Assembly (NCBI GenBank): GCA_963668715.1 | Contig: OY764960.1 | Span: forward strand, 3,953,438 to 4,017,437 | Source of the DNA: Bacteroidales bacterium | GTDB taxonomy: Bacteria > Bacteroidota > Bacteroidia > Bacteroidales > VadinHA17 | Length of the DNA: 64,000 bases | Direction: 5' to 3' | Part shown: in pieces, positions 1 through 64,000 of the stretch | Position numbering within the stretch: position 1 is the stretch's first letter | Layout: every line of letters begins with the position of its first letter | Position numbers and translations under genes: made by a program | The notes under the pieces: model-generated | Database searches by the model: none | What the model was told of the DNA's origin: nothing | The model's input: the letters and a program-made list of their open reading frames with translations, nothing else

Positions 1-126
1 GTTGTGCAAACGCTTAACGCGGAACGCGGAACTCTGAACATGGAATCCGGAACCTCCTGCCCTCCGCCTTCTTCCTGTTCCCCGGCATGCAGCCGGAATA
101 CCTGGTTGTTGGCAGCAGTTTTTATT

Positions 127-693
127 TTAATAATATTTGTCAATTCCTCCAAATCCTTTAATCAGTTTATTTTGTTTTGTTTTGTCGATAAAGTTGTTTA
201 GGCGCTTTTCAAATTCCTCAGGTCTTTTCCTTGCACTATCAATGTATGCAATTCTAATCCGTTTATAAGGTTCTGAAAAGTTTTGATAATTTTCCCAAAC
301 AACTTTCTCTGATTTTAACTGAGCTATTATGTCTTCGGGAAAGATGAATTCTTGTTGAATTATTTTTAAAACTTCATTACTAATTGAGTCGTGAATCAAA
401 CTGTTTTCAAAGAGCCATTTTAAGCGTTCAATGTTTGGTTGTGAGACAGACGAGTTCTTTCTTCGTTTACGAAACCTTTGAATAGTGGTCTCTCCGTTTA
501 GTGATTTAACAGTACTGTCAATCCACCCAAAACACAAAGCTTCTTCAACTGCGTCATTATACAAGATCCGTTTTCTGCCGGTCTTCTTTATTGGATATTC
601 CAACCAAATATCATCTTCAGTCTCAAAATTAGTTTCTAGCCATTTTCTCCAATCTTTTCTGTCAACAAAATATTTAGTTGTCATTTCACCCAT
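127..693 (-). CDS. YdeI/OmpD-associated family protein (cassette C1)
   Basis: N-terminal WRKWL...W...Y.DAVEEALCFGWIDS motif and C-terminal 'YKRIRIAYIDSARKRPEEFEKRL' OmdA-type domain. Confidence 0.85.
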   Translation of the reverse strand: MGEMTTKYFVDRKDWRKWLETNFETEDDIWLEYPIKKTGRKRILYNDAVEEALCFGWIDSTVKSLNGETTIQRFRKRRKNSSVSQPNIERLKWLFENSLIHDSISNEVLKIIQQEFIFPEDIIAQLKSEKVVWENYQNFSEPYKRIRIAYIDSARKRPEEFEKRLNNFIDKTKQNKLIKGFGGIDKYY

Positions 694-711
694 TTTTTAA
701 ATTGCTGCCAA

Positions 712-875
712 TAAAGCGCTAACCGAAGTTTACTCTCTTTCCTTCGTGAGATCGCTTCGTTAAGTTCGCACTGAGGGCGAAGCCAAATTGCGTTTAGGCA
801 CGTTTTGGCTCTATGCCCGGATAAAGCTCTGTTTATTATCATAAAGTTACGAAAGCAATTTGGTTTAGCGCAGCG
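712..875. repeat. Non-coding palindromic module family B, copy 1 (degenerate)
   Basis: Shares CCAAATTGCGTTTAGGCACGTTTTGGCTC...GGATAAAGCT...CATAAAGTTAC.AAAGCAATTTGGTTTAGCG with 2949-3240 and 19120-19469. Confidence 0.85.
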
Positions 876-894
876 GCATAATACAATCTATTAA

Positions 895-1236
895 TTGCAG
901 AATTCCATTTTTTCTTTTCGGCGAGCAGTAAAGGCTTATTTATGGGTAGTTCGTTCAGTGATGGACAATTTGGTGTTTTTTCATTACGATAAAGGGTCCA
1001 GGGCCCAGAAAGTTGTCATAGAATTACTCCATAATTACAAAGATGCCGTTCAAACGGATGGTTACGATGTTTATTCTATCTATGAGGATAAACAGGCCTG
1101 TGATATTAATCCCAGGGAGTGGATGACAGATGTCCTTAACAGAATCCCGGAATATAATAACAACTACGACCTGGATCTGGCAGATTTGCTCCCTCACAAC
1201 TGGAAGAAATCCAAGTGTCAGGAAAAATCCAACTAA
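895..1236 (+). pseudogene. IS66-family transposase (TnpC) remnant, internally deleted
   Basis: YLWV...FFHYDKGSR...QTDGY core motif fused directly to the C-terminal 'INPREWMTDVL...LLPHNWK' IS66 domain; IS66-type end ...GGCTTAC at ~1327. Confidence 0.8.
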
Positions 1237-1327
1237 AGTCAACGAAAATCCGGAAATCTTTGGAGATGCTCTAACAAATCCTGGACTATCTTTGATTTTT
1301 ACTACACGCAGCAGGCCGAAGGCTTAC

Positions 1328-1517
1328 TGACGTGCCATCTCATCCTCAGCAAACACCCGCCTTAATATGCGATTCTTGTTCATCAGTACAGGATTTTGCA
1401 GTCAGGCTTCCTTCATGCGGCACCTCACGATGCAACACTTGCCTCTTGCTAGCAGTTCAGTTTACCTCTGCCTGCTCGGGACTTGCACCCTATAGTTAAT
1501 GCCCATGCCGGGCGCAC
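1328..1517 (-). mobile_element. 5' fragment (domain I) of a class C group II intron
   Basis: Minus strand begins GTGCGCCCGGCATGGGC...TATAGGGTGCAAGTCCCGA...GAAGGAAGC, matching the IIC intron 5' end (GUGYGCCCGGCAUGGG); truncated at the IS66 end; no RT ORF or domain V/VI present. Confidence 0.8.
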
Positions 1518-1706
1518 ACGGTAAATTGTATGTTGCGTAGGGCATTTCAAGGCACTTTCCTGTCAAATTGCTAAGTAGCCGAAGCGCAGGTTTGACACCT
1601 GCGAATTAAGCACACCGTCAAAGCTGCGCTTCGGCGGTGCTGAAAAGAGAGCCCAAGCTTCAAATACGGCATATCTGCCCTATGCAATATACAAAATGTT
1701 GTGCCC
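1518..1706 (-). repeat. attC-like cassette recombination site 1
   Basis: Inverted arms TTGTATGTTGCGTAGGGCA / TGCCCTATGCAATATACAA; inverse core GTTGTGCCC at 1698; core GT(T) at 1519-1518 interrupted by the intron. Confidence 0.8.
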
Positions 1707-1743
1707 AGTACTTTATCTTCATTTTCTCTGCAAGATATTCAAT

Positions 1744-2058
1744 TCATCTCGAATATGCTTGAATTTCATCAATTAAGCCTTTCTCGTATGCCTTTTTTAC
1801 AGGTTTCCACACCCCAAGCCTATTTAAGAATAAACTAGCATAATTTCTTTGTATTAAAGTACCGTTAAATAAGTAATCTGTTATACGCTCAATACCTTCC
1901 TTTTTCTCTACCAAACTCAATGCAAAATCTACATATCTGGTCATCGCCAATGTTGCATCAACAGTTAATTTATCCATTATATAATCAACATCCTTAGAAT
2001 TGCCACTTTGAGCCTTATCAATTAACACTTTTAGTTCTCCTGAAAATTGAAACTTCAT
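1744..2058 (-). CDS. Hypothetical protein (cassette C2)
   Basis: Clean 104-aa ORF, 8 bp from the upstream gene, ends just before an attC-like site. Confidence 0.7.
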   Translation of the reverse strand: MKFQFSGELKVLIDKAQSGNSKDVDYIMDKLTVDATLAMTRYVDFALSLVEKKEGIERITDYLFNGTLIQRNYASLFLNRLGVWKPVKKAYEKGLIDEIQAYSR

Positions 2059-2066
2059 TACGCTCT

Positions 2067-2297
2067 TTATTTAAGTTGAATAAGAGTGTTGGTTTCCATT
2101 CCTTTTCGTATCCAACGCATAAGTGTAATTGCTTTGTACTCTCTTTCCAGATAAGTCGTTTTTAACTCATCATCCATACTATTTATCTCCAATTGATATA
2201 GATGGTTTTCTGTTTCAATGTGATAATAAACTTTTCCTGCACAAACAAAAGACAATATTGCTTTTGTACCTTTTACAATTGTTTTTAAATTTTCCAT
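2067..2297 (-). CDS. Hypothetical protein (cassette C2)
   Basis: 76-aa ORF, co-oriented in the cassette, downstream of an FNR-type box. Confidence 0.65.
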   Translation of the reverse strand: MENLKTIVKGTKAILSFVCAGKVYYHIETENHLYQLEINSMDDELKTTYLEREYKAITLMRWIRKGMETNTLIQLK

Positions 2298-2342
2298 CGC
2301 TACTAAAATTTTTGCGAAGGAACTGTGATTAATTATATTTTC

Positions 2343-2360
2343 TTTTGATGTATATCAAAA
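2343..2360. promoter_or_regulatory. Crp/Fnr-family operator (TTTTGAT-GTAT-ATCAAAA)
   Basis: Exact TTGAT-N4-ATCAA consensus, lying between the Crp/Fnr gene and two downstream ORFs. Confidence 0.65.
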
Positions 2361-2367
2361 AATGCAA

Positions 2368-2946
2368 TCAAGCTTTTCTTATCCGGCTTAAAGTTTCTTG
2401 CGAAATACCTAATATTGACGCAATATATCCAAGTTTTGCTCTCTTTATAATCTCAGGGGAAATTTGTTGTAAATACTCATATTTTCCTTTTGCATCTCTT
2501 TGATTTAATTCTCTTGTGTGTTTGTCTATATTTGAAAATTCTTTCCCCATCATTGCATTTACAAATATCATAATCTGAGGAAATTGAGCAAGTTTCTCGC
2601 TATTTGCTTTTGTTATGCTAATAACTTCTGTATTCTCAGTCGCTTGTAAATACTCTTCGGATAAAATATTTTGTGCATAGCTTTGTAATGAAGTAAATGT
2701 TTCATTCTCTGTGTGAATCCAAGTCGTAATTTCTTTTCCGTTATGAATGTAATATTTACGAACCATCCCTGATTTTATAAACCAAATTTTATTACAACGC
2801 TGCCCTTGTTCAAGAATGTGTTCATTTTTTGTATAAATCTCAATCTTAGCAAAATCATTTAATCCTGTAACTGCATCAGAATCTAATTTCACAAATCTTT
2901 CTATGTAATCAATCAATTGTTTCACTGCGGTTTTTGTATTGGGCAC
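2368..2946 (-). CDS. Crp/Fnr-family cyclic-nucleotide-binding regulator (cassette C2); true start may be the GTG ~20 nt inside
   Basis: cNMP domain (KNEHILEQGQRCNKIWFIKSGMVRKYY) and C-terminal 'YIASILGISQETLSRIR' HTH. Confidence 0.9.
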   Translation of the reverse strand: MPNTKTAVKQLIDYIERFVKLDSDAVTGLNDFAKIEIYTKNEHILEQGQRCNKIWFIKSGMVRKYYIHNGKEITTWIHTENETFTSLQSYAQNILSEEYLQATENTEVISITKANSEKLAQFPQIMIFVNAMMGKEFSNIDKHTRELNQRDAKGKYEYLQQISPEIIKRAKLGYIASILGISQETLSRIRKA

Positions 2947-2948
2947 AA

Positions 2949-3240
2949 TGCAGCGCTAAACGAAGTTCCGCACTAAGGGCGATTCCGCAAGAGCTTGCTC
3001 TTAGCGGAAGTAAAGCCCGCAAGGGCGGAGCCAAATTGCGTTTAGGCACGTTTTGGCTCAATGCCCGGATAAAGCTGTTTATTTTCATAAAGTTACAAAA
3101 GCAATTTGGTTTAGCGCTGCGTTCGAGCACATTTTCCAAAAGACCGGGACCCCGAGAATTCGGGGGAAGGGATTTTGGTCAGCTTTAGCTGAACCGAGGC
3201 CCGGTTCCGGGCCGAGCTCGGCGAAGCCAATGTGCCTAAC
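2949..3240. repeat. Non-coding palindromic module family B, copy 2
   Basis: 12-bp inverted repeats GCAGCGCTAAAC (2950) / GTTTAGCGCTGC (~3109) and several internal hairpins; homologous to 19120-19469. Confidence 0.85.
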
Positions 3241-3368
3241 GGTCACTTGTATGTGGTCGGGCGGGATTTCTGGAAGAAATCGTGTCAGACCCGCAGGAAA
3301 GTGGGCACGAGGTCTGACTTGTCAGACCGCTAAAACCCCCGCCTGCCATATACAAATTGTTATAGCCA
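3232..3368 (-). repeat. attC-like site 2 (intact)
   Basis: GTGCCTAAC-N8-GTATG...arms TTGTATGTGGTCGGGCGGG / CCCGCCTGCCATATACAA...TATAC-N5-GTTATAGCC. Confidence 0.85.
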
Positions 3369-3381
3369 GTGGTTTTATTCA

Positions 3382-4044
3382 TTATTCAAAGTCTTGATTA
3401 AATAAATACATCTCTAATTGGTCCGCTTCGACTTGATTGTCTTTAGCCAAATTATGAATTAAACTATTAAATTTTTGATAATCTGTAAATTTTGAAGATG
3501 GACTAACATTTACAATTTCAAATATTTCTCTTGGTGTCGTTAGCTTTACTAAAGATGCTGCTACTCTAATGTCAAAAATTATTGCATAATTGTCGACATT
3601 TTTAGCTCTTGTCGCGAAGTATAATATTTTTGTCAGGTAGCTAACGCCAAGACCTTTTATTCCCTTTAATTCTTCAAAAGCGTTTTTCAGACTGTCTTGT
3701 TCGTTTTTGTTTATAAAGTCTATTGCTTTTTTTATTTTCTCTGTGTTGTCATTATTTGAGATATAATTATTCGTCCGGTGAGTTCCATAACCTGTGTCAG
3801 CAAATCCCCAAATCATTGTCAATAAAAACGCCCTCATAAAACCTTTGGAATTGTCTGAAAAATATTCTTTATAAGCGTCTATTACATTTTGTCTTGAAAC
3901 TTCCTTGTTTTCAAAGTCTGTAATTAAATTCTTGAAGTCTGCATTTAATTTTGTCCACTTTGTCGAATTGTACATAAATTTTGAGTCAGTAAGTGGATTT
4001 AATTTTAGTATTTTATTTTTTTGTTGGTCGTTTAATGTAATCAT
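3382..4044 (-). CDS. OGG-like (HhH) DNA glycosylase-family protein (cassette C3)
   Basis: 'TMIWG' motif, HhH-like 'GIKGLGVSYLTKILYF' and 'IFDIRV' motif typical of 8-oxoguanine glycosylase-like proteins. Confidence 0.65.
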   Translation of the reverse strand: MITLNDQQKNKILKLNPLTDSKFMYNSTKWTKLNADFKNLITDFENKEVSRQNVIDAYKEYFSDNSKGFMRAFLLTMIWGFADTGYGTHRTNNYISNNDNTEKIKKAIDFINKNEQDSLKNAFEELKGIKGLGVSYLTKILYFATRAKNVDNYAIIFDIRVAASLVKLTTPREIFEIVNVSPSSKFTDYQKFNSLIHNLAKDNQVEADQLEMYLFNQDFE

Positions 4045-4121
4045 ACTCTATGTTTTGTGTGTCGTTCTACCATTGGCTATAACGTGAGTCTGTACAAATA
4101 CTGTTTTATCACATAAATTTA

Positions 4122-4449
4122 TCAATTTCTACTGTTTGTCAGCGGATTTGAAGCAACTAATTTTAGATGGCACAAAAAGAGAATATCCTTATTTGACGGG
4201 AAATAATCCTTTAAAGCAAGGCTTATAATGAGTCTTAGGTCTGAAATTATAAGAAAACAGTACTCCCTGAGGAGTCTGATCAGCTTTTGTGCTCCCATAA
4301 TTGAGATACAACGGCAGATATTATACCCGGTAAACATAAGTCCGACTTCACCCATGACTTTCTCCCTGGTTCTTACAAGGGTATAAGTGAAGCCTTGTTG
4401 CCGTTTCATTGTGCCAAACATATGCTCCGTTATTTGTTGCCGTAATCTG
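4122..4449 (-). pseudogene. C-terminal part of the IS1182 transposase, split off by IS21
   Basis: 'LRQQITEHMFGTMKRQQGFTYTLVR...' matches the C-terminus of 20965..22527. Confidence 0.9.
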
Positions 4450-4581
4450 TGCATATTCCTGCGATTTCGGACACTAAATCCCGCTGAAAGCGGACAGTTG
4501 TTCCCGTTCAAAACGGACACCTGATCCCGACGAAAACGGACACTTTTCACATCGTTCATTTTCGTTTATTATTTTCTAAAA

Positions 4582-5316
4582 TTAATCATTTTTATATTTC
4601 TCTCTTAACGAGTCTCCATCGAGCTCTATTCTATGAGAACTATGCACTAATCTATCAAGGATCGCGTCAGCGATCGTAGGTTCTCCAATAACATCATACC
4701 AGCTTTTAACCGGAAGCTGTGATGTAATTATCGTTGACCTTTTACCATGCCGGTCTTCGAGTAACTCAAGCAAGAACAGCCTCTGGTTGTTATCTAATGG
4801 TTTAAGCCCGAAGTCATCAAGGATCAACAGGTCCAGTTTCTCTATCCTGTTTATTTCGCTTATATAACTGCCATCTGCCTTAGCCATTTTTAGTTGATCG
4901 AACAGTTTTGAGCAGTTACGGTAATATACTTTATATCCCTGCTGACAGGCCTGATGACCCAAAGCAGAAGCCAAAAAGCTTTTACCCAGTCCTGTGTATC
5001 CGGATATGATGATGCTTTGTTTTCTTTTGATCCATTCACAGGACGATAAACGCAGCATCTGTACTTTATCCAGTTTTCTTTTAGCGATGTAATCTATTTG
5101 TTCCATGCTCGCCTGGTAGCGGAACCTGGCGTTTTTTATTAGTCGATCCAGTCGTCGATTATATCGATCATCCCATTCTGCCTGGACAAGATGAGCAATA
5201 ACTTCATCTATGGTAAAATCTTTACTCATTCCTGATTCCTGCATTTTCCGATAGACTCTTGAGAACCCGCTCAGTCGCATCTCCTCAAGTTTCTGCATTG
5301 TTGCTGTTTGATTCAT
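4582..5316 (-). CDS. istB: IS21 helper ATPase IstB
   Basis: Walker A GYTGLGKS, Walker B LLILDDFG, TSQLP...W...IADAILDRLVH. Confidence 0.95.
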   Translation of the reverse strand: MNQTATMQKLEEMRLSGFSRVYRKMQESGMSKDFTIDEVIAHLVQAEWDDRYNRRLDRLIKNARFRYQASMEQIDYIAKRKLDKVQMLRLSSCEWIKRKQSIIISGYTGLGKSFLASALGHQACQQGYKVYYRNCSKLFDQLKMAKADGSYISEINRIEKLDLLILDDFGLKPLDNNQRLFLLELLEDRHGKRSTIITSQLPVKSWYDVIGEPTIADAILDRLVHSSHRIELDGDSLREKYKND

Positions 5317-5337
5317 AATTTTCTGCTATTAAATTTA

Positions 5338-6885
5338 TTATTTGTAATTCTCTTTTCCTCGTATGTTATGATGAAAAGGAAGTTTTATTTCTATTTGGTT
5401 TTCCTGTTCTGTTTTGTGAGTGTTATTTTTCAGGCAGTTCTTGATAAACTTGAATGAGATACAGTTGTACTCAACAGCCCTGCTGCATACTATTTCCAGA
5501 TCTTCCGGTTTATACCCTTTACTTAGGTTCAATACTCCCATGCAAGATTTAAATGCTTGCTGAGGATGTTCTTTGCTGTCCAACAGGAGTCCTATAAAAA
5601 TCTCTACGGAACCGCCCATCTTTTTGGCCCATTTTACAAAACGATCTGTATTCCAACCATCAACAAACTGATGTTCTGCAGGCATATGACCTTTCTCTGT
5701 TGTATAACCATAAGGCCTGCGGTCTCTTTTATGAAGCGCGATACGAACACTATCCTTGTATATCTCAACATTCCTGTTCGTGTAAATGGTTTTGACCTTC
5801 TGTCCGGTATATTGATAGGGCACGCTGTAATAATGCTTGTCCTCTCTTAGGTAAACATGGTGGTGAAATTCAACTTTAGACACCTGGTAACGACGGATCT
5901 CATATCGCTCTTTGGGTAGTGGTCGCAATTCATTCTTTTCTATTTCATTAAATAACTCTCTTCGACTAATATCCCGGCGCTGGAACGGAGCGTTATTTAT
6001 CTCTTCAAGCTCTTCCCGGATAGCTTCATTTAACTCTCCCAGGGAAAAGAACGTCTGGTTTCTTAGCTTAGCAAAAATGCGTTGATAGACAATGCGTACC
6101 GCATTTTCAACCAAAGATTTATCCTTTGGTTTTAAAGGACGGGTAGGAAGAACAACTGTACCATAATGCCGGGCAAGATCATCATAAGTCTCATTTAATA
6201 AGGGTTCATAATTACATGCCTTGTGAACAGCTGACTTCAAATTATCCGGGCATATCCCCCGGGTGACACCTCCATAATAACGCCAGGCATTCTCATTGGC
6301 CCAGATCCAGTCTTCAAGCTTCTGACTTTTTACTCCTTCCACATAAATCAACTGACTGGCACCAAGTATCGTAATAAATATTTCTGCCGGTTTGACCTCT
6401 CCTGTATCCGGATCAACATAATGCATCTTTTTGCCTGTAAAATCTGCATATGTCAGATCTCCGGCTTTGTGCTCTATATGCATTCCCGCTTTCAGCTTGC
6501 TCTCCCACATGCGATAATGATGACAGAACCTGGAGTAACTAAACCCTTCAGGGTTACCTTCCTTGTATTCCTCCCAAAGCAAATAGAGCGTTACGCCAAC
6601 CCGGGCAAGCTCTTTTTCATAATAAGGGAATTCATTGGATAATTCTTCATAAAGCGGATTGACTATCTTATTTCGCTTTTCAAAGACTTCTGTAAGTTCT
6701 ATGTCGTTCATTTCCAAAACATCCTGGTAGGTTAACCCGGAACGCTTATATTCTGCCAGGTACTCCCCAACACTGGTTTTGCTGACCTGGGTGGCCTCTG
6801 CAATCTGCCGGATGCTAAATCGTAATTCCTGACTAAGTCGTAATATCTCTCTTATCTTTTCCACGTTGGTCCTTTTTCTTGGCAT
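5338..6885 (-). CDS. istA: IS21 transposase IstA (start taken at MPRKRT)
   Basis: HTH N-terminus, 'YADFTG', 'PDNLKSAV', 'PKDKSLVE' rve/DDE motifs. Confidence 0.95.
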   Translation of the reverse strand: MPRKRTNVEKIREILRLSQELRFSIRQIAEATQVSKTSVGEYLAEYKRSGLTYQDVLEMNDIELTEVFEKRNKIVNPLYEELSNEFPYYEKELARVGVTLYLLWEEYKEGNPEGFSYSRFCHHYRMWESKLKAGMHIEHKAGDLTYADFTGKKMHYVDPDTGEVKPAEIFITILGASQLIYVEGVKSQKLEDWIWANENAWRYYGGVTRGICPDNLKSAVHKACNYEPLLNETYDDLARHYGTVVLPTRPLKPKDKSLVENAVRIVYQRIFAKLRNQTFFSLGELNEAIREELEEINNAPFQRRDISRRELFNEIEKNELRPLPKERYEIRRYQVSKVEFHHHVYLREDKHYYSVPYQYTGQKVKTIYTNRNVEIYKDSVRIALHKRDRRPYGYTTEKGHMPAEHQFVDGWNTDRFVKWAKKMGGSVEIFIGLLLDSKEHPQQAFKSCMGVLNLSKGYKPEDLEIVCSRAVEYNCISFKFIKNCLKNNTHKTEQENQIEIKLPFHHNIRGKENYK

Positions 6886-7128
6886 CTGTATTCTCTTGTT
6901 GGTTAATAAAGCCAACAGAGATACCGATATCCCGTGGAAAATGAATGATGTGTATGAAAGTGTCCGTTTTCAGCAAGAATCACCGTCCGCTTTCAAAAGG
7001 GGCGGCTGTCCGCTTTCCGCAGGAATCCGTGTCCGTTTTCAACAAGAATTGCTGTCCGCTTTCCGCAGGAATCCGTGTCCGCTTTCCGCAAGAATGAGTG
7101 TCCGTTTTGCGCGAGAATATGCAATCTG

Positions 7129-8372
7129 TAATAATCAGGATTGTCATTCACTCTTTGTGCATTGGCTTCAATGATATCAGCATATTCACTGCGGTCAATG
7201 TACCTTCCGTTGGCTCTGCATACAGTGCAAAGACTCCTGTTTCTACAGTTCCTGCAGTCGGGCGTAGTATATCTCTTAAACCGATATGCAGATTTCTTCT
7301 TATTCTTTCTGTCTCTGTGATTATGCCAACGTCCGTTGGTCTTCATAATGCTTCCTCCGGGACAGGTATAAAAATCATTCTTTTTATCATAGGTAAAACT
7401 ACTGACAGGATATAGTCCTGTATTTTTTGTTGATGGCTTCTTTGGAGAGACGTATGTAATAATATTATGTAAGCTGCATTCTTTCAATTGCTCGCCTGTG
7501 TGATACCCCTTATCGGACAGTACTGTCATAGTATCAACATCAAGAAGTTCTTTTGTACTTACCGCCACCGGAGCCAGTGCATGGGAATCATTCACATCTC
7601 CCGTGTCATATTCCAGCATCATTTTGTGCTTTGAATCTGATGCGGCCTGTATATTATAACCAACATTCACTATGTTCCTGTGTAATACAACGGCTTTTGA
7701 ATCAGGGTCTGTTGTTGATATCTGTTCCTGTCCGCTTTCGATCAGGTCCGCTTGTATATTTTGATACTCTGATCTCTTAAGCCTGCGTTCTGTAAGTTTC
7801 TTTTCAATGTCTTTCTTATCCTGCTCATTATCATTGGCATCCAGCAGTTCTTCATATTCACTGATCTGTTTGTCAATATATTCAATATGCCTTTTCAGTT
7901 TTGCTTCATTGAAATTATTCTTTAACGAATTGCTCCCTCTTATTTTGAAAGAATCAATTGCAACGTTTTCACCTTCTACAAGATCCCATTCCTTAAGCAG
8001 GCAAACGAATCGCCGGAATATCTCCCTGAATGCTTTTGCATTTTCTTTTCTGAAGTTAGCAATGGTCTTATATTTGGGTCTCAGTCCCGTGAGCAGCCAC
8101 ATGGCTTCGATATTTGTTTGAGCCTCTCTCTCAAGTTTTCTGGATGACCGTATTCCATACCTGTATCCATACAGGTACAGCTTAAGCAAGACTGAAGGAT
8201 GATAAGGCGGCCTCCCTTGTTCTTCACAGTTGACGTGTGCAAATCCAAAGCTTTCCAGGTCAATAACATCAACAAAAGCATCAACCACACGAACAAATGA
8301 ATCGGCAGCTATTGCATTCTCCAGGCAGAACATTAACACCTGATCCCTGTTTTCTCCCTGTTTGTGTTGGAT
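7129..8372 (-). pseudogene. N-terminal and central part of the IS1182 transposase; the start ATG of the intact copy is ATC here
   Basis: GRPPYHP...YGYRYGIRSSRKLERE (DUF772) and DDE motifs; truncated by IS21. Confidence 0.9.
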
Positions 8373-8474
8373 TGCAGTGTGTATTTGTTGAATACAAGAT
8401 ACTTAAAGTATGATCAAAGATTAAATATCGAATGAATTGGTTATCAACAAAACAGTGGGTTTTTGCACAGTCTG

Positions 8475-8740
8475 ACGGTCATCGGTATGATTCAGTAGGT
8501 GGCAACGGGCTTCAGACCGTTGTGGCGCGCTTTTTGCCTTTACCACCCAGCGTTCACGCCGGGACAGTTCACCCGTCATAATACTGTTCACTTTTCTGAA
8601 CGTTAAGTTAGTTAATTTAAGTTCACGGAATACTAGCCGTGATTATGTTTAAAATCTTCTATTCATTATACTCTTCACCCCGATAAATGCGGCTGCAAAA
8701 ACGCGTGCCAAACCTATTGATTATACCGCATGTTGTGCAT
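8475..8740 (-). repeat. attC-like site 3 (long, ~265 bp; core split by IS1182)
   Basis: (A)AC-N8-GTATG; arms CGGTATGATTCAGTAGGTGGCA / TGCCAAACCTATTGATTATACCG; TATAC-N5-GTTGTGCATAG at 8732. Confidence 0.75.
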
Positions 8741-8774
8741 AGTGATTTTTTAGAAAACATTTATCATATCATTC

Positions 8775-10079
8775 CACTAGTGTCCACTAAACTTTAAATA
8801 TAAGCTTTATAATTGTTTACAAATATGTCATTTACATCAAAATACCCGTGTCCACGATTTGAATTAATACTTTTGAATTCTAATGTGAATTTTAAAGTAT
8901 GCACACAGGAAAGTATGTATTTGCACAACTTGTCGAATTTCTTCCGCAAAAGTTTTTTCAGCGAATAGTTTTGGAATATCAAGGTGATAAATATGTGAAA
9001 TCCTTTAGCTGCTGGAACCAGTTGCTTGTAATGATGTTTGGTCAGCTTGCCGGTTGCGGTAGCCTTCGAGAACTTGTTAGCATTCTCGAAGCTCACAACA
9101 GAAAATCCTATCATCTTGGTTTTGGAAAATCCGGAATAACCCGAAGCAATCTTTCGAAAGCTAATGAGAATCGGGATTATCATATTTTCGAAAAGTTTGC
9201 CTATAAAATGATCGATATTGCTCAGAAAAAACGACTCACCAGGGAGTTTGAAATTGAGGGTCGATTTTATGCTTTTGACTCCACTACCATTGACTTGTGC
9301 TTGAGTTTTTTCTGGTGGGCAAAATTCAGAAAAACGAAGTCTGGAATTAAAATGCATACGCTTTTTGATGTTGCAACTCAGATCCCAGCTTTCATTCATA
9401 TTACAGAAGCCAAAGTCCATGATATGAATATCATGGAGGAGATCCCTTATGAGCCTAATGCTTATTATATCTTCGATAGAGGCTACTTTGATCTTGCCAG
9501 ATTGTACCAAATTGATCTTATTAAATCCAATTTTGTTATTCGGCAAAGAGGAAAACTTCAATATAAAATCATCCAGGGAGATGAGCTTCTTGAAGAACCT
9601 GACAATATCCTTTTTGATCAGGTAATAAGGCTGACCGGTCCATTGACTAAACAGAAATATCCGGGAAAACTTCGTCGTATAGTTTTTTATAGTCAAGAGC
9701 ACCGCAGAACCTTTACATATCTTTCGAACAATCTTGAAATTAAAGCATCTCAAATAGCTCTGCTTTATAAAAACAGGTGGCAAGTAGAACTCTTCTTCAA
9801 ATGGATCAAGCAACATCTGCATATCACATCATTTTGGGGTATCTCTGAGAATGCCGTTCGCATACAAATCTATAGTGCAATCACCGCCTACTGTCTGGTT
9901 GCTATTGTTGAAAATGAGCTTAAACTCGGCAAAACGACATTTGAAGTACTCCGAATTTTGAGTGCTTCGCTTCTGGATAAAACCGCTATTAAGGAACTTT
10001 TCATACATGATAAAAACGCAAACAATATGGACAATAGTTATGATTTACAATTACCTTTAATTTTTAGTGGACACTAGTG
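8775..10079 (+). mobile_element. IS4-family element (1305 bp), 17-bp TIR, 9-bp target duplication
   Basis: CACTAGTGTCCACTAAA / TTTAGTGGACACTAGTG; ATATCATTC at 8766-8774 and 10080-10088. Confidence 0.95.
8899..10077 (+). CDS. IS4-family transposase (DUF4372 + DDE_Tnp_1)
   Basis: MHTGKYVFAQL N-terminus; DSTTIDL, FDRGY, 'YKNRWQVELFFKWIKQHL' motifs. Confidence 0.95.
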   Translation: MHTGKYVFAQLVEFLPQKFFQRIVLEYQGDKYVKSFSCWNQLLVMMFGQLAGCGSLRELVSILEAHNRKSYHLGFGKSGITRSNLSKANENRDYHIFEKFAYKMIDIAQKKRLTREFEIEGRFYAFDSTTIDLCLSFFWWAKFRKTKSGIKMHTLFDVATQIPAFIHITEAKVHDMNIMEEIPYEPNAYYIFDRGYFDLARLYQIDLIKSNFVIRQRGKLQYKIIQGDELLEEPDNILFDQVIRLTGPLTKQKYPGKLRRIVFYSQEHRRTFTYLSNNLEIKASQIALLYKNRWQVELFFKWIKQHLHITSFWGISENAVRIQIYSAITAYCLVAIVENELKLGKTTFEVLRILSASLLDKTAIKELFIHDKNANNMDNSYDLQLPLIFSGH

Positions 10080-10624
10080 ATATCATTCATAAAATATAAT
10101 GCTAGGACTGTAAATGGTAAACTCAATATCATTAAAATAACAAAATTTTTGACTTTCGAAGGTTTAGAATAATCTAAGTTCTTTTCAACTATCTTCTTTT
10201 CAATGAATTCGGTCATTGCATCATTACCGAAGAATCTTTGATCCTGTTGATTTGATATAAAGGATATTTTTTTTGTTCCTCCAGTTTCTTTTTCGTTGTA
10301 TTTTATTGTTACAAACCAAGGACTGCTAAAATCGAACTTTGATATCCACTGTATATCCTTATAGTCGACAAAAGTTTCTCGTCCAAAATCCCTTATTAAT
10401 ATTCCTTGTTCTGTTGTTTCTATATTTTTTAATCTGAATGGCATTTGTATCAGAAAAATGGATATCCAGACAGTTACTGTGAGCATACCTTTTGCAAATC
10501 CTAGAGATTCAGGAGATCCTTCTGTCCATGACATATATATTCCAAAAAAAGCCCCGGCAAGCATAAAAATGGGAAAGATGAATTTAAAAATAAAGGTTAG
10601 AGAAGAACTTTTATACATGATCAT
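10064..10624 (-). CDS. Hypothetical membrane protein (cassette C4); last codons replaced by IS4 sequence
   Basis: Three hydrophobic segments; the native end NDMINVF* can be rebuilt from 8750-8774. Confidence 0.75.
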   Translation of the reverse strand: MIMYKSSSLTFIFKFIFPIFMLAGAFFGIYMSWTEGSPESLGFAKGMLTVTVWISIFLIQMPFRLKNIETTEQGILIRDFGRETFVDYKDIQWISKFDFSSPWFVTIKYNEKETGGTKKISFISNQQDQRFFGNDAMTEFIEKKIVEKNLDYSKPSKVKNFVILMILSLPFTVLALYFMNDITSVH

Positions 10625-10681
10625 AGTTTCTATTTAATTTATTAATTGGCTCTTAATCTACAACGGTTACTCAACCATTAT

Positions 10682-10815
10682 GCACAACGGTTGGTGTATG
10701 AGGCGTTGGGCATTTCGAAGCACTTCACTGTCAAACCGCTAATATGTTTATTAAATGTACTCATGCTTCAATTAACCACTTGCTGCCCAATGACTTATAC
10801 ACATTGTTGTGTGCC
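10682..10815 (-). repeat. attC-like site 4 (intact)
   Basis: GCACAAC-N7-GTATG; arms GTGTATGAGGCGTTGGGCA / TGCCCAATGACTTATACAC; TATAC-N5-GTTGTGTGCC at 10806. Confidence 0.85.
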
Positions 10816-10888
10816 CGTGCTTTATTTTCCTCAGTCAGTCTGTGCGATGGGGCAGACATACTCTTTGGCAAGTTTTGGTTTGCGGTTG

Positions 10889-10919
10889 GCTTGTGTGACT
10901 TGCCAATGTGTATGGATGC
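10889..10919. repeat. 31-bp direct repeat, copy 1
   Basis: GCTTGTGTGACTTGCCAATGTGTATGGATGC, identical at 15509-15539. Confidence 0.9.
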
Positions 10920-10926
10920 TTTCAGG

Positions 10927-12159
10927 CTAAATTCTGAAGTCATTCGGTTCAAATTCAAGTACTTTATCAATGATGTCAATATTTTGTTTTCTTTTTTTCA
11001 ACCATCGTTCTTTCCAATAATCAACTAATTCGGTTTTTGTATAATTGTTAAAATGTGGTTGTTTTGTCTCTCCATTTAAAAAAGCCTTGTATTCTTTTGC
11101 TAATGGTACAAAATAAATATTTCTTCTAAATGAGTGTTTTAATAAAAAATCACTATCAAATCCCAAAAGATCGCCTGAAGTACGAATTACACGCATTACC
11201 CAACTTGGTCCATCCCCAAATTTATGACCTACATTGATTCCTTTTGATTTTAGAAGTTGAATCATTAGTAGTATAGTTTCTTCGCTTAAATGTAACGTTC
11301 CAAAACCCTTTGTTTTCCCAATTGGTAGATATAGTAATTCATCACCAAACTTCATTCGATTGTATTGGGAGCTATTTCCATATAAACTTGTTGTAAAAAT
11401 ACCTACAAGTTTATTTGCGACTCTTTTTTCTGTAAGGGTAACTTTCCCTTGATATTTTTTACGGTAGATTTCTCTTATTTCATTGGATGCAAGAATGTAA
11501 GAAATGAGTTTCCCCCCTAATAAATAATTGTATGGTGGTAGAGCTCCAATCACGTAAGCATCTAATGTGTATATCAGATTTTTTGTCCTAGTGTTTTTAT
11601 TCCAACCTATAAAGTCATCTCTTTCAGGAATATGAATAATAGGGCTTCCTAATGCAGCAATTCCAATGACAGGTTTATTTGGTAATGCTCTGTCCCGTAT
11701 TATGAGTTTAATTCTTCTTCCGACATATTCGCTGTAAGGCGAACTCCAATAATATCTTAAAATCCTGAATAATCTATGCTGTTGCCTTGTTTCACAAACT
11801 TCTATAATTGGGTCGATATTTGAACTTAACACGTCTGTTCCTACAGCAAGGTTTTTTCTTGCAAATTCAATGTTATTATCAATCCATTTTTTATGTTTCA
11901 AAATAATTTCATCTCGTTTAAAAGACATTGATTTCTTTATAGTTTCTTTATCGTAACTTTCAGGAGGAATTAAAGTCGGATAAGCATTTTTCGTAGTTGG
12001 CAGTTTAAATTTCCACTTTAATCTTTCCAAGTCACGTCTAATACTATTAATTACCTGTTCTTCAAGTGCTGTTTCCTTTTTCTTGTTTGAAACTGCTTTT
12101 GGTATCACATTTTTAGATGTGATTTCTTTAGGTAAAATAAGTTCTGTTGATTCTTTCAT
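10927..12159 (-). CDS. DUF4338 / Druantia DruA-like protein
   Basis: 'YVGRRIKLIIRD...GIAALGSP', 'AYVIGALPPYNYLLGGKLI', 'TTSLYG.SSQYNR', 'IGKTKGFG' motifs recalled from the DUF4338 family. Confidence 0.75.
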   Translation of the reverse strand: MKESTELILPKEITSKNVIPKAVSNKKKETALEEQVINSIRRDLERLKWKFKLPTTKNAYPTLIPPESYDKETIKKSMSFKRDEIILKHKKWIDNNIEFARKNLAVGTDVLSSNIDPIIEVCETRQQHRLFRILRYYWSSPYSEYVGRRIKLIIRDRALPNKPVIGIAALGSPIIHIPERDDFIGWNKNTRTKNLIYTLDAYVIGALPPYNYLLGGKLISYILASNEIREIYRKKYQGKVTLTEKRVANKLVGIFTTSLYGNSSQYNRMKFGDELLYLPIGKTKGFGTLHLSEETILLMIQLLKSKGINVGHKFGDGPSWVMRVIRTSGDLLGFDSDFLLKHSFRRNIYFVPLAKEYKAFLNGETKQPHFNNYTKTELVDYWKERWLKKRKQNIDIIDKVLEFEPNDFRI

Positions 12160-12160
12160 T

Positions 12161-14212
12161 TCAATTCAAGATTCTTTCCCAATTACTTTTAGGAGCACAA
12201 TAAAACTTCACAATTCCTTTATCTCCATGTTCTGCTTGTTGAACTGTTATATCACATTCTAATAATATGTTGAGAATAACAGATTTTAACTCATTTTCAC
12301 TTCTAAATTCATCTTGAAACTCATCTATTTGTTTTATGTCTTTCAGAATCATGTAAAGTTGTCCGTCATATATGCCCCAAACATCATCGTCAAATGATTT
12401 TCCTGAAAGTTTTGACTTATTCTCTTTTAATTTTGCTTGTAGTGCTTCTGCTAACGCTTTGTTTCTTGCTTCTGATTTTTTTCTAATTTCTTTTGCTGCT
12501 GATTTTTCAAAAGGGACTGCATCCTTATTCTTATTAACTGTTTCTGAATAAAGCTCTTCAAAACTTCTAATTCTCACAGGCAAAACAAATGGTTGTTTTG
12601 GAGCACTCCACATATAACAGTTTCCAGATATAGGTTCACCAATTAAATGAGCAAGTACATCGTGAGAATAGTGTGAATTGTATTTGCCTAAAGTTCCAGC
12701 ATCCCCTTCTGAAAGCAAATGAAAACTAAACCAATTATCTGCTTGGCTTAATAGTTCAGGTGACATAGAACCTGGCTGTTGAGTAACTAAAATTGCACCT
12801 AAATCATATTTCCTTCCTTCCTTAACCCACTCAACAAAAGGACTTGATTCTTCCAAGTTTCTTCCTAATACACTCTGTGCTTCCTCAATTATTGATATAA
12901 CTGGAATTGGAGATTCTCCTGTGAAATTCTCTTGGTTATAATTGAAAATTCTTCTCATCAATAGACCTGCAACATTATATCCTGCAGTGGAACTTAGCAT
13001 ACTAATATCAACGACAACACAATGCCCCTCTCTAAGTGCTTCAATTGTTCCATTTAAAAGTTGGCTATTGGGGTCGTGAAGATGATTAACAACATTACTC
13101 ATATTACTTTTTGCGGCTAAAATCTCTGCCCTAGCATCAGTAGGATTTGTATATCCAAGTATTCTTCCCAATGTTGCATCATCTGCATTTAATCCATCTC
13201 GTGAAATTAAATCGACTAATTCTCTCCATCTTGCAGAGTCAAGTGATTTTAATTTAATAACGTTTTGTTGATTTTGTCGGTCTGGCGAAATAGAAATCCC
13301 AATTACGTCTCTAGAAGGTAAATCGCGAATGTCAATTCTTACATTTCCTGCTTTCCAACTATCATAATAAGGTGATGGTGATGGTCGAGAAGTAAAGACA
13401 ACAATGTGTTCTTGAAGTTGGGGTACATCGCAAAGTCCAGGTCTGTCGTTAAAATCTGGCCAAAAATATTCGCCATCAGCATCAAATATTAAAACACCTA
13501 CATCTTTGCTTCTTTCTCCTCTATCAGTCTTTGGAACACCGTCACGAAAAAGTTCACCCATTAAAAATTTAATGAGATTTGATTTTCCATATCCTGCTCT
13601 TGCAAAAACAACAGAACGCTTTGAAACGAGATTATTGATATTGAAAGTTACTTTGAGAGACGGTGAAATATGTCTTAAAACAGATTCTTGCTCGGACGTT
13701 CTGCCAGAGTAGACAAATTCACCTAAAACATAGTCGCCTAAATCTGTGTTGCCTTCGCTTAGTTGGCATAGCTCCGTAAGAACAATATCGCTTGGCAAAG
13801 CGACCTTTGCACCCAAATGAGGTAATCGTCTCTGAGAAGGAACAAATATTATTCTTTCATTTCCATTTTGAGTTACGTTTTTTACAGCCCCAAGCAGCTT
13901 AATTTGAACTTTATATTTCAGTTTCTGCTTTTTTAAATCTTCTGGGACATCTTGGTCTCGACTCTGCATAGTATTAATATAATCTTCACCTTCTGCCGAA
14001 GCGAGTAATCCAGAAGGAACAAATTTTGTAATTCTTCCTAAGGATGCTTCATCTTTTGAACTAAGTTCAATTAAAAGAAATTGACCTAATTGGGGTCGCT
14101 CAAGCATTGATGAATTATAAGGAGCAACAATTTCTGCTGCAAACTCGAATCCTCTTTCACTGAAGCCTTTGAAAGTTCCAAAGACGTTTGATTTTGCAAA
14201 TAATTCAGGCAT
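12161..14212 (-). CDS. HerA/FtsK-superfamily ATPase (HerA-like)
   Basis: N-terminal HAS-barrel-like region, Walker A ARAGYGKS, FDADGEY, Walker B IIEEAQ, arginine finger EGRKY, VTQQP. Confidence 0.9.
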   Translation of the reverse strand: MPELFAKSNVFGTFKGFSERGFEFAAEIVAPYNSSMLERPQLGQFLLIELSSKDEASLGRITKFVPSGLLASAEGEDYINTMQSRDQDVPEDLKKQKLKYKVQIKLLGAVKNVTQNGNERIIFVPSQRRLPHLGAKVALPSDIVLTELCQLSEGNTDLGDYVLGEFVYSGRTSEQESVLRHISPSLKVTFNINNLVSKRSVVFARAGYGKSNLIKFLMGELFRDGVPKTDRGERSKDVGVLIFDADGEYFWPDFNDRPGLCDVPQLQEHIVVFTSRPSPSPYYDSWKAGNVRIDIRDLPSRDVIGISISPDRQNQQNVIKLKSLDSARWRELVDLISRDGLNADDATLGRILGYTNPTDARAEILAAKSNMSNVVNHLHDPNSQLLNGTIEALREGHCVVVDISMLSSTAGYNVAGLLMRRIFNYNQENFTGESPIPVISIIEEAQSVLGRNLEESSPFVEWVKEGRKYDLGAILVTQQPGSMSPELLSQADNWFSFHLLSEGDAGTLGKYNSHYSHDVLAHLIGEPISGNCYMWSAPKQPFVLPVRIRSFEELYSETVNKNKDAVPFEKSAAKEIRKKSEARNKALAEALQAKLKENKSKLSGKSFDDDVWGIYDGQLYMILKDIKQIDEFQDEFRSENELKSVILNILLECDITVQQAEHGDKGIVKFYCAPKSNWERILN

Positions 14213-15362
14213 TTCTATATCTTATGTTAGTTAAATTTTGACCTAAGTGTTTCATTCTTAATATTTTTTCCTTCTCATCTTTTGTAAGTTTCTGTGTAAT
14301 TCCTTCAAAAAGTATATCCTGTAAAATATCCATTTCAAGACCGTTCACTTTTGCAAAATCATGAGCTTTCTGGACACACATTGGAAAATCAGGAATAGGG
14401 AAACCGGGTTGAGCATCTTTTGTCAGTTGCCCAATTATTTTTTCGGCATCGTCAAGTTGCCATTCAGCAATATCAACTGGCCACACTGGGTCGAAGGGTC
14501 TATCCCCAAACTTCACCAAAAACATTTTTCCAATAGCTTGATAACGATACGTTCCATTTTCATCTGGCTGACTTGTTTCAAGTGTGTCAAGCCAAGTTCT
14601 ATCAAAATTATAGCAATCAGCCTCAATATCATCAGGCACTTGGACATAACAGGGATATGGCTTATGTAATGCTCCTTCCAACTCAAGAGCAACAGAAAGT
14701 CTACTTAAAACCGCACTTTGTTTAGCAACTCCAACCATTGAAACTGAAATGTTTTTCTTCTTGTGGGTATTGTAGGCTTCTCTTATTAATTGGTCAATTA
14801 AAGGGAATACAGTTAGTTTAAACGATTTTGTTCTTAACATTCCCTCTCTGACAATAATTGTATCCGAACCCCATTCACGATATTTCATTAAATCATATAG
14901 AACAGCCCATTCAACAATATCCCTGTAAACCCTCACAGCACCTGTACTCTTTCCGGGTTCTTCAATTCCTTTTAGGAGATAGGATAAATCAAGAACACTC
15001 ATTGTTAAATCTTGACAAAGCTTTCTTAATGGTTCAACTAATAATGGACTACCGTGATTTGCTCGTTCATTAAAATCAGCAGCTTTCGAATTTCCTGCGA
15101 TAGCATCTAAAGCGCATTGATTTCCTCTTGAATCAACGACACGTACTAATTCAATAACCGCTGGATTAAAGTAAAGTCGGTTATCACCTCCATCAGAAGA
15201 TACAAAAGAAACGGCATTAACAGAATATGGTCTAATTGGTTTTACGTCATTCTTAATACGTCTTGCATATTCTCTGAATTTTTGCAAAATAGGGTCCTCA
15301 TTTTTGTATGCATCAAAGACTCTTTTTTTTATTTCAGTAAAGTTATCATCTGCTAATGCCAT
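14205..15362 (-). CDS. NurA-domain nuclease
   Basis: 'FVSSDGG' and 'IIVREGML' catalytic-type motifs, 'VGVAKQS', C-terminal 'GFPIP...KAHDFAKV'; overlaps the HerA gene by 8 bp. Confidence 0.8.
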   Translation of the reverse strand: MALADDNFTEIKKRVFDAYKNEDPILQKFREYARRIKNDVKPIRPYSVNAVSFVSSDGGDNRLYFNPAVIELVRVVDSRGNQCALDAIAGNSKAADFNERANHGSPLLVEPLRKLCQDLTMSVLDLSYLLKGIEEPGKSTGAVRVYRDIVEWAVLYDLMKYREWGSDTIIVREGMLRTKSFKLTVFPLIDQLIREAYNTHKKKNISVSMVGVAKQSAVLSRLSVALELEGALHKPYPCYVQVPDDIEADCYNFDRTWLDTLETSQPDENGTYRYQAIGKMFLVKFGDRPFDPVWPVDIAEWQLDDAEKIIGQLTKDAQPGFPIPDFPMCVQKAHDFAKVNGLEMDILQDILFEGITQKLTKDEKEKILRMKHLGQNLTNIRYRNA

Positions 15363-15508
15363 ATCTATTTTTTATTGTTTATAAGATTTTTCAAAGGTAA
15401 TAATATGAATTTTTCAATTTAGTTTTTTTATATTTTGATTTGTTTTAGTATTCAATCCGGGTTTCTTGCGTTGGCAAAGATTTGGCTCTTTTGCAAGCTG
15501 AAGCGTTT

Positions 15509-15539
15509 GCTTGTGTGACTTGCCAATGTGTATGGATGC
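15509..15539. repeat. 31-bp direct repeat, copy 2
   Basis: Identical to 10889-10919; lies just downstream of the gajB stop. Confidence 0.9.
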
Positions 15540-15560
15540 ATTGTGCTAGCATTGTGTTGA

Positions 15561-17213
15561 TTATTGTTTTTTCGTCTTATATCTTAATTTTTCAATATTG
15601 TTTAATAGTAAAAATTCCGAATCTCTACCTTGTCTCTTTATCATTTCATTATTGTGTCTTTCAGTACTAGAAATCAGGATACATCCTTTTCTTGCTCTTG
15701 TTAATCCAACATAATGTAAGTTTAAGTCTTGATTCCAATCTCCATAAACAGGATTATTAAAGTCATTATTCGGACCTGGTCTTTTATTTGGAAATACCCA
15801 TTCGTAAAGGTCAAGATGAATTACAACATCATATTCTAGCCCTTTTGATTTATGCAAAGTAAGTATGTTTACTTCATCATCATTCGCTGTTTGATATGAG
15901 TTAAGCTCAACCGAATTATTAAGTACAGAATCCAAAAGGTCGATGGACTCTTTACTTTCAAGATTTGGCGCAATTATTTTTGCGACATTGATAAATTCCT
16001 TTTTAAGCTCATCTAAATCAAGTGGTGAATGGTGTGAGATTTTTTCAATAGTTTCCTTGTATGTTTTCAGTTTTTTTAAATCCCTTGATGAAAATCTATC
16101 ATATGAAGTAAACACCTCTACAACATCAATAAATCTGTAGCCCTTATCGAAAACAAAGTAGAGTAAATTTGAAAATATTGCTGACCAAATATTTAAATTG
16201 AGGTCTAGCTCATTACTAACAAATAACCTATGTGGTGATTTTAAATTTTCATTTATTATGTCTGCGCTTCGATTTCCTCTTGTTAATATCGCTATTTGAT
16301 TTCTGTTTTTTACCTTAAAGATTTTCTGAATAGAATCTATTTTATCGTCAACCCATTTTGCGATGGATGTCTCATCACCATTTATCCTACTAAAGAAAAT
16401 TTGATTAATGTCTGTTTGAATTAGTTCAGTCTTTGGGTTTAATAAATAGTTCGAATAATTAATGATACTAGGATGGCATCTGTGGTTTTTATCAAGTTTA
16501 AAAAATTTAAAATTATCATCTGTTGTTAGTTCTTCTAAGTATTTTGAGTCTTTTCCCGAAAAAGCATATATTGATTGATTCAAGTCACCAACCGCAACTG
16601 CAACTATACCTAAATCGTTTATTTTCTTAAATATTTGGTGTTGCTCAAATCCTGAGTCTTGGTACTCATCTATGTAAATATGTTTGTATTTGGCTTTTAT
16701 ATATTTACGACAGGCAATTGAGTTTGTAAAAACATAGTCTGCAAAAACTCCAATTGTTTCAATAAGTATTATACCATTGCTAAAAAAAACACCTAAATCC
16801 TTTATCTTTTTTTTTTCAAGTTGTTCAAGAGTCAAATTTCTATCAACCCAATCAAATCTATCTTTATCTTCATCAGAAAGAGAAGAGTGTTTTATAATCT
16901 TTATCTCATTATTAGGAATTCCGAATATATGTTTTGCAAAAGGAACAATTATCTCTGATAAATTGAATTTGTCAATTGTACCAAAAAAAGAGCCTAAAGG
17001 TTTTTCTCCATTTGACAAGCTTCTGTTTTTTAATTCATTACTAGCTTTATTGGTGTAGGATATTGCAACCACACCTTGATGGTCGTGTAAATCTTTTAGA
17101 TTATCTTTTATTTTCTTGGACAATACAAACGTCTTCCCACTTCCAGGAGCAGCAATGACAACAGAATTGCCATCATAATCAAGAATTAAATTTTGTTGGT
17201 CAGTCGGCTTCAT
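15561..17213 (-). CDS. gajB: UvrD-like helicase, Gabija GajB-like (start taken at MKPTDQQ)
   Basis: AAPGSGKT, YTNKA, IDEYQD, GDLNQSIY, TLHKSKGLEYD, YVGLTRAR; overlaps the OLD-nuclease gene. Confidence 0.8.
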   Translation of the reverse strand: MKPTDQQNLILDYDGNSVVIAAPGSGKTFVLSKKIKDNLKDLHDHQGVVAISYTNKASNELKNRSLSNGEKPLGSFFGTIDKFNLSEIIVPFAKHIFGIPNNEIKIIKHSSLSDEDKDRFDWVDRNLTLEQLEKKKIKDLGVFFSNGIILIETIGVFADYVFTNSIACRKYIKAKYKHIYIDEYQDSGFEQHQIFKKINDLGIVAVAVGDLNQSIYAFSGKDSKYLEELTTDDNFKFFKLDKNHRCHPSIINYSNYLLNPKTELIQTDINQIFFSRINGDETSIAKWVDDKIDSIQKIFKVKNRNQIAILTRGNRSADIINENLKSPHRLFVSNELDLNLNIWSAIFSNLLYFVFDKGYRFIDVVEVFTSYDRFSSRDLKKLKTYKETIEKISHHSPLDLDELKKEFINVAKIIAPNLESKESIDLLDSVLNNSVELNSYQTANDDEVNILTLHKSKGLEYDVVIHLDLYEWVFPNKRPGPNNDFNNPVYGDWNQDLNLHYVGLTRARKGCILISSTERHNNEMIKRQGRDSEFLLLNNIEKLRYKTKKQ

Positions 17214-18966
17214 TCTGAATTTTTTCAATTATGCTTTTGCATTCAAGAAGTGGTTTTGAAATTGGGTTATCTTTTAGTTTTGTAAGTGAGTTTTTATTGT
17301 TCTTTAGAAAATCAAACATAAAGGTTGCTTTTCTTTTTTGCATTGCCTCCACTATTTCTTCTTCCTCCAATTCAGGAAAGAAATCAATTATTTCTTTTTT
17401 TATAGGACTATTGAAGAAATCATTCTCTAAATCAATTTCTGATAAATACAAGCCGTAGTACTCAAGTTCCTCAATAACAGCATTTGCAGATTCCAAATTT
17501 TCCTTTGGTGGATTAGAATCACCTGACCATTTTAGGTTTGATTCATTCTCCAATAGAATTTTTTCTGTTTCATCATCAGGATTGAAAAACTCTTTATAAT
17601 AGGAAATACATCTTTGAATACCTGCAAAACGATGTTTTTCTTTTTTAGGTACTTTAAATATATCATTGTCTGTTCTAAGTACCCAATCAATTTCTAGGCT
17701 ATTTAATATTTGAATGTATGTTGAAAATCCTATTCCATCCACCATAAGAACACTGATATTTAGTCTATCTAAATCAATTCCTATTTGTGTCGATAATGTT
17801 TTATAGAATAGTTCTTCTGATGGTCCCTCAATTAACAAAACAGCATCTGAAAAGAAGGCTTCTGATGTAATAATACTCTTACGATAACCAAAATCAACAA
17901 ATGCATCATCTATAATTTTTGAACAACCATTTGATGCTGCTTTTGTAGCGTCTTTTTTATTTAATAAACGAACTATTGAATTTGGGCTAAATTCAGAAGT
18001 TATTTGTGATGAGTGAGAAGTCAATAATACTTGACCATTTAGAGAGGAATTAAGATAATCAGCTAATTTTCTTTGTTGATGTGGGTGTAAATGTGCTTCT
18101 GGCTCTTCAATACAAAATATTGTAACTTCTGTCAAGCTTTCTTCAGTTATTCCATTTCTTGAAGTCCATAAAGCTAAATATATCTGATTCAAACGACCAT
18201 CTCCACCAATAACAACATTCTCTCCATTACTTTTTGATGCAATTGCTACATTTTTTACAAAGCTATCTGCATTAGATGTACTGGCATCAAAAAGTACTTC
18301 TTGTTTTTTATGATGTAAAGACAACTTAGAAAGTTCGTTGTTGATTGTATTAGTAGCATTTGCAATAAAATTTAGTTTTGGGATTTTTTCATCGACTTTT
18401 TTTAAATCATCTTGAATTTCAGAGAATAACTTGTCGTCAGAGTCAGTTTGCTCATCAGTTCTATCTTCTTTCGCAATCTGAAATAAATAATTTCTTTCGT
18501 TTCGAATATAATTATTAAAATCTCTCTTGCTACTTATATATTTTACATTAAGAACTTTTCTGTAGTATCTATCTTCAATTTCTTCAATATCTTCATATGA
18601 TTTTCCAGCAAACAGTTTATAAGATTTAGCACCTGTCGATTTTTCCCTAATACCTTTATAAACCAAAACTAACATATCATCATCACTAATCTTCCCTTTC
18701 AATTTCGCCACAACGCAATCATCAACAACATCTTCAAAAAACAGTGTAATTTCAAATTCGTTTGTTTCTTCATATGCATAAAAGTCAGAATCTCTAGGCT
18801 CAATATCATAGTCAGATAAACTTCTATCTAATAAAAGTCTAATCGCCCACATTAAATTTGTTTTACCAACATCATTTGAGCCAATGACTAAAGATTTCTT
18901 GGTTAAATTTATTTTAGCCTTTTTGAAATTCCGAAAACCCTTAAGATTTAAAGTCTTTAGTATCAT
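17200..18966 (-). CDS. gajA: OLD-family ATP-dependent nuclease (ABC ATPase + TOPRIM), Gabija GajA-like
   Basis: GFRNF, GSNDVGKTN, IEEPEAHLHP, TSHS; TOPRIM 'LIEGPSE' and 'TDND'. Confidence 0.85.
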   Translation of the reverse strand: MILKTLNLKGFRNFKKAKINLTKKSLVIGSNDVGKTNLMWAIRLLLDRSLSDYDIEPRDSDFYAYEETNEFEITLFFEDVVDDCVVAKLKGKISDDDMLVLVYKGIREKSTGAKSYKLFAGKSYEDIEEIEDRYYRKVLNVKYISSKRDFNNYIRNERNYLFQIAKEDRTDEQTDSDDKLFSEIQDDLKKVDEKIPKLNFIANATNTINNELSKLSLHHKKQEVLFDASTSNADSFVKNVAIASKSNGENVVIGGDGRLNQIYLALWTSRNGITEESLTEVTIFCIEEPEAHLHPHQQRKLADYLNSSLNGQVLLTSHSSQITSEFSPNSIVRLLNKKDATKAASNGCSKIIDDAFVDFGYRKSIITSEAFFSDAVLLIEGPSEELFYKTLSTQIGIDLDRLNISVLMVDGIGFSTYIQILNSLEIDWVLRTDNDIFKVPKKEKHRFAGIQRCISYYKEFFNPDDETEKILLENESNLKWSGDSNPPKENLESANAVIEELEYYGLYLSEIDLENDFFNSPIKKEIIDFFPELEEEEIVEAMQKRKATFMFDFLKNNKNSLTKLKDNPISKPLLECKSIIEKIQNEAD

Positions 18967-19119
18967 GATTTATTATGTTTTAAAGTCTTTATGTTCATTT
19001 TAATTATCCTCTTCATTGGGTAGGTAAAAAATAGCTCTTTTGTTTTTTTAATTTGCATGTGTGTCGGCAAAAAACAAATGTGCTATTTGTGCTGTGGGCT
19101 GTTTTAGCATGGCACACAA

Positions 19120-19469
19120 TGCAGCGCTAAACGAAGTTCCGCACTGAGGGCGAAGGCTGCCGAGCTTGCTCGAGCAGACTGTAAAGCCCGCAAGGGCGGG
19201 ACCAAATTGCGTTTAGCGTCCATGTTCTGACACGTTTTGGCTCGATGCCCAGGTAAAGCTGTTTATTATCATAAAGTTACTAAAGCAATTTGGTTTAGCG
19301 ACTTGTTCTTGCACGTTTGGGCTCGATGCCCGGATAAAGCTGTTTATTATCATAAAGTTACAAAAGCAATTTGGTTTAGCGCTGCATTCGAGCACATTTT
19401 CCAAAAGACCGGGACCCCGAGAATTCGGGGGTAGGGATTTTGGTCAGCTTTAGCTGAATGTGCTCGAAC
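19120..19469. repeat. Non-coding palindromic module family B, copy 3, with an internal 81-82 bp tandem duplication
   Basis: TGCAGCGCTAAAC (19120) / GTTTAGCGCTGCA (19374); duplicated unit across 19211-19381; TTCGAGCACATT / AATGTGCTCGAA inverted pair across 19388-19468. Confidence 0.9.
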
Positions 19470-19597
19470 GTACACATGTATGAAATGTTTGGGGTTTGCG
19501 GGCTCGTCTCTGTCAACCGTTACAAAAGCGGATGCGGAGGAGAATATTTCGAGTAAACACTAAGCCCCCAAATATTTTATACATGATGTTATGGTGC
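19463..19597 (-). repeat. attC-like site 5
   Basis: CGAAC-N8-GTATG; arms CATGTATGAAATGTTTGGGG / CCCCAAATATTTTATACATG; TATAC-N5-GTTATGGTGC at 19588. Confidence 0.85.
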
Positions 19598-19607
19598 GTT
19601 TGTCTTG

Positions 19608-20324
19608 TCATTCCAGTTTTATGTCTTTAATTTTCAAGTCTTTCTTCTGACGGTTTACTCTTGCTTGAAACGAACGTCCTAAATTCAAGTCCTTTTTTAC
19701 GATTCTCAAATTCGCTTTGTCTTGATGATACTTTCTAAATTCCTGTTTTAGTTTATCGTCTTTGAGTTCATTTGGTCCACCGTCAACTTGGATATACTCA
19801 ATTTTTTCAATGTTAATATTATTCAACTCTATAAATCGGTCAACGATTACTGAAAAAGTATTTGGTTGTCTATGGTCAACGTTTAGTTCTTCGTATTTCG
19901 CAAGCTCTTTTGATTCTTGGCATTTAACCTGTCCTTCTTTTGAGTGTTCTTCAAAATAGTCAAGTTTAACACTCCTTAAATCGTCTTGAATTGCTTGTCT
20001 GCACGCTTCTCGGAATTTTGTAAAGTCTGTCTTTGGTGCGTTTATTCGTTTTGTGTACGAAAAAAATTCTGTCGAACCGTCAATTCTTACCAACTCAAAG
20101 GATTTCGTGTTATACTGAACTTTTGCAACTCTTACTTTTTCAATCCCGACCCCAATTTTTTCTTTTACTCTTGGGTGAGTTTCAAGCAAGTTCATAATGT
20201 CATTAAAGTCGTTCGTATTCAATTCTTCTCCAAAGTCGTAAGCGTTCAAAATAGTCTTGAAGTGAGTTAAAGCGTCCTTTTTAGTAGCAAATTCAATTTC
20301 TCCTATTTTGATTGGTTTTCTCAT
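19608..20324 (-). CDS. DCL/DUF3223-like protein with an HNH-like C-terminal motif (cassette C6)
   Basis: N-terminal 'F.TKKDALTHFK.IL', 'FELVRIDGSTEFFSY..', then 'KCQES...LNVDHRQP'. Confidence 0.6.
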   Translation of the reverse strand: MRKPIKIGEIEFATKKDALTHFKTILNAYDFGEELNTNDFNDIMNLLETHPRVKEKIGVGIEKVRVAKVQYNTKSFELVRIDGSTEFFSYTKRINAPKTDFTKFREACRQAIQDDLRSVKLDYFEEHSKEGQVKCQESKELAKYEELNVDHRQPNTFSVIVDRFIELNNINIEKIEYIQVDGGPNELKDDKLKQEFRKYHQDKANLRIVKKDLNLGRSFQARVNRQKKDLKIKDIKLE

Positions 20325-20330
20325 AAAAAA

Positions 20331-20894
20331 CTATTGTTTAAAGATGTCTTTTAACTCGCTGAAATCATTAATGTTTACCCGTATAAAAAAATTGTTCATT
20401 ATTGAATGAAGCATTTTAACGTAGTCATTAAAAACAATTTTAAGTTCTTCAAATTCTTCATCTGTTGCAATAATGATATCTTGAATAGATTTTGGGTGAA
20501 CTAATTTATCTCTCTTTTTCTTGATAATTTTCAGGGATTTATATTTTGAGTCAAGATAGTTTTGAATGATTTCTTCTTTGTCCCAAGTTTTACATATTTG
20601 TTTAAATGTTTTCTTGAATTTGTCTTCAAATGAATGTTTATCAGAATACCCTTCATATGAGTCAAGTTGATTTAAACCAAATATATCCGATTCAACTAAC
20701 GAAAAAAAGCCTTTTAAAGACGCTCTAAATTGTGTATTAAATTTTTCTTTATCACCCTTGAAGGTCTCGGTAATATCTAATAGCAGTTCGTAGTCCTTCC
20801 GTAATATGTTATGTCTTCTTTGATATTCAGTCAATGCAAGACTTGCCTTCCTAAACTCTTCTTTATCTTTGTATTCCTTTGAATGTTCAGTCAT
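20331..20894 (-). CDS. Hypothetical protein with HEPN-like RxxxxH motif (cassette C6)
   Basis: Helical protein with 'KRDKLVHPK' near the C-terminus. Confidence 0.55.
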   Translation of the reverse strand: MTEHSKEYKDKEEFRKASLALTEYQRRHNILRKDYELLLDITETFKGDKEKFNTQFRASLKGFFSLVESDIFGLNQLDSYEGYSDKHSFEDKFKKTFKQICKTWDKEEIIQNYLDSKYKSLKIIKKKRDKLVHPKSIQDIIIATDEEFEELKIVFNDYVKMLHSIMNNFFIRVNINDFSELKDIFKQ

Positions 20895-20927
20895 TTTGTT
20901 GGTTGTCTTTTAAATGCACCATAACGG

Positions 20928-22629
20928 GAGTCTGTGCAAAAACTGCTTTCATCACATAAATTTATCAATTTCTACTATTTGTAAGTGGTTTAAAAGCAAT
21001 TAATTTCAAATGGTAGCACAAATTATTTGACGGGAAATAATCCTTTAAAGCGAGGCTTATAAAGCATCTCAGGTCTGAAATTGTAAAAAAACAGTACTCC
21101 CTGAGGAGTCTGATCAGCTTTTGTGCTCCCATAATTGAGATACAACGGCAGATATTATACCCGGTAAACATAAGTCCGACTTCACCCATGACTTTCTCCC
21201 TGGTTCTTACAAGGGTATATGTGAAGCCTTGTTGCCGTTTCATTGTGCCAAACATATGCTCCGTTATTTGTTGTCGTAATCTGTAATAATCAGGATTGTC
21301 ATTCACTCTTTGTGCATTGGCTTCAATGATATCAGCATATTCACTGCGGTCAATGTACCTTCCGTTGGCTCTGCATACAGTGCAAAGACTCCTGTTTCTA
21401 CAGTCCCTGCAGCCAGGCGTAGTATATCTCTTAAACCGATATGCAGATTTCTTCTTATTCTTTCTGTCACTGTGATTATGCCAACGTCCGTTGGTCTTCA
21501 TAATGCTTCCTCCGGGACAGATATAAAAATCATTCTTTTTATCATAGGTAAAACTACTGACAGGATATAATCCTGCATCTTTTGTTGATGGCTTCTTTGG
21601 AGAGACGTATGTAATAATATTATGTAAGCTGCATTCTTTCAATTGCTCGCCTGTGTGATACCCCTTATCGGCAAGTACTGTCATAGTATCAACTTTAAGA
21701 AGTTCTTTTGTACTTACCGCCACCGGTGCCAGTGCATGGGAATCATTCACATCTCCTGTGTCATATTCCAGCATCATCTTGTGCTTTGAATCTGATGCGG
21801 CCTGTATATTATAACCAACATTCACTACTTTCCTGTGTAGTACAACGGCTTTTGAATCAGGGTCTGTTGTTGATATCTGTTCCTGTCCGCTTTCGATCAG
21901 GTCAGCTTGTATATTTTGATACTCTGATCTCTTAAGCCTGCGTTCTGTAAGTTTCTTTTCAATGTCTTTCTTATCCTGCTCATTGTCATTGGCATCCAGC
22001 AGTTCTTCATATTCACTGATCTGTTTGTCAATATATTCAATATGCCTTTTCAGTTTTGCTTCATTGAAATTATTCTTTAACGAATTGCTCCCTCTTATTT
22101 TGAAAGAATCAATTGCCACGTTTTCACCTTCTACAAGATCCCATTCCTTAAGCAGGCAAACGAATCGCCGGAATATCTCCCTGAATGCTTTTGCATTTTC
22201 TTTTCTGAAGTTAGCAATGGTCTTATATTTGGGTCTCAGTCCCGTGAGCAGCCACATAGCTTCGATATTGGTTTGAGCCTCTCTCTCAAGTTTTCTGGAT
22301 GACCGTATTCCATACCTGTAACCATACAGGTACAGCTTAAGCAGGACCGAAGGATGGTAAGGAGGCCTCCCTTGTTCTTCACATTTTACATGATCAAATC
22401 CAAAGCTTCCCAGGTCAACTACATCAACAAAGGCATCAACCACACGGACAAATGAATCGGCAGCTATTGCATTCTCCAGGCAGAACATTAGCATTTGGTT
22501 CCTGTTTTCTCCCTGTTTGTGTTGCATTACAGTGTTTATTTGTTGAATACAAGATACTTAAAGTATGATCAAAAATTAAATATCGAATGAATTGGTTATC
22601 AACAAAACAGTAGGTTTTTGCACAGTCTG
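20928..22629 (-). mobile_element. IS1182-family element copy 2 (intact, 1702 bp), 4-bp target duplication ACGG
   Basis: GAGTCTGTGCAAAAAC / GTTTTTGCACAGTCTG ends; ACGG at 20924-20927 and 22630-22633. Confidence 0.9.
20965..22527 (-). CDS. IS1182-family transposase
   Basis: DUF772 'GRPPYHP', 'IDSFKI', 'ADKGY', 'EHMFGTMKR' motifs. Confidence 0.95.
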   Translation of the reverse strand: MQHKQGENRNQMLMFCLENAIAADSFVRVVDAFVDVVDLGSFGFDHVKCEEQGRPPYHPSVLLKLYLYGYRYGIRSSRKLEREAQTNIEAMWLLTGLRPKYKTIANFRKENAKAFREIFRRFVCLLKEWDLVEGENVAIDSFKIRGSNSLKNNFNEAKLKRHIEYIDKQISEYEELLDANDNEQDKKDIEKKLTERRLKRSEYQNIQADLIESGQEQISTTDPDSKAVVLHRKVVNVGYNIQAASDSKHKMMLEYDTGDVNDSHALAPVAVSTKELLKVDTMTVLADKGYHTGEQLKECSLHNIITYVSPKKPSTKDAGLYPVSSFTYDKKNDFYICPGGSIMKTNGRWHNHSDRKNKKKSAYRFKRYTTPGCRDCRNRSLCTVCRANGRYIDRSEYADIIEANAQRVNDNPDYYRLRQQITEHMFGTMKRQQGFTYTLVRTREKVMGEVGLMFTGYNICRCISIMGAQKLIRLLREYCFFTISDLRCFISLALKDYFPSNNLCYHLKLIAFKPLTNSRN

Positions 22630-22760
22630 ACGGATGGCAATATGCGGAGGCCGGGATTTCGAAGCTCCAACTTGTCAAGCCGTTGCGAATTTGAGTAAAT
22701 GTACAAAAGTTCAAATTACCCACAACCCCCGGCTTACGTATATTGCGTGTTAGGCATTGG
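22630..22760 (-). repeat. attC-like site 6 (core split by IS1182)
   Basis: (A)AC-N8-ATATG; arms GCAATATGCGGAGGCCGGG / CCCGGCTTACGTATATTGC; N5-GTTAGGCA at 22749. Confidence 0.85.
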
Positions 22761-22763
22761 CCC

Positions 22764-23831
22764 TTATTCTTCAGCTAATTTCAAAGCCATATTTATAAAA
22801 TCACCTATTGATCTGCCTACTATTGCTACTCCCGCATCATGCACAGATGTCAAGTTAAATCTACCTTGAGCAGCACCATTTAAAGCATAATCATGCCCAT
22901 CTATCTCTACTACACACCAATGCTTTTGACGGCACTCAATAATAACCTCACTGGCATAAAAAGGCCAATCACCATTATATTCCGTTTTTTTAATCTTTTG
23001 GTGTTTATAGTCTGAATTATTTTTCCTTTTGATCTTATCAAATATGGTTCTCTATCGAACTTTTGTTTCTTTCTTTTTAAATCTTGTTGTTTCTTTTCTA
23101 TAGTCAATTATCCCAATCTGATTGTCAGATAACATAATGAAGTCATAATATACCGATGAAAATTGTTGAGCTTTTTGTCCTAATCTACCTAATGTGAATT
23201 GTCGGCTTATCCCACGAACAAATCTTTCCAGTTTGCTTATAATGGATTGCGTCACAAAAGCATTAACCTCATTTTGATATTCAAAGTCCGTTAGCTTCTC
23301 TAATAATTTGGTAGCTGCAAGAACTATTTTAGTTTCATAATCCGACCATAATTGCTTTACATCAATGCTTGGTTTAATCGCTGATGTTATAATATCCAAA
23401 TTGTGATATCTTGCATATTTCCCAAATTCTGATAATAGATAAATTAATTGTTGCAAGTCATTATCATTGGTTATAAATTCTTTATCAGCCATCAAAGCTG
23501 GAATACCATTACTTTTAAAATAGTCTGAAAGTATTTTTCCCTTTAATTCGGTTAAATCATGTCCATTCCTTCCACCGCAATTTTTCAGAGTTCTACTGTC
23601 AGGATATTCATTATTTAATTCAAGAAAACCCAAACAAATATGACATTTCATAAGTCTTTCCAATCCACTTGATAACAGATGGAAAGGTAAATGATAAAAA
23701 TCATTCCCCAAATCGAGGTTCTGTAACTCTCCAAATCCAAGTTTTATTAACTTAATTGAAGTTGTCAACTCATCATGCAAGTATATGTCTTTTAATACTC
23801 TGTCACTCATTTTACGTGATTTGTGAATCAA
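22764..23831 (-). pseudogene. 355-codon reading frame with a single in-frame TAG at 23052-23054; C-terminus resembles DUF2511/YebY
   Basis: Frame continues past the TAG as [45 protein letters not shown]...KLAEE*, ending next to attC-6. Confidence 0.7.
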
Positions 23832-23845
23832 AATATGATTCTAAG

Positions 23846-24493
23846 CTAATCTAGTTTATCAAGGTTCTCAGTCACAAAAAGTAAAACTGATAAATATTTG
23901 TAGCATATAACTTTTTCTCCGTAGTCGACCGAAACCCCATGCACTATATCATGTCTATTTACTTTTGATGGATTTCCTGAGTCTTGATTTCTTGAATATT
24001 CCCATACTGTATCAACAGGGTGTAATAACATTTGCTGAAAATACTTGATTTCTTTTGATGCAAGAATTTGTTTTAGTTTGGGTTCATTATTTCTTGTTCC
24101 AAAGAATCTAATTCCAGTTTTATCCTCTGTAATTCCTTCTATCTGACTTATAATAGTTGGTATCACCAAATAGAACAGTTGTTTTTCAATTCCATAAAAT
24201 ATCTGACTTACAATAGTTTCCCTTTTAGTATTCTTTTTAATCAACAGTTTCTTAAACTTGTCAATATTTGCTGCAAAATGATTTTCAAAGAATAAATCAA
24301 TTCCAATGTTATTGCTATTCTTGATTAATTCAGCTAGCTCATTTATCTCATATGGATTTAATTGATTAATATACATCCAATCATAAAAACAAGCTTTTTT
24401 CGCTATCTCAGAGAGCCTATCAAATATCTTTTCAGTTTGCTGTTGTCTTTCTAGTCTCTGACTTATTATTTGACTTAATTCTTTTGACATCAT
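23846..24493 (-). CDS. Hypothetical protein with HEPN-like motif (first gene of cassette C7)
   Basis: 'VIPTIISQIEG' and 'NRHDIVHG' RxxxxH motif. Confidence 0.6.
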   Translation of the reverse strand: MMSKELSQIISQRLERQQQTEKIFDRLSEIAKKACFYDWMYINQLNPYEINELAELIKNSNNIGIDLFFENHFAANIDKFKKLLIKKNTKRETIVSQIFYGIEKQLFYLVIPTIISQIEGITEDKTGIRFFGTRNNEPKLKQILASKEIKYFQQMLLHPVDTVWEYSRNQDSGNPSKVNRHDIVHGVSVDYGEKVICYKYLSVLLFVTENLDKLD

Positions 24494-24517
24494 GATTTAT
24501 GTTTGCAGGATTTCCTT

Positions 24518-24625
24518 GGGCTTATGCCTAACATTTGGCTATATGTATACATATATTTTTACTATATCTCCTGTTTTAATTACATATACCCCTTAATTTT
24601 TAGAGTGTATATGTATACATAATAC
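24518..24625 (-). other. Candidate attI-like site at the head of the array
   Basis: GCCTAAC-N8-ATATG half-site with no partner hairpin arm or inverse core; TATATGTATACATA repeated at ~24540 and ~24607. Confidence 0.45.
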
Positions 24626-24797
24626 TTTTTCATAATGCCTATAATACCAAATAATTATTCTTTTCAAAAAATATACTTTCCCTGAAAATCCCTGCCGGAT
24701 ATGGTCCCGGCACCTTCCCTTTTTTGATTGCAATATGAAAATTACACAAATTCCGGCAACCGGGCAATTTTTTATAACAAATGGGACGAACGACAAA

Positions 24798-24818
24798 CCC
24801 TTCGACAGGCTCAGGACG
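24798..24818. repeat. CGTC-tagged REP-like palindrome (CGTCCTGAGCCTGTCGAAGGG on the - strand)
   Basis: Recognised CTGAGC.TGTCGAAG repeat; variant copy with the same flanks at 34267-34285. Confidence 0.7.
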
Positions 24819-24934
24819 GGCGACAAACGGCGAACGGTTTGTTGAATAGTGTATCGTTAAACGATTTAACGACTTAACGACTCAACCTTATTCAGGCATG
24901 GCCTCATTGCAGAATGAGGACTGTGGATTGCAGA

Positions 24935-25630
24935 CTAATTTAATTTTCCTACAGGACAAACAGAGACGCATATTCCGCATACTGACAAATCGGAATTTAA
25001 AATGGTTTTGGCCAGTTCCCTGCATTTGTCCCTGCATTTATGCGGATTGAAAAAGTAATCCCTGTCGGTATGGATATCCCATAAGCTGCCTGTTGCCGCG
25101 CCTGCCGGACAACTGACAACACACTTATCGCAATTGCCGCATCTGCTTTTTTCTACCGGAGACCCTGATACCGGAAGAGGATAATCTGTCAAGAGGCTGA
25201 CTAATCTTAATCTCGGCCCGAACCTTTTCGATATAAACAGGTCCGTTTTACCTATCCAGCCCAAACCGGCACGCGTGGCAATCATCTTGTGCGAGACAGG
25301 CGTCCGCAAGGTTGTATTGTAATATTTATCCGTAATATCAGAATCATTTATTGTAGGTTCAATAATCCTGCATGTATATCCCATGCCGGATATCTGATTC
25401 CCAATATTATGTATCAAAGCAGACAACTCGCTGTTCATTGCCCTGTAATGATTTAAATATTCAAGTGTGGGGCCGCCGGCAATAGCATCTACTATCCTGT
25501 TATCCAGTTGTCTGCCTATAACAATACCATACCTTAATGAAGAGCCGGCTATTAATCCTTCCATATCTGCAAAGCCGGTGATATAATCATCAGAGCTGCC
25601 TGTACAGTTTTGAATTATCTTTTCAATCAT
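24935..25630 (-). CDS. Epoxyqueuosine reductase (QueG)-like 4Fe-4S protein
   Basis: 'SHKMIATRAGLGWIGK...FGPRLRL' and CxxCxxCxxxCP plus a second Cys cluster. Confidence 0.85.
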   Translation of the reverse strand: MIEKIIQNCTGSSDDYITGFADMEGLIAGSSLRYGIVIGRQLDNRIVDAIAGGPTLEYLNHYRAMNSELSALIHNIGNQISGMGYTCRIIEPTINDSDITDKYYNTTLRTPVSHKMIATRAGLGWIGKTDLFISKRFGPRLRLVSLLTDYPLPVSGSPVEKSRCGNCDKCVVSCPAGAATGSLWDIHTDRDYFFNPHKCRDKCRELAKTILNSDLSVCGICVSVCPVGKLN

Positions 25631-25702
25631 TTCCCGGAATGTTCCTTTTACATCACACAAGTAGGTCTCCCGGCGATTCAGAGAGTCTCATGTGCATTTA
25701 TT

Positions 25703-26431
25703 TCATCCTACAGTTACATTAAACAGATACCCTACCAAAGCAGTAAATCCCATAGCGACAGTGCCCCAGAATGTTATTCTTATTACTGCCTTAGATATGC
25801 CTGAACCTCCTGCTTTAGCTGCTAAAGCACCTAAAATGATCAGAAAGAAAATGGAGGATCCATACAGATAATATTCCATGCCTTTCAAGGGCAGAAACAG
25901 GGAAACTAATAAAGGCAGGATCCCTCCTACTGTAAAGGAAGCGCCGGAAGCAAAAGCAGCCTGAATCGGATTTGCCCGGTTTATTTCATTAATCCCCAAT
26001 TCATCCCTGACATGTGCACTTAAGGCATCTTTCTCCGTTAATTCTTTTGCTACCAGGAGAGCAGTCTCTTTCTTCAAACCTCTTCTTTCATAAATCTCCG
26101 ATAATCGTTGTAACTCTATGTCAGGCATTTCTATTAATTCCTGCCTTTCTCTCTCAATATCAGCTTTCTCTATATCCGTCTGAGAACTCACAGATACGTA
26201 TTCCCCCGCTGCCATCGACAAAGCTCCTGCCACCAGTCCTGCTATGGCTGCCAGCATAACCGCTTCCCTGGTATCGCTGGCAGCAGCCACACCAATCGCA
26301 ATACTTGCTGTTGATAAGATCCCATCATTTGCTCCCAGTACAGCCGCTCTCAGCCAGTTACTGCGGGTAATGAAATGAGGGCTCAAATAGTCATCCAGAG
26401 GGTCCGTATTTTCTTCCGTTTTTTTAGTCAT
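25703..26431 (-). CDS. VIT1/CCC1-family iron/manganese transporter
   Basis: 'WLRAAVLGANDGI', 'SMAAGEYVSVSSQ'. Confidence 0.95.
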   Translation of the reverse strand: MTKKTEENTDPLDDYLSPHFITRSNWLRAAVLGANDGILSTASIAIGVAAASDTREAVMLAAIAGLVAGALSMAAGEYVSVSSQTDIEKADIERERQELIEMPDIELQRLSEIYERRGLKKETALLVAKELTEKDALSAHVRDELGINEINRANPIQAAFASGASFTVGGILPLLVSLFLPLKGMEYYLYGSSIFFLIILGALAAKAGGSGISKAVIRITFWGTVAMGFTALVGYLFNVTVG

Positions 26432-26528
26432 GATTATATCATCATTAATGTATTATTTCTATCTGGCGATAACTTTCAACCAGCGGCAAGCATCTTCAGG
26501 CGCACAACGTATTTCCCGTGACATAATG

Positions 26529-26876
26529 CTACTGATATTTGCCATACGCATTTTTCCAGTTATCAGCTATCTCAAAAAACTTCTCATATCCGTTTTCTTT
26601 TATGAAATAAACCGCTTCTTTATACTTTTTATACTTATATCCATTCTTTGAATACCATTCACCTATAATCTTACATGATCCCAATTCAGAACAATCCGCA
26701 CATGTATCAAGATTCCTGTCTCTAAAACAGCATAATTTTATTTTACATTTTGCTTTATCAATATCCCGTTCACCTGTATCAAAACCGATCTTACAGCCTT
26801 TACATGCCCCGTCAATAAATGGCTTGCATGTCTTACAGTATGCACCGCAACATCCGGCATAACGGTTTGGATTCAT
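26529..26876 (-). CDS. DUF3795-like Cys-rich protein
   Basis: CGAYCKTC...CKGC...CKIKLCC...CADC...C pattern. Confidence 0.8.
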   Translation of the reverse strand: MNPNRYAGCCGAYCKTCKPFIDGACKGCKIGFDTGERDIDKAKCKIKLCCFRDRNLDTCADCSELGSCKIIGEWYSKNGYKYKKYKEAVYFIKENGYEKFFEIADNWKNAYGKYQ

Positions 26877-26943
26877 GATAAACTTCTCTTTTTCATTATG
26901 TTCCGGAAAATATACCGTATAACAGTTCGCATGTATGCGCCCG

Positions 26944-27765
26944 TTAGTCCTGGTATTTGATTTTTCTTTTGTATGTATTATTTAATTTCTTATTTGACAA
27001 CCCGCCGTCATCTTTTAAAACTACATCATATTCTTTTCTGACAATCCAATTTCCAAAACTATCATATTTATATTCAAATATACGGCAGTTATTCCCATTT
27101 AATGGAATAAGAGCCTTATCTCCAAATTTATTATACTTCGTTCCCGGGTTTTTATCACTTATAAGTCTGAGAGTTTCAGATCCGGGTCTCCTGGCGCTTT
27201 CGATGGTATATATATATTCATTATTCTTATAATCATACTTTGCTCCTTCCACACCAACTATATGACCAGTTGAATCTTTAATAACCATTTTTACCGGATT
27301 GCCATGATCGTCAGATGTGATCGTATAAGTTAAAAAGATCGTGTTGTCAGATCTTCGACTAACGATGGAGCTTAAAATATTATTGTTATAGCAATAATTT
27401 ATGGTGTCTGTCAGGAGTTTCCCATCGGGCGTTGTCATATACTTAATTATTCTCTTAGGTTGATAACGTTCATTAAGAAAGATATCTCTGTTGAGTAGCA
27501 GATCTCCATAAGAATCCTGCTTTTCATTGAATATGAAATTGTCTGAGTCACATTTCAATTGATAAGATAATCTGGAACCACCGGTCGAAAGGGTACAATT
27601 AATTTTTGAAACTCTTTTATCTCTTAGTTCTAAATAATCAAATTTATTATTAATAAGCCGGGGGATTGTTGGTTCATCAGTTTTCACATTAAAAAGAGTG
27701 ACAGGTTGCCCGAATACAGTTGCTGTGGATAAGACCAACAGACAGTATAATATATATTTCTTCAT
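26944..27765 (-). CDS. Hypothetical secreted protein
   Basis: Signal peptide MKKYILYCLLVLSTATVFG; 'EYKYDSFGNWI' motif. Confidence 0.75.
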   Translation of the reverse strand: MKKYILYCLLVLSTATVFGQPVTLFNVKTDEPTIPRLINNKFDYLELRDKRVSKINCTLSTGGSRLSYQLKCDSDNFIFNEKQDSYGDLLLNRDIFLNERYQPKRIIKYMTTPDGKLLTDTINYCYNNNILSSIVSRRSDNTIFLTYTITSDDHGNPVKMVIKDSTGHIVGVEGAKYDYKNNEYIYTIESARRPGSETLRLISDKNPGTKYNKFGDKALIPLNGNNCRIFEYKYDSFGNWIVRKEYDVVLKDDGGLSNKKLNNTYKRKIKYQD

Positions 27766-27831
27766 ATGAATAATAATTGATAGTTAATCATTTGCCTGAC
27801 AGCCGGCACTTCAACGGGCGCAGGGCCCTTA

Positions 27832-28737
27832 TTAAAGCCAGCTTACGCTTCTCAGGTTTCTTTTTATTCCCCTTTGATACCTGTACCTGGGGTATCCTAT
27901 TATCAATGATGTTATTACCTCCCTGTCTTCCTGAATACCGAACATCTTCCGCAGTTCTTTATCCTTATTGACAGCAGGTGGGATAATATCCATAACAGAG
28001 CCTCCCAGCCCGAGAGAATGTGATGCCAGCATTCCGTATGTCGCAGCAATTGAAATATCCTGGCTTATGTCTTCCCCGTTTTTATCCGCAATAAACAGTA
28101 TCATTGCGGGAGCATTACGGGCGAGTGTGTCTTCCGTTCCGTCTTTTAAAGCAGGCAGCCTGCTTATTAACAAAGGAATCAGATGTTCCTGCATTGTCCT
28201 GAACTTCTTATCTCCCACCTCTCTTTTTATAAAAAATCTGAATACAGGCTTTTTCATCATTCTTACCAGACTGTCATATAAACGTATCATATAAGGCAAT
28301 GACTCTCTGATAAGCTCAGTATTTTCAACAACAATGATCTCTGTCTTTAACGGAGGAAAGCCCGGAGGTGCAAATGTGACAGCCTCAACAATCTTCTCAA
28401 GTAATGCTTTTGGAACGGGTTTATCCTTAAAGTTACGTACAGCCCTCCTGGAACGGATCAGTTCAAAAAAAGGTTTAGCCAGATTGCCTGGCTCATATAC
28501 AGGTAATTCCAAAAAATCAGTTTCATATGACAGTCCGTCAATAGTAATTGACTTTGTCCGGCAAACAGCCATGCAATGCCCGCATTTGAAGCAAAGACCG
28601 ACCCTTTCGGAGATGAATGTTGTTTCGCTTGAATCATTAACGGTCAATATTTTATTAGGACAGACTTCTGTGCATAGCCTGCATTTACTACATGTTAACT
28701 GGTCAATACGGATAGTATCTTCCATAGTATCTGTCAT
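27832..28737 (-). CDS. Nitroreductase-family protein with an N-terminal 4Fe-4S ferredoxin domain
   Basis: Two CxxCxxCxxxC clusters; 'SRRAVRNF' FMN motif; start taken at MTDTMED. Confidence 0.9.
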   Translation of the reverse strand: MTDTMEDTIRIDQLTCSKCRLCTEVCPNKILTVNDSSETTFISERVGLCFKCGHCMAVCRTKSITIDGLSYETDFLELPVYEPGNLAKPFFELIRSRRAVRNFKDKPVPKALLEKIVEAVTFAPPGFPPLKTEIIVVENTELIRESLPYMIRLYDSLVRMMKKPVFRFFIKREVGDKKFRTMQEHLIPLLISRLPALKDGTEDTLARNAPAMILFIADKNGEDISQDISIAATYGMLASHSLGLGGSVMDIIPPAVNKDKELRKMFGIQEDREVITSLIIGYPRYRYQRGIKRNLRSVSWL

Positions 28738-28879
28738 CGGGTAATTACTTGTAACGGTCCGTACAAGATACATGTTTAAGACAAACCTGCAAGCGATGAA
28801 CAGATAAATGTGCAGTTTCAACAAATAATTATTTCACCACTGTGAATCAGTGACAAATGACAAGTGACAGTGACAAACA

Positions 28880-28918
28880 AAAGTAAACGGCCAGGATGAA
28901 TCCCGGCCGTTTACCTTT
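28880..28918. terminator. Intrinsic terminator hairpin
   Basis: GTAAACGGCC / GGCCGTTTAC stem with A/T tracts. Confidence 0.65.
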
Positions 28919-28994
28919 AGTCGTTTGAAGTAATCATTCCGTATTCTTTGAGAATACTCAAAGAAGTAATGCTATTTCATATTGCCCGGTGATA

Positions 28995-29351
28995 CTATTT
29001 TGAACTTAAGCGGGCAATCAGGAAATACACCAGGAAGCCAAGCGAAACAGCTATTAGCTCAATTCCGACAGACATATAAGATTCGAAAATACGGCTATAG
29101 CTATTAATAATGTCGCTCTTACTTAAGAACGCTATAACCAGGAGGCCCAGTCCTGCAAACAGGGCTACAAGTCCCCATTTCAGAGTAGGATAACTGCTCT
29201 CCTCTTTATTCTTTGGCGCGGTATTCAATATTTCCGTTTTATCGACATTCCCGGTATTGATGAGCTTTCTCTTTAACAGATAATCTGTAAAAATCTTTAT
29301 CAGATAATAAATACCTCCAAAAACAACCAGTGTTATTAATGCATCTTCCAT
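28995..29351 (-). CDS. DUF6249-like membrane protein
   Basis: Three TM segments, 'LKWGLVALFAGLGL'; divergent from the ECF sigma gene. Confidence 0.75.
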   Translation of the reverse strand: MEDALITLVVFGGIYYLIKIFTDYLLKRKLINTGNVDKTEILNTAPKNKEESSYPTLKWGLVALFAGLGLLVIAFLSKSDIINSYSRIFESYMSVGIELIAVSLGFLVYFLIARLSSK

Positions 29352-29474
29352 AATTGATAATTATTTAATTATTACAGCCAATAAGTCGTTATAAATTCAT
29401 AAATGTTGCAGAAATATTATTTTTTTTCGTCATTGTGAAACATTTTATCCGTTTATAAGACTAATTTGCTGTAG

Positions 29475-30056
29475 ATGGATGATAAGACACTAATAGATAA
29501 AATCAATAAGGGTGATCTGTCAGCTATCAGGTTCATGGTGGAAGAATACAAGAATCTGGTCTGGCATATAATCATCACAGTGTCCGGACAAAACAGCGAC
29601 AGCGAGGATCTGTTCCAGGAGGTATTTCTAAGGGTTTTCAAGGGGATCAGGTCCTTCAGGTCTGACTCGCGCCTGTCGACCTGGATAGGTTCTATTGCTC
29701 ATCATGTATGTGTCGATTATCTCCGGAAAAAGAAAAAGATGACTAATTTTCAAAACAGTGAATCTGATCAAAATATTGCTTCCGGCCTTACCTGGGATAA
29801 AAGCTGGGAAATACCTGAAAACAAAGACCTTAATCAGATAATAATTGAAACTATCGACAGATTGCCGGCCGATTATCGTACTGCTGTAACATTGTATCAT
29901 CTTGATGAATATTCATACCGGGAGATATCTGAAATAACCGGTATGCCTGAAGGTACTGTTAAGAGTCATATCAGCCGGGGAAGGATCATGTTGCGAAAAA
30001 TGCTGACTGCAATTGTTCCGGATTTAACGGAAATACTTGATGATTTTAACGGATAA
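29475..30056 (+). CDS. ECF (sigma-70 group 4) sigma factor
   Basis: Region 2 'EDLFQEVFLRVF...LSTWI' and region 4 'SYREISEITGMPEGTVKSHISRGR'. Confidence 0.95.
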   Translation: MDDKTLIDKINKGDLSAIRFMVEEYKNLVWHIIITVSGQNSDSEDLFQEVFLRVFKGIRSFRSDSRLSTWIGSIAHHVCVDYLRKKKKMTNFQNSESDQNIASGLTWDKSWEIPENKDLNQIIIETIDRLPADYRTAVTLYHLDEYSYREISEITGMPEGTVKSHISRGRIMLRKMLTAIVPDLTEILDDFNG

Positions 30057-30072
30057 CGAATAATTTTGTGAA

Positions 30073-30441
30073 ATGACAACAGATAAAACAAATAACATCA
30101 AGCCGGACAGACTGATACGTAGTGCTCTTGAATCGGATATTAAATTAACAATCCCTCCCGGCTTATCTGACAGTATCATACGTAAGCTGGAGAAAAGAGT
30201 TATCCTGCGAAATTTAATCCTTGAGTTAAGCTATAAAGCCGGGTTGGTACTTGCCAGTATAGCTATACTGACCACTATTTTTGTATTGTTCAACGGCAAC
30301 AGCGTCCTTGACGGACTGCTTGCTCACCTGTCCGATAATTACCGGATAGTCCTTCCTCTGCTGTCCGCCGGCATTATTACCATTCTCATTGACCAGATCG
30401 GGCTAAAGTTCTATCAGACATCAGGGAAGGAACATGTCTGA
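30073..30441 (+). CDS. Putative membrane anti-sigma factor
   Basis: Directly follows the ECF sigma gene; two C-terminal TM helices. Confidence 0.65.
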   Translation: MTTDKTNNIKPDRLIRSALESDIKLTIPPGLSDSIIRKLEKRVILRNLILELSYKAGLVLASIAILTTIFVLFNGNSVLDGLLAHLSDNYRIVLPLLSAGIITILIDQIGLKFYQTSGKEHV

Positions 30442-30710
30442 TGGAATAATGGAATAATGGAATAATGGAGTACTGGAATACTGGAATACTGGAATACTGG
30501 AATACTGGAGTACTGGAGTACTGGAGTACTGGAGTACTGGAGTACTGGAGTACTGGAGTACTGGAGTACTGGAGTACTGGAATACTGGAATACTGGAATA
30601 CTGGAATACTGGAATACTGGAATACTGGAATACTGGAATACTGGAATACTGGAACACTGGAATACTGGAATACTGGAATACTGGAATACTGGAACACTGG
30701 AATACTGGAA
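30442..30710. repeat. 8-bp tandem array 1 (TGGAATAC; variants TGGAGTAC, TGGAACAC, TGGAATAA), about 33 units
   Basis: Read directly from the sequence. Confidence 0.98.
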
Positions 30711-30715
30711 GAATT

Positions 30716-30910
30716 GAACCGAGGAGCCTGATCCCGGGGCTTCCGGGAGAAAGTGACGAACTCGCGAGTCCCGAATCTGCGATTCGAGCCTGCCTGCCGG
30801 CAGGCAGGCAGGCTCGAAAAAGCCAAGGCTTTTTCGGGACGGAAGGTGATTGTGGTCAGTGGGGGCGAGCAATGATGGAATACCTGATCATATTTACTGA
30901 ATGTTACAAA
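30716..30910 (+). repeat. Conserved non-coding module following array 1, with a nested CCTGCCTGCCGGCAGGCAGG palindrome
   Basis: GAACCGAGGAGCCTGAT...GTGACGA.CTCGCGAGT...GGTGATT.TGGT.AGTGGGGGCGAG shared with 34034-34130 and, inverted, with 41084-41205. Confidence 0.85.
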
Positions 30911-30932
30911 TTGAAATATAGTGGGGCTTTTT

Positions 30933-31532
30933 TTATTTCGTTTCAATTAAAGACAATATCTGGTCAACCGATTTGTTACACAGGTCTAGTGATTCCGAAA
31001 TACTTTCAAACACCAGTATGGCGTCAATAACAGCTCCGTCAATCAGTATTCCAATATGGTAACTCAACAAATCAACATCAATATCCTGAGATATCTGTCT
31101 TTCTTTTTGGGCGTTATTAAAAATATCACGAAATACTTCTATCAACCTTTCGAAATATCCTATACTCTTTTTCTTCAGATCTTCATTATTAGGATATTCT
31201 GCAAGAATATTGATATAATTCAAAGTTTCCTCTCTGGATATAGTCTCACTAATGCGTTGAAAAGGCTCAAAGACTGCATAGATAAGCATTCTCATCTTTT
31301 CATTCAGAGTCAGGTCAGGATTTTGTACAATCTCGTCAAATTGCCTGTAATTTTTAAAGAAAAAATCATCAATTGTATCGATAAATAACTCTCCTTTTCT
31401 TTTAAAATGATGATAAAATGCTCCTTTTGAAGTGTTTGCCTGTTCGATAATTTCATTTATACCAACAGAATATCCCTTTTGCAGAAATAAGCGCAAGGCA
31501 GTTTCTTTTATCCTTTTTTTGGTATCATTCAT
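30933..31532 (-). CDS. TetR/AcrR-family regulator
   Basis: HTH 'LFLQKGYSVGINEIIEQANTSKGAFYHHF'. Confidence 0.95.
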   Translation of the reverse strand: MNDTKKRIKETALRLFLQKGYSVGINEIIEQANTSKGAFYHHFKRKGELFIDTIDDFFFKNYRQFDEIVQNPDLTLNEKMRMLIYAVFEPFQRISETISREETLNYINILAEYPNNEDLKKKSIGYFERLIEVFRDIFNNAQKERQISQDIDVDLLSYHIGILIDGAVIDAILVFESISESLDLCNKSVDQILSLIETK

Positions 31533-31590
31533 CTGTAATCTATGTAAATAAATTGAATTGGCATTTCAGGGCTTAAAATTATACTATTAT

Positions 31591-33015
31591 TTAAACTGCA
31601 TATTCCTTATCCCATACTTTTTGTGTTACTTTATGTAACTCTTCATCATATTTTAGCATATTCCTATAATATTCATCATCAAGCAGTATTTCGTCAGCTA
31701 TACTGTCAGCACCTTTTGTTCCAGGTACAATGATATTCTTTCTGAAATTATCGTAATGGTCACGTATTGAACATGGCATCAGCAGATTATCAGACGTCTT
31801 CCTGTCTTTAAGCTGTGTTTCGTACTGCCATTTACGCCCTTTTACCATCATAGGTGCATTAAGCACATCAAGTAATCTTTTATTGTTGGCATACAACCTG
31901 TTTACATTATCGATGACATACGGAACAAAGACACAAGGCATAATATTTCCATTCCAGTCGATATAGAAATAACCGCCATTACGACCATAAGCTATACAAC
32001 CGTTGGTAAGCATACCCCCATTCCAGAAATCGGCCATGGGATATTTCTTTTTTTCGAGCAGGTTTTCCCATTTACGGAAAAGTTCCAAACGCGATTTGGG
32101 ATCGGGCACATTTTCGAAAGCCGATTTACCGCGTCCTATCGGCATTAACTGGAACTGCCACATGAAGGTTGCACCAATTTCATCAAAACAGTATTCATAA
32201 AACTCATCCGAAAGCAAAATGTCGACATTTTGTTTTGTCGCGGTTAAAGATAATATGAAAGGTACGCCGTATTTCTTAAGATTATCAGTAGCACTGATAA
32301 TTCTTTTGAATACGCCTTTACCCCTACGCCTGTCAGTCTCACTTTCATAGCCCTCAATCGATATAGCAGGTAAGGCATTACCTGCTTCCAGAAGGCGAAG
32401 CGCCGTCTTATCATCGATAAGTGTGCCATTCGTATAAAACATGAAGAGCATATCCTGATGTTTTTCAAAAATATCGAACAATGTTTTATCTCCATCTTTG
32501 TACATTAACGGCTCTCCACCGCTTATCACAATAAACCGCCCGACAGCATCGTCCCAAAATTCTTTTACCATTTTATCAAACACTTCAAACGATAAATAAG
32601 GTGTTGTTTTTTTGTCGCTGCATGCATAACAATCCGCACAATTCAGATTGCACCGCTGTGTCGGCGATATAACAAGGAAACTGGGAGGCTGTGTTCCATA
32701 ATTTTTCTCATATTCCCGTATTTTCCGCCGGTAAGCGTCCCTGTCAGCATGAAAAGCTCCTTCTATAAGGACATATATCAATCTATCCAGTACTTTTTTC
32801 GATATATAGCCCTTATTAAAATTAATGATTGTACGACGAAAAAGGGAATCGACCCATTGATACTTCCGCATCTTAACCAGGTGTATTTCGTTGTCCACAT
32901 CCAAAACAATAGATTTGTATAACCTCCTGCCAAGCCTTTTTAGCAGGATTTCCCTGCCAAGCCTGGAATCAACAATCGACTGAGTAGTTTTTACCAAATA
33001 AGTTATGTTATTCAT
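31591..33015 (-). CDS. Radical SAM protein with a C-terminal SPASM/Twitch-like region
   Basis: CNLNCADC, 'ISGGEPL', 'FYTNGTL', 'GCIAYGR...YIDWNGNIMPCVF'. Confidence 0.9.
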   Translation of the reverse strand: MNNITYLVKTTQSIVDSRLGREILLKRLGRRLYKSIVLDVDNEIHLVKMRKYQWVDSLFRRTIINFNKGYISKKVLDRLIYVLIEGAFHADRDAYRRKIREYEKNYGTQPPSFLVISPTQRCNLNCADCYACSDKKTTPYLSFEVFDKMVKEFWDDAVGRFIVISGGEPLMYKDGDKTLFDIFEKHQDMLFMFYTNGTLIDDKTALRLLEAGNALPAISIEGYESETDRRRGKGVFKRIISATDNLKKYGVPFILSLTATKQNVDILLSDEFYEYCFDEIGATFMWQFQLMPIGRGKSAFENVPDPKSRLELFRKWENLLEKKKYPMADFWNGGMLTNGCIAYGRNGGYFYIDWNGNIMPCVFVPYVIDNVNRLYANNKRLLDVLNAPMMVKGRKWQYETQLKDRKTSDNLLMPCSIRDHYDNFRKNIIVPGTKGADSIADEILLDDEYYRNMLKYDEELHKVTQKVWDKEYAV

Positions 33016-33048
33016 GATTTTATTTTGTTATGTTATTATTTCGACCAG

Positions 33049-33062
33049 ACAGACCGGTCTGT
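33049..33062. promoter_or_regulatory. Candidate TetR operator, perfect 14-bp palindrome ACAGACCGGTCTGT
   Basis: Perfect palindrome 34 bp upstream of the radical SAM start; a TetR gene lies in the same unit. Confidence 0.55.
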
Positions 33063-33145
33063 ATATACAAAATAAATAAAAACATCACAAATTAACAGCT
33101 GAAAATCAAAATATTTTACAGATTGCTGATTAAGAGGTGGTTGTA

Positions 33146-34036
33146 TAATACTGGAATACTGGAATACTGGAATACTGGAATACTGGAATACTGGAATACT
33201 GGAATACTGGAATACTGGAATACTGGAATACTGGAGTACTGGAGTACTGGAATACTGGAATACTGGAATACTGGAATACTGGAGTACTGGAGTACTGGAG
33301 TACTGGAATACTGGAATACTGGAATACTGGAATACTGGAGTACTGGAGTACTGGAGTACTGGAATACTGGAATACTGGAATACTGGAATACTGGAATACT
33401 GGAATACTGGAGTACTGGAGTACTGGAATACTGGAATACTGGAATACTGGAATACTGGAGTACTGGAGTACTGGAGTACTGGAATACTGGAATACTGGAA
33501 TACTGGAATACTGGAATACTGGAATACTGGAATACTGGAATACTGGAATACTGGAATACTGGAATACTGGAATACTGGAATACTGGAATACTGGAGTACT
33601 GGAATACTGGAGTACTGGAGTACTGGAGTACTGGAGCACTGGAATACTGGAATACTGGAGTACTGGAGTACTGGAGTACTGGAGTACTGGAGTACTGGAG
33701 TACTGGAGTACTGGAGTACTGGAGCACTGGAGTACTGGAATACTGGAATACTGGAGTACTGGAATACTGGAGTACTGGAGTACTGGAGTACTGGAGTACT
33801 GGAGTACTGGAGTACTGGAATACTGGAATACTGGAATACTGGAGTACTGGAGTACTGGAATACTGGAATACTGGAGTACTGGAATACTGGAATACTGGAA
33901 TACTGGAATACTGGAATACTGGAATACTGGAGTACTGGAATACTGGAATACTGGAATACTGGAATACTGGAATACTGGAGTACTGGAGTACTGGAATACT
34001 GGAATACTGGAGCACTGGAGCACTGAAATAATGGAA
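33146..34036. repeat. 8-bp tandem array 2 (TGGA[A/G]TAC), about 110 units with higher-order periodicity
   Basis: Read directly; 33301-33360 is identical to 33421-33480. Confidence 0.98.
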
Positions 34037-34130
34037 CCGAGGAGCCTGATTCCGAGGCTTCGGGAGAAGGTGACGAGCTCGCGAGTGGCAGGTGATTATG
34101 GTTAGTGGGGGCGAGTAATGATGTAATGAT
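34034..34130 (+). repeat. Conserved non-coding module, copy 2, following array 2
   Basis: Homologous to 30716-30890, without the nested palindrome. Confidence 0.85.
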
Positions 34131-34307
34131 GGAATGATAGTAAGTAGAAGGGATCAGGGATTAAGCACGGATCTGGAGATCCGCGCCAGCAAATAGGATA
34201 AGGGATTAGGCGGAGGGCGGAAGGGTTTAGATGATTGATAATGAATTTAATGAGACGAAAGACAAACCCTTCGACGAGCCTCAGGCGGGCGACTAAAGAC
34301 GAAATAT

Positions 34308-34883
34308 TCAAAAAATAAAATCAAATCTTATTTCCGGGTTTCCGTAAATCTCATACTCATCGGGTGTAACGGCCCACAGAAAGGAGATATTGACAGATGA
34401 CCGCATTCCCAGTCCCTGACTGATACCCAGTCCCGCAAGACCCGTATGTTCCCAGAACCGTGATCTGCCGGAATAACCCAGCCAGAAATCCGATCTCAGG
34501 CTAAGGGCTTCGTATTCTCCCTGCACATAGAAACCCAGTTTCATACCCAGGGGAATGAACTGGCTGATATCATTGATAAAATAAAACCTCATGTATGTCC
34601 TGCCTCCGTAGATATCAGTATTAGTATACTGGTTACGAAAATACTGATATTTGGGGCCGGCAGCCACGGCAAGTCTCGGCAGGAGCCAGAACCCGGCAAC
34701 AGGCGACACTTCCAGGTTGGTAACAGTACCGAACTGTAAACCGAAACTACCACCGTAGAAAAGCCTTTCTGCAAAAGGAGGGGCTTCAGTCCTTCGCCCG
34801 TCACGCTGTGCATTCAGGGGATGACCACACAGAACTGTCAGCGTTAAAATTGCTATTATATAATGTTTTGATAAACCGGACAT
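34308..34883 (-). CDS. Outer-membrane beta-barrel-like protein
   Basis: Signal peptide from MSGLSKHY; alternating aromatic/Gly strands; terminal Phe. Confidence 0.75.
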   Translation of the reverse strand: MSGLSKHYIIAILTLTVLCGHPLNAQRDGRRTEAPPFAERLFYGGSFGLQFGTVTNLEVSPVAGFWLLPRLAVAAGPKYQYFRNQYTNTDIYGGRTYMRFYFINDISQFIPLGMKLGFYVQGEYEALSLRSDFWLGYSGRSRFWEHTGLAGLGISQGLGMRSSVNISFLWAVTPDEYEIYGNPEIRFDFIF

Positions 34884-34962
34884 TTCTCTGCAGGGCAAAA
34901 TAATTTTTAAATTTGCATGCAATAATACGAAATTTGGATAAATAAACGGAAACACAAGGCGT

Positions 34963-35658
34963 ATGAATATAATTATCACCGGAGCCAGCAGGGGTATCGG
35001 AAGAGATATAAGCCTGTTACTGGCCGGGAGCAGGGAAAACAGGATACTGGCCGTAGCAAGATCTGAAAAGGAGCTCAGGGAGCTTTCTGAAGAGACCGTG
35101 CACAATAATATAAGCTATATGGCTTCCGATATCAATAAAAGCCTTAAAAGCCCTGAAAAGCTGCTAAAAGAGGTCGATAAGGTATTCGACAGTATTGATA
35201 TACTGGTCAATAATGCAGGTATACTCTTTCATAAGTCACTGGATGAACTTAAGGAAGATGAGATAAGGCTTATGAACGAGACCAATTTTATCAGCCCTCT
35301 GTTACTGATAAAGCTTCTTTCCGGCAAATTTACAAGAGGTTCTCATATTTTAAATATCAGCAGCATGGGCGGTTTCCAGGGAAGTTCAAGGTACCAGGGT
35401 ATGGCTGTTTACAGTGCAACAAAGGCGGCTTTGGCCAATCTTACCGAAAGCCTGGCAGCAGACTATGCAGACCGTGGTATCTTTTTCAACTGCCTTGCTC
35501 TTGGTGCCGTGCAGACGGAGATGCTGGAGGAGGCCTTCCCGGGGTATAAAGCGCCGGTCAGCTCAAAGGATATGGCTGAATTCATAAGCTGGTTTGCAAT
35601 GGAAGGAAAGAAATTCTTCAACGGTAAGGTACTGCCTGTATCAGTCAGTAATCCTTAG
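34963..35658 (+). CDS. SDR-family oxidoreductase
   Basis: TGASRGIG, NNAG, YSATK. Confidence 0.95.
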   Translation: MNIIITGASRGIGRDISLLLAGSRENRILAVARSEKELRELSEETVHNNISYMASDINKSLKSPEKLLKEVDKVFDSIDILVNNAGILFHKSLDELKEDEIRLMNETNFISPLLLIKLLSGKFTRGSHILNISSMGGFQGSSRYQGMAVYSATKAALANLTESLAADYADRGIFFNCLALGAVQTEMLEEAFPGYKAPVSSKDMAEFISWFAMEGKKFFNGKVLPVSVSNP

Positions 35659-35720
35659 AATTCAGAATATGATCCTGATTTTCTCCGGGGCAGTGATGAA
35701 AGCCGTGCCCGTGGCCAGAC

Positions 35721-36794
35721 TTATTTATACTCTTTGATCTTCAGCCTGTTGTCTATAGCCATCAGTCCGCTGTGAGCAAGCGCTTTTAACTCGTCTTCAC
35801 CGGGATATACAACAATTGCGGCAATAAAGCCTGTCATTACCCTGATACGTTCGACATGCTGTTCCTGGTAAGCCATTCCTCCCGTGAGTATGATGGCATC
35901 AACCTCTCCCCCAAGCACTGCAGCAGCAGCTGCTATCTCCCTGGCTATCTGGTATGACGACGCTTCGCGAACAAGCTTTGCCTCTTCATCCCCTTCATCG
36001 GCTCTCCTGCATACCTCACTGAAATCATTTGTATTAAGGTATGCAACCATACCTCCCTGACCTGTGATCATTTTCAATACCTGCTCTTTTGAATAACGGC
36101 CGCTGAAGCACAACCCGGCAAGCTGAGCTGCCGGCAGAGAGCCTGATCGTTCCGGTGAAAAAGGCCCGTCGCCGTTGAGGGCATTATTAACATCGATAAC
36201 CCTGCCCTTCCTGTGTACGCCTATGCTTATCCCTCCTCCCATATGGGCAACAATAAGATTCATATCTTCATATTCCTTCCCTGTCTCCTCCGCATATGCT
36301 CGTGCCACTGCTTTCTGGTTCAGGGCATGGAACACAGACCTCCTGGGAAGAAGAGGGTGCCCCGACAATCTGGCCACATCCTGCAACTCGTCAACCACAA
36401 CAGGGTCAACGATAAAGGCTTTGGCCCCCTTTATATCACCGGCTATATCATAGGCTATCAATCCCCCAAGGTTACTGGCATGTTCTCCTCTTTCCGCCAG
36501 TTTAAGCTCTTTCAGCATAAGGTCGTTTACCTCATAAACGCCCGACTCAATAGGTTTCAGCATTCCGCCTCTTCCTACTACGGCCTTTATCTCGTCAGGA
36601 TCGATATCATGATCAGCCAGTTCCTTCATTATCAATTCTTTCCTGAACAAAAACTGATCACTTACCCTTATATAGGCGGACAGCTCATCTGCACTGTGCC
36701 GTATTGTTGATTCAAACAGGAGCTCATCATTAGAATATACACCCAGCTTGGTTGATGTTGAACCGGGATTAACGGCCAGTATCAATCTTCTCAT
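35721..36794 (-). CDS. buk: Butyrate kinase
   Basis: NPGSTSTK, GRGG, HASNLG, HALNQKA, AHMGGGIS. Confidence 0.97.
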   Translation of the reverse strand: MRRLILAVNPGSTSTKLGVYSNDELLFESTIRHSADELSAYIRVSDQFLFRKELIMKELADHDIDPDEIKAVVGRGGMLKPIESGVYEVNDLMLKELKLAERGEHASNLGGLIAYDIAGDIKGAKAFIVDPVVVDELQDVARLSGHPLLPRRSVFHALNQKAVARAYAEETGKEYEDMNLIVAHMGGGISIGVHRKGRVIDVNNALNGDGPFSPERSGSLPAAQLAGLCFSGRYSKEQVLKMITGQGGMVAYLNTNDFSEVCRRADEGDEEAKLVREASSYQIAREIAAAAAVLGGEVDAIILTGGMAYQEQHVERIRVMTGFIAAIVVYPGEDELKALAHSGLMAIDNRLKIKEYK

Positions 36795-36797
36795 AAC

Positions 36798-37715
36798 TTA
36801 CTGTTTTTCTGTCATCAGGCAGGCAAGAGCTATACAATAAAACTTTGATTTTTCACTTTCACTTCTTGACATAAGGACCACAGGTACCTCAGTACCCATA
36901 AGCATACCCGCCAGCTCTCCCCTGCCGAAGAGCATAAGTCCTTTATAAAAGGGATTACAAGATTCGAGGGATGGAAAAAGAAGGATATCGGCATCACCTC
37001 CTACAGGTGTGTCTACTCCCTTTATTATTACACTTTCGCTGTCGCATGCCAGAAAAATATCAAGCGGTCCGTCCATTATACACGGGCTTATCTGTCCTCT
37101 CTGGGCCATTTTACACATAATGGCATAATCCACAGAATTCTGAAAATGCCTGCTCATCTTTTCCGATGCGCCTATAAGCGCTACTTTGGGTTTCTCTATA
37201 CCGAATTTCGATGCCATACCTATAGCATATTCGGCCATTGCCACCTTCTGTTCCAGGTCGGGAAAAGGGAGCACCGCCGTGTCGGTAATAAAGAGCAACT
37301 TATGATAGCCGGGCAGGCCGACAGCGCATACATAGCTTAATACCGCTCCCGGTTTCATCAGGCCTTTTTCTTTATCCAGTACCGATTTCAAAAATTTATC
37401 GGTACCTATCAGTCCCTTCATCAGTATATCCGCATCCCCCGACTTCACCATCCTTACAGTCTCTGCTGCCGCCTCCTTTTCATCCTTTACATGCTCTATA
37501 CTGAAAAGGCCCGTATCAATTCCCATTCCGGCAGCAGTCTTTTCTATCTCTTCTTTGTCTCCATACAGGTAAGCATCAACAAGGCCCTCTTTTACCGCTT
37601 TTTCCACTGCGCCGAGGGTATTCTCATCCTGGGCCCATGTAACAACCAGCACGGGCTTATCTTTTCTGTCTTTTACAGCATCAACAAGTTGATCGAGAGA
37701 TTTTATCATACGCAT
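36798..37715 (-). CDS. Phosphate butyryltransferase-like (PTA_PTB), paralogue 2
   Basis: 'ILMKG', 'DGPL', 'MSRSES'; next to buk. Confidence 0.85.
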   Translation of the reverse strand: MRMIKSLDQLVDAVKDRKDKPVLVVTWAQDENTLGAVEKAVKEGLVDAYLYGDKEEIEKTAAGMGIDTGLFSIEHVKDEKEAAAETVRMVKSGDADILMKGLIGTDKFLKSVLDKEKGLMKPGAVLSYVCAVGLPGYHKLLFITDTAVLPFPDLEQKVAMAEYAIGMASKFGIEKPKVALIGASEKMSRHFQNSVDYAIMCKMAQRGQISPCIMDGPLDIFLACDSESVIIKGVDTPVGGDADILLFPSLESCNPFYKGLMLFGRGELAGMLMGTEVPVVLMSRSESEKSKFYCIALACLMTEKQ

Positions 37716-37716
37716 A

Positions 37717-38619
37717 TTATTTAGCTGTTGCAGCAGCCAGCATTATACTATCGTATTTGGCCTGTTCGCTGTCGGAACGTGATGTAAGCACTATAGGCGC
37801 CGAGGCTCCCAGTATCATGGATGCCACCTTGGCCTGAGCAAAGAAGACAAGAGATTTATACAGCACATTACCAACTTCAATATCAGGTATCAACAGCAGA
37901 TCGGTATCTCCTGCAACTTCAGACCGTATGCCTTTTTGAACCGACGATTCCAGGCTGACTGCATTATCGAAGGCAAGCGGACCGTCGATAATACAATTTT
38001 TTATCTGGTCGCGCTGGTTCATTTTTGATAACAAAGCAGCATCAAGGGTTGCCTGCATGCTTTCATTGACCATCTCAACAGCCCCCAGAACAGCTACTTT
38101 CGGCATTTCGATACCAAGCGTATTGAGACAGTAAACCGAGTTATTGACAATAGCGATCTTATCCTGCAGGCTGGGTGAGATATTCATTGCCACATCGGCC
38201 ACAGCAATCAGCTTATGGTATGTACCTACTTCAAACAAAGCTATATGTGATAACAGTTTACCTGTTCTCAAGCCCCATTGCTTATTAAGCACAAGCTTTA
38301 ATACGGTGGAAGTACCCACTTTACCTTTCATGAGTACATCAGCCTCTTTGCTGCTTACCATTTTTATAGCCAACTCGGTGCATTTTTCAGGATCAGACTC
38401 ATGAATGATCTTTACACCATCAATATTAAATTTGTATTCTGCAGCTATTCTCTTAATTTCTTTTTCATTTCCAATGAGCACAGGCACAATAACTTTATCT
38501 TCAGCTGCTTTAAGAACTGCACCCAGCGACTGACGGTCGTGTGCCGATGCCAATACAAGTCGCCTTACCGGTTTATCTCCCAGTAATTTTTTTAGTTCAC
38601 TTAGTTTCTTCAGGGTCAT
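37717..38619 (-). CDS. ptb: Phosphate butyryltransferase
   Basis: 'LMKG', 'DGPLAFDNAVS', 'GNVLYKSL', 'LTSRSDS'. Confidence 0.9.
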   Translation of the reverse strand: MTLKKLSELKKLLGDKPVRRLVLASAHDRQSLGAVLKAAEDKVIVPVLIGNEKEIKRIAAEYKFNIDGVKIIHESDPEKCTELAIKMVSSKEADVLMKGKVGTSTVLKLVLNKQWGLRTGKLLSHIALFEVGTYHKLIAVADVAMNISPSLQDKIAIVNNSVYCLNTLGIEMPKVAVLGAVEMVNESMQATLDAALLSKMNQRDQIKNCIIDGPLAFDNAVSLESSVQKGIRSEVAGDTDLLLIPDIEVGNVLYKSLVFFAQAKVASMILGASAPIVLTSRSDSEQAKYDSIMLAAATAK

Positions 38620-38652
38620 GGGTCAAATGGGTTTTATTATATTACAATAATA

Positions 38653-39867
38653 TTATGTTTTTTTCTTTTCTGATACAATATTTTTAGTATCAGTGGCAAT
38701 AACCAACTCTTCGTCCGTTGTTATTGTCATAACGGTAACTGACGATGAAGGTTTGGATATAACAAGATCAAGTCCTCTCTGTTCATTATTCGTTTCTTCG
38801 TCGAATTCTATACCCAGGAATTCCATATCCTTACAGATCATTCTTCTCATATTATGATCATTCTCTCCTATTCCTCCCGTAAAAACAAGTATGTCGAGAC
38901 CGTTCAGTGCGGCAGCATATGCCCCGATAAACTTTTTCACCTTGTAGGCATACATATCAAGGGCCAGGACAGCCCTTTTATTTCCCTCAGCAGCAGCGCT
39001 TTCCAGGTCTCTCATGTCAGACGACAGGTTTGTAATACCCATCATGCCACTCTTCTTATTGATCATATTACTAACACCCTGAACGTTGAGATTCTCTTTA
39101 TCAGCAATATAGATAAGCACTCCGGGATCTATCTCTCCTGTTCTGGTACCCATTATCAGTCCGTCGACAGGAGTAAAGCCCATAGATGTATCGATCGATT
39201 TACCGTTTTTTATAGCAGCTACCGATGCTCCATTGCCCAGGTGACAGGTCACTATCTTTAGTTTACCGATATCTTTCCCAAGAATGCCGGCTGCTTTTTT
39301 TGCCACAAACTTATGGCTTGTTCCGTGAAATCCGTATTTTCTTATACGGTACTTATTATAATAATCATAAGGTATGGCATACATATATGCATAGTCGGGC
39401 ATAGTCTGATGGAAGGAAGTGTCAAAAACAGCAACCTGGGGAACCCCGGGCACCAGTTTTTCAACGGACAGTATACCTTTCAGGTTTGCCGGGTTATGCA
39501 GGGGAGCCAGTTCGCAGCACTTCTCAATATCTTTTTTAACCTTACTGTCTATCAATACACTTTCAGTAAAGTTCTCGCCTCCGTGGGCCACTCTGTGTCC
39601 TACTGCCATTATATCCCTTACATCTTTTATAACGCCCCATTCCTTATGTGTAAGGGCTTCTATAACCAGGTTTATGCCTATTGTATGGTCAGGTATATCC
39701 GTTACAATTTTTTTAGGATCCTTACCGTCTGGTTTATGAGTAAGTATACTGTCACTTATCCCTATCCTTTCAACAAGGCCGCTGGCTGTTACCCTGGCGT
39801 CATTGCTTATGTCAAAAACTTTATATTTTATTGAGGAGCTACCGCAGTTGAGAACGAGAATTACCAT
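38653..39867 (-). CDS. ackA: Acetate kinase (start taken at MVILVLNCGSSS)
   Basis: NCGSSSIK, GHRVAHGG, LAPLHNP, YGFHGTSH, HLGNGAS, FTGGIGEN. Confidence 0.97.
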   Translation of the reverse strand: MVILVLNCGSSSIKYKVFDISNDARVTASGLVERIGISDSILTHKPDGKDPKKIVTDIPDHTIGINLVIEALTHKEWGVIKDVRDIMAVGHRVAHGGENFTESVLIDSKVKKDIEKCCELAPLHNPANLKGILSVEKLVPGVPQVAVFDTSFHQTMPDYAYMYAIPYDYYNKYRIRKYGFHGTSHKFVAKKAAGILGKDIGKLKIVTCHLGNGASVAAIKNGKSIDTSMGFTPVDGLIMGTRTGEIDPGVLIYIADKENLNVQGVSNMINKKSGMMGITNLSSDMRDLESAAAEGNKRAVLALDMYAYKVKKFIGAYAAALNGLDILVFTGGIGENDHNMRRMICKDMEFLGIEFDEETNNEQRGLDLVISKPSSSVTVMTITTDEELVIATDTKNIVSEKKKT

Positions 39868-39963
39868 ATGCGTCAGATTATTTTTTAATATTATTTTAAA
39901 TATAATAATTAAGATCAGAATGTACCAATACAACCGTCTTAAAACACAATAAAATTTGTATTA

Positions 39964-40959
39964 TCAGGCAGACTGGTTTGCCGTTATTGCCACGAGGCTT
40001 ACTATATCGCTTACAGAACAACCTCTTGACAGGTCATTTATAGGAGCAGCCATACCCTGAAGGACCGGTCCTATGGCTTCTGCCTTTCCCATTCTCTGAA
40101 CAAGCTTATACGCCACATTACCGACCTCAAGTGAAGGAAAGATCATCACATTAGCCCTTCCTGCTATAGGGCTGCCAGGAGCTTTCTGCTTTCCTATCGC
40201 TTCCACAATTGCCGCATCCGCCTGCAATTCACCATCAATCTGCAGATCAGGAGCCATTTCCTTTGCCATTTCCGTTGCTCTGACAACCTTATCAACCATT
40301 TCATGACTGGCGCTCCCCTTGGTGCTGAAGCTTATCATTGCCACCCTAGGCTCTATGCCGAGTATCGACCTTGCTGTTCCGGCAGTGGCAACTGCTATTT
40401 CGGCCAGTTCCCTGTCGGTAGGATCAGGATGAACGGCACAGTCAGCAAAAACCATAACACCATTATCACCGAATGACGGATCGGGGTGTATCATAATAAA
40501 TGAACCGGAAACAACCGATATCCCCGGCCTGGTCTTAACATACTGAAAAGCCGGTCTTAATACATCGCCGGTAGCATTGTCAGCACCGGCAACCTCGCCG
40601 TCAGCATCTCCGTTCTTGATCATCATAACCGACAGGTAAAGAGGGTTCTCTATAAGCTTCAATGCTTCTTCCCGTGTCAGTCCCTTATGTTTTCTCAGTT
40701 CCACCATCATATCAACATAATGATCCTTCATCTTATGCGACAAAGGATTGACAATCTCTGCCCTGTCTATATTCTTCAGACCATAGTCTGCTGCCAGTCT
40801 GCTTATCTCACCGGGATCGCCGATAAGAATGATCTTCGCAATGTTGCCGGCAATAATCTCGTCAGCCGCTTTCAGTGTTCTTTCCCCTGTTCCTTCCGGT
40901 AATACTATCGTTTTGTTAAGCTTACGTGCCTTTTCTTTTATATCATCTATCAATTTCAT
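39964..40959 (-). CDS. pta: Phosphate acetyltransferase
   Basis: IVLPEG, FADCAV, SFSTKGS, DGELQADAA, GPVLQG, NDLSRG. Confidence 0.97.
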   Translation of the reverse strand: MKLIDDIKEKARKLNKTIVLPEGTGERTLKAADEIIAGNIAKIILIGDPGEISRLAADYGLKNIDRAEIVNPLSHKMKDHYVDMMVELRKHKGLTREEALKLIENPLYLSVMMIKNGDADGEVAGADNATGDVLRPAFQYVKTRPGISVVSGSFIMIHPDPSFGDNGVMVFADCAVHPDPTDRELAEIAVATAGTARSILGIEPRVAMISFSTKGSASHEMVDKVVRATEMAKEMAPDLQIDGELQADAAIVEAIGKQKAPGSPIAGRANVMIFPSLEVGNVAYKLVQRMGKAEAIGPVLQGMAAPINDLSRGCSVSDIVSLVAITANQSA

Positions 40960-41083
40960 TGTAAATCAGTTATTTATGTCAAAAAATATAATTCACTAAA
41001 AGTACAAAAAAAGCTTGATATATCAATTTAAAAATCACATGATTAATGTCAGGAAACGACAAACGGCAAAAGGCAAACGACGA

Positions 41084-41250
41084 ATGGAATACCTGATTTG
41101 TATCATTCAGTAAATATGATCAGGTATTCCATCATTGTTCGCCCCCACTAACCACAATCACTATCTCCTCACGAGCTCACCCCGGAGTGCTCGGGGTTCG
41201 GTTCCAGCATTCCAGTATTCCATTGCTCCAGCTTTTCATTACTCCGGCTT
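41084..41250 (-). repeat. Conserved non-coding module, copy 3 (inverted), with a short degenerate 8-mer tail and a 14-bp hairpin
   Basis: ATGGAATACCTGAT / ATCAGGTATTCCAT stem; CGCCCCCACTAACCACAATCAC; tail TTCCAGCATTCCAGTATTCCATTGCTCCAGC. Confidence 0.75.
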
Positions 41251-41327
41251 TCAGAGCGATAATGTGTCGTACAATAGCTAACTAATTCGTAATTATATAT
41301 ATTTTTACTTTCCAAAATCAGCAAAGA

Positions 41328-44273
41328 ATGGATAGACCGGCATCACTCGACAAGCTTTCCCGGCAGCTCAGGGGAGACCTGAAATATGACAAAATAACCA
41401 AAACCATTTACAGTACCGATGCCTCAATGTATAAGGAAGAACCGGAGGCAGTGGTCTGGCCCGAAGATAAAGATGACCTTAAGAAACTCATTGCTTTTGC
41501 ACATGAAGAGGGCGCCAGTCTCATTATGAGAGGCGCCGGCACTTCACTTGCCGGGCAGGTTGTAGGGCCGGGCATAGTTGTTGACCTGAGCCGCCATATG
41601 AACAAAATACTGGAAATAAACAAAGAAGAACGATGGGTAAAGGTAGAGCCGGGAGTTGTGCTGGAAGAGATGAACCGGGAGCTTTACGGATACGGCCTGT
41701 TTTTCGGCCCTGAAACATCTACAGCAAACAGGTGTACGATAGGAGGCATGATCGGGAACAATGCATGCGGATTACATTCGTTGAGATACGGCAGCACGCG
41801 TGAGCATACCCTGGAAGTCGAAGCTCTGCTCAGTGACGGAAGTGAGGTGACCTTCAGTCCCCTGTCTGCTGATGAATTCAGGAAAAAATGTAAGCAGGAC
41901 AGCCTTGAAGGAAGCATCTACCGGTTCCTCGACGTCAATCTTAGCAACAGTGACATTGCCAAAGATATTATCAATGAATATCCCGATCCTGAAGTACCCA
42001 GAAGGAATACCGGCTATGCACTTGACATATTGCTAAAGACAAGCGCTTTCGACACAGATGAACAGAAAAAAATAAATCTTTCCACGCTTATGGCAGGTTC
42101 GGAAGGCACGCTGGCAGTGATAACTGCGGCAAAGCTGAACCTTCTTCCTCTGCCTCCCCGGCATAAAGCATTATGCTGTGTGCACCTTAAAAACAGGAAT
42201 GAAGCATATCTTGCAAACCTTATTGCATTACGTTTCGACCCGGATGCAGTGGAAATGATGGACGACAAGATACTCGAACTGACAGGTAATAATATTGAAC
42301 AGAGGAAAAACAGGTTCTTCCTGGAAGGAAAGCCGGGAGCGATACTGATAGTTGAGTTTGCCCGTGAGACAAAAAAGGAAATAGAAAAACTGTGTGATAA
42401 TATGGAAGAAGCCATGATCAAAGAAGGTTACGGCTACGCTTTCCCCAGGATATGGGGAGATGACATATCCAGGGTATGGAACCTGAGAAAAGCGGGACTG
42501 GGTGTGCTGTCAAACATGAAAGGAGATTCCAAGCCTGTAAGCCTTCTTGAAGATACGGCTGTCAGTGTGAACAAGCTTCCTGCATATATGAAAGATTTTG
42601 ATAATATGCTGGCAAAATATAATAAGGAATGTGTTTACCATGCCCATATAGGGACAGGCGAGCTTCATCTCAGACCTATACTGAATCTTAAGGACAGTAA
42701 AGATGTCGGGCTGTTCCATACTCTTGGGCAGGAAACCGCAGGCCTGGTAAAACGCTACCGGGGATCCCTCAGCGGAGAGCATGGCGACGGCAGGTTAAGA
42801 GGCGAATTTATCCCGATGATGCTGGGAGAAAAAATATATGAGAAACTCAGGGAACTGAAATATACCTGGGACCCGGATGCCATACTCAATCCCAATAAGA
42901 TAGTGGACACCCCTCCTATGAGCACATCACTGAGATATGATGCCGGCCAGGCCATCAGGGAAATACAAACATATTTCAGGTTTGAGGATACCGGCGGTTA
43001 TATAAGAGCCGCTGAAAAATGCAACGGTTCGGGCGATTGCCGTAAATCGGCAAAGATAGGCGGAACCATGTGTCCCAGCTATATGGCTACAAGAGATGAG
43101 ATGAATACCACCAGGGCCAGGGCGAATGTCCTGAGGGAATTTCTGAACGGTTCGGACGGCAGCAACTGGGCTGCCCCGGAGATATATGAGATCCTGGATC
43201 TTTGTCTTTCATGTAAGGGTTGCAAAAGCGAATGCCCTTCAAACGTCGATATGGCAAAGATGAAAACCGAATTTATGCAGAAATGGTATGACAGTCATGG
43301 CATACCGCTCAGAACGCGTCTTATTGCCTATATAAGCACTATAAACAAAATAGGCTCGCTTCTGCCGGGTGTTTTCAATTTCTTCCTTAAAAACAGGCTG
43401 TTTTCAAATACATTCAAAGGAATAATCGGTTTTGCCAGGAACAGATCAATACCTTTGCTTTACCGTGTGACACTTAAAAGATGGGCAGGGAAAAACCTGC
43501 GTATTCTGAATCCGGCACAGCCCAGGAAAAATGTTTACCTCTTTGCGGATGAGTTTACAAACTATAATGACACACTTACGGGCATTGAAGCAATAAAGCT
43601 ACTTACATCACTGGGATACAGTGTGAATATTCCCGATCACAATCTTAGTGGCAGGACTTTCCTCTCAAAGGGCTTATTGAGAAAAGCGAGAAAGATAGCG
43701 ACCGACAACGTAGTAAAACTGTCGCCTGTGATTAATAAGGATAACCCTCTGCTGGGTATAGAACCTTCCGCTATCCTGGGCTTCAGGGATGAATTTCCCG
43801 GTCTCGTTCCGGAGGAATACCGTAAGCAGGCTGAAGAGCTTTCACTAAATACCATGCTTATCGATGAGTTTATCAGCAGTGAATACAAAGAAGGCAATAT
43901 CAGTCAGGAGCTGTTTACCGGGGAGCACAGAAAAGTATTGTTACACGGGCATTGTCAGCAAAAGGCGGTAGCCGATACCACATGTACCATAGAAATGCTT
44001 TCCATTCCGGCTAACTATACTGTTGAAGAAATAAAATCAGGCTGTTGCGGCATGGCGGGATCCTTCGGGTATGAAAAGGAACATTATGATCTTTCAATGA
44101 AGGTAGGCGGGCTGGTATTATTCCCCTCCGTAAAAAACGCCGGTGCGGATACTATCATAGCAGCTTCAGGCACAAGCTGCAGGCACCAGATAAAAGACGG
44201 AACAGGAAGACAGGCATTACATCCGGTACAGATATTATATCAGGCCTTATCAGTCGGTATCAAAGGAAAATAG
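41328..44273 (+). CDS. FAD-binding/Fe-S oxidoreductase (GlcD-GlcF/YdiJ type; D-lactate dehydrogenase-like)
   Basis: RGAGTSLAGQ, SGEHGDG, CNGSGDC...CP, CLSCKGCKSECP, HGHCQQK, CCGMAGSFG. Confidence 0.92.
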   Translation: MDRPASLDKLSRQLRGDLKYDKITKTIYSTDASMYKEEPEAVVWPEDKDDLKKLIAFAHEEGASLIMRGAGTSLAGQVVGPGIVVDLSRHMNKILEINKEERWVKVEPGVVLEEMNRELYGYGLFFGPETSTANRCTIGGMIGNNACGLHSLRYGSTREHTLEVEALLSDGSEVTFSPLSADEFRKKCKQDSLEGSIYRFLDVNLSNSDIAKDIINEYPDPEVPRRNTGYALDILLKTSAFDTDEQKKINLSTLMAGSEGTLAVITAAKLNLLPLPPRHKALCCVHLKNRNEAYLANLIALRFDPDAVEMMDDKILELTGNNIEQRKNRFFLEGKPGAILIVEFARETKKEIEKLCDNMEEAMIKEGYGYAFPRIWGDDISRVWNLRKAGLGVLSNMKGDSKPVSLLEDTAVSVNKLPAYMKDFDNMLAKYNKECVYHAHIGTGELHLRPILNLKDSKDVGLFHTLGQETAGLVKRYRGSLSGEHGDGRLRGEFIPMMLGEKIYEKLRELKYTWDPDAILNPNKIVDTPPMSTSLRYDAGQAIREIQTYFRFEDTGGYIRAAEKCNGSGDCRKSAKIGGTMCPSYMATRDEMNTTRARANVLREFLNGSDGSNWAAPEIYEILDLCLSCKGCKSECPSNVDMAKMKTEFMQKWYDSHGIPLRTRLIAYISTINKIGSLLPGVFNFFLKNRLFSNTFKGIIGFARNRSIPLLYRVTLKRWAGKNLRILNPAQPRKNVYLFADEFTNYNDTLTGIEAIKLLTSLGYSVNIPDHNLSGRTFLSKGLLRKARKIATDNVVKLSPVINKDNPLLGIEPSAILGFRDEFPGLVPEEYRKQAEELSLNTMLIDEFISSEYKEGNISQELFTGEHRKVLLHGHCQQKAVADTTCTIEMLSIPANYTVEEIKSGCCGMAGSFGYEKEHYDLSMKVGGLVLFPSVKNAGADTIIAASGTSCRHQIKDGTGRQALHPVQILYQALSVGIKGK

Positions 44274-45026
44274 ATCGGCATCAAGCCATGCCGGGAACTT
44301 CTCCCTGAAGCTCTTCAGTTTACCGGAAGATATCTCACTGGTGATTATCTCTTCCCTGTTGAGTTGTGCCTCAGCCAGTTTTTCTCCTGTGGGATCTATT
44401 ATTACCGTATCGCCGCAGTAGTCTATACCGTTTTCGTCATTACCCACCCTGTTGACGCCAAGCACGTAAGCCTGATTCTCTATTGCCCTGGCCTGTAGTA
44501 AAGTATTCCATACATTCCTTCTTACGGCAGGCCAGTTAGCCACATAGACAAGCACATCATAGGCGTTATTCCTGTTTCTGCTCCACACAGGGAACCTCAG
44601 GTCATAGCATATCTGCAGGAAAAAGTTCATACCCCTGAAGGATTCAATAATATGACGGTTTCCCTTCATGTAAAACATATTTTCCTTTTCCATTCTGAAA
44701 AGATGTCCTTTATCATATGTTACATAGTTACCGTCAGGTTTCATAAAGACGAGCCTGTTATAATACCTTCCGGCATCTCTGACAATATAGCTCCCCATAA
44801 GTCCGAAATCGTATTCCGATGATATCCTTCTCATCCACTGCAGTGTGTCGCCGCACATACTCTCGGCCATCTTTTCCGAATTCATGGTAAATCCGGTGTT
44901 GAACATCTCAGGCATAACCACCAGGTCGGTATGTCCCTTCAGCCCTGTTATCAGTGATTCATATTTCCTGAAATTGGATTCCTTATTTTCACAGGTGATA
45001 TCCGCCTGGACCAAACTTACTTTCAT
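44250..45026 (-). CDS. Nitrilase-family amidohydrolase (YafV/omega-amidase-like)
   Basis: PEMF, YDKGHLF, QICYDLRFP, ARAIENQ. Confidence 0.92.
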   Translation of the reverse strand: MKVSLVQADITCENKESNFRKYESLITGLKGHTDLVVMPEMFNTGFTMNSEKMAESMCGDTLQWMRRISSEYDFGLMGSYIVRDAGRYYNRLVFMKPDGNYVTYDKGHLFRMEKENMFYMKGNRHIIESFRGMNFFLQICYDLRFPVWSRNRNNAYDVLVYVANWPAVRRNVWNTLLQARAIENQAYVLGVNRVGNDENGIDYCGDTVIIDPTGEKLAEAQLNREEIITSEISSGKLKSFREKFPAWLDADLFSFDTD

Positions 45027-45037
45027 AATTTAAACGC

Positions 45038-45067
45038 AAAAAAAACAGGCTGTTGTGAACAGCCTGT
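45038..45067 (-). terminator. Intrinsic terminator
   Basis: ACAGGCTGTT / AACAGCCTGT stem followed by a U-tract on the - strand. Confidence 0.65.
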
Positions 45068-45090
45068 ACACAGTCAATCAACAATATATA

Positions 45091-46242
45091 TTATTCCTTA
45101 CTAAGATAATAATCATTAAGTATACCCGACAGCAGCGGTTTATAATACAGCCAGAAAAAACGTCTGGTATCGTTAACATCTTCTTCGCTGTACAAGAATC
45201 CTTTGATCATATTCAGAGATCCGAAACAGGCTGTCCATGGAGGAATATTGCTTGTTGCAAAATCGCCGCAGAAATATGTGGAGATGATGTCTCCCTGGTT
45301 AGCTATTACAGCAGGAAATTCCGACTGCAGGAAATGCCTGTCGAGCAGCATATCTCCTTCTTCGGTTGTTTGCAGTTTAAACGTGGATAAAACCTGGTTA
45401 TCCCTTGCATCAACTATATCGAAGGTTTTATCGAAGGCTACCTGAGAGACAAGGCCATAACGGCCGGCCGTTTCTTCTCCTGTTGTAATGAAAGGTATTC
45501 CTTTTTCAAGGTGTGTCCCTTCTTCCAGCACAAGTATCTCGTTTTCACCCTTCAGCAGAACGATACCCGGATTTTTAAATGTCCATGGAGCCCTGTTTGC
45601 CTTTTTATAAAGACTGACTATCCATGGCGGCAGATCGGCGCTTGCCGAATCAAGCGAAGCATAATACCGGCCTGTCCATCCTGTGGATTTGAAGCCCAGC
45701 AACTCCTCCACGCGATATCTTTCGTATGCATCGGTCGGATAATCGAACGTATTATATTCAAGTATTACCAGTTTCTCCCGTTTCTTCATCTCGGACATCA
45801 GCAGATAGTCGTTATTATTCAAGCCTCCATAGAGTTTTCGCGAGCGTCTGCTTCTGTTTATTCCCTGGTACCAGTCGTTGAAAAACACTCCGTAAGTATC
45901 TGCATAATAGATAGCATCGTTATTATCAGCTATATTGATCAGTTCGGCCAGCCGGAAGTCATTTCTTCTGAACTGTTTAGACCGCAACGGTTTAATAGGA
46001 TAAAAGCCATAATAATCTTTTCTGAGATAATACTTTTGCTTATTTTCCTTAACAAACCTGCTGTTGGCAAGTACCCAGGTAAGCGATCTGTGCTTAACCC
46101 GGTCAAGAGTATGAACTGTTTTATCCAGTATAACTATATCAATTGGTTTTTTCTCCTTAAACAGCCATCCGAAAAACCCGAAAGCCGGTAGTATCAGGAT
46201 GAGAACCAAAACGATGATAAGGATTATCAGAGGTTTTTTCAT
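45091..46242 (-). CDS. Hypothetical membrane-anchored protein
   Basis: N-terminal TM anchor; 383-aa ORF. Confidence 0.8.
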   Translation of the reverse strand: MKKPLIILIIVLVLILILPAFGFFGWLFKEKKPIDIVILDKTVHTLDRVKHRSLTWVLANSRFVKENKQKYYLRKDYYGFYPIKPLRSKQFRRNDFRLAELINIADNNDAIYYADTYGVFFNDWYQGINRSRRSRKLYGGLNNNDYLLMSEMKKREKLVILEYNTFDYPTDAYERYRVEELLGFKSTGWTGRYYASLDSASADLPPWIVSLYKKANRAPWTFKNPGIVLLKGENEILVLEEGTHLEKGIPFITTGEETAGRYGLVSQVAFDKTFDIVDARDNQVLSTFKLQTTEEGDMLLDRHFLQSEFPAVIANQGDIISTYFCGDFATSNIPPWTACFGSLNMIKGFLYSEEDVNDTRRFFWLYYKPLLSGILNDYYLSKE

Positions 46243-46371
46243 ATTACAGCTATTTGAAACTATTCAAATATTTATCTGGTTATTATGGTTTCAATTCATA
46301 AAAGTATTAATTTATTTCATTTAATGAAAAAAAAACCTGTGTATTTAATAAAAAGATAATAAAAAACAATT

Positions 46372-48084
46372 TCAGTAACCACAGGCTGTATCGTCACCTC
46401 TGGGGTCGGCTCCTGCCTCCAGAAGTCCGTCTTCCGTCAGCCTTATTGCATCCACTCTTCCGATAGGAACCCTGAGTTCTATCTTATGACCCATATTTTC
46501 AAGTTTTTGAATCAGTGATGAATCTGCACTTCCCTTTTCAAAATAAATCAGGTCGGGTTTCCACTGATGGTGAAAACGCGGTGCTTCCACGGCTTCCTGC
46601 ATGTTCATTCCGAAATCAAGTACGTTGATCACGGTCTGAAAGACCGAAGTGATTATTGTGGATCCTCCGGGCGAGCCGACAACCATATATAGCTTACCTT
46701 CCCTTGTTATTATAGTCGGGGTCATTGAGCTGAGCATTCTCTTGCCCGGTTGAATTGAGTTGGCTTCGCCTCCAACCAGACCATATATATTAGGATAACC
46801 GGGTTTGGATGAAAAATCATCCATTTCATTATTCAGCAGGAATCCTGCTCCCTCCACAACAATACCATTTCCATAGCTGCTATTGAGGGTAGTGGTCATA
46901 GACACGGCATTGCGGTCCCTGTCCACTACTGAAAAGTGGGTGGTCTGTTCGCTCTCCGGTACCTGTAATACGCCGTGTGATATATCATCAGATGATGATG
47001 CCCTGGCAGGGTTATAACCGGACATTCTTTCGGCAAGATAATCCGGGTCAACAAGGTCTTCTACAGGTATACTTATATAATCGGGGTCTCCCAGGTAATA
47101 TGCCCTGTCGGCATATACCCTTCGTTCGGCCTCGGTAAAAAGGTGAATACATTCGGGCGAATAAAACCCGTAATTACCGTCCAGCCTGTTTTCTACTATC
47201 CCAAGCAGTTGAAGCAGCGCCACGCCGCCACTTGACGGGGGCGGCATAGATATTATCTCATATCCTGAATAGTTACCTTTCACCGGTTCTCTCCATACCG
47301 GCTTATATGACTGAAGGTCATCATCCGTAATAAGGCCGTTGCCCTTATTCATCTCTGCCACTATCAGCTCTGCGGTCTCTCCCTTATAGAAACCGTCGGC
47401 GCCCATGTCCCTTATCCTTTCCAGGGTTGCAGCCAGGTCCTCTTGTTTGAGCGTATCGCCCTTATGCCATGGTTTATCCTTTACAAAAGCAACGGGATGA
47501 TCGTTCCTTTCAATAAAAAGCTTTCTTGTACTGTTAAGGGATCCAGCCTGTTTTTCCGCTACGGGAAAACCATCCCTGGCCAGGTCAATTGCCGGCTGAA
47601 TGATCTTTTCAAGTTCAAGTATACCATAATCAGAGTGCATCGCAAGTATTCCTGCGACAGAGCCCGGCACGCCACTGGCAGCCAGTGTCGCGGTACTCAT
47701 CCCTTTTATAATATCACCGGTATCATCCACATACATGTCACGATCCGATGCAGCAGGGGCTACTTCCCTGCAATCAAGAGCATTAGAGCTCCCGTCCGGC
47801 TTCCGGATCAGTATCAGTCCTCCCCCTCCGATATTTCCTGCATTAGGATAACAAACGGCCAGGGCAAAGGCAGTCGCAGCAGCTGCATCGAAAGCATTAC
47901 CTCCTTCCATAAGTATCTCCGTACCGGCCCTCGATGCCTCGGGGTGTGCCGATACAACCATCCCATTTGGGGAAGCGATGCCTCTTCCGCTTATTATTTT
48001 ATAATCGTCCCGGTTGCATGACGAAACCGGGATTAACATCAATAACAGAGTAACTGCCAACAGTTTTTGAATTCCTTCTTTCAT
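46372..48084 (-). CDS. ggt: Gamma-glutamyltransferase
   Basis: GGNAFDAA, GNIGGGG, TTHFSVVD, LNNEMDDF, LSSMTP, GSPGG. Confidence 0.97.
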   Translation of the reverse strand: MKEGIQKLLAVTLLLMLIPVSSCNRDDYKIISGRGIASPNGMVVSAHPEASRAGTEILMEGGNAFDAAAATAFALAVCYPNAGNIGGGGLILIRKPDGSSNALDCREVAPAASDRDMYVDDTGDIIKGMSTATLAASGVPGSVAGILAMHSDYGILELEKIIQPAIDLARDGFPVAEKQAGSLNSTRKLFIERNDHPVAFVKDKPWHKGDTLKQEDLAATLERIRDMGADGFYKGETAELIVAEMNKGNGLITDDDLQSYKPVWREPVKGNYSGYEIISMPPPSSGGVALLQLLGIVENRLDGNYGFYSPECIHLFTEAERRVYADRAYYLGDPDYISIPVEDLVDPDYLAERMSGYNPARASSSDDISHGVLQVPESEQTTHFSVVDRDRNAVSMTTTLNSSYGNGIVVEGAGFLLNNEMDDFSSKPGYPNIYGLVGGEANSIQPGKRMLSSMTPTIITREGKLYMVVGSPGGSTIITSVFQTVINVLDFGMNMQEAVEAPRFHHQWKPDLIYFEKGSADSSLIQKLENMGHKIELRVPIGRVDAIRLTEDGLLEAGADPRGDDTACGY

Positions 48085-48089
48085 TTTTA

Positions 48090-48821
48090 TTATCCTATTT
48101 CTGAGAGTACTTTTATCAGATCGTTCGAGAGTATTTTTATATGCTTACCCTCAAGATCTATTATCTTATCATTTTTAAATTCGTTAAGTGTTCTGATCAG
48201 GCTCTCCTTGGTCGTACCTATCAGTTCGGCCATCTCCTGCCTTGTGAGAGAAACGGTGAATTCCGGGCTTTTGTATACTTCTTCCGAAAAATACCTTATT
48301 AGATCGGCAACCCTGCCGGGAAGCTGTTTCATCGAAAAAGTCACGAGCTTGTCGGAAATATCTATTACCTCACCACCTAATATATTAAGCAGGGAGACGG
48401 AGAACAGCCCGTTCTTTTTTGCTATATCCCTTAATGTTTCCTTTCTTATCATTAATGCTTCAGTATCCTCTATGGCTGCCGCAGAATTACGATATACACC
48501 TGAAGCATAAGCGCTTGACAGTGCAGCAAAACTACCGGGGCCTACAAGCCTGATACAGACCACCCTGTCGCCCCTGCCTCCGCTGTACACCTTAATAAGA
48601 CCGCTTAAAACATATACTATATGGTCAGAAGGCATATTCTGCTTAAAAAGAATATCCTGCCTTTCAAAGGTCATAAGTGTTACACCTGCCGACAGCCTGA
48701 GTTTCTCTTCCTTTGTAAGGTAATTGAATATACCATCATCAGGAATAAGGTTATGAGGATCACTGTATACGGAATTTCTGCTGAAATCTTTCATTAACGG
48801 TTTTCTGTTCAATTTCTGCAT
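48090..48821 (-). CDS. Crp/Fnr-family transcriptional regulator
   Basis: cNMP domain plus 'LTRQEMAELIGTTKESLIRTL' HTH. Confidence 0.93.
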   Translation of the reverse strand: MQKLNRKPLMKDFSRNSVYSDPHNLIPDDGIFNYLTKEEKLRLSAGVTLMTFERQDILFKQNMPSDHIVYVLSGLIKVYSGGRGDRVVCIRLVGPGSFAALSSAYASGVYRNSAAAIEDTEALMIRKETLRDIAKKNGLFSVSLLNILGGEVIDISDKLVTFSMKQLPGRVADLIRYFSEEVYKSPEFTVSLTRQEMAELIGTTKESLIRTLNEFKNDKIIDLEGKHIKILSNDLIKVLSEIG

Positions 48822-48858
48822 GTAACGGACAAAAATATTATTTTTTTTTCAGTAATGA

Positions 48859-48870
48859 TGATCTAAATCA
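48859..48870. promoter_or_regulatory. Possible Crp/Fnr-type site TGAT-N4-ATCA
   Basis: TGATCTAAATCA upstream of the crp/fnr gene. Confidence 0.35.
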
Positions 48871-48958
48871 CCATAAAACGGTGATATTTTTTTCTGAAAG
48901 GGGGATATAATGTGCCCTATTTATTATAATCTTTATCCCGATTTGGAAATTACTGTTT

Positions 48959-49330
48959 ATGAATAAAAAGAACATACTTATCATTGACGATTCCAATACC
49001 AACCTTGTGCTTCTCGAATCCCTGTTCAAAAGGAGCGGGTATAAGGTTTATTCCGCTCTGAGTGCAAAAGAAGGGCTGGAATCAATAAAAGAAGATATTC
49101 CCGACCTCATCTATCTTGATCTCAGAATGCCCGAGCTCGACGGCTTTGGATTCATTGAGATATTAAGAAAAAACAATGAATGGAAAAACATACCTGTAGT
49201 TATCCTGTCGGCTGTATCCGACAGGGACTCCATAGCACAGGGAATAGAACTCGGAGTGACCGATTATCTCACAAAACCCCTTGACATAACAAGGGTTATC
49301 TCACTGACTAAAAACATATTAAGAAATTGA
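48959..49330 (+). CDS. Stand-alone response regulator receiver
   Basis: IIDD, LDLRMP.LDG, KP. Confidence 0.93.
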   Translation: MNKKNILIIDDSNTNLVLLESLFKRSGYKVYSALSAKEGLESIKEDIPDLIYLDLRMPELDGFGFIEILRKNNEWKNIPVVILSAVSDRDSIAQGIELGVTDYLTKPLDITRVISLTKNILRN

Positions 49331-49446
49331 ATTCTTTCAGGTCACGATTGTATAAGACACCTATTACTTAACAAAAACTTAACATTAAATTAATTATTAG
49401 ATGAGATTTGCTGGATACTTTTGCGCATATTTCATTTAATTCTTTT

Positions 49447-51690
49447 ATGGAGAAGTTCTATATCTTCGTTGTTGGCATTTTGTTCCTCCTTGCAATTTCC
49501 GATCTTATAGTAGGAGTAACCAATGATGCCGTAAATTTCCTTAATTCAGCCATCGGATCAAAAGTAGCTCCTTTTAAAATAATATTGCTTATTGCGACCA
49601 TAGGCATAATTACAGGCGCAACTTTTTCAAGCGGTATGATGGAAGTGGCGCGGAAAGGTATTTTCAATCCCGGCGAATTCTTTTTCGCCGATCTGATGAT
49701 AATCTTTCTTGCCGTCATGCTGACCGATATTATACTGCTTGACCTCTTCAACACATTCGGACTGCCTACCTCCACTACTGTTTCCATAGTGTTTGAACTG
49801 CTGGGGGCATCGGTAGGTATAGCCATTGTTAAGCTAATGGGCGATCCTGACAGTGCTAATACACTTGGTACGTATATTAACTCGAGCAAAGCCCTGGCGA
49901 TCATTTCGGGTATACTCCTGTCCATTGTGGTGGCATTTACAGCCGGTGCTTTAATAATGTATATCACCAGGATACTTTTCAGCTTCAACTATAAGAAGAA
50001 CATGAAATATTTCGGTTCTCTATGGGGAGGGCTGGCAATAACCGTGATAACCTACTTCATACTTATAAAGGGAGCCAAGGGAGCATCATTCATGTCGGAT
50101 GAGGTAACAACCTGGATAGCAGAGAATACCCTGATGCTGATGCTTTACAGTTTTGCAGGATGGACTGTTCTCCTTCAGATACTGATCTGGTTATTCAGGA
50201 TTAACATCCCGAGAATAATTGTGCTGGTAGGCACTTTCTCACTGGCCATGGCATTTGCAGGTAACGATCTTATTAACTTCATAGGTGTTCCTCTTGCCGG
50301 GTTTGAATCATTCAAAGCCTGGGCTTCGTCGGGCGTCTCACCCGATGCCTTCCCTATGACAGCGCTTGCGGGACAGATAAAGACACCCACGATATTCCTG
50401 CTGGCAGCAGGGCTTATTATGGCTCTTGCCCTGTGGTTCTCCAAAAAGTCAAGGACTGTTACAAAAACCGAGATAAACCTTGCCCGTCAGGATGAAGGAA
50501 CGGAAATGTTCAAATCACTTGGTCTGGCAAGGTCGCTTGTAAGATTAGGCAGCGCAATAGCCGTAAATGTCAAACGAATAATACCGGCAAAAACAAAAAA
50601 ATGGGTCAACAGCCGTTTCAACACAAGCTTTATCAAAAAAAGCACTAAAGGGCAGGATGATGCATCATTCGACCTGCTCAGGGCTTCCATCAATATGGTA
50701 GTTGCCAGTATTTTAATTGCCCTTGGTACCTCATTGAAGCTTCCACTGTCAACAACCTATGTTACTTTTATGGTTGCCATGGGTACCTCACTGGCAGACA
50801 GGGCCTGGGGCAGGGAAAGCGCAGTATACAGAATATCCGGTGTCATGGTTGTGATAACAGGCTGGTTCTTTACAGCTCTCGCCGCCTTTACCGTGTCATT
50901 CCTTCTGGCCCTGCTGATAAACTGGCTGGGACTTGCCGGTATACTGGTAATAATAGTGATGATGCTGGCAATACTTTTCAGCAGTTATAAGGCACACAAG
51001 GGCAGGATCAAAAAAGCCGAAGATGAAGAAGCAGAAGTTAAAGCTATTGAGAATGAGGCAACAATAACCGAAATAACAAGGGATATGCTGATCAAGCAAC
51101 TTATTTCCCTCTCGTCATTATATGACAAGACTATTCTGGCTCTGCTGGGTGAGCATCTCAGAACGCTTCGTAACCTCAAAAAGGATATAAAGCATTTCGA
51201 TATATCGGCCAAGCTGAAAAAAGACAATGTCCAAAAGTTCATCAGAAAGCTGGATGATTCGAAAATAGGCGCAGGCCCGTATTATGTACAGGTTCATGAC
51301 TATCTCAGGGAAAGCGCACATTCGCTGTCATATGTTTTCGAGCCGGCATTCAGACATGTCGATAACCACCACCAGCCCCTCAATCCGGAACAGCAGGAAG
51401 ACCTTAAGGTGTTAAGCAGGGAACTGGGTGAATACCTGAACTACCTGATTGCAATATTAAAATCCAATAATTTCGATGATATAAGAGCTTCTTTCAGCAA
51501 ACAGGATAAGCTTATCGAATATATCGAATCGATACGTAAAAACCAGATAAAACGCATCAAGAAAGGTGTTTCAGGAACCAAGGCCACTATTTTATACCTG
51601 GATGTGCTTACTGAAACAAAAAACCTTATTCTGCAGACGGGTAATATTCTCAAGGCATACCGGGATTTTACCAATGTAATGATGAAATAA
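49447..51690 (+). CDS. PiT-family inorganic phosphate transporter with a PhoU-like C-terminus
   Basis: GVTNDAVNF, GLPTSTT, AGNDLINF, LPLSTT; start taken at MEKFY. Confidence 0.9.
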   Translation: MEKFYIFVVGILFLLAISDLIVGVTNDAVNFLNSAIGSKVAPFKIILLIATIGIITGATFSSGMMEVARKGIFNPGEFFFADLMIIFLAVMLTDIILLDLFNTFGLPTSTTVSIVFELLGASVGIAIVKLMGDPDSANTLGTYINSSKALAIISGILLSIVVAFTAGALIMYITRILFSFNYKKNMKYFGSLWGGLAITVITYFILIKGAKGASFMSDEVTTWIAENTLMLMLYSFAGWTVLLQILIWLFRINIPRIIVLVGTFSLAMAFAGNDLINFIGVPLAGFESFKAWASSGVSPDAFPMTALAGQIKTPTIFLLAAGLIMALALWFSKKSRTVTKTEINLARQDEGTEMFKSLGLARSLVRLGSAIAVNVKRIIPAKTKKWVNSRFNTSFIKKSTKGQDDASFDLLRASINMVVASILIALGTSLKLPLSTTYVTFMVAMGTSLADRAWGRESAVYRISGVMVVITGWFFTALAAFTVSFLLALLINWLGLAGILVIIVMMLAILFSSYKAHKGRIKKAEDEEAEVKAIENEATITEITRDMLIKQLISLSSLYDKTILALLGEHLRTLRNLKKDIKHFDISAKLKKDNVQKFIRKLDDSKIGAGPYYVQVHDYLRESAHSLSYVFEPAFRHVDNHHQPLNPEQQEDLKVLSRELGEYLNYLIAILKSNNFDDIRASFSKQDKLIEYIESIRKNQIKRIKKGVSGTKATILYLDVLTETKNLILQTGNILKAYRDFTNVMMK

Positions 51691-51767
51691 ACAAAGAGTT
51701 ACTCAAATGTCAGCATACTGACAGGTCTTTTTTGCCATCATTTGTTAATTTTGCATAAAACAGAATT

Positions 51768-53069
51768 ATGCTTTCAAATAAACCGTTGGCGGAAAGAATG
51801 CGTCCTGTAAAGCTATCCGGCTATATCGGGCAGGATCACCTTACCGGTGATAATTCGACGTTCAGGAGAAACATCGAATCGGGCAGTATCCCGTCATTCA
51901 TCCTGTGGGGCCCTCCGGGGGTCGGCAAAACAACTCTTGCCGGTATTATAGCATCAATGCATAACCGGCCTTTCTATCAGCTCAGCGCTGTTCACTCGGG
52001 AGTTAAGGATATAAGGGAGACAATAGAAAAAGCAAAAAAACAACAGTTCTTCGATAATCCCAATCCTGTTCTTTTTATTGATGAGATACACAGGTTCTCA
52101 AAATCACAGCAGGATTCACTGCTGGGAGCTATAGAAAAGGGCATCATAACACTCATCGGGGCCACAACGGAAAACCCGTCGTTTGAGATCATCTCCCCTC
52201 TTCTTTCCCGTTGTCAGGTCTATGTACTGAAACCCCTCGGTGATGAACACCTGAAGATACTGGCGGATAAAGCATTAAAAGAAGATATATACCTGAAGGA
52301 ACTCAATATAGAGATCAGGGAATACGAAGCACTTGTAAGAAGTTCGGGCGGAGATGCGAGAAAACTGTACAATGCCCTTGAACTGGCGGTTACCTCGGAA
52401 AAACAGTCACCGGAAGATAAAAGCGCAAGGATCGTTCTGGATAATAAAAAAGTACTCGCTCACATACAGAACAATATTGCATTGTACGACAAAGGAGGAG
52501 AACAGCATTATGATATTATTTCAGCTTTTATCAAATCTGTCAGGGGCAGTGATCCGAATGCTGCCGTATACTGGCTTGCCAGGATGACTGAAGGAGGTGA
52601 AGATGTCAAGTTTATTGCCAGAAGGCTGCTTATTCTTGCAGCCGAAGATATAGGACTTGCCAATCCAAACGCCCTGCTTATTGCTCAGGCCTGCTTTGAT
52701 GCGGTACACCTCACCGGCTGGCCGGAAGCAAGGATAATACTTTCCGAAGCAACCATATACCTTGCCTGCTCGCCAAAAAGCAATTCGGCATATATGGCCA
52801 TAGAAAATGCTATTGCGGAAGTTAAGAGATCAGGCGACAAGCCTGTTCCCCTTCATCTTCGCAATGCACCTACCGGGCTTATGAAAGACCTGGAGTATGG
52901 TAAAGATTATAAGTATGCTCACTCTTATGAAGGACATTTTGTAGAAGAAGAGTATCTTCCGAAAGACCTTGGCGGTACCGTCTTTTACTCTCCCGGAGAA
53001 AACAGCAGGGAAAAAGAACTGGCTGCAAGGCTTAAAATACTCTGGAAAAAATATTACGGGAAGGGCTAA
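51768..53069 (+). CDS. rarA: Replication-associated recombination protein A
   Basis: GPPGVGKTT, DEIHRF, ATTENP, KSVRGSD, EDIGLA, KSNSAY. Confidence 0.96.
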   Translation: MLSNKPLAERMRPVKLSGYIGQDHLTGDNSTFRRNIESGSIPSFILWGPPGVGKTTLAGIIASMHNRPFYQLSAVHSGVKDIRETIEKAKKQQFFDNPNPVLFIDEIHRFSKSQQDSLLGAIEKGIITLIGATTENPSFEIISPLLSRCQVYVLKPLGDEHLKILADKALKEDIYLKELNIEIREYEALVRSSGGDARKLYNALELAVTSEKQSPEDKSARIVLDNKKVLAHIQNNIALYDKGGEQHYDIISAFIKSVRGSDPNAAVYWLARMTEGGEDVKFIARRLLILAAEDIGLANPNALLIAQACFDAVHLTGWPEARIILSEATIYLACSPKSNSAYMAIENAIAEVKRSGDKPVPLHLRNAPTGLMKDLEYGKDYKYAHSYEGHFVEEEYLPKDLGGTVFYSPGENSREKELAARLKILWKKYYGKG

Positions 53070-53109
53070 ACGCATTTGAAACTATAATCTTACCTTTACA
53101 AATAAAAAT

Positions 53110-53937
53110 ATGATCCCGGATATAGCTGGAATAAAATATGCCGATACTAATAATTTCTTTCTTCTGGCAGGACCATGCGTTGTCGAGAGCAGGGAGATCC
53201 TCGATGAAGTGGCGCGGAAAGTTGCCGGCATATGCGATAAATACGGAATACCACTGGTACTGAAAGCTTCATACAGGAAAGCAAACAGATCAAGGTACGA
53301 TTCCTTTAAAGGTATAGGCGACAGTAAAGCTCTGGAGATACTTGCCGAAACCGGCAGGAAATATTCAGTACCTGTCATAACCGATATCCATACGCCTGAT
53401 GAGGTTGAAATGGCAGCCGGATATGCCGATGTTCTGCAAATACCTGCATTCCTCTGCAGGCAGACCGAGCTGCTTGCAGCTACCGCCGTTACGGGCAAAT
53501 GGATAAATATCAAAAAAGGCCAGTTTCTTTCGGGAGAATCAATGAAATATGCTGCAGATAAAATAAGACAAAACGGAAACAACAGGATAATACTGACTGA
53601 CAGGGGAAATATGTTCGGCTATTCCGACCTTGTGGTAGATATGAGAAATATCCCGATCATGAAAAAACACGGGACGCCTGTGGTGATGGATATAACCCAT
53701 TCTCTTCAGAAGCCCAATCAGCCGGGCGGAATATCAGGGGGTGACCCTGAAATGATAGAAACAATTGGTCGCGCTGCCATTGCTGCAGGGGCCGACGGCA
53801 TTTTCCTCGAGACACACCCGGAGCCTGCCAGGGCGCTGTCTGACGGTGCAAACATGCTACATCTGGACATGCTCGACGATTTGCTACACGGATTATGTGA
53901 AATAAGAAAAACAATAATAACCATTGAAAATACGTAA
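53110..53937 (+). CDS. kdsA: KDO8P synthase
   Basis: AGPCVVE, KANRS, QIPAFLCRQT, NIKKGQF, DITHSLQ, ETHP. Confidence 0.97.
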   Translation: MIPDIAGIKYADTNNFFLLAGPCVVESREILDEVARKVAGICDKYGIPLVLKASYRKANRSRYDSFKGIGDSKALEILAETGRKYSVPVITDIHTPDEVEMAAGYADVLQIPAFLCRQTELLAATAVTGKWINIKKGQFLSGESMKYAADKIRQNGNNRIILTDRGNMFGYSDLVVDMRNIPIMKKHGTPVVMDITHSLQKPNQPGGISGGDPEMIETIGRAAIAAGADGIFLETHPEPARALSDGANMLHLDMLDDLLHGLCEIRKTIITIENT

Positions 53938-53938
53938 A

Positions 53939-54640
53939 ATGAAAAAATCACTCTTTGTTCTGTCAGCCCTGTTGCTGACAATATATGCCGGCGGGCAGGA
54001 TCTCGACAATATCGTAAAAAAACATCTGAAAGCTATAAATGCCGCGAAGCTTTCCGAATTCAAATCGCTCATGGTAAAGGGATCTCTCAGCCAGCAAGGT
54101 ATGATACTTGACATGCTTATGTATGAAAAAGCCCCTGATAAACTCAAGGCCGTCACTACATTCAACGGCATGGATATAGTACAAATTGTCAACGGTGACA
54201 AGGGAATAATGATAAACCCCATGATGGGATCAACCGAACCCGTCAATATTCCCCCCGACCAGATCGAATCAATAAAAAGCAGCAGCATGCTGGGAAGCAG
54301 CATAGAGAAGGAATACAAGGCCGGTAATCTTGAAACGGACGGCGAAGGTGAGGTAGACGGAAGTCCTGCATATAAGATAAAAGTAAAGTCGCCCGTAGGA
54401 GACAGAACTGTCTATATTGACAAAAAAACATACTATATCACGCAGATAAGTATGAGTGTAAGCCAGATGGGAACGGACTATGACGTGGATATGAAAATGA
54501 GCAATTTTGAAACTATTGACGGGGTACCGCTGGCCAAAACAATAGACACATATATGAACGGAATGGCTGCGGGCAGTCTGACCTATGACAGCATACAGTT
54601 CAACGTGAGTATAGACGATTCGGAATTTGATATTAAATAA
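53939..54640 (+). CDS. Secreted LolA-like / outer-membrane lipoprotein-sorting-type protein
   Basis: Signal peptide MKKSLFVL...; beta-rich; C-terminal 'IQFNVSIDDSEF'. Confidence 0.7.
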   Translation: MKKSLFVLSALLLTIYAGGQDLDNIVKKHLKAINAAKLSEFKSLMVKGSLSQQGMILDMLMYEKAPDKLKAVTTFNGMDIVQIVNGDKGIMINPMMGSTEPVNIPPDQIESIKSSSMLGSSIEKEYKAGNLETDGEGEVDGSPAYKIKVKSPVGDRTVYIDKKTYYITQISMSVSQMGTDYDVDMKMSNFETIDGVPLAKTIDTYMNGMAAGSLTYDSIQFNVSIDDSEFDIK

Positions 54641-54641
54641 A

Positions 54642-55013
54642 GCAGCAAACCTGTAAGCCGGATTCTGTAACCCGGTCTGCTGTCTCACAGAGATAATCGG
54701 CCGGGCTTTCTGCCATTTATCTGGGCCATCCATCACTGGGTGGCTCTAACGACCTACCCCCCGGCATCGGACGAGCAATCCTCAAAGCCGGTATACATGG
54801 TCTTTCAACCCATAAGACGTACGGCGCGAAGTGTTGCCACCCCGCCCGGTGAGCTCTTACCTCACCTTTTCACCCTTACCCCGAGTGATCGGGGCGGTTA
54901 TTTTCTGTTACGCTGCTATACCCTCAGGGGTATCTTCCCGTTAGGAAGTATGGCGCTCTGCGTTGTCCGGACTTTCCTCCCCGGGTGTCCGGGGCGGCAG
55001 AACGGTTTGCTGC
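54642..55013 (-). ncRNA. rnpB: RNase P RNA (type A)
   Basis: - strand GAGGAAAGTCCGG...AGAGCGCCA...GAATCCGGCTTAC; P1 ends GCAGCAAACC / GGTTTGCTGC. Confidence 0.97.
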
Positions 55014-55040
55014 ACTGCAAAAGTAATCAATTGCCGGGAA

Positions 55041-56405
55041 TCAGAAGACCGTTACGGTCTTAATATTCACAAATTCAAGTATTCCGTATTCCGACAGTTC
55101 CCTTCCATATCCCGAACTCTTCACTCCACCGAACGGAAGTGCCGGGTCCGATTTGGTAAAACCGTTGAACGTGACGGTGCCCGTATCGATATCAGCCTGT
55201 AACTTATCCATCAGTTTCCTGTCGGAAGTAAAGACCGAACAGCCCAGCCCGAATCTTGATTCGTTAACCCTGCAAATGAGCTCTTCATAATCCTTAAAGC
55301 TGAATACGGGCAGGACAGGCCCGAAAACCTCCTCGGTAGCCAGAGGGCTGTCATAAGGCACGTTAACCAGCACAGACGGCTCATAGAATCCCTTACGGGG
55401 GTAGTCTATCCTTCCGCCTGTTACTACCACGGCCCCCATTTCTATTGTTTTTCTTACCTGCCTGTCAAGTTCATCGGCAGCTTTCCAGTTAACCATAGGA
55501 CCTATGAAAGTATCTGCTAATGAAGGATCGCCGCAGGGAAGCGCCTTTACCCTTCCCGTAATAAGATTTAAAAACTCAGGGTAAACGCGTTCATGAACAA
55601 ATAATCTTTTTGAAGCAATACAGCTCTGTCCCGTATTCTGAAACCTCCCCTGAACAAGTGCCTCGGCAGCCTTTTCAAGGTCTGCATCGCCGAAAACAAT
55701 AAAAGGATCGTTTCCTCCCAGTTCAAGCACAAGTTTCTTTGTGCTGGCCCCTGCAACAGAAGCAACCTTTTCGCCTGCAATATTGCTGCCTGTCAGGCTC
55801 ACTGTCCTTACATATTCAGACTCAATAACTCTCTTCACCTGGTCGTGGTCAATAAACAGGTTCCTGAATACATCAACGGGAAATCCGGCCTTAACAATGG
55901 CATTTTCAATATTCTCCGCACAGCCTGGCACATTAGATGCATGCTTCAGCACCACACAATTACCCGCGACAAGAGCAGGCGCCAGGCATCTTATAACCTG
56001 CCAGTACGGAAAATTCCATGGCATCACTGCGAATACTATACCCTGTGGGTCATACCTGAGATAAGAAGTACCGGATGAAGAAGAATGCCTGACCGTCCTG
56101 AGAAATTCATCCGCCCTTTCGGCATAATACCTGCAGGCTAAAGCGCTTTTCTCAACCTCAGCCAGCGACTGAGTGACCGGCTTACCCATCTCCGTGGTAA
56201 TTGCAGCAGCATGATACTCCTTCTCTATTTCAAGCAGACCGGCCAGCTTCATAAGCAAATCCTGCCTTTCTTCGATGCCTGTCTTCCTCCATCTCCTGAA
56301 TGCACGGGAAACGGTAAAAAGGATATTGTCAAGCTCACTGTCGCTTATAAAGTTATAATTCTTTATCAGCCTGCCTGTATAGGGATTAATACTTTTATAT
56401 GCCAT
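55041..56405 (-). CDS. NAD(P)-dependent succinate-semialdehyde dehydrogenase family
   Basis: MPWNFP, LKHAS, TGS, LELGG, GQSC, EEVFGP, PFGGVKSSG. Confidence 0.92.
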   Translation of the reverse strand: MAYKSINPYTGRLIKNYNFISDSELDNILFTVSRAFRRWRKTGIEERQDLLMKLAGLLEIEKEYHAAAITTEMGKPVTQSLAEVEKSALACRYYAERADEFLRTVRHSSSSGTSYLRYDPQGIVFAVMPWNFPYWQVIRCLAPALVAGNCVVLKHASNVPGCAENIENAIVKAGFPVDVFRNLFIDHDQVKRVIESEYVRTVSLTGSNIAGEKVASVAGASTKKLVLELGGNDPFIVFGDADLEKAAEALVQGRFQNTGQSCIASKRLFVHERVYPEFLNLITGRVKALPCGDPSLADTFIGPMVNWKAADELDRQVRKTIEMGAVVVTGGRIDYPRKGFYEPSVLVNVPYDSPLATEEVFGPVLPVFSFKDYEELICRVNESRFGLGCSVFTSDRKLMDKLQADIDTGTVTFNGFTKSDPALPFGGVKSSGYGRELSEYGILEFVNIKTVTVF

Positions 56406-56501
56406 TCCTGTTTGTATGTTTGTTTTTAATTACTGTCTGGAACAAATTTAGTTATTTTTGTCCAGCCGGAAGATTGCAGTGGTAGTATAAAATCAAAATC
56501 G

Positions 56502-57725
56502 TTGAAGCAAGTGGAAAAGGATCCCAGAAATATCAGACTTGAAGATTACACATATGAGTTGCCCGATGAAAAGATCGCGAGGTATCCTCTCAGGGAACGT
56601 GATTCATCAAAGCTGCTGATTTACAGGTCAGGCAATATAAGCCAGGATATATTCAGAAATATAGGTAATTACCTTAATACAGGTGACGTTCTGGTCTGTA
56701 ACAGGACAAAAGTGATCAGGGCCCGTCTGATATTCAGAAAAAAGACAGGTTCATCGATTGAAATATTCTGTCTTGAACCTGTATATCCTCAAGGATATGA
56801 AAGAAATTTCTCGTCCGGATCGCCTGTAGAATGGAAATGTCTTGTAGGGAACCGTAAAAAATGGAAAGAGGGAACGTTAAGCATGTCTGTTGCTGTTAAC
56901 GATACGGAACTACTGCTTACAGTGAAGGAGGTTACCAGGGCCGGCGCCGAATCAATCCTCAGGTTTTCCTGGGATAGCAGCGGTTATTCTTTCAGTGATA
57001 TACTTGATGCTGCCGGACATATCCCTGTTCCGCCATACCTGAAGAGGGAGGACGAGGAAATAGACAGGACACGGTATCAGACAGTCTACTCCATGGAGGA
57101 AGGTTCGGTAGCCGCACCAACGGCAGGCTTGCATTTCACTGACAATATACTTAAAGGGTTAAACTCAGCCGGGATAGACATCAGGGCTGTAACCCTTCAT
57201 GTAGGGGCCGGCACCTTCAGACCGGTAAAGACAGACACGATAGGAGAACACGAAATGCATATCGAACATTTCAGAGTTGAAAAAAGTGTGCTTGAATCAA
57301 TCAGATACCGGCGTGTGATAGCTGTCGGCACAACATCATTGAGAACTCTTGAAAGCCTTTACTGGATAGGCCATAAGATAAGTCATGAAGGTTTGAAAGA
57401 CCATAAGGGTATCTTTATGGAGCAGTGGTATCCTTACGACAATAACAGTGATGCGGGCTTTGAAGAGTATGTTGATATTATACTTGATTATATGAGAAAA
57501 AAGGGCCTTGATTATCTTGAAGCACGTACGGCCATAATTATTGTTCCCGGATACAGGATAAGGGTGGCCAAAGGCCTCATTACCAATTATCATATGCCCG
57601 GGAGCACTCTTCTGTTACTGGTAGCCGCCCTGGCAGGTGACAATTGGAGGGATATTTACGATTATTCCCTTAAAAATGACTTCAGGTTTCTGAGCTATGG
57701 CGACAGTTCCCTTTTACTTCCGTAG
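56502..57725 (+). CDS. queA: SAM:tRNA ribosyltransferase-isomerase
   Basis: PVPPY, YQTVY, GSVAAPTAGLHF, LHVGAGTF, FLSYGD. Confidence 0.96.
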   Translation: MKQVEKDPRNIRLEDYTYELPDEKIARYPLRERDSSKLLIYRSGNISQDIFRNIGNYLNTGDVLVCNRTKVIRARLIFRKKTGSSIEIFCLEPVYPQGYERNFSSGSPVEWKCLVGNRKKWKEGTLSMSVAVNDTELLLTVKEVTRAGAESILRFSWDSSGYSFSDILDAAGHIPVPPYLKREDEEIDRTRYQTVYSMEEGSVAAPTAGLHFTDNILKGLNSAGIDIRAVTLHVGAGTFRPVKTDTIGEHEMHIEHFRVEKSVLESIRYRRVIAVGTTSLRTLESLYWIGHKISHEGLKDHKGIFMEQWYPYDNNSDAGFEEYVDIILDYMRKKGLDYLEARTAIIIVPGYRIRVAKGLITNYHMPGSTLLLLVAALAGDNWRDIYDYSLKNDFRFLSYGDSSLLLP

Positions 57726-57727
57726 GA

Positions 57728-58783
57728 TCATCCGTCATACCTGTTCATTTTTTCACGCAGAAGGCCGGCAAATCCTTCAATATCCTTTTGCGTGGTATCC
57801 CAGCTTGTCATAAGCCTGTATTCGGATAATTCCTCATTCCAGGGGTAGAAAAAATATTCTTTCTGCATGGCGGATGCAACCTCGCCAGGGATGATAACAA
57901 ATACACCGTTAGACTGAACTTCCTGGGTTATACGCACTCCATCGATACCCGATATCTGTTCTGCAAGCCTCTGCCCCATCCTGTTGGCATGTCTTGCATT
58001 CTGAAGCCACAGGTCATTTTTAAAATATGTAATAAACTGTGCGGAGATATATCTCATTTTTGATGCAAGCTGCATACCTTGTTTCCTGATATATTTGAAG
58101 CCGTCAGAAAGGCCTTCACGCAGAAAACATACTGCTTCGCCATACATCATACCGTTCTTTGTCCCTCCGAATGATAAAATATCGACACCCGCCTCTGTTG
58201 TAAAATCCCTGAAAGGAAGATCGAGTGAAGCAGCTGCATTTGCAATCCTTGCTCCGTCCATATGCAATAACATGTCATGATCATGTACAAAGCCGGCAAC
58301 ATCCCTTATCTCATCCGGAGTATATATGGTACCCATCTCCGTTGCCTGTGTAACAGACACCACTTTGGGCTGTGAATGATGTTCGAAATCAAAGCCGTGT
58401 AAATGCTTTGCAAGATATTCTTTCCTCAGCTTGCCGTCGGGAGTATCCACAGTTAGTATCTTACAACCCGTAAACTTTTCAGGCGCTCCGCATTCATCCT
58501 GTTCTATATGGGCCGTAAAGGCTGTTATGATCGAATTATATGAACGTGTTATTGCACTTAATCCCAGAACATTGGCTGCTGTCCCGGTGAATGCGAAAAA
58601 TACTTCCGTGCCCGCCCCGAAAATAATACGGAACAATTCTTCGGCTTCCCTTGTATACCTGTCATCCCCGTAACCTATAACATGGCCTTTGTTTGCCCTT
58701 TCCAGTTCCTTCAGTATATCGGGATGCACGCCTGCATTATTATCACTGGCAAATCCCCTTGAAATATTTCCGCTTTTCTCCAT
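57728..58783 (-). CDS. ltaE: Low-specificity L-threonine aldolase
   Basis: FASDN, YGDD, HMDGAR, SFGGTKNG, KQGMQL. Confidence 0.9.
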   Translation of the reverse strand: MEKSGNISRGFASDNNAGVHPDILKELERANKGHVIGYGDDRYTREAEELFRIIFGAGTEVFFAFTGTAANVLGLSAITRSYNSIITAFTAHIEQDECGAPEKFTGCKILTVDTPDGKLRKEYLAKHLHGFDFEHHSQPKVVSVTQATEMGTIYTPDEIRDVAGFVHDHDMLLHMDGARIANAAASLDLPFRDFTTEAGVDILSFGGTKNGMMYGEAVCFLREGLSDGFKYIRKQGMQLASKMRYISAQFITYFKNDLWLQNARHANRMGQRLAEQISGIDGVRITQEVQSNGVFVIIPGEVASAMQKEYFFYPWNEELSEYRLMTSWDTTQKDIEGFAGLLREKMNRYDG

Positions 58784-58794
58784 AGACAGTTAAT

Positions 58795-58830
58795 TACCGG
58801 CAGGGAAGAATATATATTACCCTGCCGGTA
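58795..58830. terminator. Hairpin, probable terminator
   Basis: TACCGGCAGGG / CCCTGCCGGTA stem. Confidence 0.5.
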
Positions 58831-58846
58831 TTATTTTTTAATATTA

Positions 58847-59053
58847 TTATCCTTTCTTTCTGCTTTTCTTAAAAGCAAAGAACAGGAATACCAGACCAAA
58901 CACCAGCATTATCAGGCCCATGATCAGGTTTACATTAAAACCCAGTGATTTCTGATACATTGCAGCATCCGAGCCGGTAAAAATGCCGAATACAGTGATC
59001 AGCACTCCTATTATCGTGAACATTAATCCTATAGGGAATCTTATATCTACCAT
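58847..59053 (-). CDS. Small two-TM protein accompanying the symporter
   Basis: 'MVDIRFPIGLMF...N...G..ML.FG' pattern; directly downstream of the SSS gene. Confidence 0.75.
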   Translation of the reverse strand: MVDIRFPIGLMFTIIGVLITVFGIFTGSDAAMYQKSLGFNVNLIMGLIMLVFGLVFLFFAFKKSRKKG

Positions 59054-59065
59054 TTGTATTTCCTC

Positions 59066-60790
59066 CTACCAGAATATTATACTTAGTATTACACATATCA
59101 CTATAACAAGTAAGGCCAGGCTCACAGGTCTCTTATGCCATGGCAGGTCCTTATCCACCTCGTGTGGTGTAAGTGAATAAACCAGCCCTGTCAGCTGGTC
59201 ATCCGTCTTTTTCTGTTTTGTCAGCAAGGTAAGGCCTACCGTTATTATCGTACTCGCCAAAAAGGCTATAATAGCAGTCCAGAAATTCTGAGCCATCTCT
59301 ACCGGATATGTATGTAGTGTAGTTATCCAGCCCCCTTTCACCAGCGTTGTCGAGCCTTCGGGGGAAGTAAGGCCATGATGAAGCAATGCCATCAGGAATC
59401 CCATCAAAAGTCCCCAGAAAGCGCCGTGCCCTGTTGTTCTCTTCCAGAACATACCCAGGAAAATAACAGCAAACAGAGGAGCATTGATCATGGAAAATAT
59501 CGTTTGCAGAAAATCCATTATATTTCCGAACTTGCTGGCAATGTATGCTGCAGCTATGCTCAGCAGTACCCCTACCACGGTAGTCAATCTTCCAACAGTA
59601 AGGTAATGTTTGTCATCAGTTTCCTTATTATCTGTTGCCGGCCTTAAATAGCTCTGGTATATATCATATGTCCATACCGTATTGAAAGCCGACACATTTC
59701 CTGCCATTCCCGACATAAAGGAGGCCAGAAGAGCAGTAATACCCAATCCCAGCACGCCTGCAGGCAGGTATTGCTTCAGCAACATTATAATGGTATAGTC
59801 ATAAATCGGCTGACCTGCATCATCCAACGGCAATACGAAATTCTTTGCGGGATCATTAAGGAGCACTATAGCTATTACGCCCGGTATGATTATAAGAAAA
59901 GGAATGAACATTTTAGGCAGAGCGCCTATCAGCGGTACTTTTCTTGCTGCTATTTTCGACTCTGCGGCAAAGGCTCTCTGTACAATCAGGAAATTGGTAC
60001 ACCAGTATCCGAAGGCAAGGACAAAGCCCAGTCCGAACAGTATCCCGTACCACTGTACGCCAAGCGGGTTTGCCGAGGCATCACCGGTATATTTCCATGT
60101 TGTCATCATTGTGTCGGGGGCATAACCCTGTGCTTCGGCAACAGGGGCAAGCCCTTCCTTAAGCCCTGACCAGCCTCCCACATCATGAAGGCTCAGGAAG
60201 ACTAGAGGCAATAAACCTATTACAATAATAAAAAACTGCAACACTTCATTGTATATGGCGGATGACAGTCCTCCCAGATAGGTATATGCCAGCACTATAA
60301 GCGCCGATATCCAGAGGCTCAGGTTGAAATCCCATCCCAGTATCTTTTCCATAAGTATGGCAAGGGCATACATGGATATTCCTGATGCAAGGATGGTCAT
60401 TACTGCAAAAAGGATGGCATTAAGCCCCCTTGTTTTTTCGTCATATCTCAATTTCAGGAACTCAGGTACCGATCTTGCTTTCGATCCATAGTAAAACGGC
60501 ATCATAAAAAGTGCAAGAAAGATCATGGCAGGAATCGCTCCTATCCAGTAAAAATGCGTTGTTAACATCCCGTATTTAAGACCCGAACCGGTCATACCCA
60601 TCACTTCGAGGGCCCCAAGGTTAGTCGAGATAAAAGCCAGCCCGGCCACCCAGGCAGGAATGGACCTGCCTGCTTCAAGAAAAGCATTGGCGTTTTTCAT
60701 ATACTTTCTCAGGAACCAGCCTATACCCAATACGAAAGCAAAGTAGATTATCATTATAAGATAATCTATCCAACTTAAATCGACCTTCAT
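59066..60790 (-). CDS. Sodium:solute symporter (sugar-type)
   Basis: AGRS, STNLG, YTYLGG, QR..AA, ASFMSG; about 14 TM segments. Confidence 0.93.
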   Translation of the reverse strand: MKVDLSWIDYLIMIIYFAFVLGIGWFLRKYMKNANAFLEAGRSIPAWVAGLAFISTNLGALEVMGMTGSGLKYGMLTTHFYWIGAIPAMIFLALFMMPFYYGSKARSVPEFLKLRYDEKTRGLNAILFAVMTILASGISMYALAILMEKILGWDFNLSLWISALIVLAYTYLGGLSSAIYNEVLQFFIIVIGLLPLVFLSLHDVGGWSGLKEGLAPVAEAQGYAPDTMMTTWKYTGDASANPLGVQWYGILFGLGFVLAFGYWCTNFLIVQRAFAAESKIAARKVPLIGALPKMFIPFLIIIPGVIAIVLLNDPAKNFVLPLDDAGQPIYDYTIIMLLKQYLPAGVLGLGITALLASFMSGMAGNVSAFNTVWTYDIYQSYLRPATDNKETDDKHYLTVGRLTTVVGVLLSIAAAYIASKFGNIMDFLQTIFSMINAPLFAVIFLGMFWKRTTGHGAFWGLLMGFLMALLHHGLTSPEGSTTLVKGGWITTLHTYPVEMAQNFWTAIIAFLASTIITVGLTLLTKQKKTDDQLTGLVYSLTPHEVDKDLPWHKRPVSLALLVIVICVILSIIFW

Positions 60791-60968
60791 ATCATTAGAT
60801 TTTAGTTAAGACATAATGAACCTGACTAATGTCCGGAAGTTCAATTAACAAAAATACTGTTTACGGTGAATTATCAAACATCAACAGGCTATTTTATACA
60901 ATTACATACTCAAATATTGCTATGTCTGCCTGTTCTTATAAATTAACGTTCTTCAAGATATAGTATAT

Positions 60969-61748
60969 TTGCCAGATATGAGCACAGGCAAAAGATATTT
61001 CATTTCTCTGGCCTATGACGGGACGGAGTACCACGGCTGGCAGGTTCAGCCCGGCAGGATTACAGTACAGGCTAAGATAACGGAAGCCTTATCCCTTATA
61101 TTACGCGAAGAAGCAGGGGTTACCGGCGCAGGCCGTACCGATACCGGTGTGCATGCCCGGTCGTTCACAGCTCATTTCAACAGCATACGCAGGGACCTGG
61201 ACAGGAACAGGGAACTGATCTTCAATATGAACTCGTTCCTGCCGAAAGATATTGCCGTAACTGATATATCAGAGGTAGAGCCCGGGGCTCATGCACGTTT
61301 CAATGCAAAAAGCAGAACATACAGATATTATATCAGCCTGAAGAAAGATCCTTTCAACAACAGGTATGCATGGGAACGACATGATATTCCGGATGTTGAT
61401 GCAATGAACATGGCAGCTTCATATTTACTTAACTATGACGACTTTACCAGTTTCAGCAAGTCGCACACACAGGTAAAAACAAATATCTGCAGGTTATACA
61501 GGGCCGAATGGATAAAAGAAGGTGATCAGTTGATCTTTACAATTAAAGCCGACCGTTTTCTGAGAAATATGGTCCGCGCCATTGTAGGCACGATGGTTGA
61601 TATCGGTACGGGAAAGAAAGCTGCCGGGGATATAAAAGAGATCATCTCATCCCGTAACAGGTCTGAAGCCGGTATGTCGGCCCCGGCAAAAGGGCTCTTT
61701 CTTGAAGAAATAGAATATCCTCAGGACATATTTATCAGGAATGATTAA
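60969..61748 (+). CDS. truA: tRNA pseudouridine(38-40) synthase
   Basis: YDGTEYHGWQ, GAGRTDTGVHA, HARF, FLRNMVR. Confidence 0.97.
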   Translation: MPDMSTGKRYFISLAYDGTEYHGWQVQPGRITVQAKITEALSLILREEAGVTGAGRTDTGVHARSFTAHFNSIRRDLDRNRELIFNMNSFLPKDIAVTDISEVEPGAHARFNAKSRTYRYYISLKKDPFNNRYAWERHDIPDVDAMNMAASYLLNYDDFTSFSKSHTQVKTNICRLYRAEWIKEGDQLIFTIKADRFLRNMVRAIVGTMVDIGTGKKAAGDIKEIISSRNRSEAGMSAPAKGLFLEEIEYPQDIFIRND

Positions 61749-62485
61749 TCATTCCATATCTCCCATGCTTTTTCAGCCTGTATTTGTAACATCTCAAGAC
61801 CGTTCTTCACAATACAACCCCTTTCCCTGCCCAGTTTCATAAAAGCGGTCTCTTCAGGGTTATAAACAAGGTCATAAAGTACAGTGCCTTCTCCGAGCAT
61901 ATCGTATGGCAAAGGAGGATATGAGGCCGTATCGGGGTACATTCCCAGAGGCGTGGTATTCACTATTAAGCCGAAGCCGGTTATGATACCTGCTTCCATA
62001 TCAGAATATGTAAGACCGTCCTTATCCGGCGACCTTGAGACAGTGATATATTCAATGCCCAGGTAAGTAAGCGCTGTCTTTACCGCACCTGCGGCTCCTC
62101 CCGTACCCAGTATCATTGCTCTCCTGATCCTCCTGTTCAGCAACGGTTTTAAAGAAAGGAGAAACCCGTCAATATCCGTATTGAATCCTTCAAGCCTCCG
62201 CATTTTTCCCTTTCCTCTTATCCTGATAACGTTAACTGCATTTGCTGCATCAGCTTTTTCTTCAATACCGTGCAGATACGTCAATACTGCTTTCTTATAT
62301 GGAATAGTAACATTAAGTCCCTCAAGATCAGGATTATCATCAAGAACAGCTTCCAGTTCGTCTATCGATTGTAACGGATAATTCATATATTTCGCATCAA
62401 TAGCTTCACGTATGAATTTCGAGTTAAAATATTCAGATGAAAACGAATGTTCCAGCGGATATCCTATAAGACCGAATTTTCTCAT
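61745..62485 (-). CDS. aroE: Shikimate dehydrogenase
   Basis: HSFS, NVTIPYK, NTDIDG, GTGGA, NTTPLGM, DLVYNP. Confidence 0.95.
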   Translation of the reverse strand: MRKFGLIGYPLEHSFSSEYFNSKFIREAIDAKYMNYPLQSIDELEAVLDDNPDLEGLNVTIPYKKAVLTYLHGIEEKADAANAVNVIRIRGKGKMRRLEGFNTDIDGFLLSLKPLLNRRIRRAMILGTGGAAGAVKTALTYLGIEYITVSRSPDKDGLTYSDMEAGIITGFGLIVNTTPLGMYPDTASYPPLPYDMLGEGTVLYDLVYNPEETAFMKLGRERGCIVKNGLEMLQIQAEKAWEIWND

Positions 62486-62486
62486 A

Positions 62487-63410
62487 TTATCTTTTGCTTA
62501 CCCTGTCCAGCACCAACACAATAATAACAGCCAGTACCATCAGTAAGACAGCAGGTATTATGGCCGGTTCCGATCCCGTTATTTCAGCAAATGCACCGGG
62601 CATAATGTTTTTTTGCAAAACAGGTATAGTCTCGCCGTGAGAGTTCACAGTTGTGGTAAGTGTTTCCTTCCAGGGCCATATCTTGTTCAGCGAACCTATA
62701 ATAAAGCCTGACATCACCGATATTGTCAGGTCATGATACTTATGAAAGAGCCATGCCAGCAGGTTTGCGAAGCTTAATAATCCGCACACGACACCCAGGC
62801 CAAAGATCAGTAATACAGGTATATTGAGTTCACCCACGGCACCCAGGATATACTGGTACTTACCCAGCAGTAACAGTATGAAGGCTCCCGATATCCCGGG
62901 TAACACCATTGCACATATTGCTATGGCACCTGCTAAAAACACATACCACCATGCATCCGTTGTATGTACAGGTGTGAATCTTGTTATCAGGAACATGACG
63001 GCAGCGCCCGCTATCAGTCCGGATACAGTAGCCGCATTCCATGAACCTATCTTTCGTGTCACCACAAATGCAGAAGCCAGTATCAGCCCGAAAAAGAAAG
63101 ACCATATAAGTACAGGGTGTTCCTGCATAAGCCATTCCAGCAGGCGGGCCAGAGAGAATACACTCAGCAGTATACCTCCGAACACAGCCAGAAGAAAATT
63201 ACCGTTTATCCTGTTCCAGAATAATCTGAGCCTGAGCCTCAGTAATAGCTTCAGTGCTTCAATATCAATATTTTTAACTGAGTTTATCAGCTCCTCATAT
63301 ATTCCTGTGATAAATGCTATTGTACCTCCTGAGACACCGGGTACAACATCGGCTGCACCCATTCCTATTCCTTTCACCAAAAGGAGGAGATAATCCTGTA
63401 TTTTACGCAT
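62487..63410 (-). CDS. DUF368 membrane protein
   Basis: GMGAADVVPGVSGGT, AMVLPGISG. Confidence 0.93.
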   Translation of the reverse strand: MRKIQDYLLLLVKGIGMGAADVVPGVSGGTIAFITGIYEELINSVKNIDIEALKLLLRLRLRLFWNRINGNFLLAVFGGILLSVFSLARLLEWLMQEHPVLIWSFFFGLILASAFVVTRKIGSWNAATVSGLIAGAAVMFLITRFTPVHTTDAWWYVFLAGAIAICAMVLPGISGAFILLLLGKYQYILGAVGELNIPVLLIFGLGVVCGLLSFANLLAWLFHKYHDLTISVMSGFIIGSLNKIWPWKETLTTTVNSHGETIPVLQKNIMPGAFAEITGSEPAIIPAVLLMVLAVIIVLVLDRVSKR

Positions 63411-63416
63411 AACCCT

Positions 63417-64000
63417 TTATTTGCCCGGAAGGAACTGGAAAAAAGTATCGCCTCTCAGGCCGTTTCTAAGCGATTCCAGGGCAATGATCTCGGCAGGCGC
63501 TATATTTCCAAGGTTCACATTTGCACCGAAATGTGTAATAAACCATACCTGTTGTGATTTAAGGGGGGCCTCCCATATAATTCGTTCAAGTCCCACTTCC
63601 GAGCTGATCTTTTCTATTAACGCGGTATTTACGGATCCATCGCTGTTATAGATGCCCGTAGTTCCGCTTTCCCTTGCCTCCGCTATTACTTTCTCAGATC
63701 CTGCTTCAAGTTCCGACACCATCATCTCAACCCATTCCTCAGGACTGTATACAACATCCTTCTTCTTTGATCCCACCTCGGAAAGAACATAGTATCTTTC
63801 AGCCAGTCTTGAAATATATTCCAGTTTTATTTCCTGTTCCATTTCGAATGAGCCATCCGACACTTCAACGGTCTTAATGCCGGTCTGATCCAGAAGGCTG
63901 ACATAGTCGTCAAACATATCTCTTATTATAAATGCCTCGAAAAGAGTACCTCCGAGATATGTCCTTACTCCTGCCTCCTCATATACTTTTACCTTACTTT
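63417..64000 (-). CDS. comA: Phosphosulfolactate synthase (ComA family), 5' end beyond the window
   Basis: Frame is open to the window edge (…YLGGTLFE…); VEVSDG, SEVGSK, EARESG, WEAP, NVNLGN. Confidence 0.88.
   Translation of the reverse strand, partial: SKVKVYEEAGVRTYLGGTLFEAFIIRDMFDDYVSLLDQTGIKTVEVSDGSFEMEQEIKLEYISRLAERYYVLSEVGSKKKDVVYSPEEWVEMMVSELEAGSEKVIAEARESGTTGIYNSDGSVNTALIEKISSEVGLERIIWEAPLKSQQVWFITHFGANVNLGNIAPAEIIALESLRNGLRGDTFFQFLPGK

Follow-up and report, generated by a model that had tools for sequence, protein, structure and literature searches.

An 8.4-kb cassette carrying two defence operons, probably a fusion of two cassettes, in an integron-like array of a Bacteroidota chromosome

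Results

Gene content of the interval

The window (the whole 64-kb stretch of DNA that was analysed) carries on its minus strand all five large genes named in the original prediction (GajA, GajB, NurA, HerA and a DUF4338-like gene), and each of them is real (Table 1). As expected of a Gabija system, GajA and GajB are adjacent and give full-length matches to the PADLOC models; their reading frames overlap by 29 nt, and Pfam places AAA_15 and OLD-like TOPRIM domains in GajA and the UvrD N- and C-terminal domains in GajB. The GajA protein is 81% identical to its counterpart in locus L045 and 77% identical to that in L046, two cassettes described below.

Profile searches of the 385-aa protein against Pfam and PADLOC returned no match. 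Its AlphaFold model (pLDDT 74.6) was matched by Foldseek best to TdpB of the TdpAB complex (8wet_G, E 7e-14, TM ~0.6) and next to NurA (3taz_B, prob 0.97), and UniRef names an 81%-identical homologue 'NurA domain-containing', such that a NurA-like identity is supported by the predicted fold. The protein lies beside a PF01935 ATPase of 683 aa, reproducing the order of a TdpB/NurA fold followed by a HerA ATPase in HerA-NurA defence complexes (TdpAB, PDB 8wet). Unlike in TdpAB-type complexes, the pair is always joined here with a DruA/DUF4338 protein: HerA and a NurA-like protein are the partners of DruA in this interval and in all 10 contexts read, and DruA homologues with 70-90% identity always have both genes alongside. 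Druantia was considered for this trio and rejected because DruB-E are absent, leaving DruA/DUF4338 as the sole Druantia component, and no complete PADLOC system corresponds to the NurA-HerA-DruA combination. About 35 nt before its ATG the NurA operon retains a conserved Bacteroidota-type -7 box (TACCTTTG), and it is probably independent of an array promoter.

Table 1. Features of the composite cassette and its upstream neighbours (window coordinates).
Feature	Position	Strand	Details
attC B, cassette's own site	10677-10816	minus	covariance model R1, 135.4 bits
3' bracket H	10844-10927	minus	between DruA stop codon and attC; R2 83.1 bits
31-bp direct repeat, copy 1	10889-10919		GCTTGTGTGACTTGCCAATGTGTATGGATGC
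DruA-like DUF4338 protein	10927-12159	minus	410 aa; PF14236 190 bits; PADLOC DruA 265 bits
HerA-type ATPase	12161-14212	minus	683 aa; PF01935 83 bits; several PADLOC HerA models
NurA/TdpB-like nuclease	14205-15362	minus	385 aa; assigned by fold
Internal chimeric H (putative fusion scar)	15468-15547	minus	R2 38.3 bits
31-bp direct repeat, copy 2	15509-15539		exact copy, 4,620 bp from copy 1
GajB	15561-17228	minus	555 aa, UvrD-type helicase; PADLOC GajB 624 bits
GajA	17200-18966	minus	588 aa, OLD-family ATPase-TOPRIM nuclease; PADLOC GajA 734 bits
5' bracket H	19018-19099	minus	upstream of GajA; R2 60 bits
Cassette's first nine bases	19111-19119	minus	TTGTGTGCC on gene strand
ORF-less palindromic module	19121-19398	minus	serves as upstream recombination site
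attC C, next upstream attC	19457-19598	minus	R1 121.1 bits

An array of attC-type sites with matched ends

A 140-nt family of attC-type sites is represented in the window by four copies, all on a single strand, and 12 of its 23 base pairs covary. The identity of these sites as attC rests on a custom covariance model (R1) and on the end-matching rule described below; they display AAC…GTT cores and score 121-135 bits on one strand versus 10-16 bits on the other. Genome-wide the family comprises 21 copies in three clusters, each of one orientation, and one end of each attC-type site is 10-15 nt away from an ORF stop codon. The GC content of the window is 0.29-0.37, compared with 0.45 in the core genome. 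The region is also rich in IS elements.

On the gene strand the cassette extends from 19119 down to 10688, a total of 8,432 bp with its own attC included, and is ordered as 5' bracket H, GajA, GajB, chimeric H, NurA-like, HerA, DruA, 3' bracket H, spacer and attC, where H denotes a second hairpin family. The gene-strand cores of attC B are R'' GGCACACAAC (10815..10806) and R' G|TTGTGC (10688|10687..10682). Within the cassette the site is folded over ~130 nt, and its R'' core pairs with the first nine bases of the cassette, which represent the remainder of R': GTTGTGTGCC (10806-10815) is complementary to GGCACACAA (19111-19119) at 9/9 bases (10807-15 with 19111-19), a match with a chance of ~4e-6 at a fixed position. 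The end-matching rule originally proposed, which had paired 10806 with 19106-19119, thus reflects a real relationship that holds throughout the array and in relatives. Elsewhere in the window, 3359-67 pairs with 4075-83 (9/9) and 22749-56 with 24525-32 (8/8); the right core of attC C, which terminates a HEPN-like/DUF3223 cassette, pairs 10/10 (GTTATGGTGC, 19588-19597, with GCACCATAAC, 20916-20925); and the start of the palindromic module (TTCGAGCACATT, 19398..19387) pairs 12/12 with 19457-19468. This module has arms GCAGCGCTAAAC and GTTTAGCGCTGC with two 81-nt repeats inside, and further copies of it occur at 716-875 and 2947-3123. The end pairs also covary, through compensating changes, in four related cassettes: TTGTATGCC / GGCATACAA in L045, TTGTGCATA / TATGCACAA in L046, TTGTGTGCC / GGCACACAA in L087 and L088, and TTGTATGT / ACATACAA in L091.

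The downstream crossover is G|TTGTGC at 10688|10687, and the upstream crossover is A|TTGTGTGCC at 19120|19119, with A where G is expected; the equivalent upstream point in L087 and L096 is G|TTGTGTGCCATGCTAAAA. Excision at the A|TT core may be poor. Between 10817 and 19456 an unfiltered search with the R1 model at E<=10 detected no site. The spacing of attCs across the cassette is 8.8 kb, exceeding the 4-kb default attC clustering distance of IntegronFinder, so that cassettes of this kind would be split or missed.

A second hairpin family brackets the cargo

The earlier statement that no attC-like hairpin lies between 10815 and 19119 holds for attC sites and fails for hairpins, as three copies of H, a second conserved and covarying family, are present inside the 8,432-bp unit (covariance model R2). 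H is 85 nt long with an invariant CTCT/TGTG and two conserved T·T mismatches, and 10 of its 15 pairs covary over 29 copies. The hairpin is no attC and lies on either side of the cargo within large cassettes. The 3' bracket folds as DNA with z = -2.85, and homologues of the 5' bracket are found upstream of GajA in L045 and L046. The internal copy is chimeric: its gene-proximal arm is identical to the 3' bracket arm, its distal arm (CTTCAGCTTGCAAAAGAGCCAAATCTTTGCCAACGC) exactly matches the 5' bracket found in cassettes that carry the NurA operon only, its outer stem is lost, and it folds no better than shuffles (z ~ -1). The 31-bp direct repeat shared by the internal and 3' copies occurs exactly nowhere else in the 4.27-Mb genome.

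Single-operon cassettes in relatives

Each operon also exists as a cassette of its own. Gabija-only cassettes of 3.8-3.9 kb, laid out as H, GajA, GajB, H and attC, are present in a Bacteroidales MAG (L045) and in Mesonia algae (L046), and NurA-HerA-DruA-only cassettes of ~4.9 kb with an intact 5' hairpin are present in L096, L087 and L088. The frame that surrounds the cargo is conserved, with identities between window and L045 of 83% (H), 68% (spacer) and 87% (attC) and between window and L088 of 78%, 83% and 88%, respectively; attC B is accordingly 87-88% identical to the attCs ending these two cassettes. On every contig of the L045 MAG that harbors both H and attC, the two lie on the same strand (11 contigs, counted by eye). 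A second two-system cassette, from a metagenome (L091), spans 8.2 kb and combines NurA-HerA-DruA with PDC-M62.

Two observations named beforehand as counting against a five-gene unit were each made in part. Boundaries differ in relatives because each operon forms its own cassette with the same frame, and the suspected internal site near 15,400-15,560 corresponds to the structured H at 15468-15547. The composite was found only here: its genes are absent at the DNA level from 60 relatives, a DruA homologue is absent from 300 genomes of the order, and there is neither an empty site nor a second copy to show that the composite moves as one unit.

The array lacks an adjacent recombinase

No recombinase adjoins the array or lies within the 64-kb window, and with five R1 sites at 1507-22759, in addition to sites split by IS elements, the array has the composition of a CALIN. 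No protein of the genome reaches the TIGR02249 cut-off of 265 for IntI (at most 107 + 83 bits), the IntI-specific part of that model (positions 178-239) is unmatched, and IntI is absent from the genomes of L045 and L046 too. True IntI occurs in 7/61 family genomes, and the four IntI-bearing contig regions from G069, G064, G028 and G019 contain no R1-type sites. A classical integron was rejected on the grounds that no IntI reaches the cut-off and that the enzyme at the head of related arrays is a co-directional, XerD-like recombinase of 415-547 aa. In L102 a 547-aa recombinase is followed by an 821-aa ORF and then by an attC 16 nt past the stop codon, and L103 is similar. The sole homologue of the array-head recombinase in the genome under study is a 394-aa protein, 45% identical over the catalytic half and located 2.2 Mb away.

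With no adjacent recombinase and an upstream core of A|TT rather than G|TT, there is no sign of present-day movement, and since the array lacks a neighbouring enzyme it is probably static unless one acts in trans. The proposal is upheld in so far as arrays of this family carry multi-gene defence loci as cassettes, as the loci in L045, L046, the NurA-only cassettes and L091 show, and not as a description of current movement.

Discussion

The matched ends and the cassette's own attC show that the interval is structured as one cassette. We consider it probable that this 8,432-bp unit, residing in an integron-like array of a Bacteroidota chromosome, is a composite that arose by the joining of two cassettes. 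The five-gene unit first proposed stands in that its crossovers are matched and consecutive with no attC between them; the internal structured site and the single-operon cassettes in relatives indicate that it arose secondarily, by fusion, rather than as a primordial 'island cassette'. The partners would have been a Gabija cassette and a NurA-HerA-DruA cassette built on a homologous frame, joined inside the conserved H with loss of the attC between them. Joining could have followed either of two routes: deletion of ~0.3 kb between neighbouring cassettes (half a hairpin, spacer, attC, cassette start and half a hairpin), or insertion of the second module in the 3' hairpin of the Gabija cassette. 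Both would yield the 31-bp repeat and a non-folding hairpin. A deletion from H to H does not by itself explain the 31-bp identity of the internal and terminal arms, for which one must invoke gene conversion, parental hairpins that were nearly identical, or the insertion route. As no recombination site is left between the operons, a cassette recombinase would be expected to excise, shuffle or lose both together only.

Fused gene cassettes are familiar from class 1 integrons, where two cassettes become joined after loss of the intervening attC. The present case is alike in comprising two former cassettes with one attC and joint movement only, and differs in that the join lies inside a distinct conserved hairpin rather than an attC and that the partners are multi-gene operons.

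The hybrid nature of the internal H, in which two parental hairpins meet at the loop, raises a broader idea to which we give only tentative weight: H may be a second-tier exchange site, allowing entire defence operons to replace one another, stack up or fuse while the surrounding cassette frame stays constant. If so, the array builds multi-system 'super-cassettes', and the enzyme would be a hairpin-specific recombinase or nickase. A stricter form, in which H is a second type of recombination site and the cassette frame nests two independently mobile H-bounded modules, appears unlikely. It would account for the NurA module beginning at one hairpin point (…|CTTCAGCTTGCAAAAGAG…) both here and in L089/L090, the DNA upstream being unrelated, and for a conserved frame (first 19 nt, 3' H, spacer, attC) around different cargo. 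Defence operons that lie outside attC arrays are flanked by H as well, in L099/L100 and at genome 3.164-3.183 Mb, where four copies lie beside PD-Lambda-2_B-like and Lamassu-like genes, and its invariant CTCT/TGTG and two T·T mismatches fit a protein-binding hairpin. However, H lacks both inverse AAC/GTT cores and a linked recombinase; the genome's two Y1 HUH transposase genes are far from every copy; the internal H, with its outer stem gone and folding like shuffles, is now a poor site; L091 joins two systems without an H between them; and the same junctions are accounted for if a conserved hairpin undergoes homologous recombination or replication slippage.

It is very unlikely that the five-gene composite is ancestral and the single-operon cassettes are its deletion derivatives. 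The homologous frame common to all three forms agrees with such a history, and direct H repeats could mediate deletions, but NurA-only cassettes (L087, L096, L097) possess an intact, fully paired 5' hairpin that deletion cannot regenerate from the unpaired hybrid of the window, and the Gabija-only cassettes, known from two distant taxa, differ in their core pairs. An ordinary defence island flanked by unrelated REP/MITE-like elements, with the 9-base match due to chance, would suit the missing nearby integrase and the many IS elements but is scarcely credible given end matching at five window junctions and in four cassettes elsewhere with compensating changes, and given repeats that are oriented, clustered and structurally covarying and that directly follow the array-head recombinase in relatives.

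Fusion of two cassettes remains our preferred reading. Integron cassettes and CALINs carry anti-phage systems (sedentary chromosomal integrons, Darracq et al., bioRxiv 10.1101/2024.07.02.601686; mobile-integron BRiCs, bioRxiv 10.1101/2024.07.02.601719), and the array described here resembles them in its folded attC-type sites, inverse cores (…AAC / GTT…), self-pairing first bases, co-oriented arrangement and defence cargo, and a CALIN in its lack of an integrase. It departs from integron cassettes in having no IntI, related arrays using a co-directional XerD-like recombinase, and in the extra bracket hairpins inside cassettes. Cassette defence systems were reported to be of below-average size and to 'never exceed 2 components', which was explained by size limits on cassette formation and recombination (bioRxiv 10.1101/2024.07.02.601686); in contrast to the surveyed examples, five genes and two full-size systems occupy 8.4 kb here. 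The rAID-1 arrays of Bacteroidales consist of a 5' XerD-family tyrosine recombinase followed by low-GC genes that run in its direction and have integron-like repeats between them; these genes encode small orphan immunity proteins against type VI toxins (Ross et al., bioRxiv 10.1101/471110). They too belong to Bacteroidota, and L102 and L103 share their layout; the window has low GC and repeats but no head recombinase, and the cargo here consists of large anti-phage operons.

The presence of two complete anti-phage systems in one 8.4-kb cassette means that cassette systems can bear far larger defence loads than reported. Full-size Gabija, a three-gene HerA-NurA-DruA system and two independent 8-kb two-system cassettes, all with matched ends, contradict the view of cassette defence systems as streamlined. 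They suggest that the size limit may hold only for some lineages or stem from the search tools used, and that such arrays can build up stacked immunity passed on as a single unit. Standard integron searches, which require IntI and a 4-kb attC spacing, probably miss many mobile defence loci in Bacteroidota, a reservoir that would be large. A concrete example of how a multi-system cassette originates is offered by the fusion scar.

Limits of the composite cassette

The four 140-nt elements of the window align with one another and bear …AAC and GTT… at opposite ends, and compensating changes affect 12 of the 23 pairs predicted from these four copies. R1, a covariance model of this family, gives them 121-135 bits on the plus strand, compared with 10-16 bits on the opposite strand, and it recovers 21 copies in the genome, grouped in three clusters with one orientation per cluster; in the window, each site has an ORF stop codon 10-15 nt from its right-hand end. 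The elements are attC-type sites in an array that is read along the gene (minus) strand. At a permissive threshold, neither attC B nor hairpin family H, which is treated below, matched Rfam.

Cassettes of integron-type arrays begin with bases that pair with the first core of their own attC. This rule holds in the window, with end matches of 12/12 (19387-98 with 19457-68), 10/10 (19588-97 with 20916-25), 9/9 (3359-67 with 4075-83) and 8/8 (22749-56 with 24525-32), as well as 9/9 for the composite unit itself (10807-15 with 19111-19), so that the original prediction was correct in pairing 10806 with 19106-19119. On the gene strand the unit runs from 19119 to 10688, a length of 8,432 bp. Two of the five matches became visible only once both IS1182 copies were recognised at or near attC AAC cores. 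Being symmetrical, the rule cannot set the polarity of the array and was rejected for that purpose; polarity was taken from ORF-to-site spacing and from two recombinase-headed arrays, L102 and L103.

Two IS1182-family copies (20926-22632 and 4084-8476; 97-98% identical) are inserted in the same orientation in two different attC sites, each at the AAC core or no more than a few bases from it, which suggests an attC-targeting IS. The bases GTCTGAC, considered as the left core of attC D, were rejected as the end of IS1182, the true core lying at 20916-20925. The 4084-8476 copy is itself interrupted by IS21 (istA/istB, 4582-6915), and six 23-nt tandem repeats (…GTCCGCTTTC…; 6954-7109) at the IS21/split-IS1182 junction may be IS21 terminal repeats.

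Features of the attC-type array and its composite cassette (R2, covariance model of hairpin family H)
Feature	Position	Match or remark
attC-type element, 140 nt	3229-3369	
attC-type element, 140 nt (attC B)	10677-10816	
attC-type element, 140 nt (attC C)	19457-19598	
attC-type element, 140 nt	22620-22759	
H copy	10844-10927	R2 83 bits; after DruA
H copy, weak hybrid	15468-15547	R2 38 bits
H copy	19018-19099	R2 60 bits
DruA/DUF4338, 410 aa	10927-12159	
HerA	12161-14212	PF01935
NurA-like, 385 aa	14205-15362	fold match
GajB	15561-17228	PADLOC full-length match, 624 bits
GajA	17200-18966	PADLOC full-length match, 734 bits

Hairpins within the cassette

With filters off, R1 detected no attC in 10817-19456. 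The initial statement that no attC-like hairpin lies between 10815 and 19119 thus stands for attC sites and fails for hairpins, three of which are present: the sole non-coding stretches of 10817-19456 (10817-10926, 15363-15560 and 18967-19110) each harbor one copy of H. This 85-nt family has an invariant CTCTTT…AATGTG, and 10 of its 15 pairs covary among 29 copies from many genomes. The central copy is of hybrid make-up. Its gene-proximal 31 nt are shared exactly with the post-DruA copy, in a sequence that occurs only twice in the whole genome, and its distal 36 nt are identical to the hairpin found 5' of the NurA-like gene at other loci; the fold of the central copy is no better than that of shuffled sequence.

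H was rejected as an attC on two grounds, namely that its flanks are direct GCCAAC repeats and not inverse cores, and that a separate attC is located ~20-150 nt after H in at least six cassette ends. HUH transposases were rejected as partners, as the genome has two such genes and neither is near H. In L045, a Bacteroidales MAG with 53 attC and 24 H hits, the two occupy the same strand on every contig bearing both (11 contigs, counted by eye), at a distance of ~20-60 nt where they sit close. Defence operons are flanked by H outside attC arrays as well: four co-oriented copies lie at positions 3164226-3182862 of contig OY764960.1, outside the window, with no attC sites near them. The defence-like loci that these copies follow are a PD-Lambda-2_B-like gene accompanied by a small toxin-like ORF, a Lamassu-like PDC-M68 operon, and the gene of a 742-aa NTPase-like protein.

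Cargo genes

The 385-aa protein had been labeled NurA, a name that can be kept as NurA-like by fold. No HMM matched it, and its AlphaFold model (pLDDT 74.6) has TdpB of the HerA-like/NurA-like TdpAB complex as best fold match (E 7e-14, TM ~0.6) and NurA itself as second. A PDB sequence search with a NurA-like profile was discarded for its spurious PPR-repeat matches, the fold search alone being informative. Druantia was rejected as the identity of the NurA-HerA-DruA trio because DruB-E are absent. In the window and in all 10 contexts examined, DruA is accompanied by NurA-like and HerA partners. A -7 box of the conserved Bacteroidota type (TACCTTTG; TACTTTTG in the relatives' loci L087 and L096) lies on the minus strand at 15395-15425, ~35 nt 5' of the NurA-like start codon, and this conserved motif suggests that the NurA-like operon has its own promoter.

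The trio also occurs outside cassettes (L099/L100 and L098), in one case adjoining a 1,298-aa PIF1/AAA_30 helicase and a restriction-modification gene and in another adjoining housekeeping-type genes. The module is widely transferred, protein identities across phyla being 75-95%.

Single-operon cassettes and the origin of the unit

Gabija-only cassettes were found in the L045 MAG and in Mesonia algae (L046), with GajA 81% and 77% identical, respectively, to that of the window. The L045 cassette is ordered G|TTGTATGCCATGCTAAAA (the bar marks the crossover point), H, GajA, GajB, H, spacer and attC (R1 86.8 bits), and its attC core GGGCATACAAC matches its own start; the Mesonia cassette is laid out likewise and has TTGTGCATA / TATGCACAA as its core pair. 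Cassettes with NurA-HerA-DruA only were found at three further loci (L096, L087 and L088; DruA 90% identical to the window's) in the order attC, G|TTGTGTGCCATGCTAAAA, intact H, NurA-like, HerA, DruA, H, spacer and attC (105.7 bits), with the core GGGCACACAAC. The 3' frame of H, spacer and attC is 68-88% identical among the window, L045 and L088, and the cargo differs.

From these sequence comparisons we infer that the window unit arose by fusion of two cassettes sharing a common frame, probably joined within the H loop with loss of the intervening attC. The direction of this event is indicated by the intact hairpin of NurA-only cassettes as opposed to the hybrid in the window. A deletion between neighbouring cassettes would give rise to a hybrid hairpin, and the 31-bp identity would additionally need gene conversion, near-identical parental hairpins, or insertion into the hairpin of the Gabija cassette. 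When metagenome contigs were scanned for exact matches to the hairpin junction, no second copy of the fusion emerged and the single match was an unrelated intact H, so that normal hairpins contain some of the loop sequence of the junction too. In 60 relatives compared at the DNA level, matches to the whole interval were confined to its repeats and never included its genes, no DruA homologue was found among 300 genomes of the order, and no orthologous empty site for the unit was found.

Recombinase and genomic setting

The IntI cut-off was reached by no protein of the window genome, the L045 MAG or Mesonia algae. True IntI occurs in 7 of 61 family genomes, all seven of which carry R1 sites on other contigs; four IntI-bearing contig regions (in genomes G069, G064, G028 and G019) had no R1-type attC, a result rendered uninformative by the fragmented assemblies. 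At L102, in the L045 MAG, a 547-aa tyrosine recombinase (PF00589 and PF13495) is followed by a co-directional 821-aa ORF and, 16 nt after the stop codon of the latter, by an attC, while at L103 in Mesonia a 415-aa enzyme takes the position of this recombinase. The same recombinase-headed layout is that of the rAID-1 arrays of Bacteroidales (Ross et al., bioRxiv 10.1101/471110). The window genome, a single contig of 4.27 Mb, has one homologue of the array-head recombinase (394 aa; contig positions 1736445-1737263; 45% identical in the catalytic half), located 2.2 Mb from the window, and the window array is therefore an orphan array. The upstream core of the unit is ATT, not GTT, and present-day mobility of the cassette appears doubtful. 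Two copies of three adjoining tyrosine recombinase genes (contig positions 3939744-3942505, 11 kb before the window, and 477445-480206) resemble 'recombinase in trio' elements in layout and are unrelated to the array-head recombinase.

The window was placed in Bacteroidota from its closest GajA relatives and repeat families. Up to ~24,500, its genes are nearly all on the minus strand, IS elements are common, and GC is 0.29-0.40, compared with ~0.45 further on. A two-gene cassette at 19608-20894, bounded by matched cores (20916-20925 and 19588-19597), encodes a 187-aa protein with a weak CARF/HEPN match and a 238-aa DUF3223/HamC-like protein. Three ORF-less palindromic modules (716-875, 2947-3123 and 19121-19385), with perfect 12-bp arms (GCAGCGCTAAAC / GTTTAGCGCTGC) and 81-nt repeats inside, sit in attC position with the crossover ATT, not GTT, and have kin in several relatives as well as in the genome's two other clusters. 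Within the array, a weak attC match (1507-1708) is adjoined by a D1-D4 fragment of a group II intron (Rfam RF02001, 44.7 bits; 1315-1434, minus strand). A long tandem repeat run of 8-nt period (~30309-31500; 144 overlapping register copies) overlaps ORFs at 30386-30946.

Large two-system cassettes

A second large cassette, on metagenome contigs L091 and L092, has the order G|TTGTATGTC, H, NurA-like, HerA, DruA, PDC-M62A/B (Septu-like), H and attC; this attC is 200 nt long, and its core ACATACAAC matches the cassette start. The cassette thus holds five genes and two systems in ~8.2 kb, and no H separates the two systems. A RefSeq-wide survey counted 783 defence systems in integron cassettes, with at most two components and below average size, which its authors explain by size constraints (see Darracq et al., bioRxiv 10.1101/2024.07.02.601686, on sedentary chromosomal integrons, and bioRxiv 10.1101/2024.07.02.601719 on the BRiCs of mobile integrons). 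The present cassettes break this pattern. Large defence cassettes characterise the Bacteroidota lineage carrying these arrays, and searches requiring IntI and closely spaced attC sites would overlook them.

Follow-up and report, generated by a model that had tools for sequence, protein, structure and literature searches.

Small dispersed repeats (SDRs) have reportedly been found in Nostoc punctiforme, and heptamer arrays called STRRs in heterocystous cyanobacteria (Elhai et al. 2008, Genome Res 18:1484). The SDRs are tiny (21 to 27 nt), noncoding, and lineage specific, and they have no inverted ends; we know of no transposase that moves them. In the BOX elements of Streptococcus pneumoniae, fixed boxA and boxC ends surround 45-nt boxB repeats, and for these, to our knowledge, there is likewise no known transposase. 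REP/BIME mosaics and REPIN-RAYT systems consist of extragenic high-copy hairpin bricks arranged in mosaics (PMC3116915, PMC3733652). Long simple sequence repeats with 7- to 8-nt units have also been described (Mrazek et al. 2007, as cited in PMC4679880), and TAACTGA heptamer arrays occur in Beggiatoaceae, Cyanobacteria, and some Bacteroidetes (PMC4679880).

We analyzed a 64,000-nt stretch of a Bacteroidales genome, here called the window, in which 8-mer arrays adjoin a noncoding module. The module is a dispersed, genus-restricted repeat and represents a new family within a well-known class of repetitive DNA in bacteria. In one Bacteroidales genus it is part of a lineage-specific mosaic that comprises many 7- to 8-base tandem array families and several small hairpin bricks. 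Like the SDRs, it is noncoding and lineage specific, has no inverted ends and no known transposase, lies within short tandem arrays (of heptamers or octamers), takes part in the nesting of small elements in one another, and carries a hairpin with compensatory changes. It differs from them in length (71 to 88 nt versus 21 to 27 nt) and phylum, in having a second, unpaired, strongly conserved G-rich domain, and in its position, which is always in phase and follows the AA of a unit. Because size and phylum differ, the match to SDRs is a functional likeness and not a demonstrated common descent; a likeness in sequence is not expected.

With the REP and REPIN-RAYT systems the module shares mosaic hairpin bricks, single-strand-specific pairing, and the presence of Y1 (HUH) genes in the same genomes. 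In addition, in the relative G007 a RAYT-like gene is bordered, in inverted orientation, by a sister brick of the mosaic, related to the one at 34164..34190. But the module of 71 to 88 nt is not a simple, 20- to 40-nt imperfect palindrome, has no GTAG/CGTC tag, forms no inverted doublets, and flanks none of the Y1 genes examined. It resembles BOX elements as a modular noncoding repeat with a variable number of tandem units and no known transposase, but here the units are 7 to 8 nt long and are found outside the conserved module, and those of one family can stand in for those of another. The arrays, and only the arrays, match the long simple sequence repeats: they are intergenic, have 7- to 8-nt periods, run from a few to more than 100 units, belong to many families per genome, and are sporadic in phyletic distribution, and slippage is the accepted mode of growth. 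The reports cited above describe such arrays alone, with no structured, in-phase guest element.

Repeat features of the window

The window has exactly three occurrences of the motif GTGATTNTGGTNAGTGGGGGCGA (30846, + strand; 34092, +; 41139, −), against an expectation of 0 from 100 shuffles. The three module copies that it marks align with each other, and in 3/3 the adjoining array has the orientation of the module. In these respects the preliminary description was right, as it was in the array lengths of about 33, about 110, and a few degenerate units, for which Tandem Repeats Finder gave 33.6, 111, and a short degenerate call.

The first array, composed of TGGAATAC/TGGAGTAC units (30442..30710, +; 33.6 units by Tandem Repeats Finder, sequence, and unit pattern), begins immediately 3′ of the TGA stop of an ORF at 30073-30441. 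Module copy 1 is split by a nested 70-nt guest element, CCCGAATCTGCGATTCGAG...TTTTTCGGGA (30770..30839, +). Upstream of the split lies the 5′ domain with the P1 hairpin and GACGAACTCGCGAGT (30716..30769, +), and downstream lies the conserved G-rich 3′ domain ending in GTGATTGTGGTCAGTGGGGGCGAGCAA (30840..30872, +). The nested element is a three-helix insert (fold z = −6.5) that belongs to an independent repeat family, found also within GACTGT 7-mer arrays; as an insert it is optional, conserved, and strongly folded, and its position in the module is fixed. Then come 1.5 flanking 8-mer units, TGATGGAATACC (30873..30884, +), and a separate brick, here called the extension, that starts with TGATCATATTTACTGAATGTTACAAATTGAAATATAG (30885..30934, +). 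Of the 9 genomic copies of the extension, 3 lack an accompanying module.

The second array has 111 units with A/G unit variants in blocks (33147..34036, +; Tandem Repeats Finder). It leads into module copy 2, a member of the 88-nt class with a type A P1 (34033..34118, +), which is followed by degenerate 8-mer units, TGATGTAATGATGGAATGATAG (34119..34140, +), and, in the same mosaic block, a REP-like brick, AGCACGGATCTGGAGATCCGCGCCAGC (34164..34190, +). Copy 3 is on the opposite strand. Degenerate 8-mer units lie upstream of it (41202..41248, −; the Tandem Repeats Finder call spans 41202-41251), the module itself is of the 71-nt class with a short P1 hairpin, CCCCGAGCACTCCGGGG (41135..41205, −), and beyond it are flanking units, a truncated extension brick, and an inverted unit (41084..41134, −). 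A 7-mer array of TCGTCGTTTGCCTTTTGCCGTTTGTCGTTTC closes this mosaic block (41053..41083, −; Tandem Repeats Finder). The 14-bp stem of ATGGAATACCTGAT with ATCAGGTATTCCAT that had been proposed does exist in copy 3 (41119-41132 with 41084-41097; z = −5.0), but it is peculiar to that copy, where the flanking units, the truncated brick, and the inverted unit together form it. Nor is ATGGAATACCTGAT a part of the module, as had been supposed: it combines the final flanking unit with the beginning of a separate brick, TGATCATATTTACTG..., of which there are also module-free copies.

Anatomy and distribution of the module

In the three window copies the module is 71 to 88 nt long and consists of a variable hairpin, P1, and a conserved G-rich part. 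The latter is a 28-nt unpaired brick, CTCGCGAG-N6-GTGATTGTGG-N3-GTGGGRGCGAGYAA. The ends of the module, CCGAG... and ...GCGAGCAA, are direct and not inverted, so that the terminal inverted repeats of a MITE are absent; the 3′ half is nonpalindromic, and copies in the genome are single or in direct tandem, with no inverted pairs.

There are about 50 copies in the genome, and the module is present in 10 of the 16 genomes of the genus, which bears out the earlier view of a dispersed, noncoding, REP- or MITE-like repeat. The same search of relatives found it in 0/25 genomes of other genera. Across 400 genomes of the order we found two weak single homologues and no more, and a search of viral contigs gave no match. 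Elsewhere the copy number reaches 35 and 20 in the relatives G014 and G009, and 69 metagenome loci carry the module.

Some copies are truncated, internally deleted, or broken by nested inserts. A deletion derivative that lacks P1 is present at two distant loci, P1 types differ between modules sharing one array at three loci, and the modules at 3855767 and 4074017 are identical and have identical adjoining bricks. Species whose Pta proteins are only about 80% identical share both the 28-nt G-rich part and the fold of P1, at nonorthologous sites.

Residence of the module within arrays

We counted all arrays of at least three NNNNTGGA (TGGA) units genome-wide (n = 118). The preliminary description held that the 8-mer arrays are always joined to the module, but only 39 of the 118 touch one and 79 do not; even among the longest arrays (at least 12 units, n = 19) the fraction is 6/19. 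Arrays thus occur genome-wide independently of the module, a result that had been named in advance as counter-evidence. Because most TGGA arrays are without a module, the module is a passenger and not the maker of arrays. In all, Tandem Repeats Finder returned 181 period-7 and 236 period-8 rows for the genome, from dozens of unit families, and the arrays show multi-unit blocks. This block structure and the independence from the module suggest that arrays originate, and grow or shrink, without its help, through replication slippage and unequal recombination.

Where array and module are neighbors, they share orientation in 39/39 cases. The 8-mers are not the one-sided tail that had been described: units are also found 3′ of the module in most copies, and they flank it in phase on both sides (TGGAA|CCGAG ... 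GCGAGCAA|TNNTGGAA). Among the intact copies of this genome, 44 of 45 are preceded by ..TGGA(A/G), the exception being window copy 1, which follows ..TTGAA, and the junction ..RAA|CCGRG is present in 45/45. Copies from other genomes follow AA in 60 of 70 cases, and the same 60 of 70 have the ..RAA|CCGRG junction. The unit before matches the unit after in 49%, versus 11% in shuffles, over at least eight families of units. The flanks on both sides are like units, or the AA dinucleotide, a pattern that insertion into an array and target-site duplication would leave alike.

The units are not always TGGA units. In relatives and metagenomes, at least eight other unit types surround the module (ACGACAA, ATGCGAA, TTATGAA, and others). 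The 35 and 20 modules of G014 and G009 are in genomes with no TGGA arrays, and in G007 near-identical modules lie side by side in two different array types.

Genomic context

In the orthologous pta spacer of 12 relatives the whole block, including the 7-mer array at 41053..41083, is absent. The radical-SAM neighbor is not conserved in the genus and offered no synteny anchor. A block of about 490 nt, comprising array, module copy 1, and extension, has a second copy at a distance of 1 Mb (C1:2927392-2927903), in which the pattern of units is the same; window copy 1 was therefore copied together with its array as one block. Integron-like cassette sites of the window were considered and dismissed, as they have no sequence likeness to the module, and the modules lie in ordinary spacers.

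Folding and covariation

Aligning the genomic copies, as the preliminary description had proposed, supported one hairpin. P1 has changes on both sides at 8 of its 13 pairs, and 92.8% of cells are paired, versus 24 to 43% when the partner is slid. The rest of the module is conserved in sequence only: we looked for a helix within the G-rich domain and for pairing of CTC(A/G)C with GAG(T/C)AA and found nothing consistent. The A/T association looks like subfamily descent. The module is therefore "structured," as had been stated, in P1 alone, and the cores of copies 2 and 3 fold as RNA no better than shuffles (z = −0.5 and +1.2, respectively).

P1 contains many G-U pairs, which work on one strand only. 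For P1 type B, the G-rich strand folds better than shuffles (z = −2.45), but its complement does not (z = −0.16). Raw folding energies of the two strands were rejected as evidence of strand specificity since shuffle controls showed that the difference is mostly G-richness. The strand evidence left is, accordingly, the G-U pairs of P1 and the type B z scores only.

No Rfam family matched 30300-41400 at the gathering score or at E values up to 1. The orientation of modules in codirectional spacers is random (11 sense and 12 antisense). There is no conserved promoter-like sequence upstream, and promoter and terminator signals were not above chance.

Search for a mover

Neither a reverse transcriptase nor an HUH/RAYT gene, for both of which linkage had been suggested, is linked to the module. 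The two Y1_Tnp genes of the genome are not flanked by modules and have other hairpins there; in the flank of one, its own hairpins form a local 139-nt tandem array, and the other is beside a CRISPR array. A covariance model found no module at 13 Y1 loci of relatives, where a P1-like half lies beside one RAYT-like gene only. When five Y1 proteins were compared by tblastn with about 110 module loci, no RAYT came to light. There was no autonomous parent, with the module halves parted by a gene, in the genome or at the 69 metagenome loci, and we found no transposase with ends matching the module.

Within the genus, Y1 transposase genes are present in 10/10 genomes with the module versus 1/6 without (P = 0.0014). 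A clade effect may account for this co-occurrence, since TGGA arrays, too, are found only in module-bearing genomes (8 of the 10). Reverse transcriptases of the group II intron type are present in the genome, but across genomes their presence is not correlated with that of the module (P = 0.30), and even the closest of their genes lies about 20 kb away from a module.

IS200/IS605-type elements usually show a replication-strand bias. A nonautonomous element derived from this type would insert 3′ of a short specific sequence, without duplication or inverted ends, and would have a subterminal hairpin. In the module, the junction described above recurs, and P1 lies near the left end, but no TnpA shares its ends, and its copies have no lagging-strand bias (19 versus 26 on the two replication strands).

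Explanations for the spread of the module

The reading that we favor, to which we give a probability of about 0.6, is that the module is a two-part guest repeat, made of a P1 brick and a G-rich brick, that resides in self-growing arrays and spreads as DNA, with no seeding or templating of units. It would be a mosaic guest, similar to REP, BIME, and SDR elements, that is propagated in slippage-prone arrays. The guest sits in phase between two units, directly after a unit-ending AA and always in the orientation of the array. One route by which it sometimes travels is within larger blocks together with the array, as happened to window copy 1. By a second route it probably inserts alone, in an element-specific and strand-specific manner; this is suggested by a junction that is the same in at least eight unit families, by G-U/G-T pairs that form on one strand only, and by the conservation of the unpaired G-rich part across species at nonorthologous sites. 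The most likely mover would be a trans-acting single-strand enzyme of the HUH/RAYT type, although we found no cognate gene. A more specific version, in which the arrays are generic landing pads for a family of tiny elements lacking inverted ends and target duplications and an HUH/RAYT-like or guide-using recombinase recognizes the 28-nt G-rich domain plus P1 and inserts strand specifically after the AA, is a tentative possibility that we hold to be doubtful. The block duplication and the P1-less derivative fit passive copying equally well and so count against element-specific movement. Passive copying would mean that the module cannot move by itself and spreads only when stretches of array containing it are copied into other arrays by homologous or microhomology recombination and segmental duplication. 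Homology would automatically give the same orientation and an in-phase junction, and the identical modules with identical adjoining bricks, as well as the missing enzyme, agree with this account. But passive DNA should decay, whereas the G-rich part and the P1 fold persist between species; array homology cannot explain the AA|CCGRG junction in at least eight unrelated unit families; and the near-identical modules of G007 lie in two array types. We consider passive copying alone unlikely.

A function as RNA is a poorer prospect still. The module would be a structured small RNA or cis-acting RNA family, with the 8-mers in the transcript, for example, as a protein-binding platform. P1 covariation and its one-strand G-U pairs, the excess folding of the type B G-rich strand over shuffles, the fixed-position folded insert, and sequence conservation across species agree with such a role, but the failure to match Rfam, the random orientation to flanking genes with no promoter-like sequence, the empty pta spacers, the poor folding of copies 2 and 3, and the truncated, deleted, or split copies do not. 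The preliminary description had speculated that the module or its RNA seeds or templates 8-mer addition in a telomerase-like or retroelement-tail-like fashion. Each of the three window arrays adjoins a module of matching orientation, and the genome does have reverse transcriptases; both facts agree with templating, but two-thirds of the arrays are without a module, units are present before as well as after it, and the reverse transcriptases neither track nor adjoin it. The core contains neither the unit nor its complement and yet is unchanged in at least eight unit families. The multi-unit blocks are what slippage plus unequal exchange predict. Given these many unit types, and species with modules but no TGGA arrays, the module neither seeds nor templates the 8-mer, and we regard templating as highly improbable. 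Slippage beside a dispersed repeat, offered earlier as the null model, comes closest of the earlier readings, except that the repeat lives specifically inside arrays.

Implications

The module does not make the 8-mer satellites that it adjoins in this Bacteroidales genome, and the attractive telomerase-like reading falls. What takes its place is a well-delimited family with exact ends and two domains, found here and in relatives and metagenomes. The array blocks also have practical consequences: short-read assemblies break at them, and they give rise to spurious ORFs as long as about 300 amino acids. The in-phase residence of the module in many kinds of arrays parallels, in another phylum, the little-understood SDRs and STRRs of cyanobacteria. 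If the module inserts alone, it would be a tractable case in which to find the enzyme that moves repeats without inverted ends or target duplications, and it would help to explain bacterial lineages whose spacers are full of 7- to 8-mer arrays. If, moreover, arrays are landing pads, arrays and guests would coevolve, and excision footprints and junctions could feed new arrays.

RESULTS

Module and arrays in the window

Tandem Repeats Finder bore out the 8-mer arrays of the window, with 33.6 units at 30442-30710, 111 units at 33147-34036, and a few degenerate units at 41202-41251. The module, a noncoding repeat of 71 to 88 nt, consists of a variable hairpin (P1) and a conserved G-rich 3' part; GTGATTNTGGTNAGTGGGGGCGA occurs three times in the window, at 30846 (+), 34092 (+), and 41139 (−), and none is expected from shuffles. 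Copy 1 is split into a 5' domain (30716-30769) and a 3' domain (30840-30872) by a nested 70-nt insert (30770-30839); after the 3' domain come 1.5 units and then a separate brick (a small repeat piece of the mosaic), the extension (30885-30934). Copy 2 (34033-34118) is an intact 88-nt module; in copy 3 (41135-41205, minus strand), the module measures 71 nt and its hairpin is short. ATGGAATACCTGAT, which the preliminary description assigned to the module, lies outside it and is composed of a flanking unit and the start of the extension. The 14-bp stem reported there is present after copy 3 (z = −5.0), built from units, a shortened extension, and an inverted unit, but it is specific to that copy. 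The region of the 111-unit array (33116-34031) also holds spurious open reading frames (ORFs) of ∼300 aa on both strands, which automatic annotation could call genes.

Most arrays stand apart from the module

The genome around the window is complete (4.27 Mb, 40% G+C), and a module profile search of it gave 52 hits at about 45 loci. The module core runs from CCGAG to GCGAGCAA. In every intact copy of this genome, ..TGGAA meets CCGAG on the left and GCGAGCAA meets TNNTGGAA.. on the right, so that the units are in phase on both sides; taking the module out makes the array continuous again. Array and module have the same orientation in 39 of 39 touching pairs. However, these pairs account for only 39 of the 118 NNNNTGGA arrays of at least 3 units genome-wide, and a module touches 6 of the 19 arrays of at least 12 units. 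Period-7 and period-8 arrays, in dozens of unit families, are abundant throughout the genome. The claim that arrays and module are always joined was thus a local impression; arrays independent of the module, which its author took as telling against the idea, are in the majority among TGGA arrays (arrays of ..TGGA(A/G) 8-mers). The typical free-standing array starts just past a stop codon and then gives way to other repeat bricks. At C1:2611426-2611722 (C1 is the genome's own sequence), two inverted 18-unit TGGA arrays lie head to head and could form a hairpin of ∼140 bp.

The module is independent of unit type

Of 16 genomes of the genus, 10 carry the module by an exact-pattern scan and whole-genome searches; in the relatives search, it was absent from all 25 genomes of other genera. 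A covariance model run over 400 genomes of the order found only two homologues, single and weak, and one metagenome scan added 69 module loci. Diverged homologues outside the genus lie in two other families of the order (loci L087 and L088); at L087 a second, partial 3'-domain copy adjoins the first, and at L088 the loop differs and GTTCGCGAG...GCGAGCAA is kept.

The units around foreign copies are ACGACAA, AAGACAA, ATGCGAR, TTATGAR, TATCGAA, TTGTTGAA, ACATGAA, and AAAAGTA, and also TGGAATAA. Among 70 distinct foreign copies, AA directly precedes the module in 60 (GAA in 40, CAA in 16), and the 7- to 8-mer before the module agrees with the one following in 49%, versus 11% (maximum, 21%) for shuffled pairings. 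Two relatives with 35 and 20 module copies (G014 and G009) have no TGGA array of at least 5 units, and in a third (G007) near-identical modules lie side by side, one in a TTATGAA array and one in an ATGCGAA array. The preliminary description had proposed that the module templates or seeds the 8-mer, but the same module sits between many other units, and no part of its core matches the flanking units of own or foreign copies or their complement, which excludes such a role as far as sequence can tell. Three loci of G009 and G014 (L115, L124, and L125) carry a sister element that has the P1 domain in common with the module but another hairpin, with GGTGAGTCAAT at its end, as its 3' half, so that P1 is a brick joined to several 3' bricks.

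Structure

Thirty distinct 88-nt copies (18 of this genome and 12 of relatives) were aligned without gaps. In that alignment, 8 of the 13 P1 pairs are altered on both sides, 92.8% of P1 cells are paired versus 24 to 43% with the 3' partner slid, and no shuffle reached the covariation score. P1 has at least eight versions by sequence and two forms, short (71-nt class) and long (88-nt class). G-U pairs are frequent, being present in 17 of 30 sequences at one position of the helix and in 19 of 30 at a second; the helix therefore works on the G-rich strand only. The would-be closing stem GCTCGC/GCGAGC never covaried in this alignment, and the 28 nt inside it are conserved in sequence, not pairing. 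Thermodynamic folding contributes little to the case for structure. Type C copies fold better than shuffles whichever strand is taken, and type B copies do so on the G-rich strand alone; raw folding energies were discarded as misleading because G-rich shuffles fold well too. Neither copy 2 nor copy 3 of the window folds better than shuffled sequence as RNA or DNA (z = −0.5 and +1.2). The structure proposed for the module has its support in the covariation of P1. No Rfam family matched the module. Elsewhere in the window, Rfam matched group II intron domains D1-D4 (44.7 bits, 1315-1434, minus strand) and bacterial RNase P class A (243.5 bits, 54638-55013, minus strand), and tandem repeats of 23-nt period (GTGTCCGCTTTCCGCAAGAATCC) occupy 6959-7118 and 4478-4543.

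DNA element or RNA gene

The signs point to a DNA element rather than to a gene for an RNA. By crude ORF calls made here with repeats masked, modules in codirectional spacers are sense in 11 cases and antisense in 12, and divergent and convergent spacers are overrepresented. Upstream of the module is an array of any length with no conserved sequence, and promoter or terminator signals at modules do not exceed chance. Some copies are truncated, some are interrupted, and some have internal deletions (two distant loci hold a form without P1), and at three loci modules of different P1 types have one array in common. Elements nested in one another are typical of mobile DNA, and the copy 1 insert is a dispersed element in its own right, found also within GACTGT heptamer arrays, always after ..GT. 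In 12 relatives, the syntenic counterpart of the pta spacer that holds copy 3 measures 188 to 211 nt and lacks array and module; in this genome the spacer is 368 nt, the excess being the mosaic block.

Spread and search for a mover

One route of spread is whole-block copying. The stretch from the array through copy 1 to the extension (∼490 nt, window 30442-30934) has a duplicate 1.06 Mb away at C1:2927392-2927903, with 90.6% identity. In both arrays, 4 or 5 A-type units lead into exactly nine of G type and these into a long A-type run, so the block was copied whole, and both copies start 0 to 5 nt past the stop codon of an unrelated gene. Passive copying by array homology as the sole route would explain neither the recurrence of the AA/CCGRG junction across unrelated arrays nor the conservation of the unpaired G-rich domain and the P1 fold at nonorthologous sites between species with only ∼80% Pta identity. 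From these two observations we infer a second, element-specific route of module spread.

The mover of such a route was sought among Y1 (HUH) and RAYT transposase genes. The two Y1 genes of this genome have flanks unrelated to the module, the hairpins flanking 13 Y1 loci of relatives are other REP-like ones, and ∼110 module loci contained no RAYT gene. Module orientation had no replication-strand bias (19 versus 26). Across the genus, Y1 genes co-occur with the module (10/10 versus 1/6, P = 0.0014), and reverse transcriptases do not significantly (P = 0.30). TGGA arrays are likewise confined to module-bearing genomes (8 of 10), so the Y1 association may be a clade effect. One Y1_Tnp gene (L012, C1:2078933-2080510; RAYT-like, 168 aa) lies inside a local tandem array of a 139-nt unit with hairpin TTACGTCCCTAACGGGAC, all 8 copies of which surround the gene, with none elsewhere in the genome; the other (L013, C1:2191014-2192500; 150 aa) adjoins a CRISPR-like array with a repeat of ∼47 nt (GTTGTGAATTGCTTTCAATTTGTGATTTAACGATCTTTGACACAGC).

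Part of the mosaic, at least, is REP/RAYT-like, since in G007 (L205:484-1330) a 186-aa RAYT-like ORF lies between inverted GGCACGGATCTGGAGATCCGCGCCAGC bricks, and one upstream GGCACGGATCTGGAGATCCGCGCCAGC copy is fused with a P1-type hairpin. The GGCACGGATCTGGAGATCCGCGCCAGC brick has at least 20 copies in the window's genome, including 34164-34190, and this RAYT type has no homologue there (best tblastn hit, E = 0.13).

DISCUSSION

Taken together, the mosaic is similar to BIMEs and REPIN-RAYT systems (PMC3116915, PMC3733652); the module itself, when tested, showed neither the defining features of REP/RAYT elements nor the terminal inverted repeats of MITEs. Its flanks, like units or an AA dinucleotide on both sides, would fit a target-site duplication and insertion into an array alike. 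Long simple sequence repeats of the 7- to 8-nt class, treated by Mrazek et al. (2007) as cited in PMC4679880, occur in several phyla, including some Bacteroidetes (PMC4679880). The TGGA and other arrays of the window are repeats of this class. Small dispersed repeats of Nostoc, reportedly described by Elhai et al. in 2008 as guest elements inside such tandem arrays, are the closest known parallel to the module.

We rate the module as genuine, an undescribed family within a familiar kind of bacterial repeat DNA. The analysis contributes its precise anatomy, the finding that it does not depend on the type of unit, and the duplicated block. The family is of moderate interest to specialists in bacterial repeat DNA, and would be of greater interest if element-specific insertion into arrays is true.
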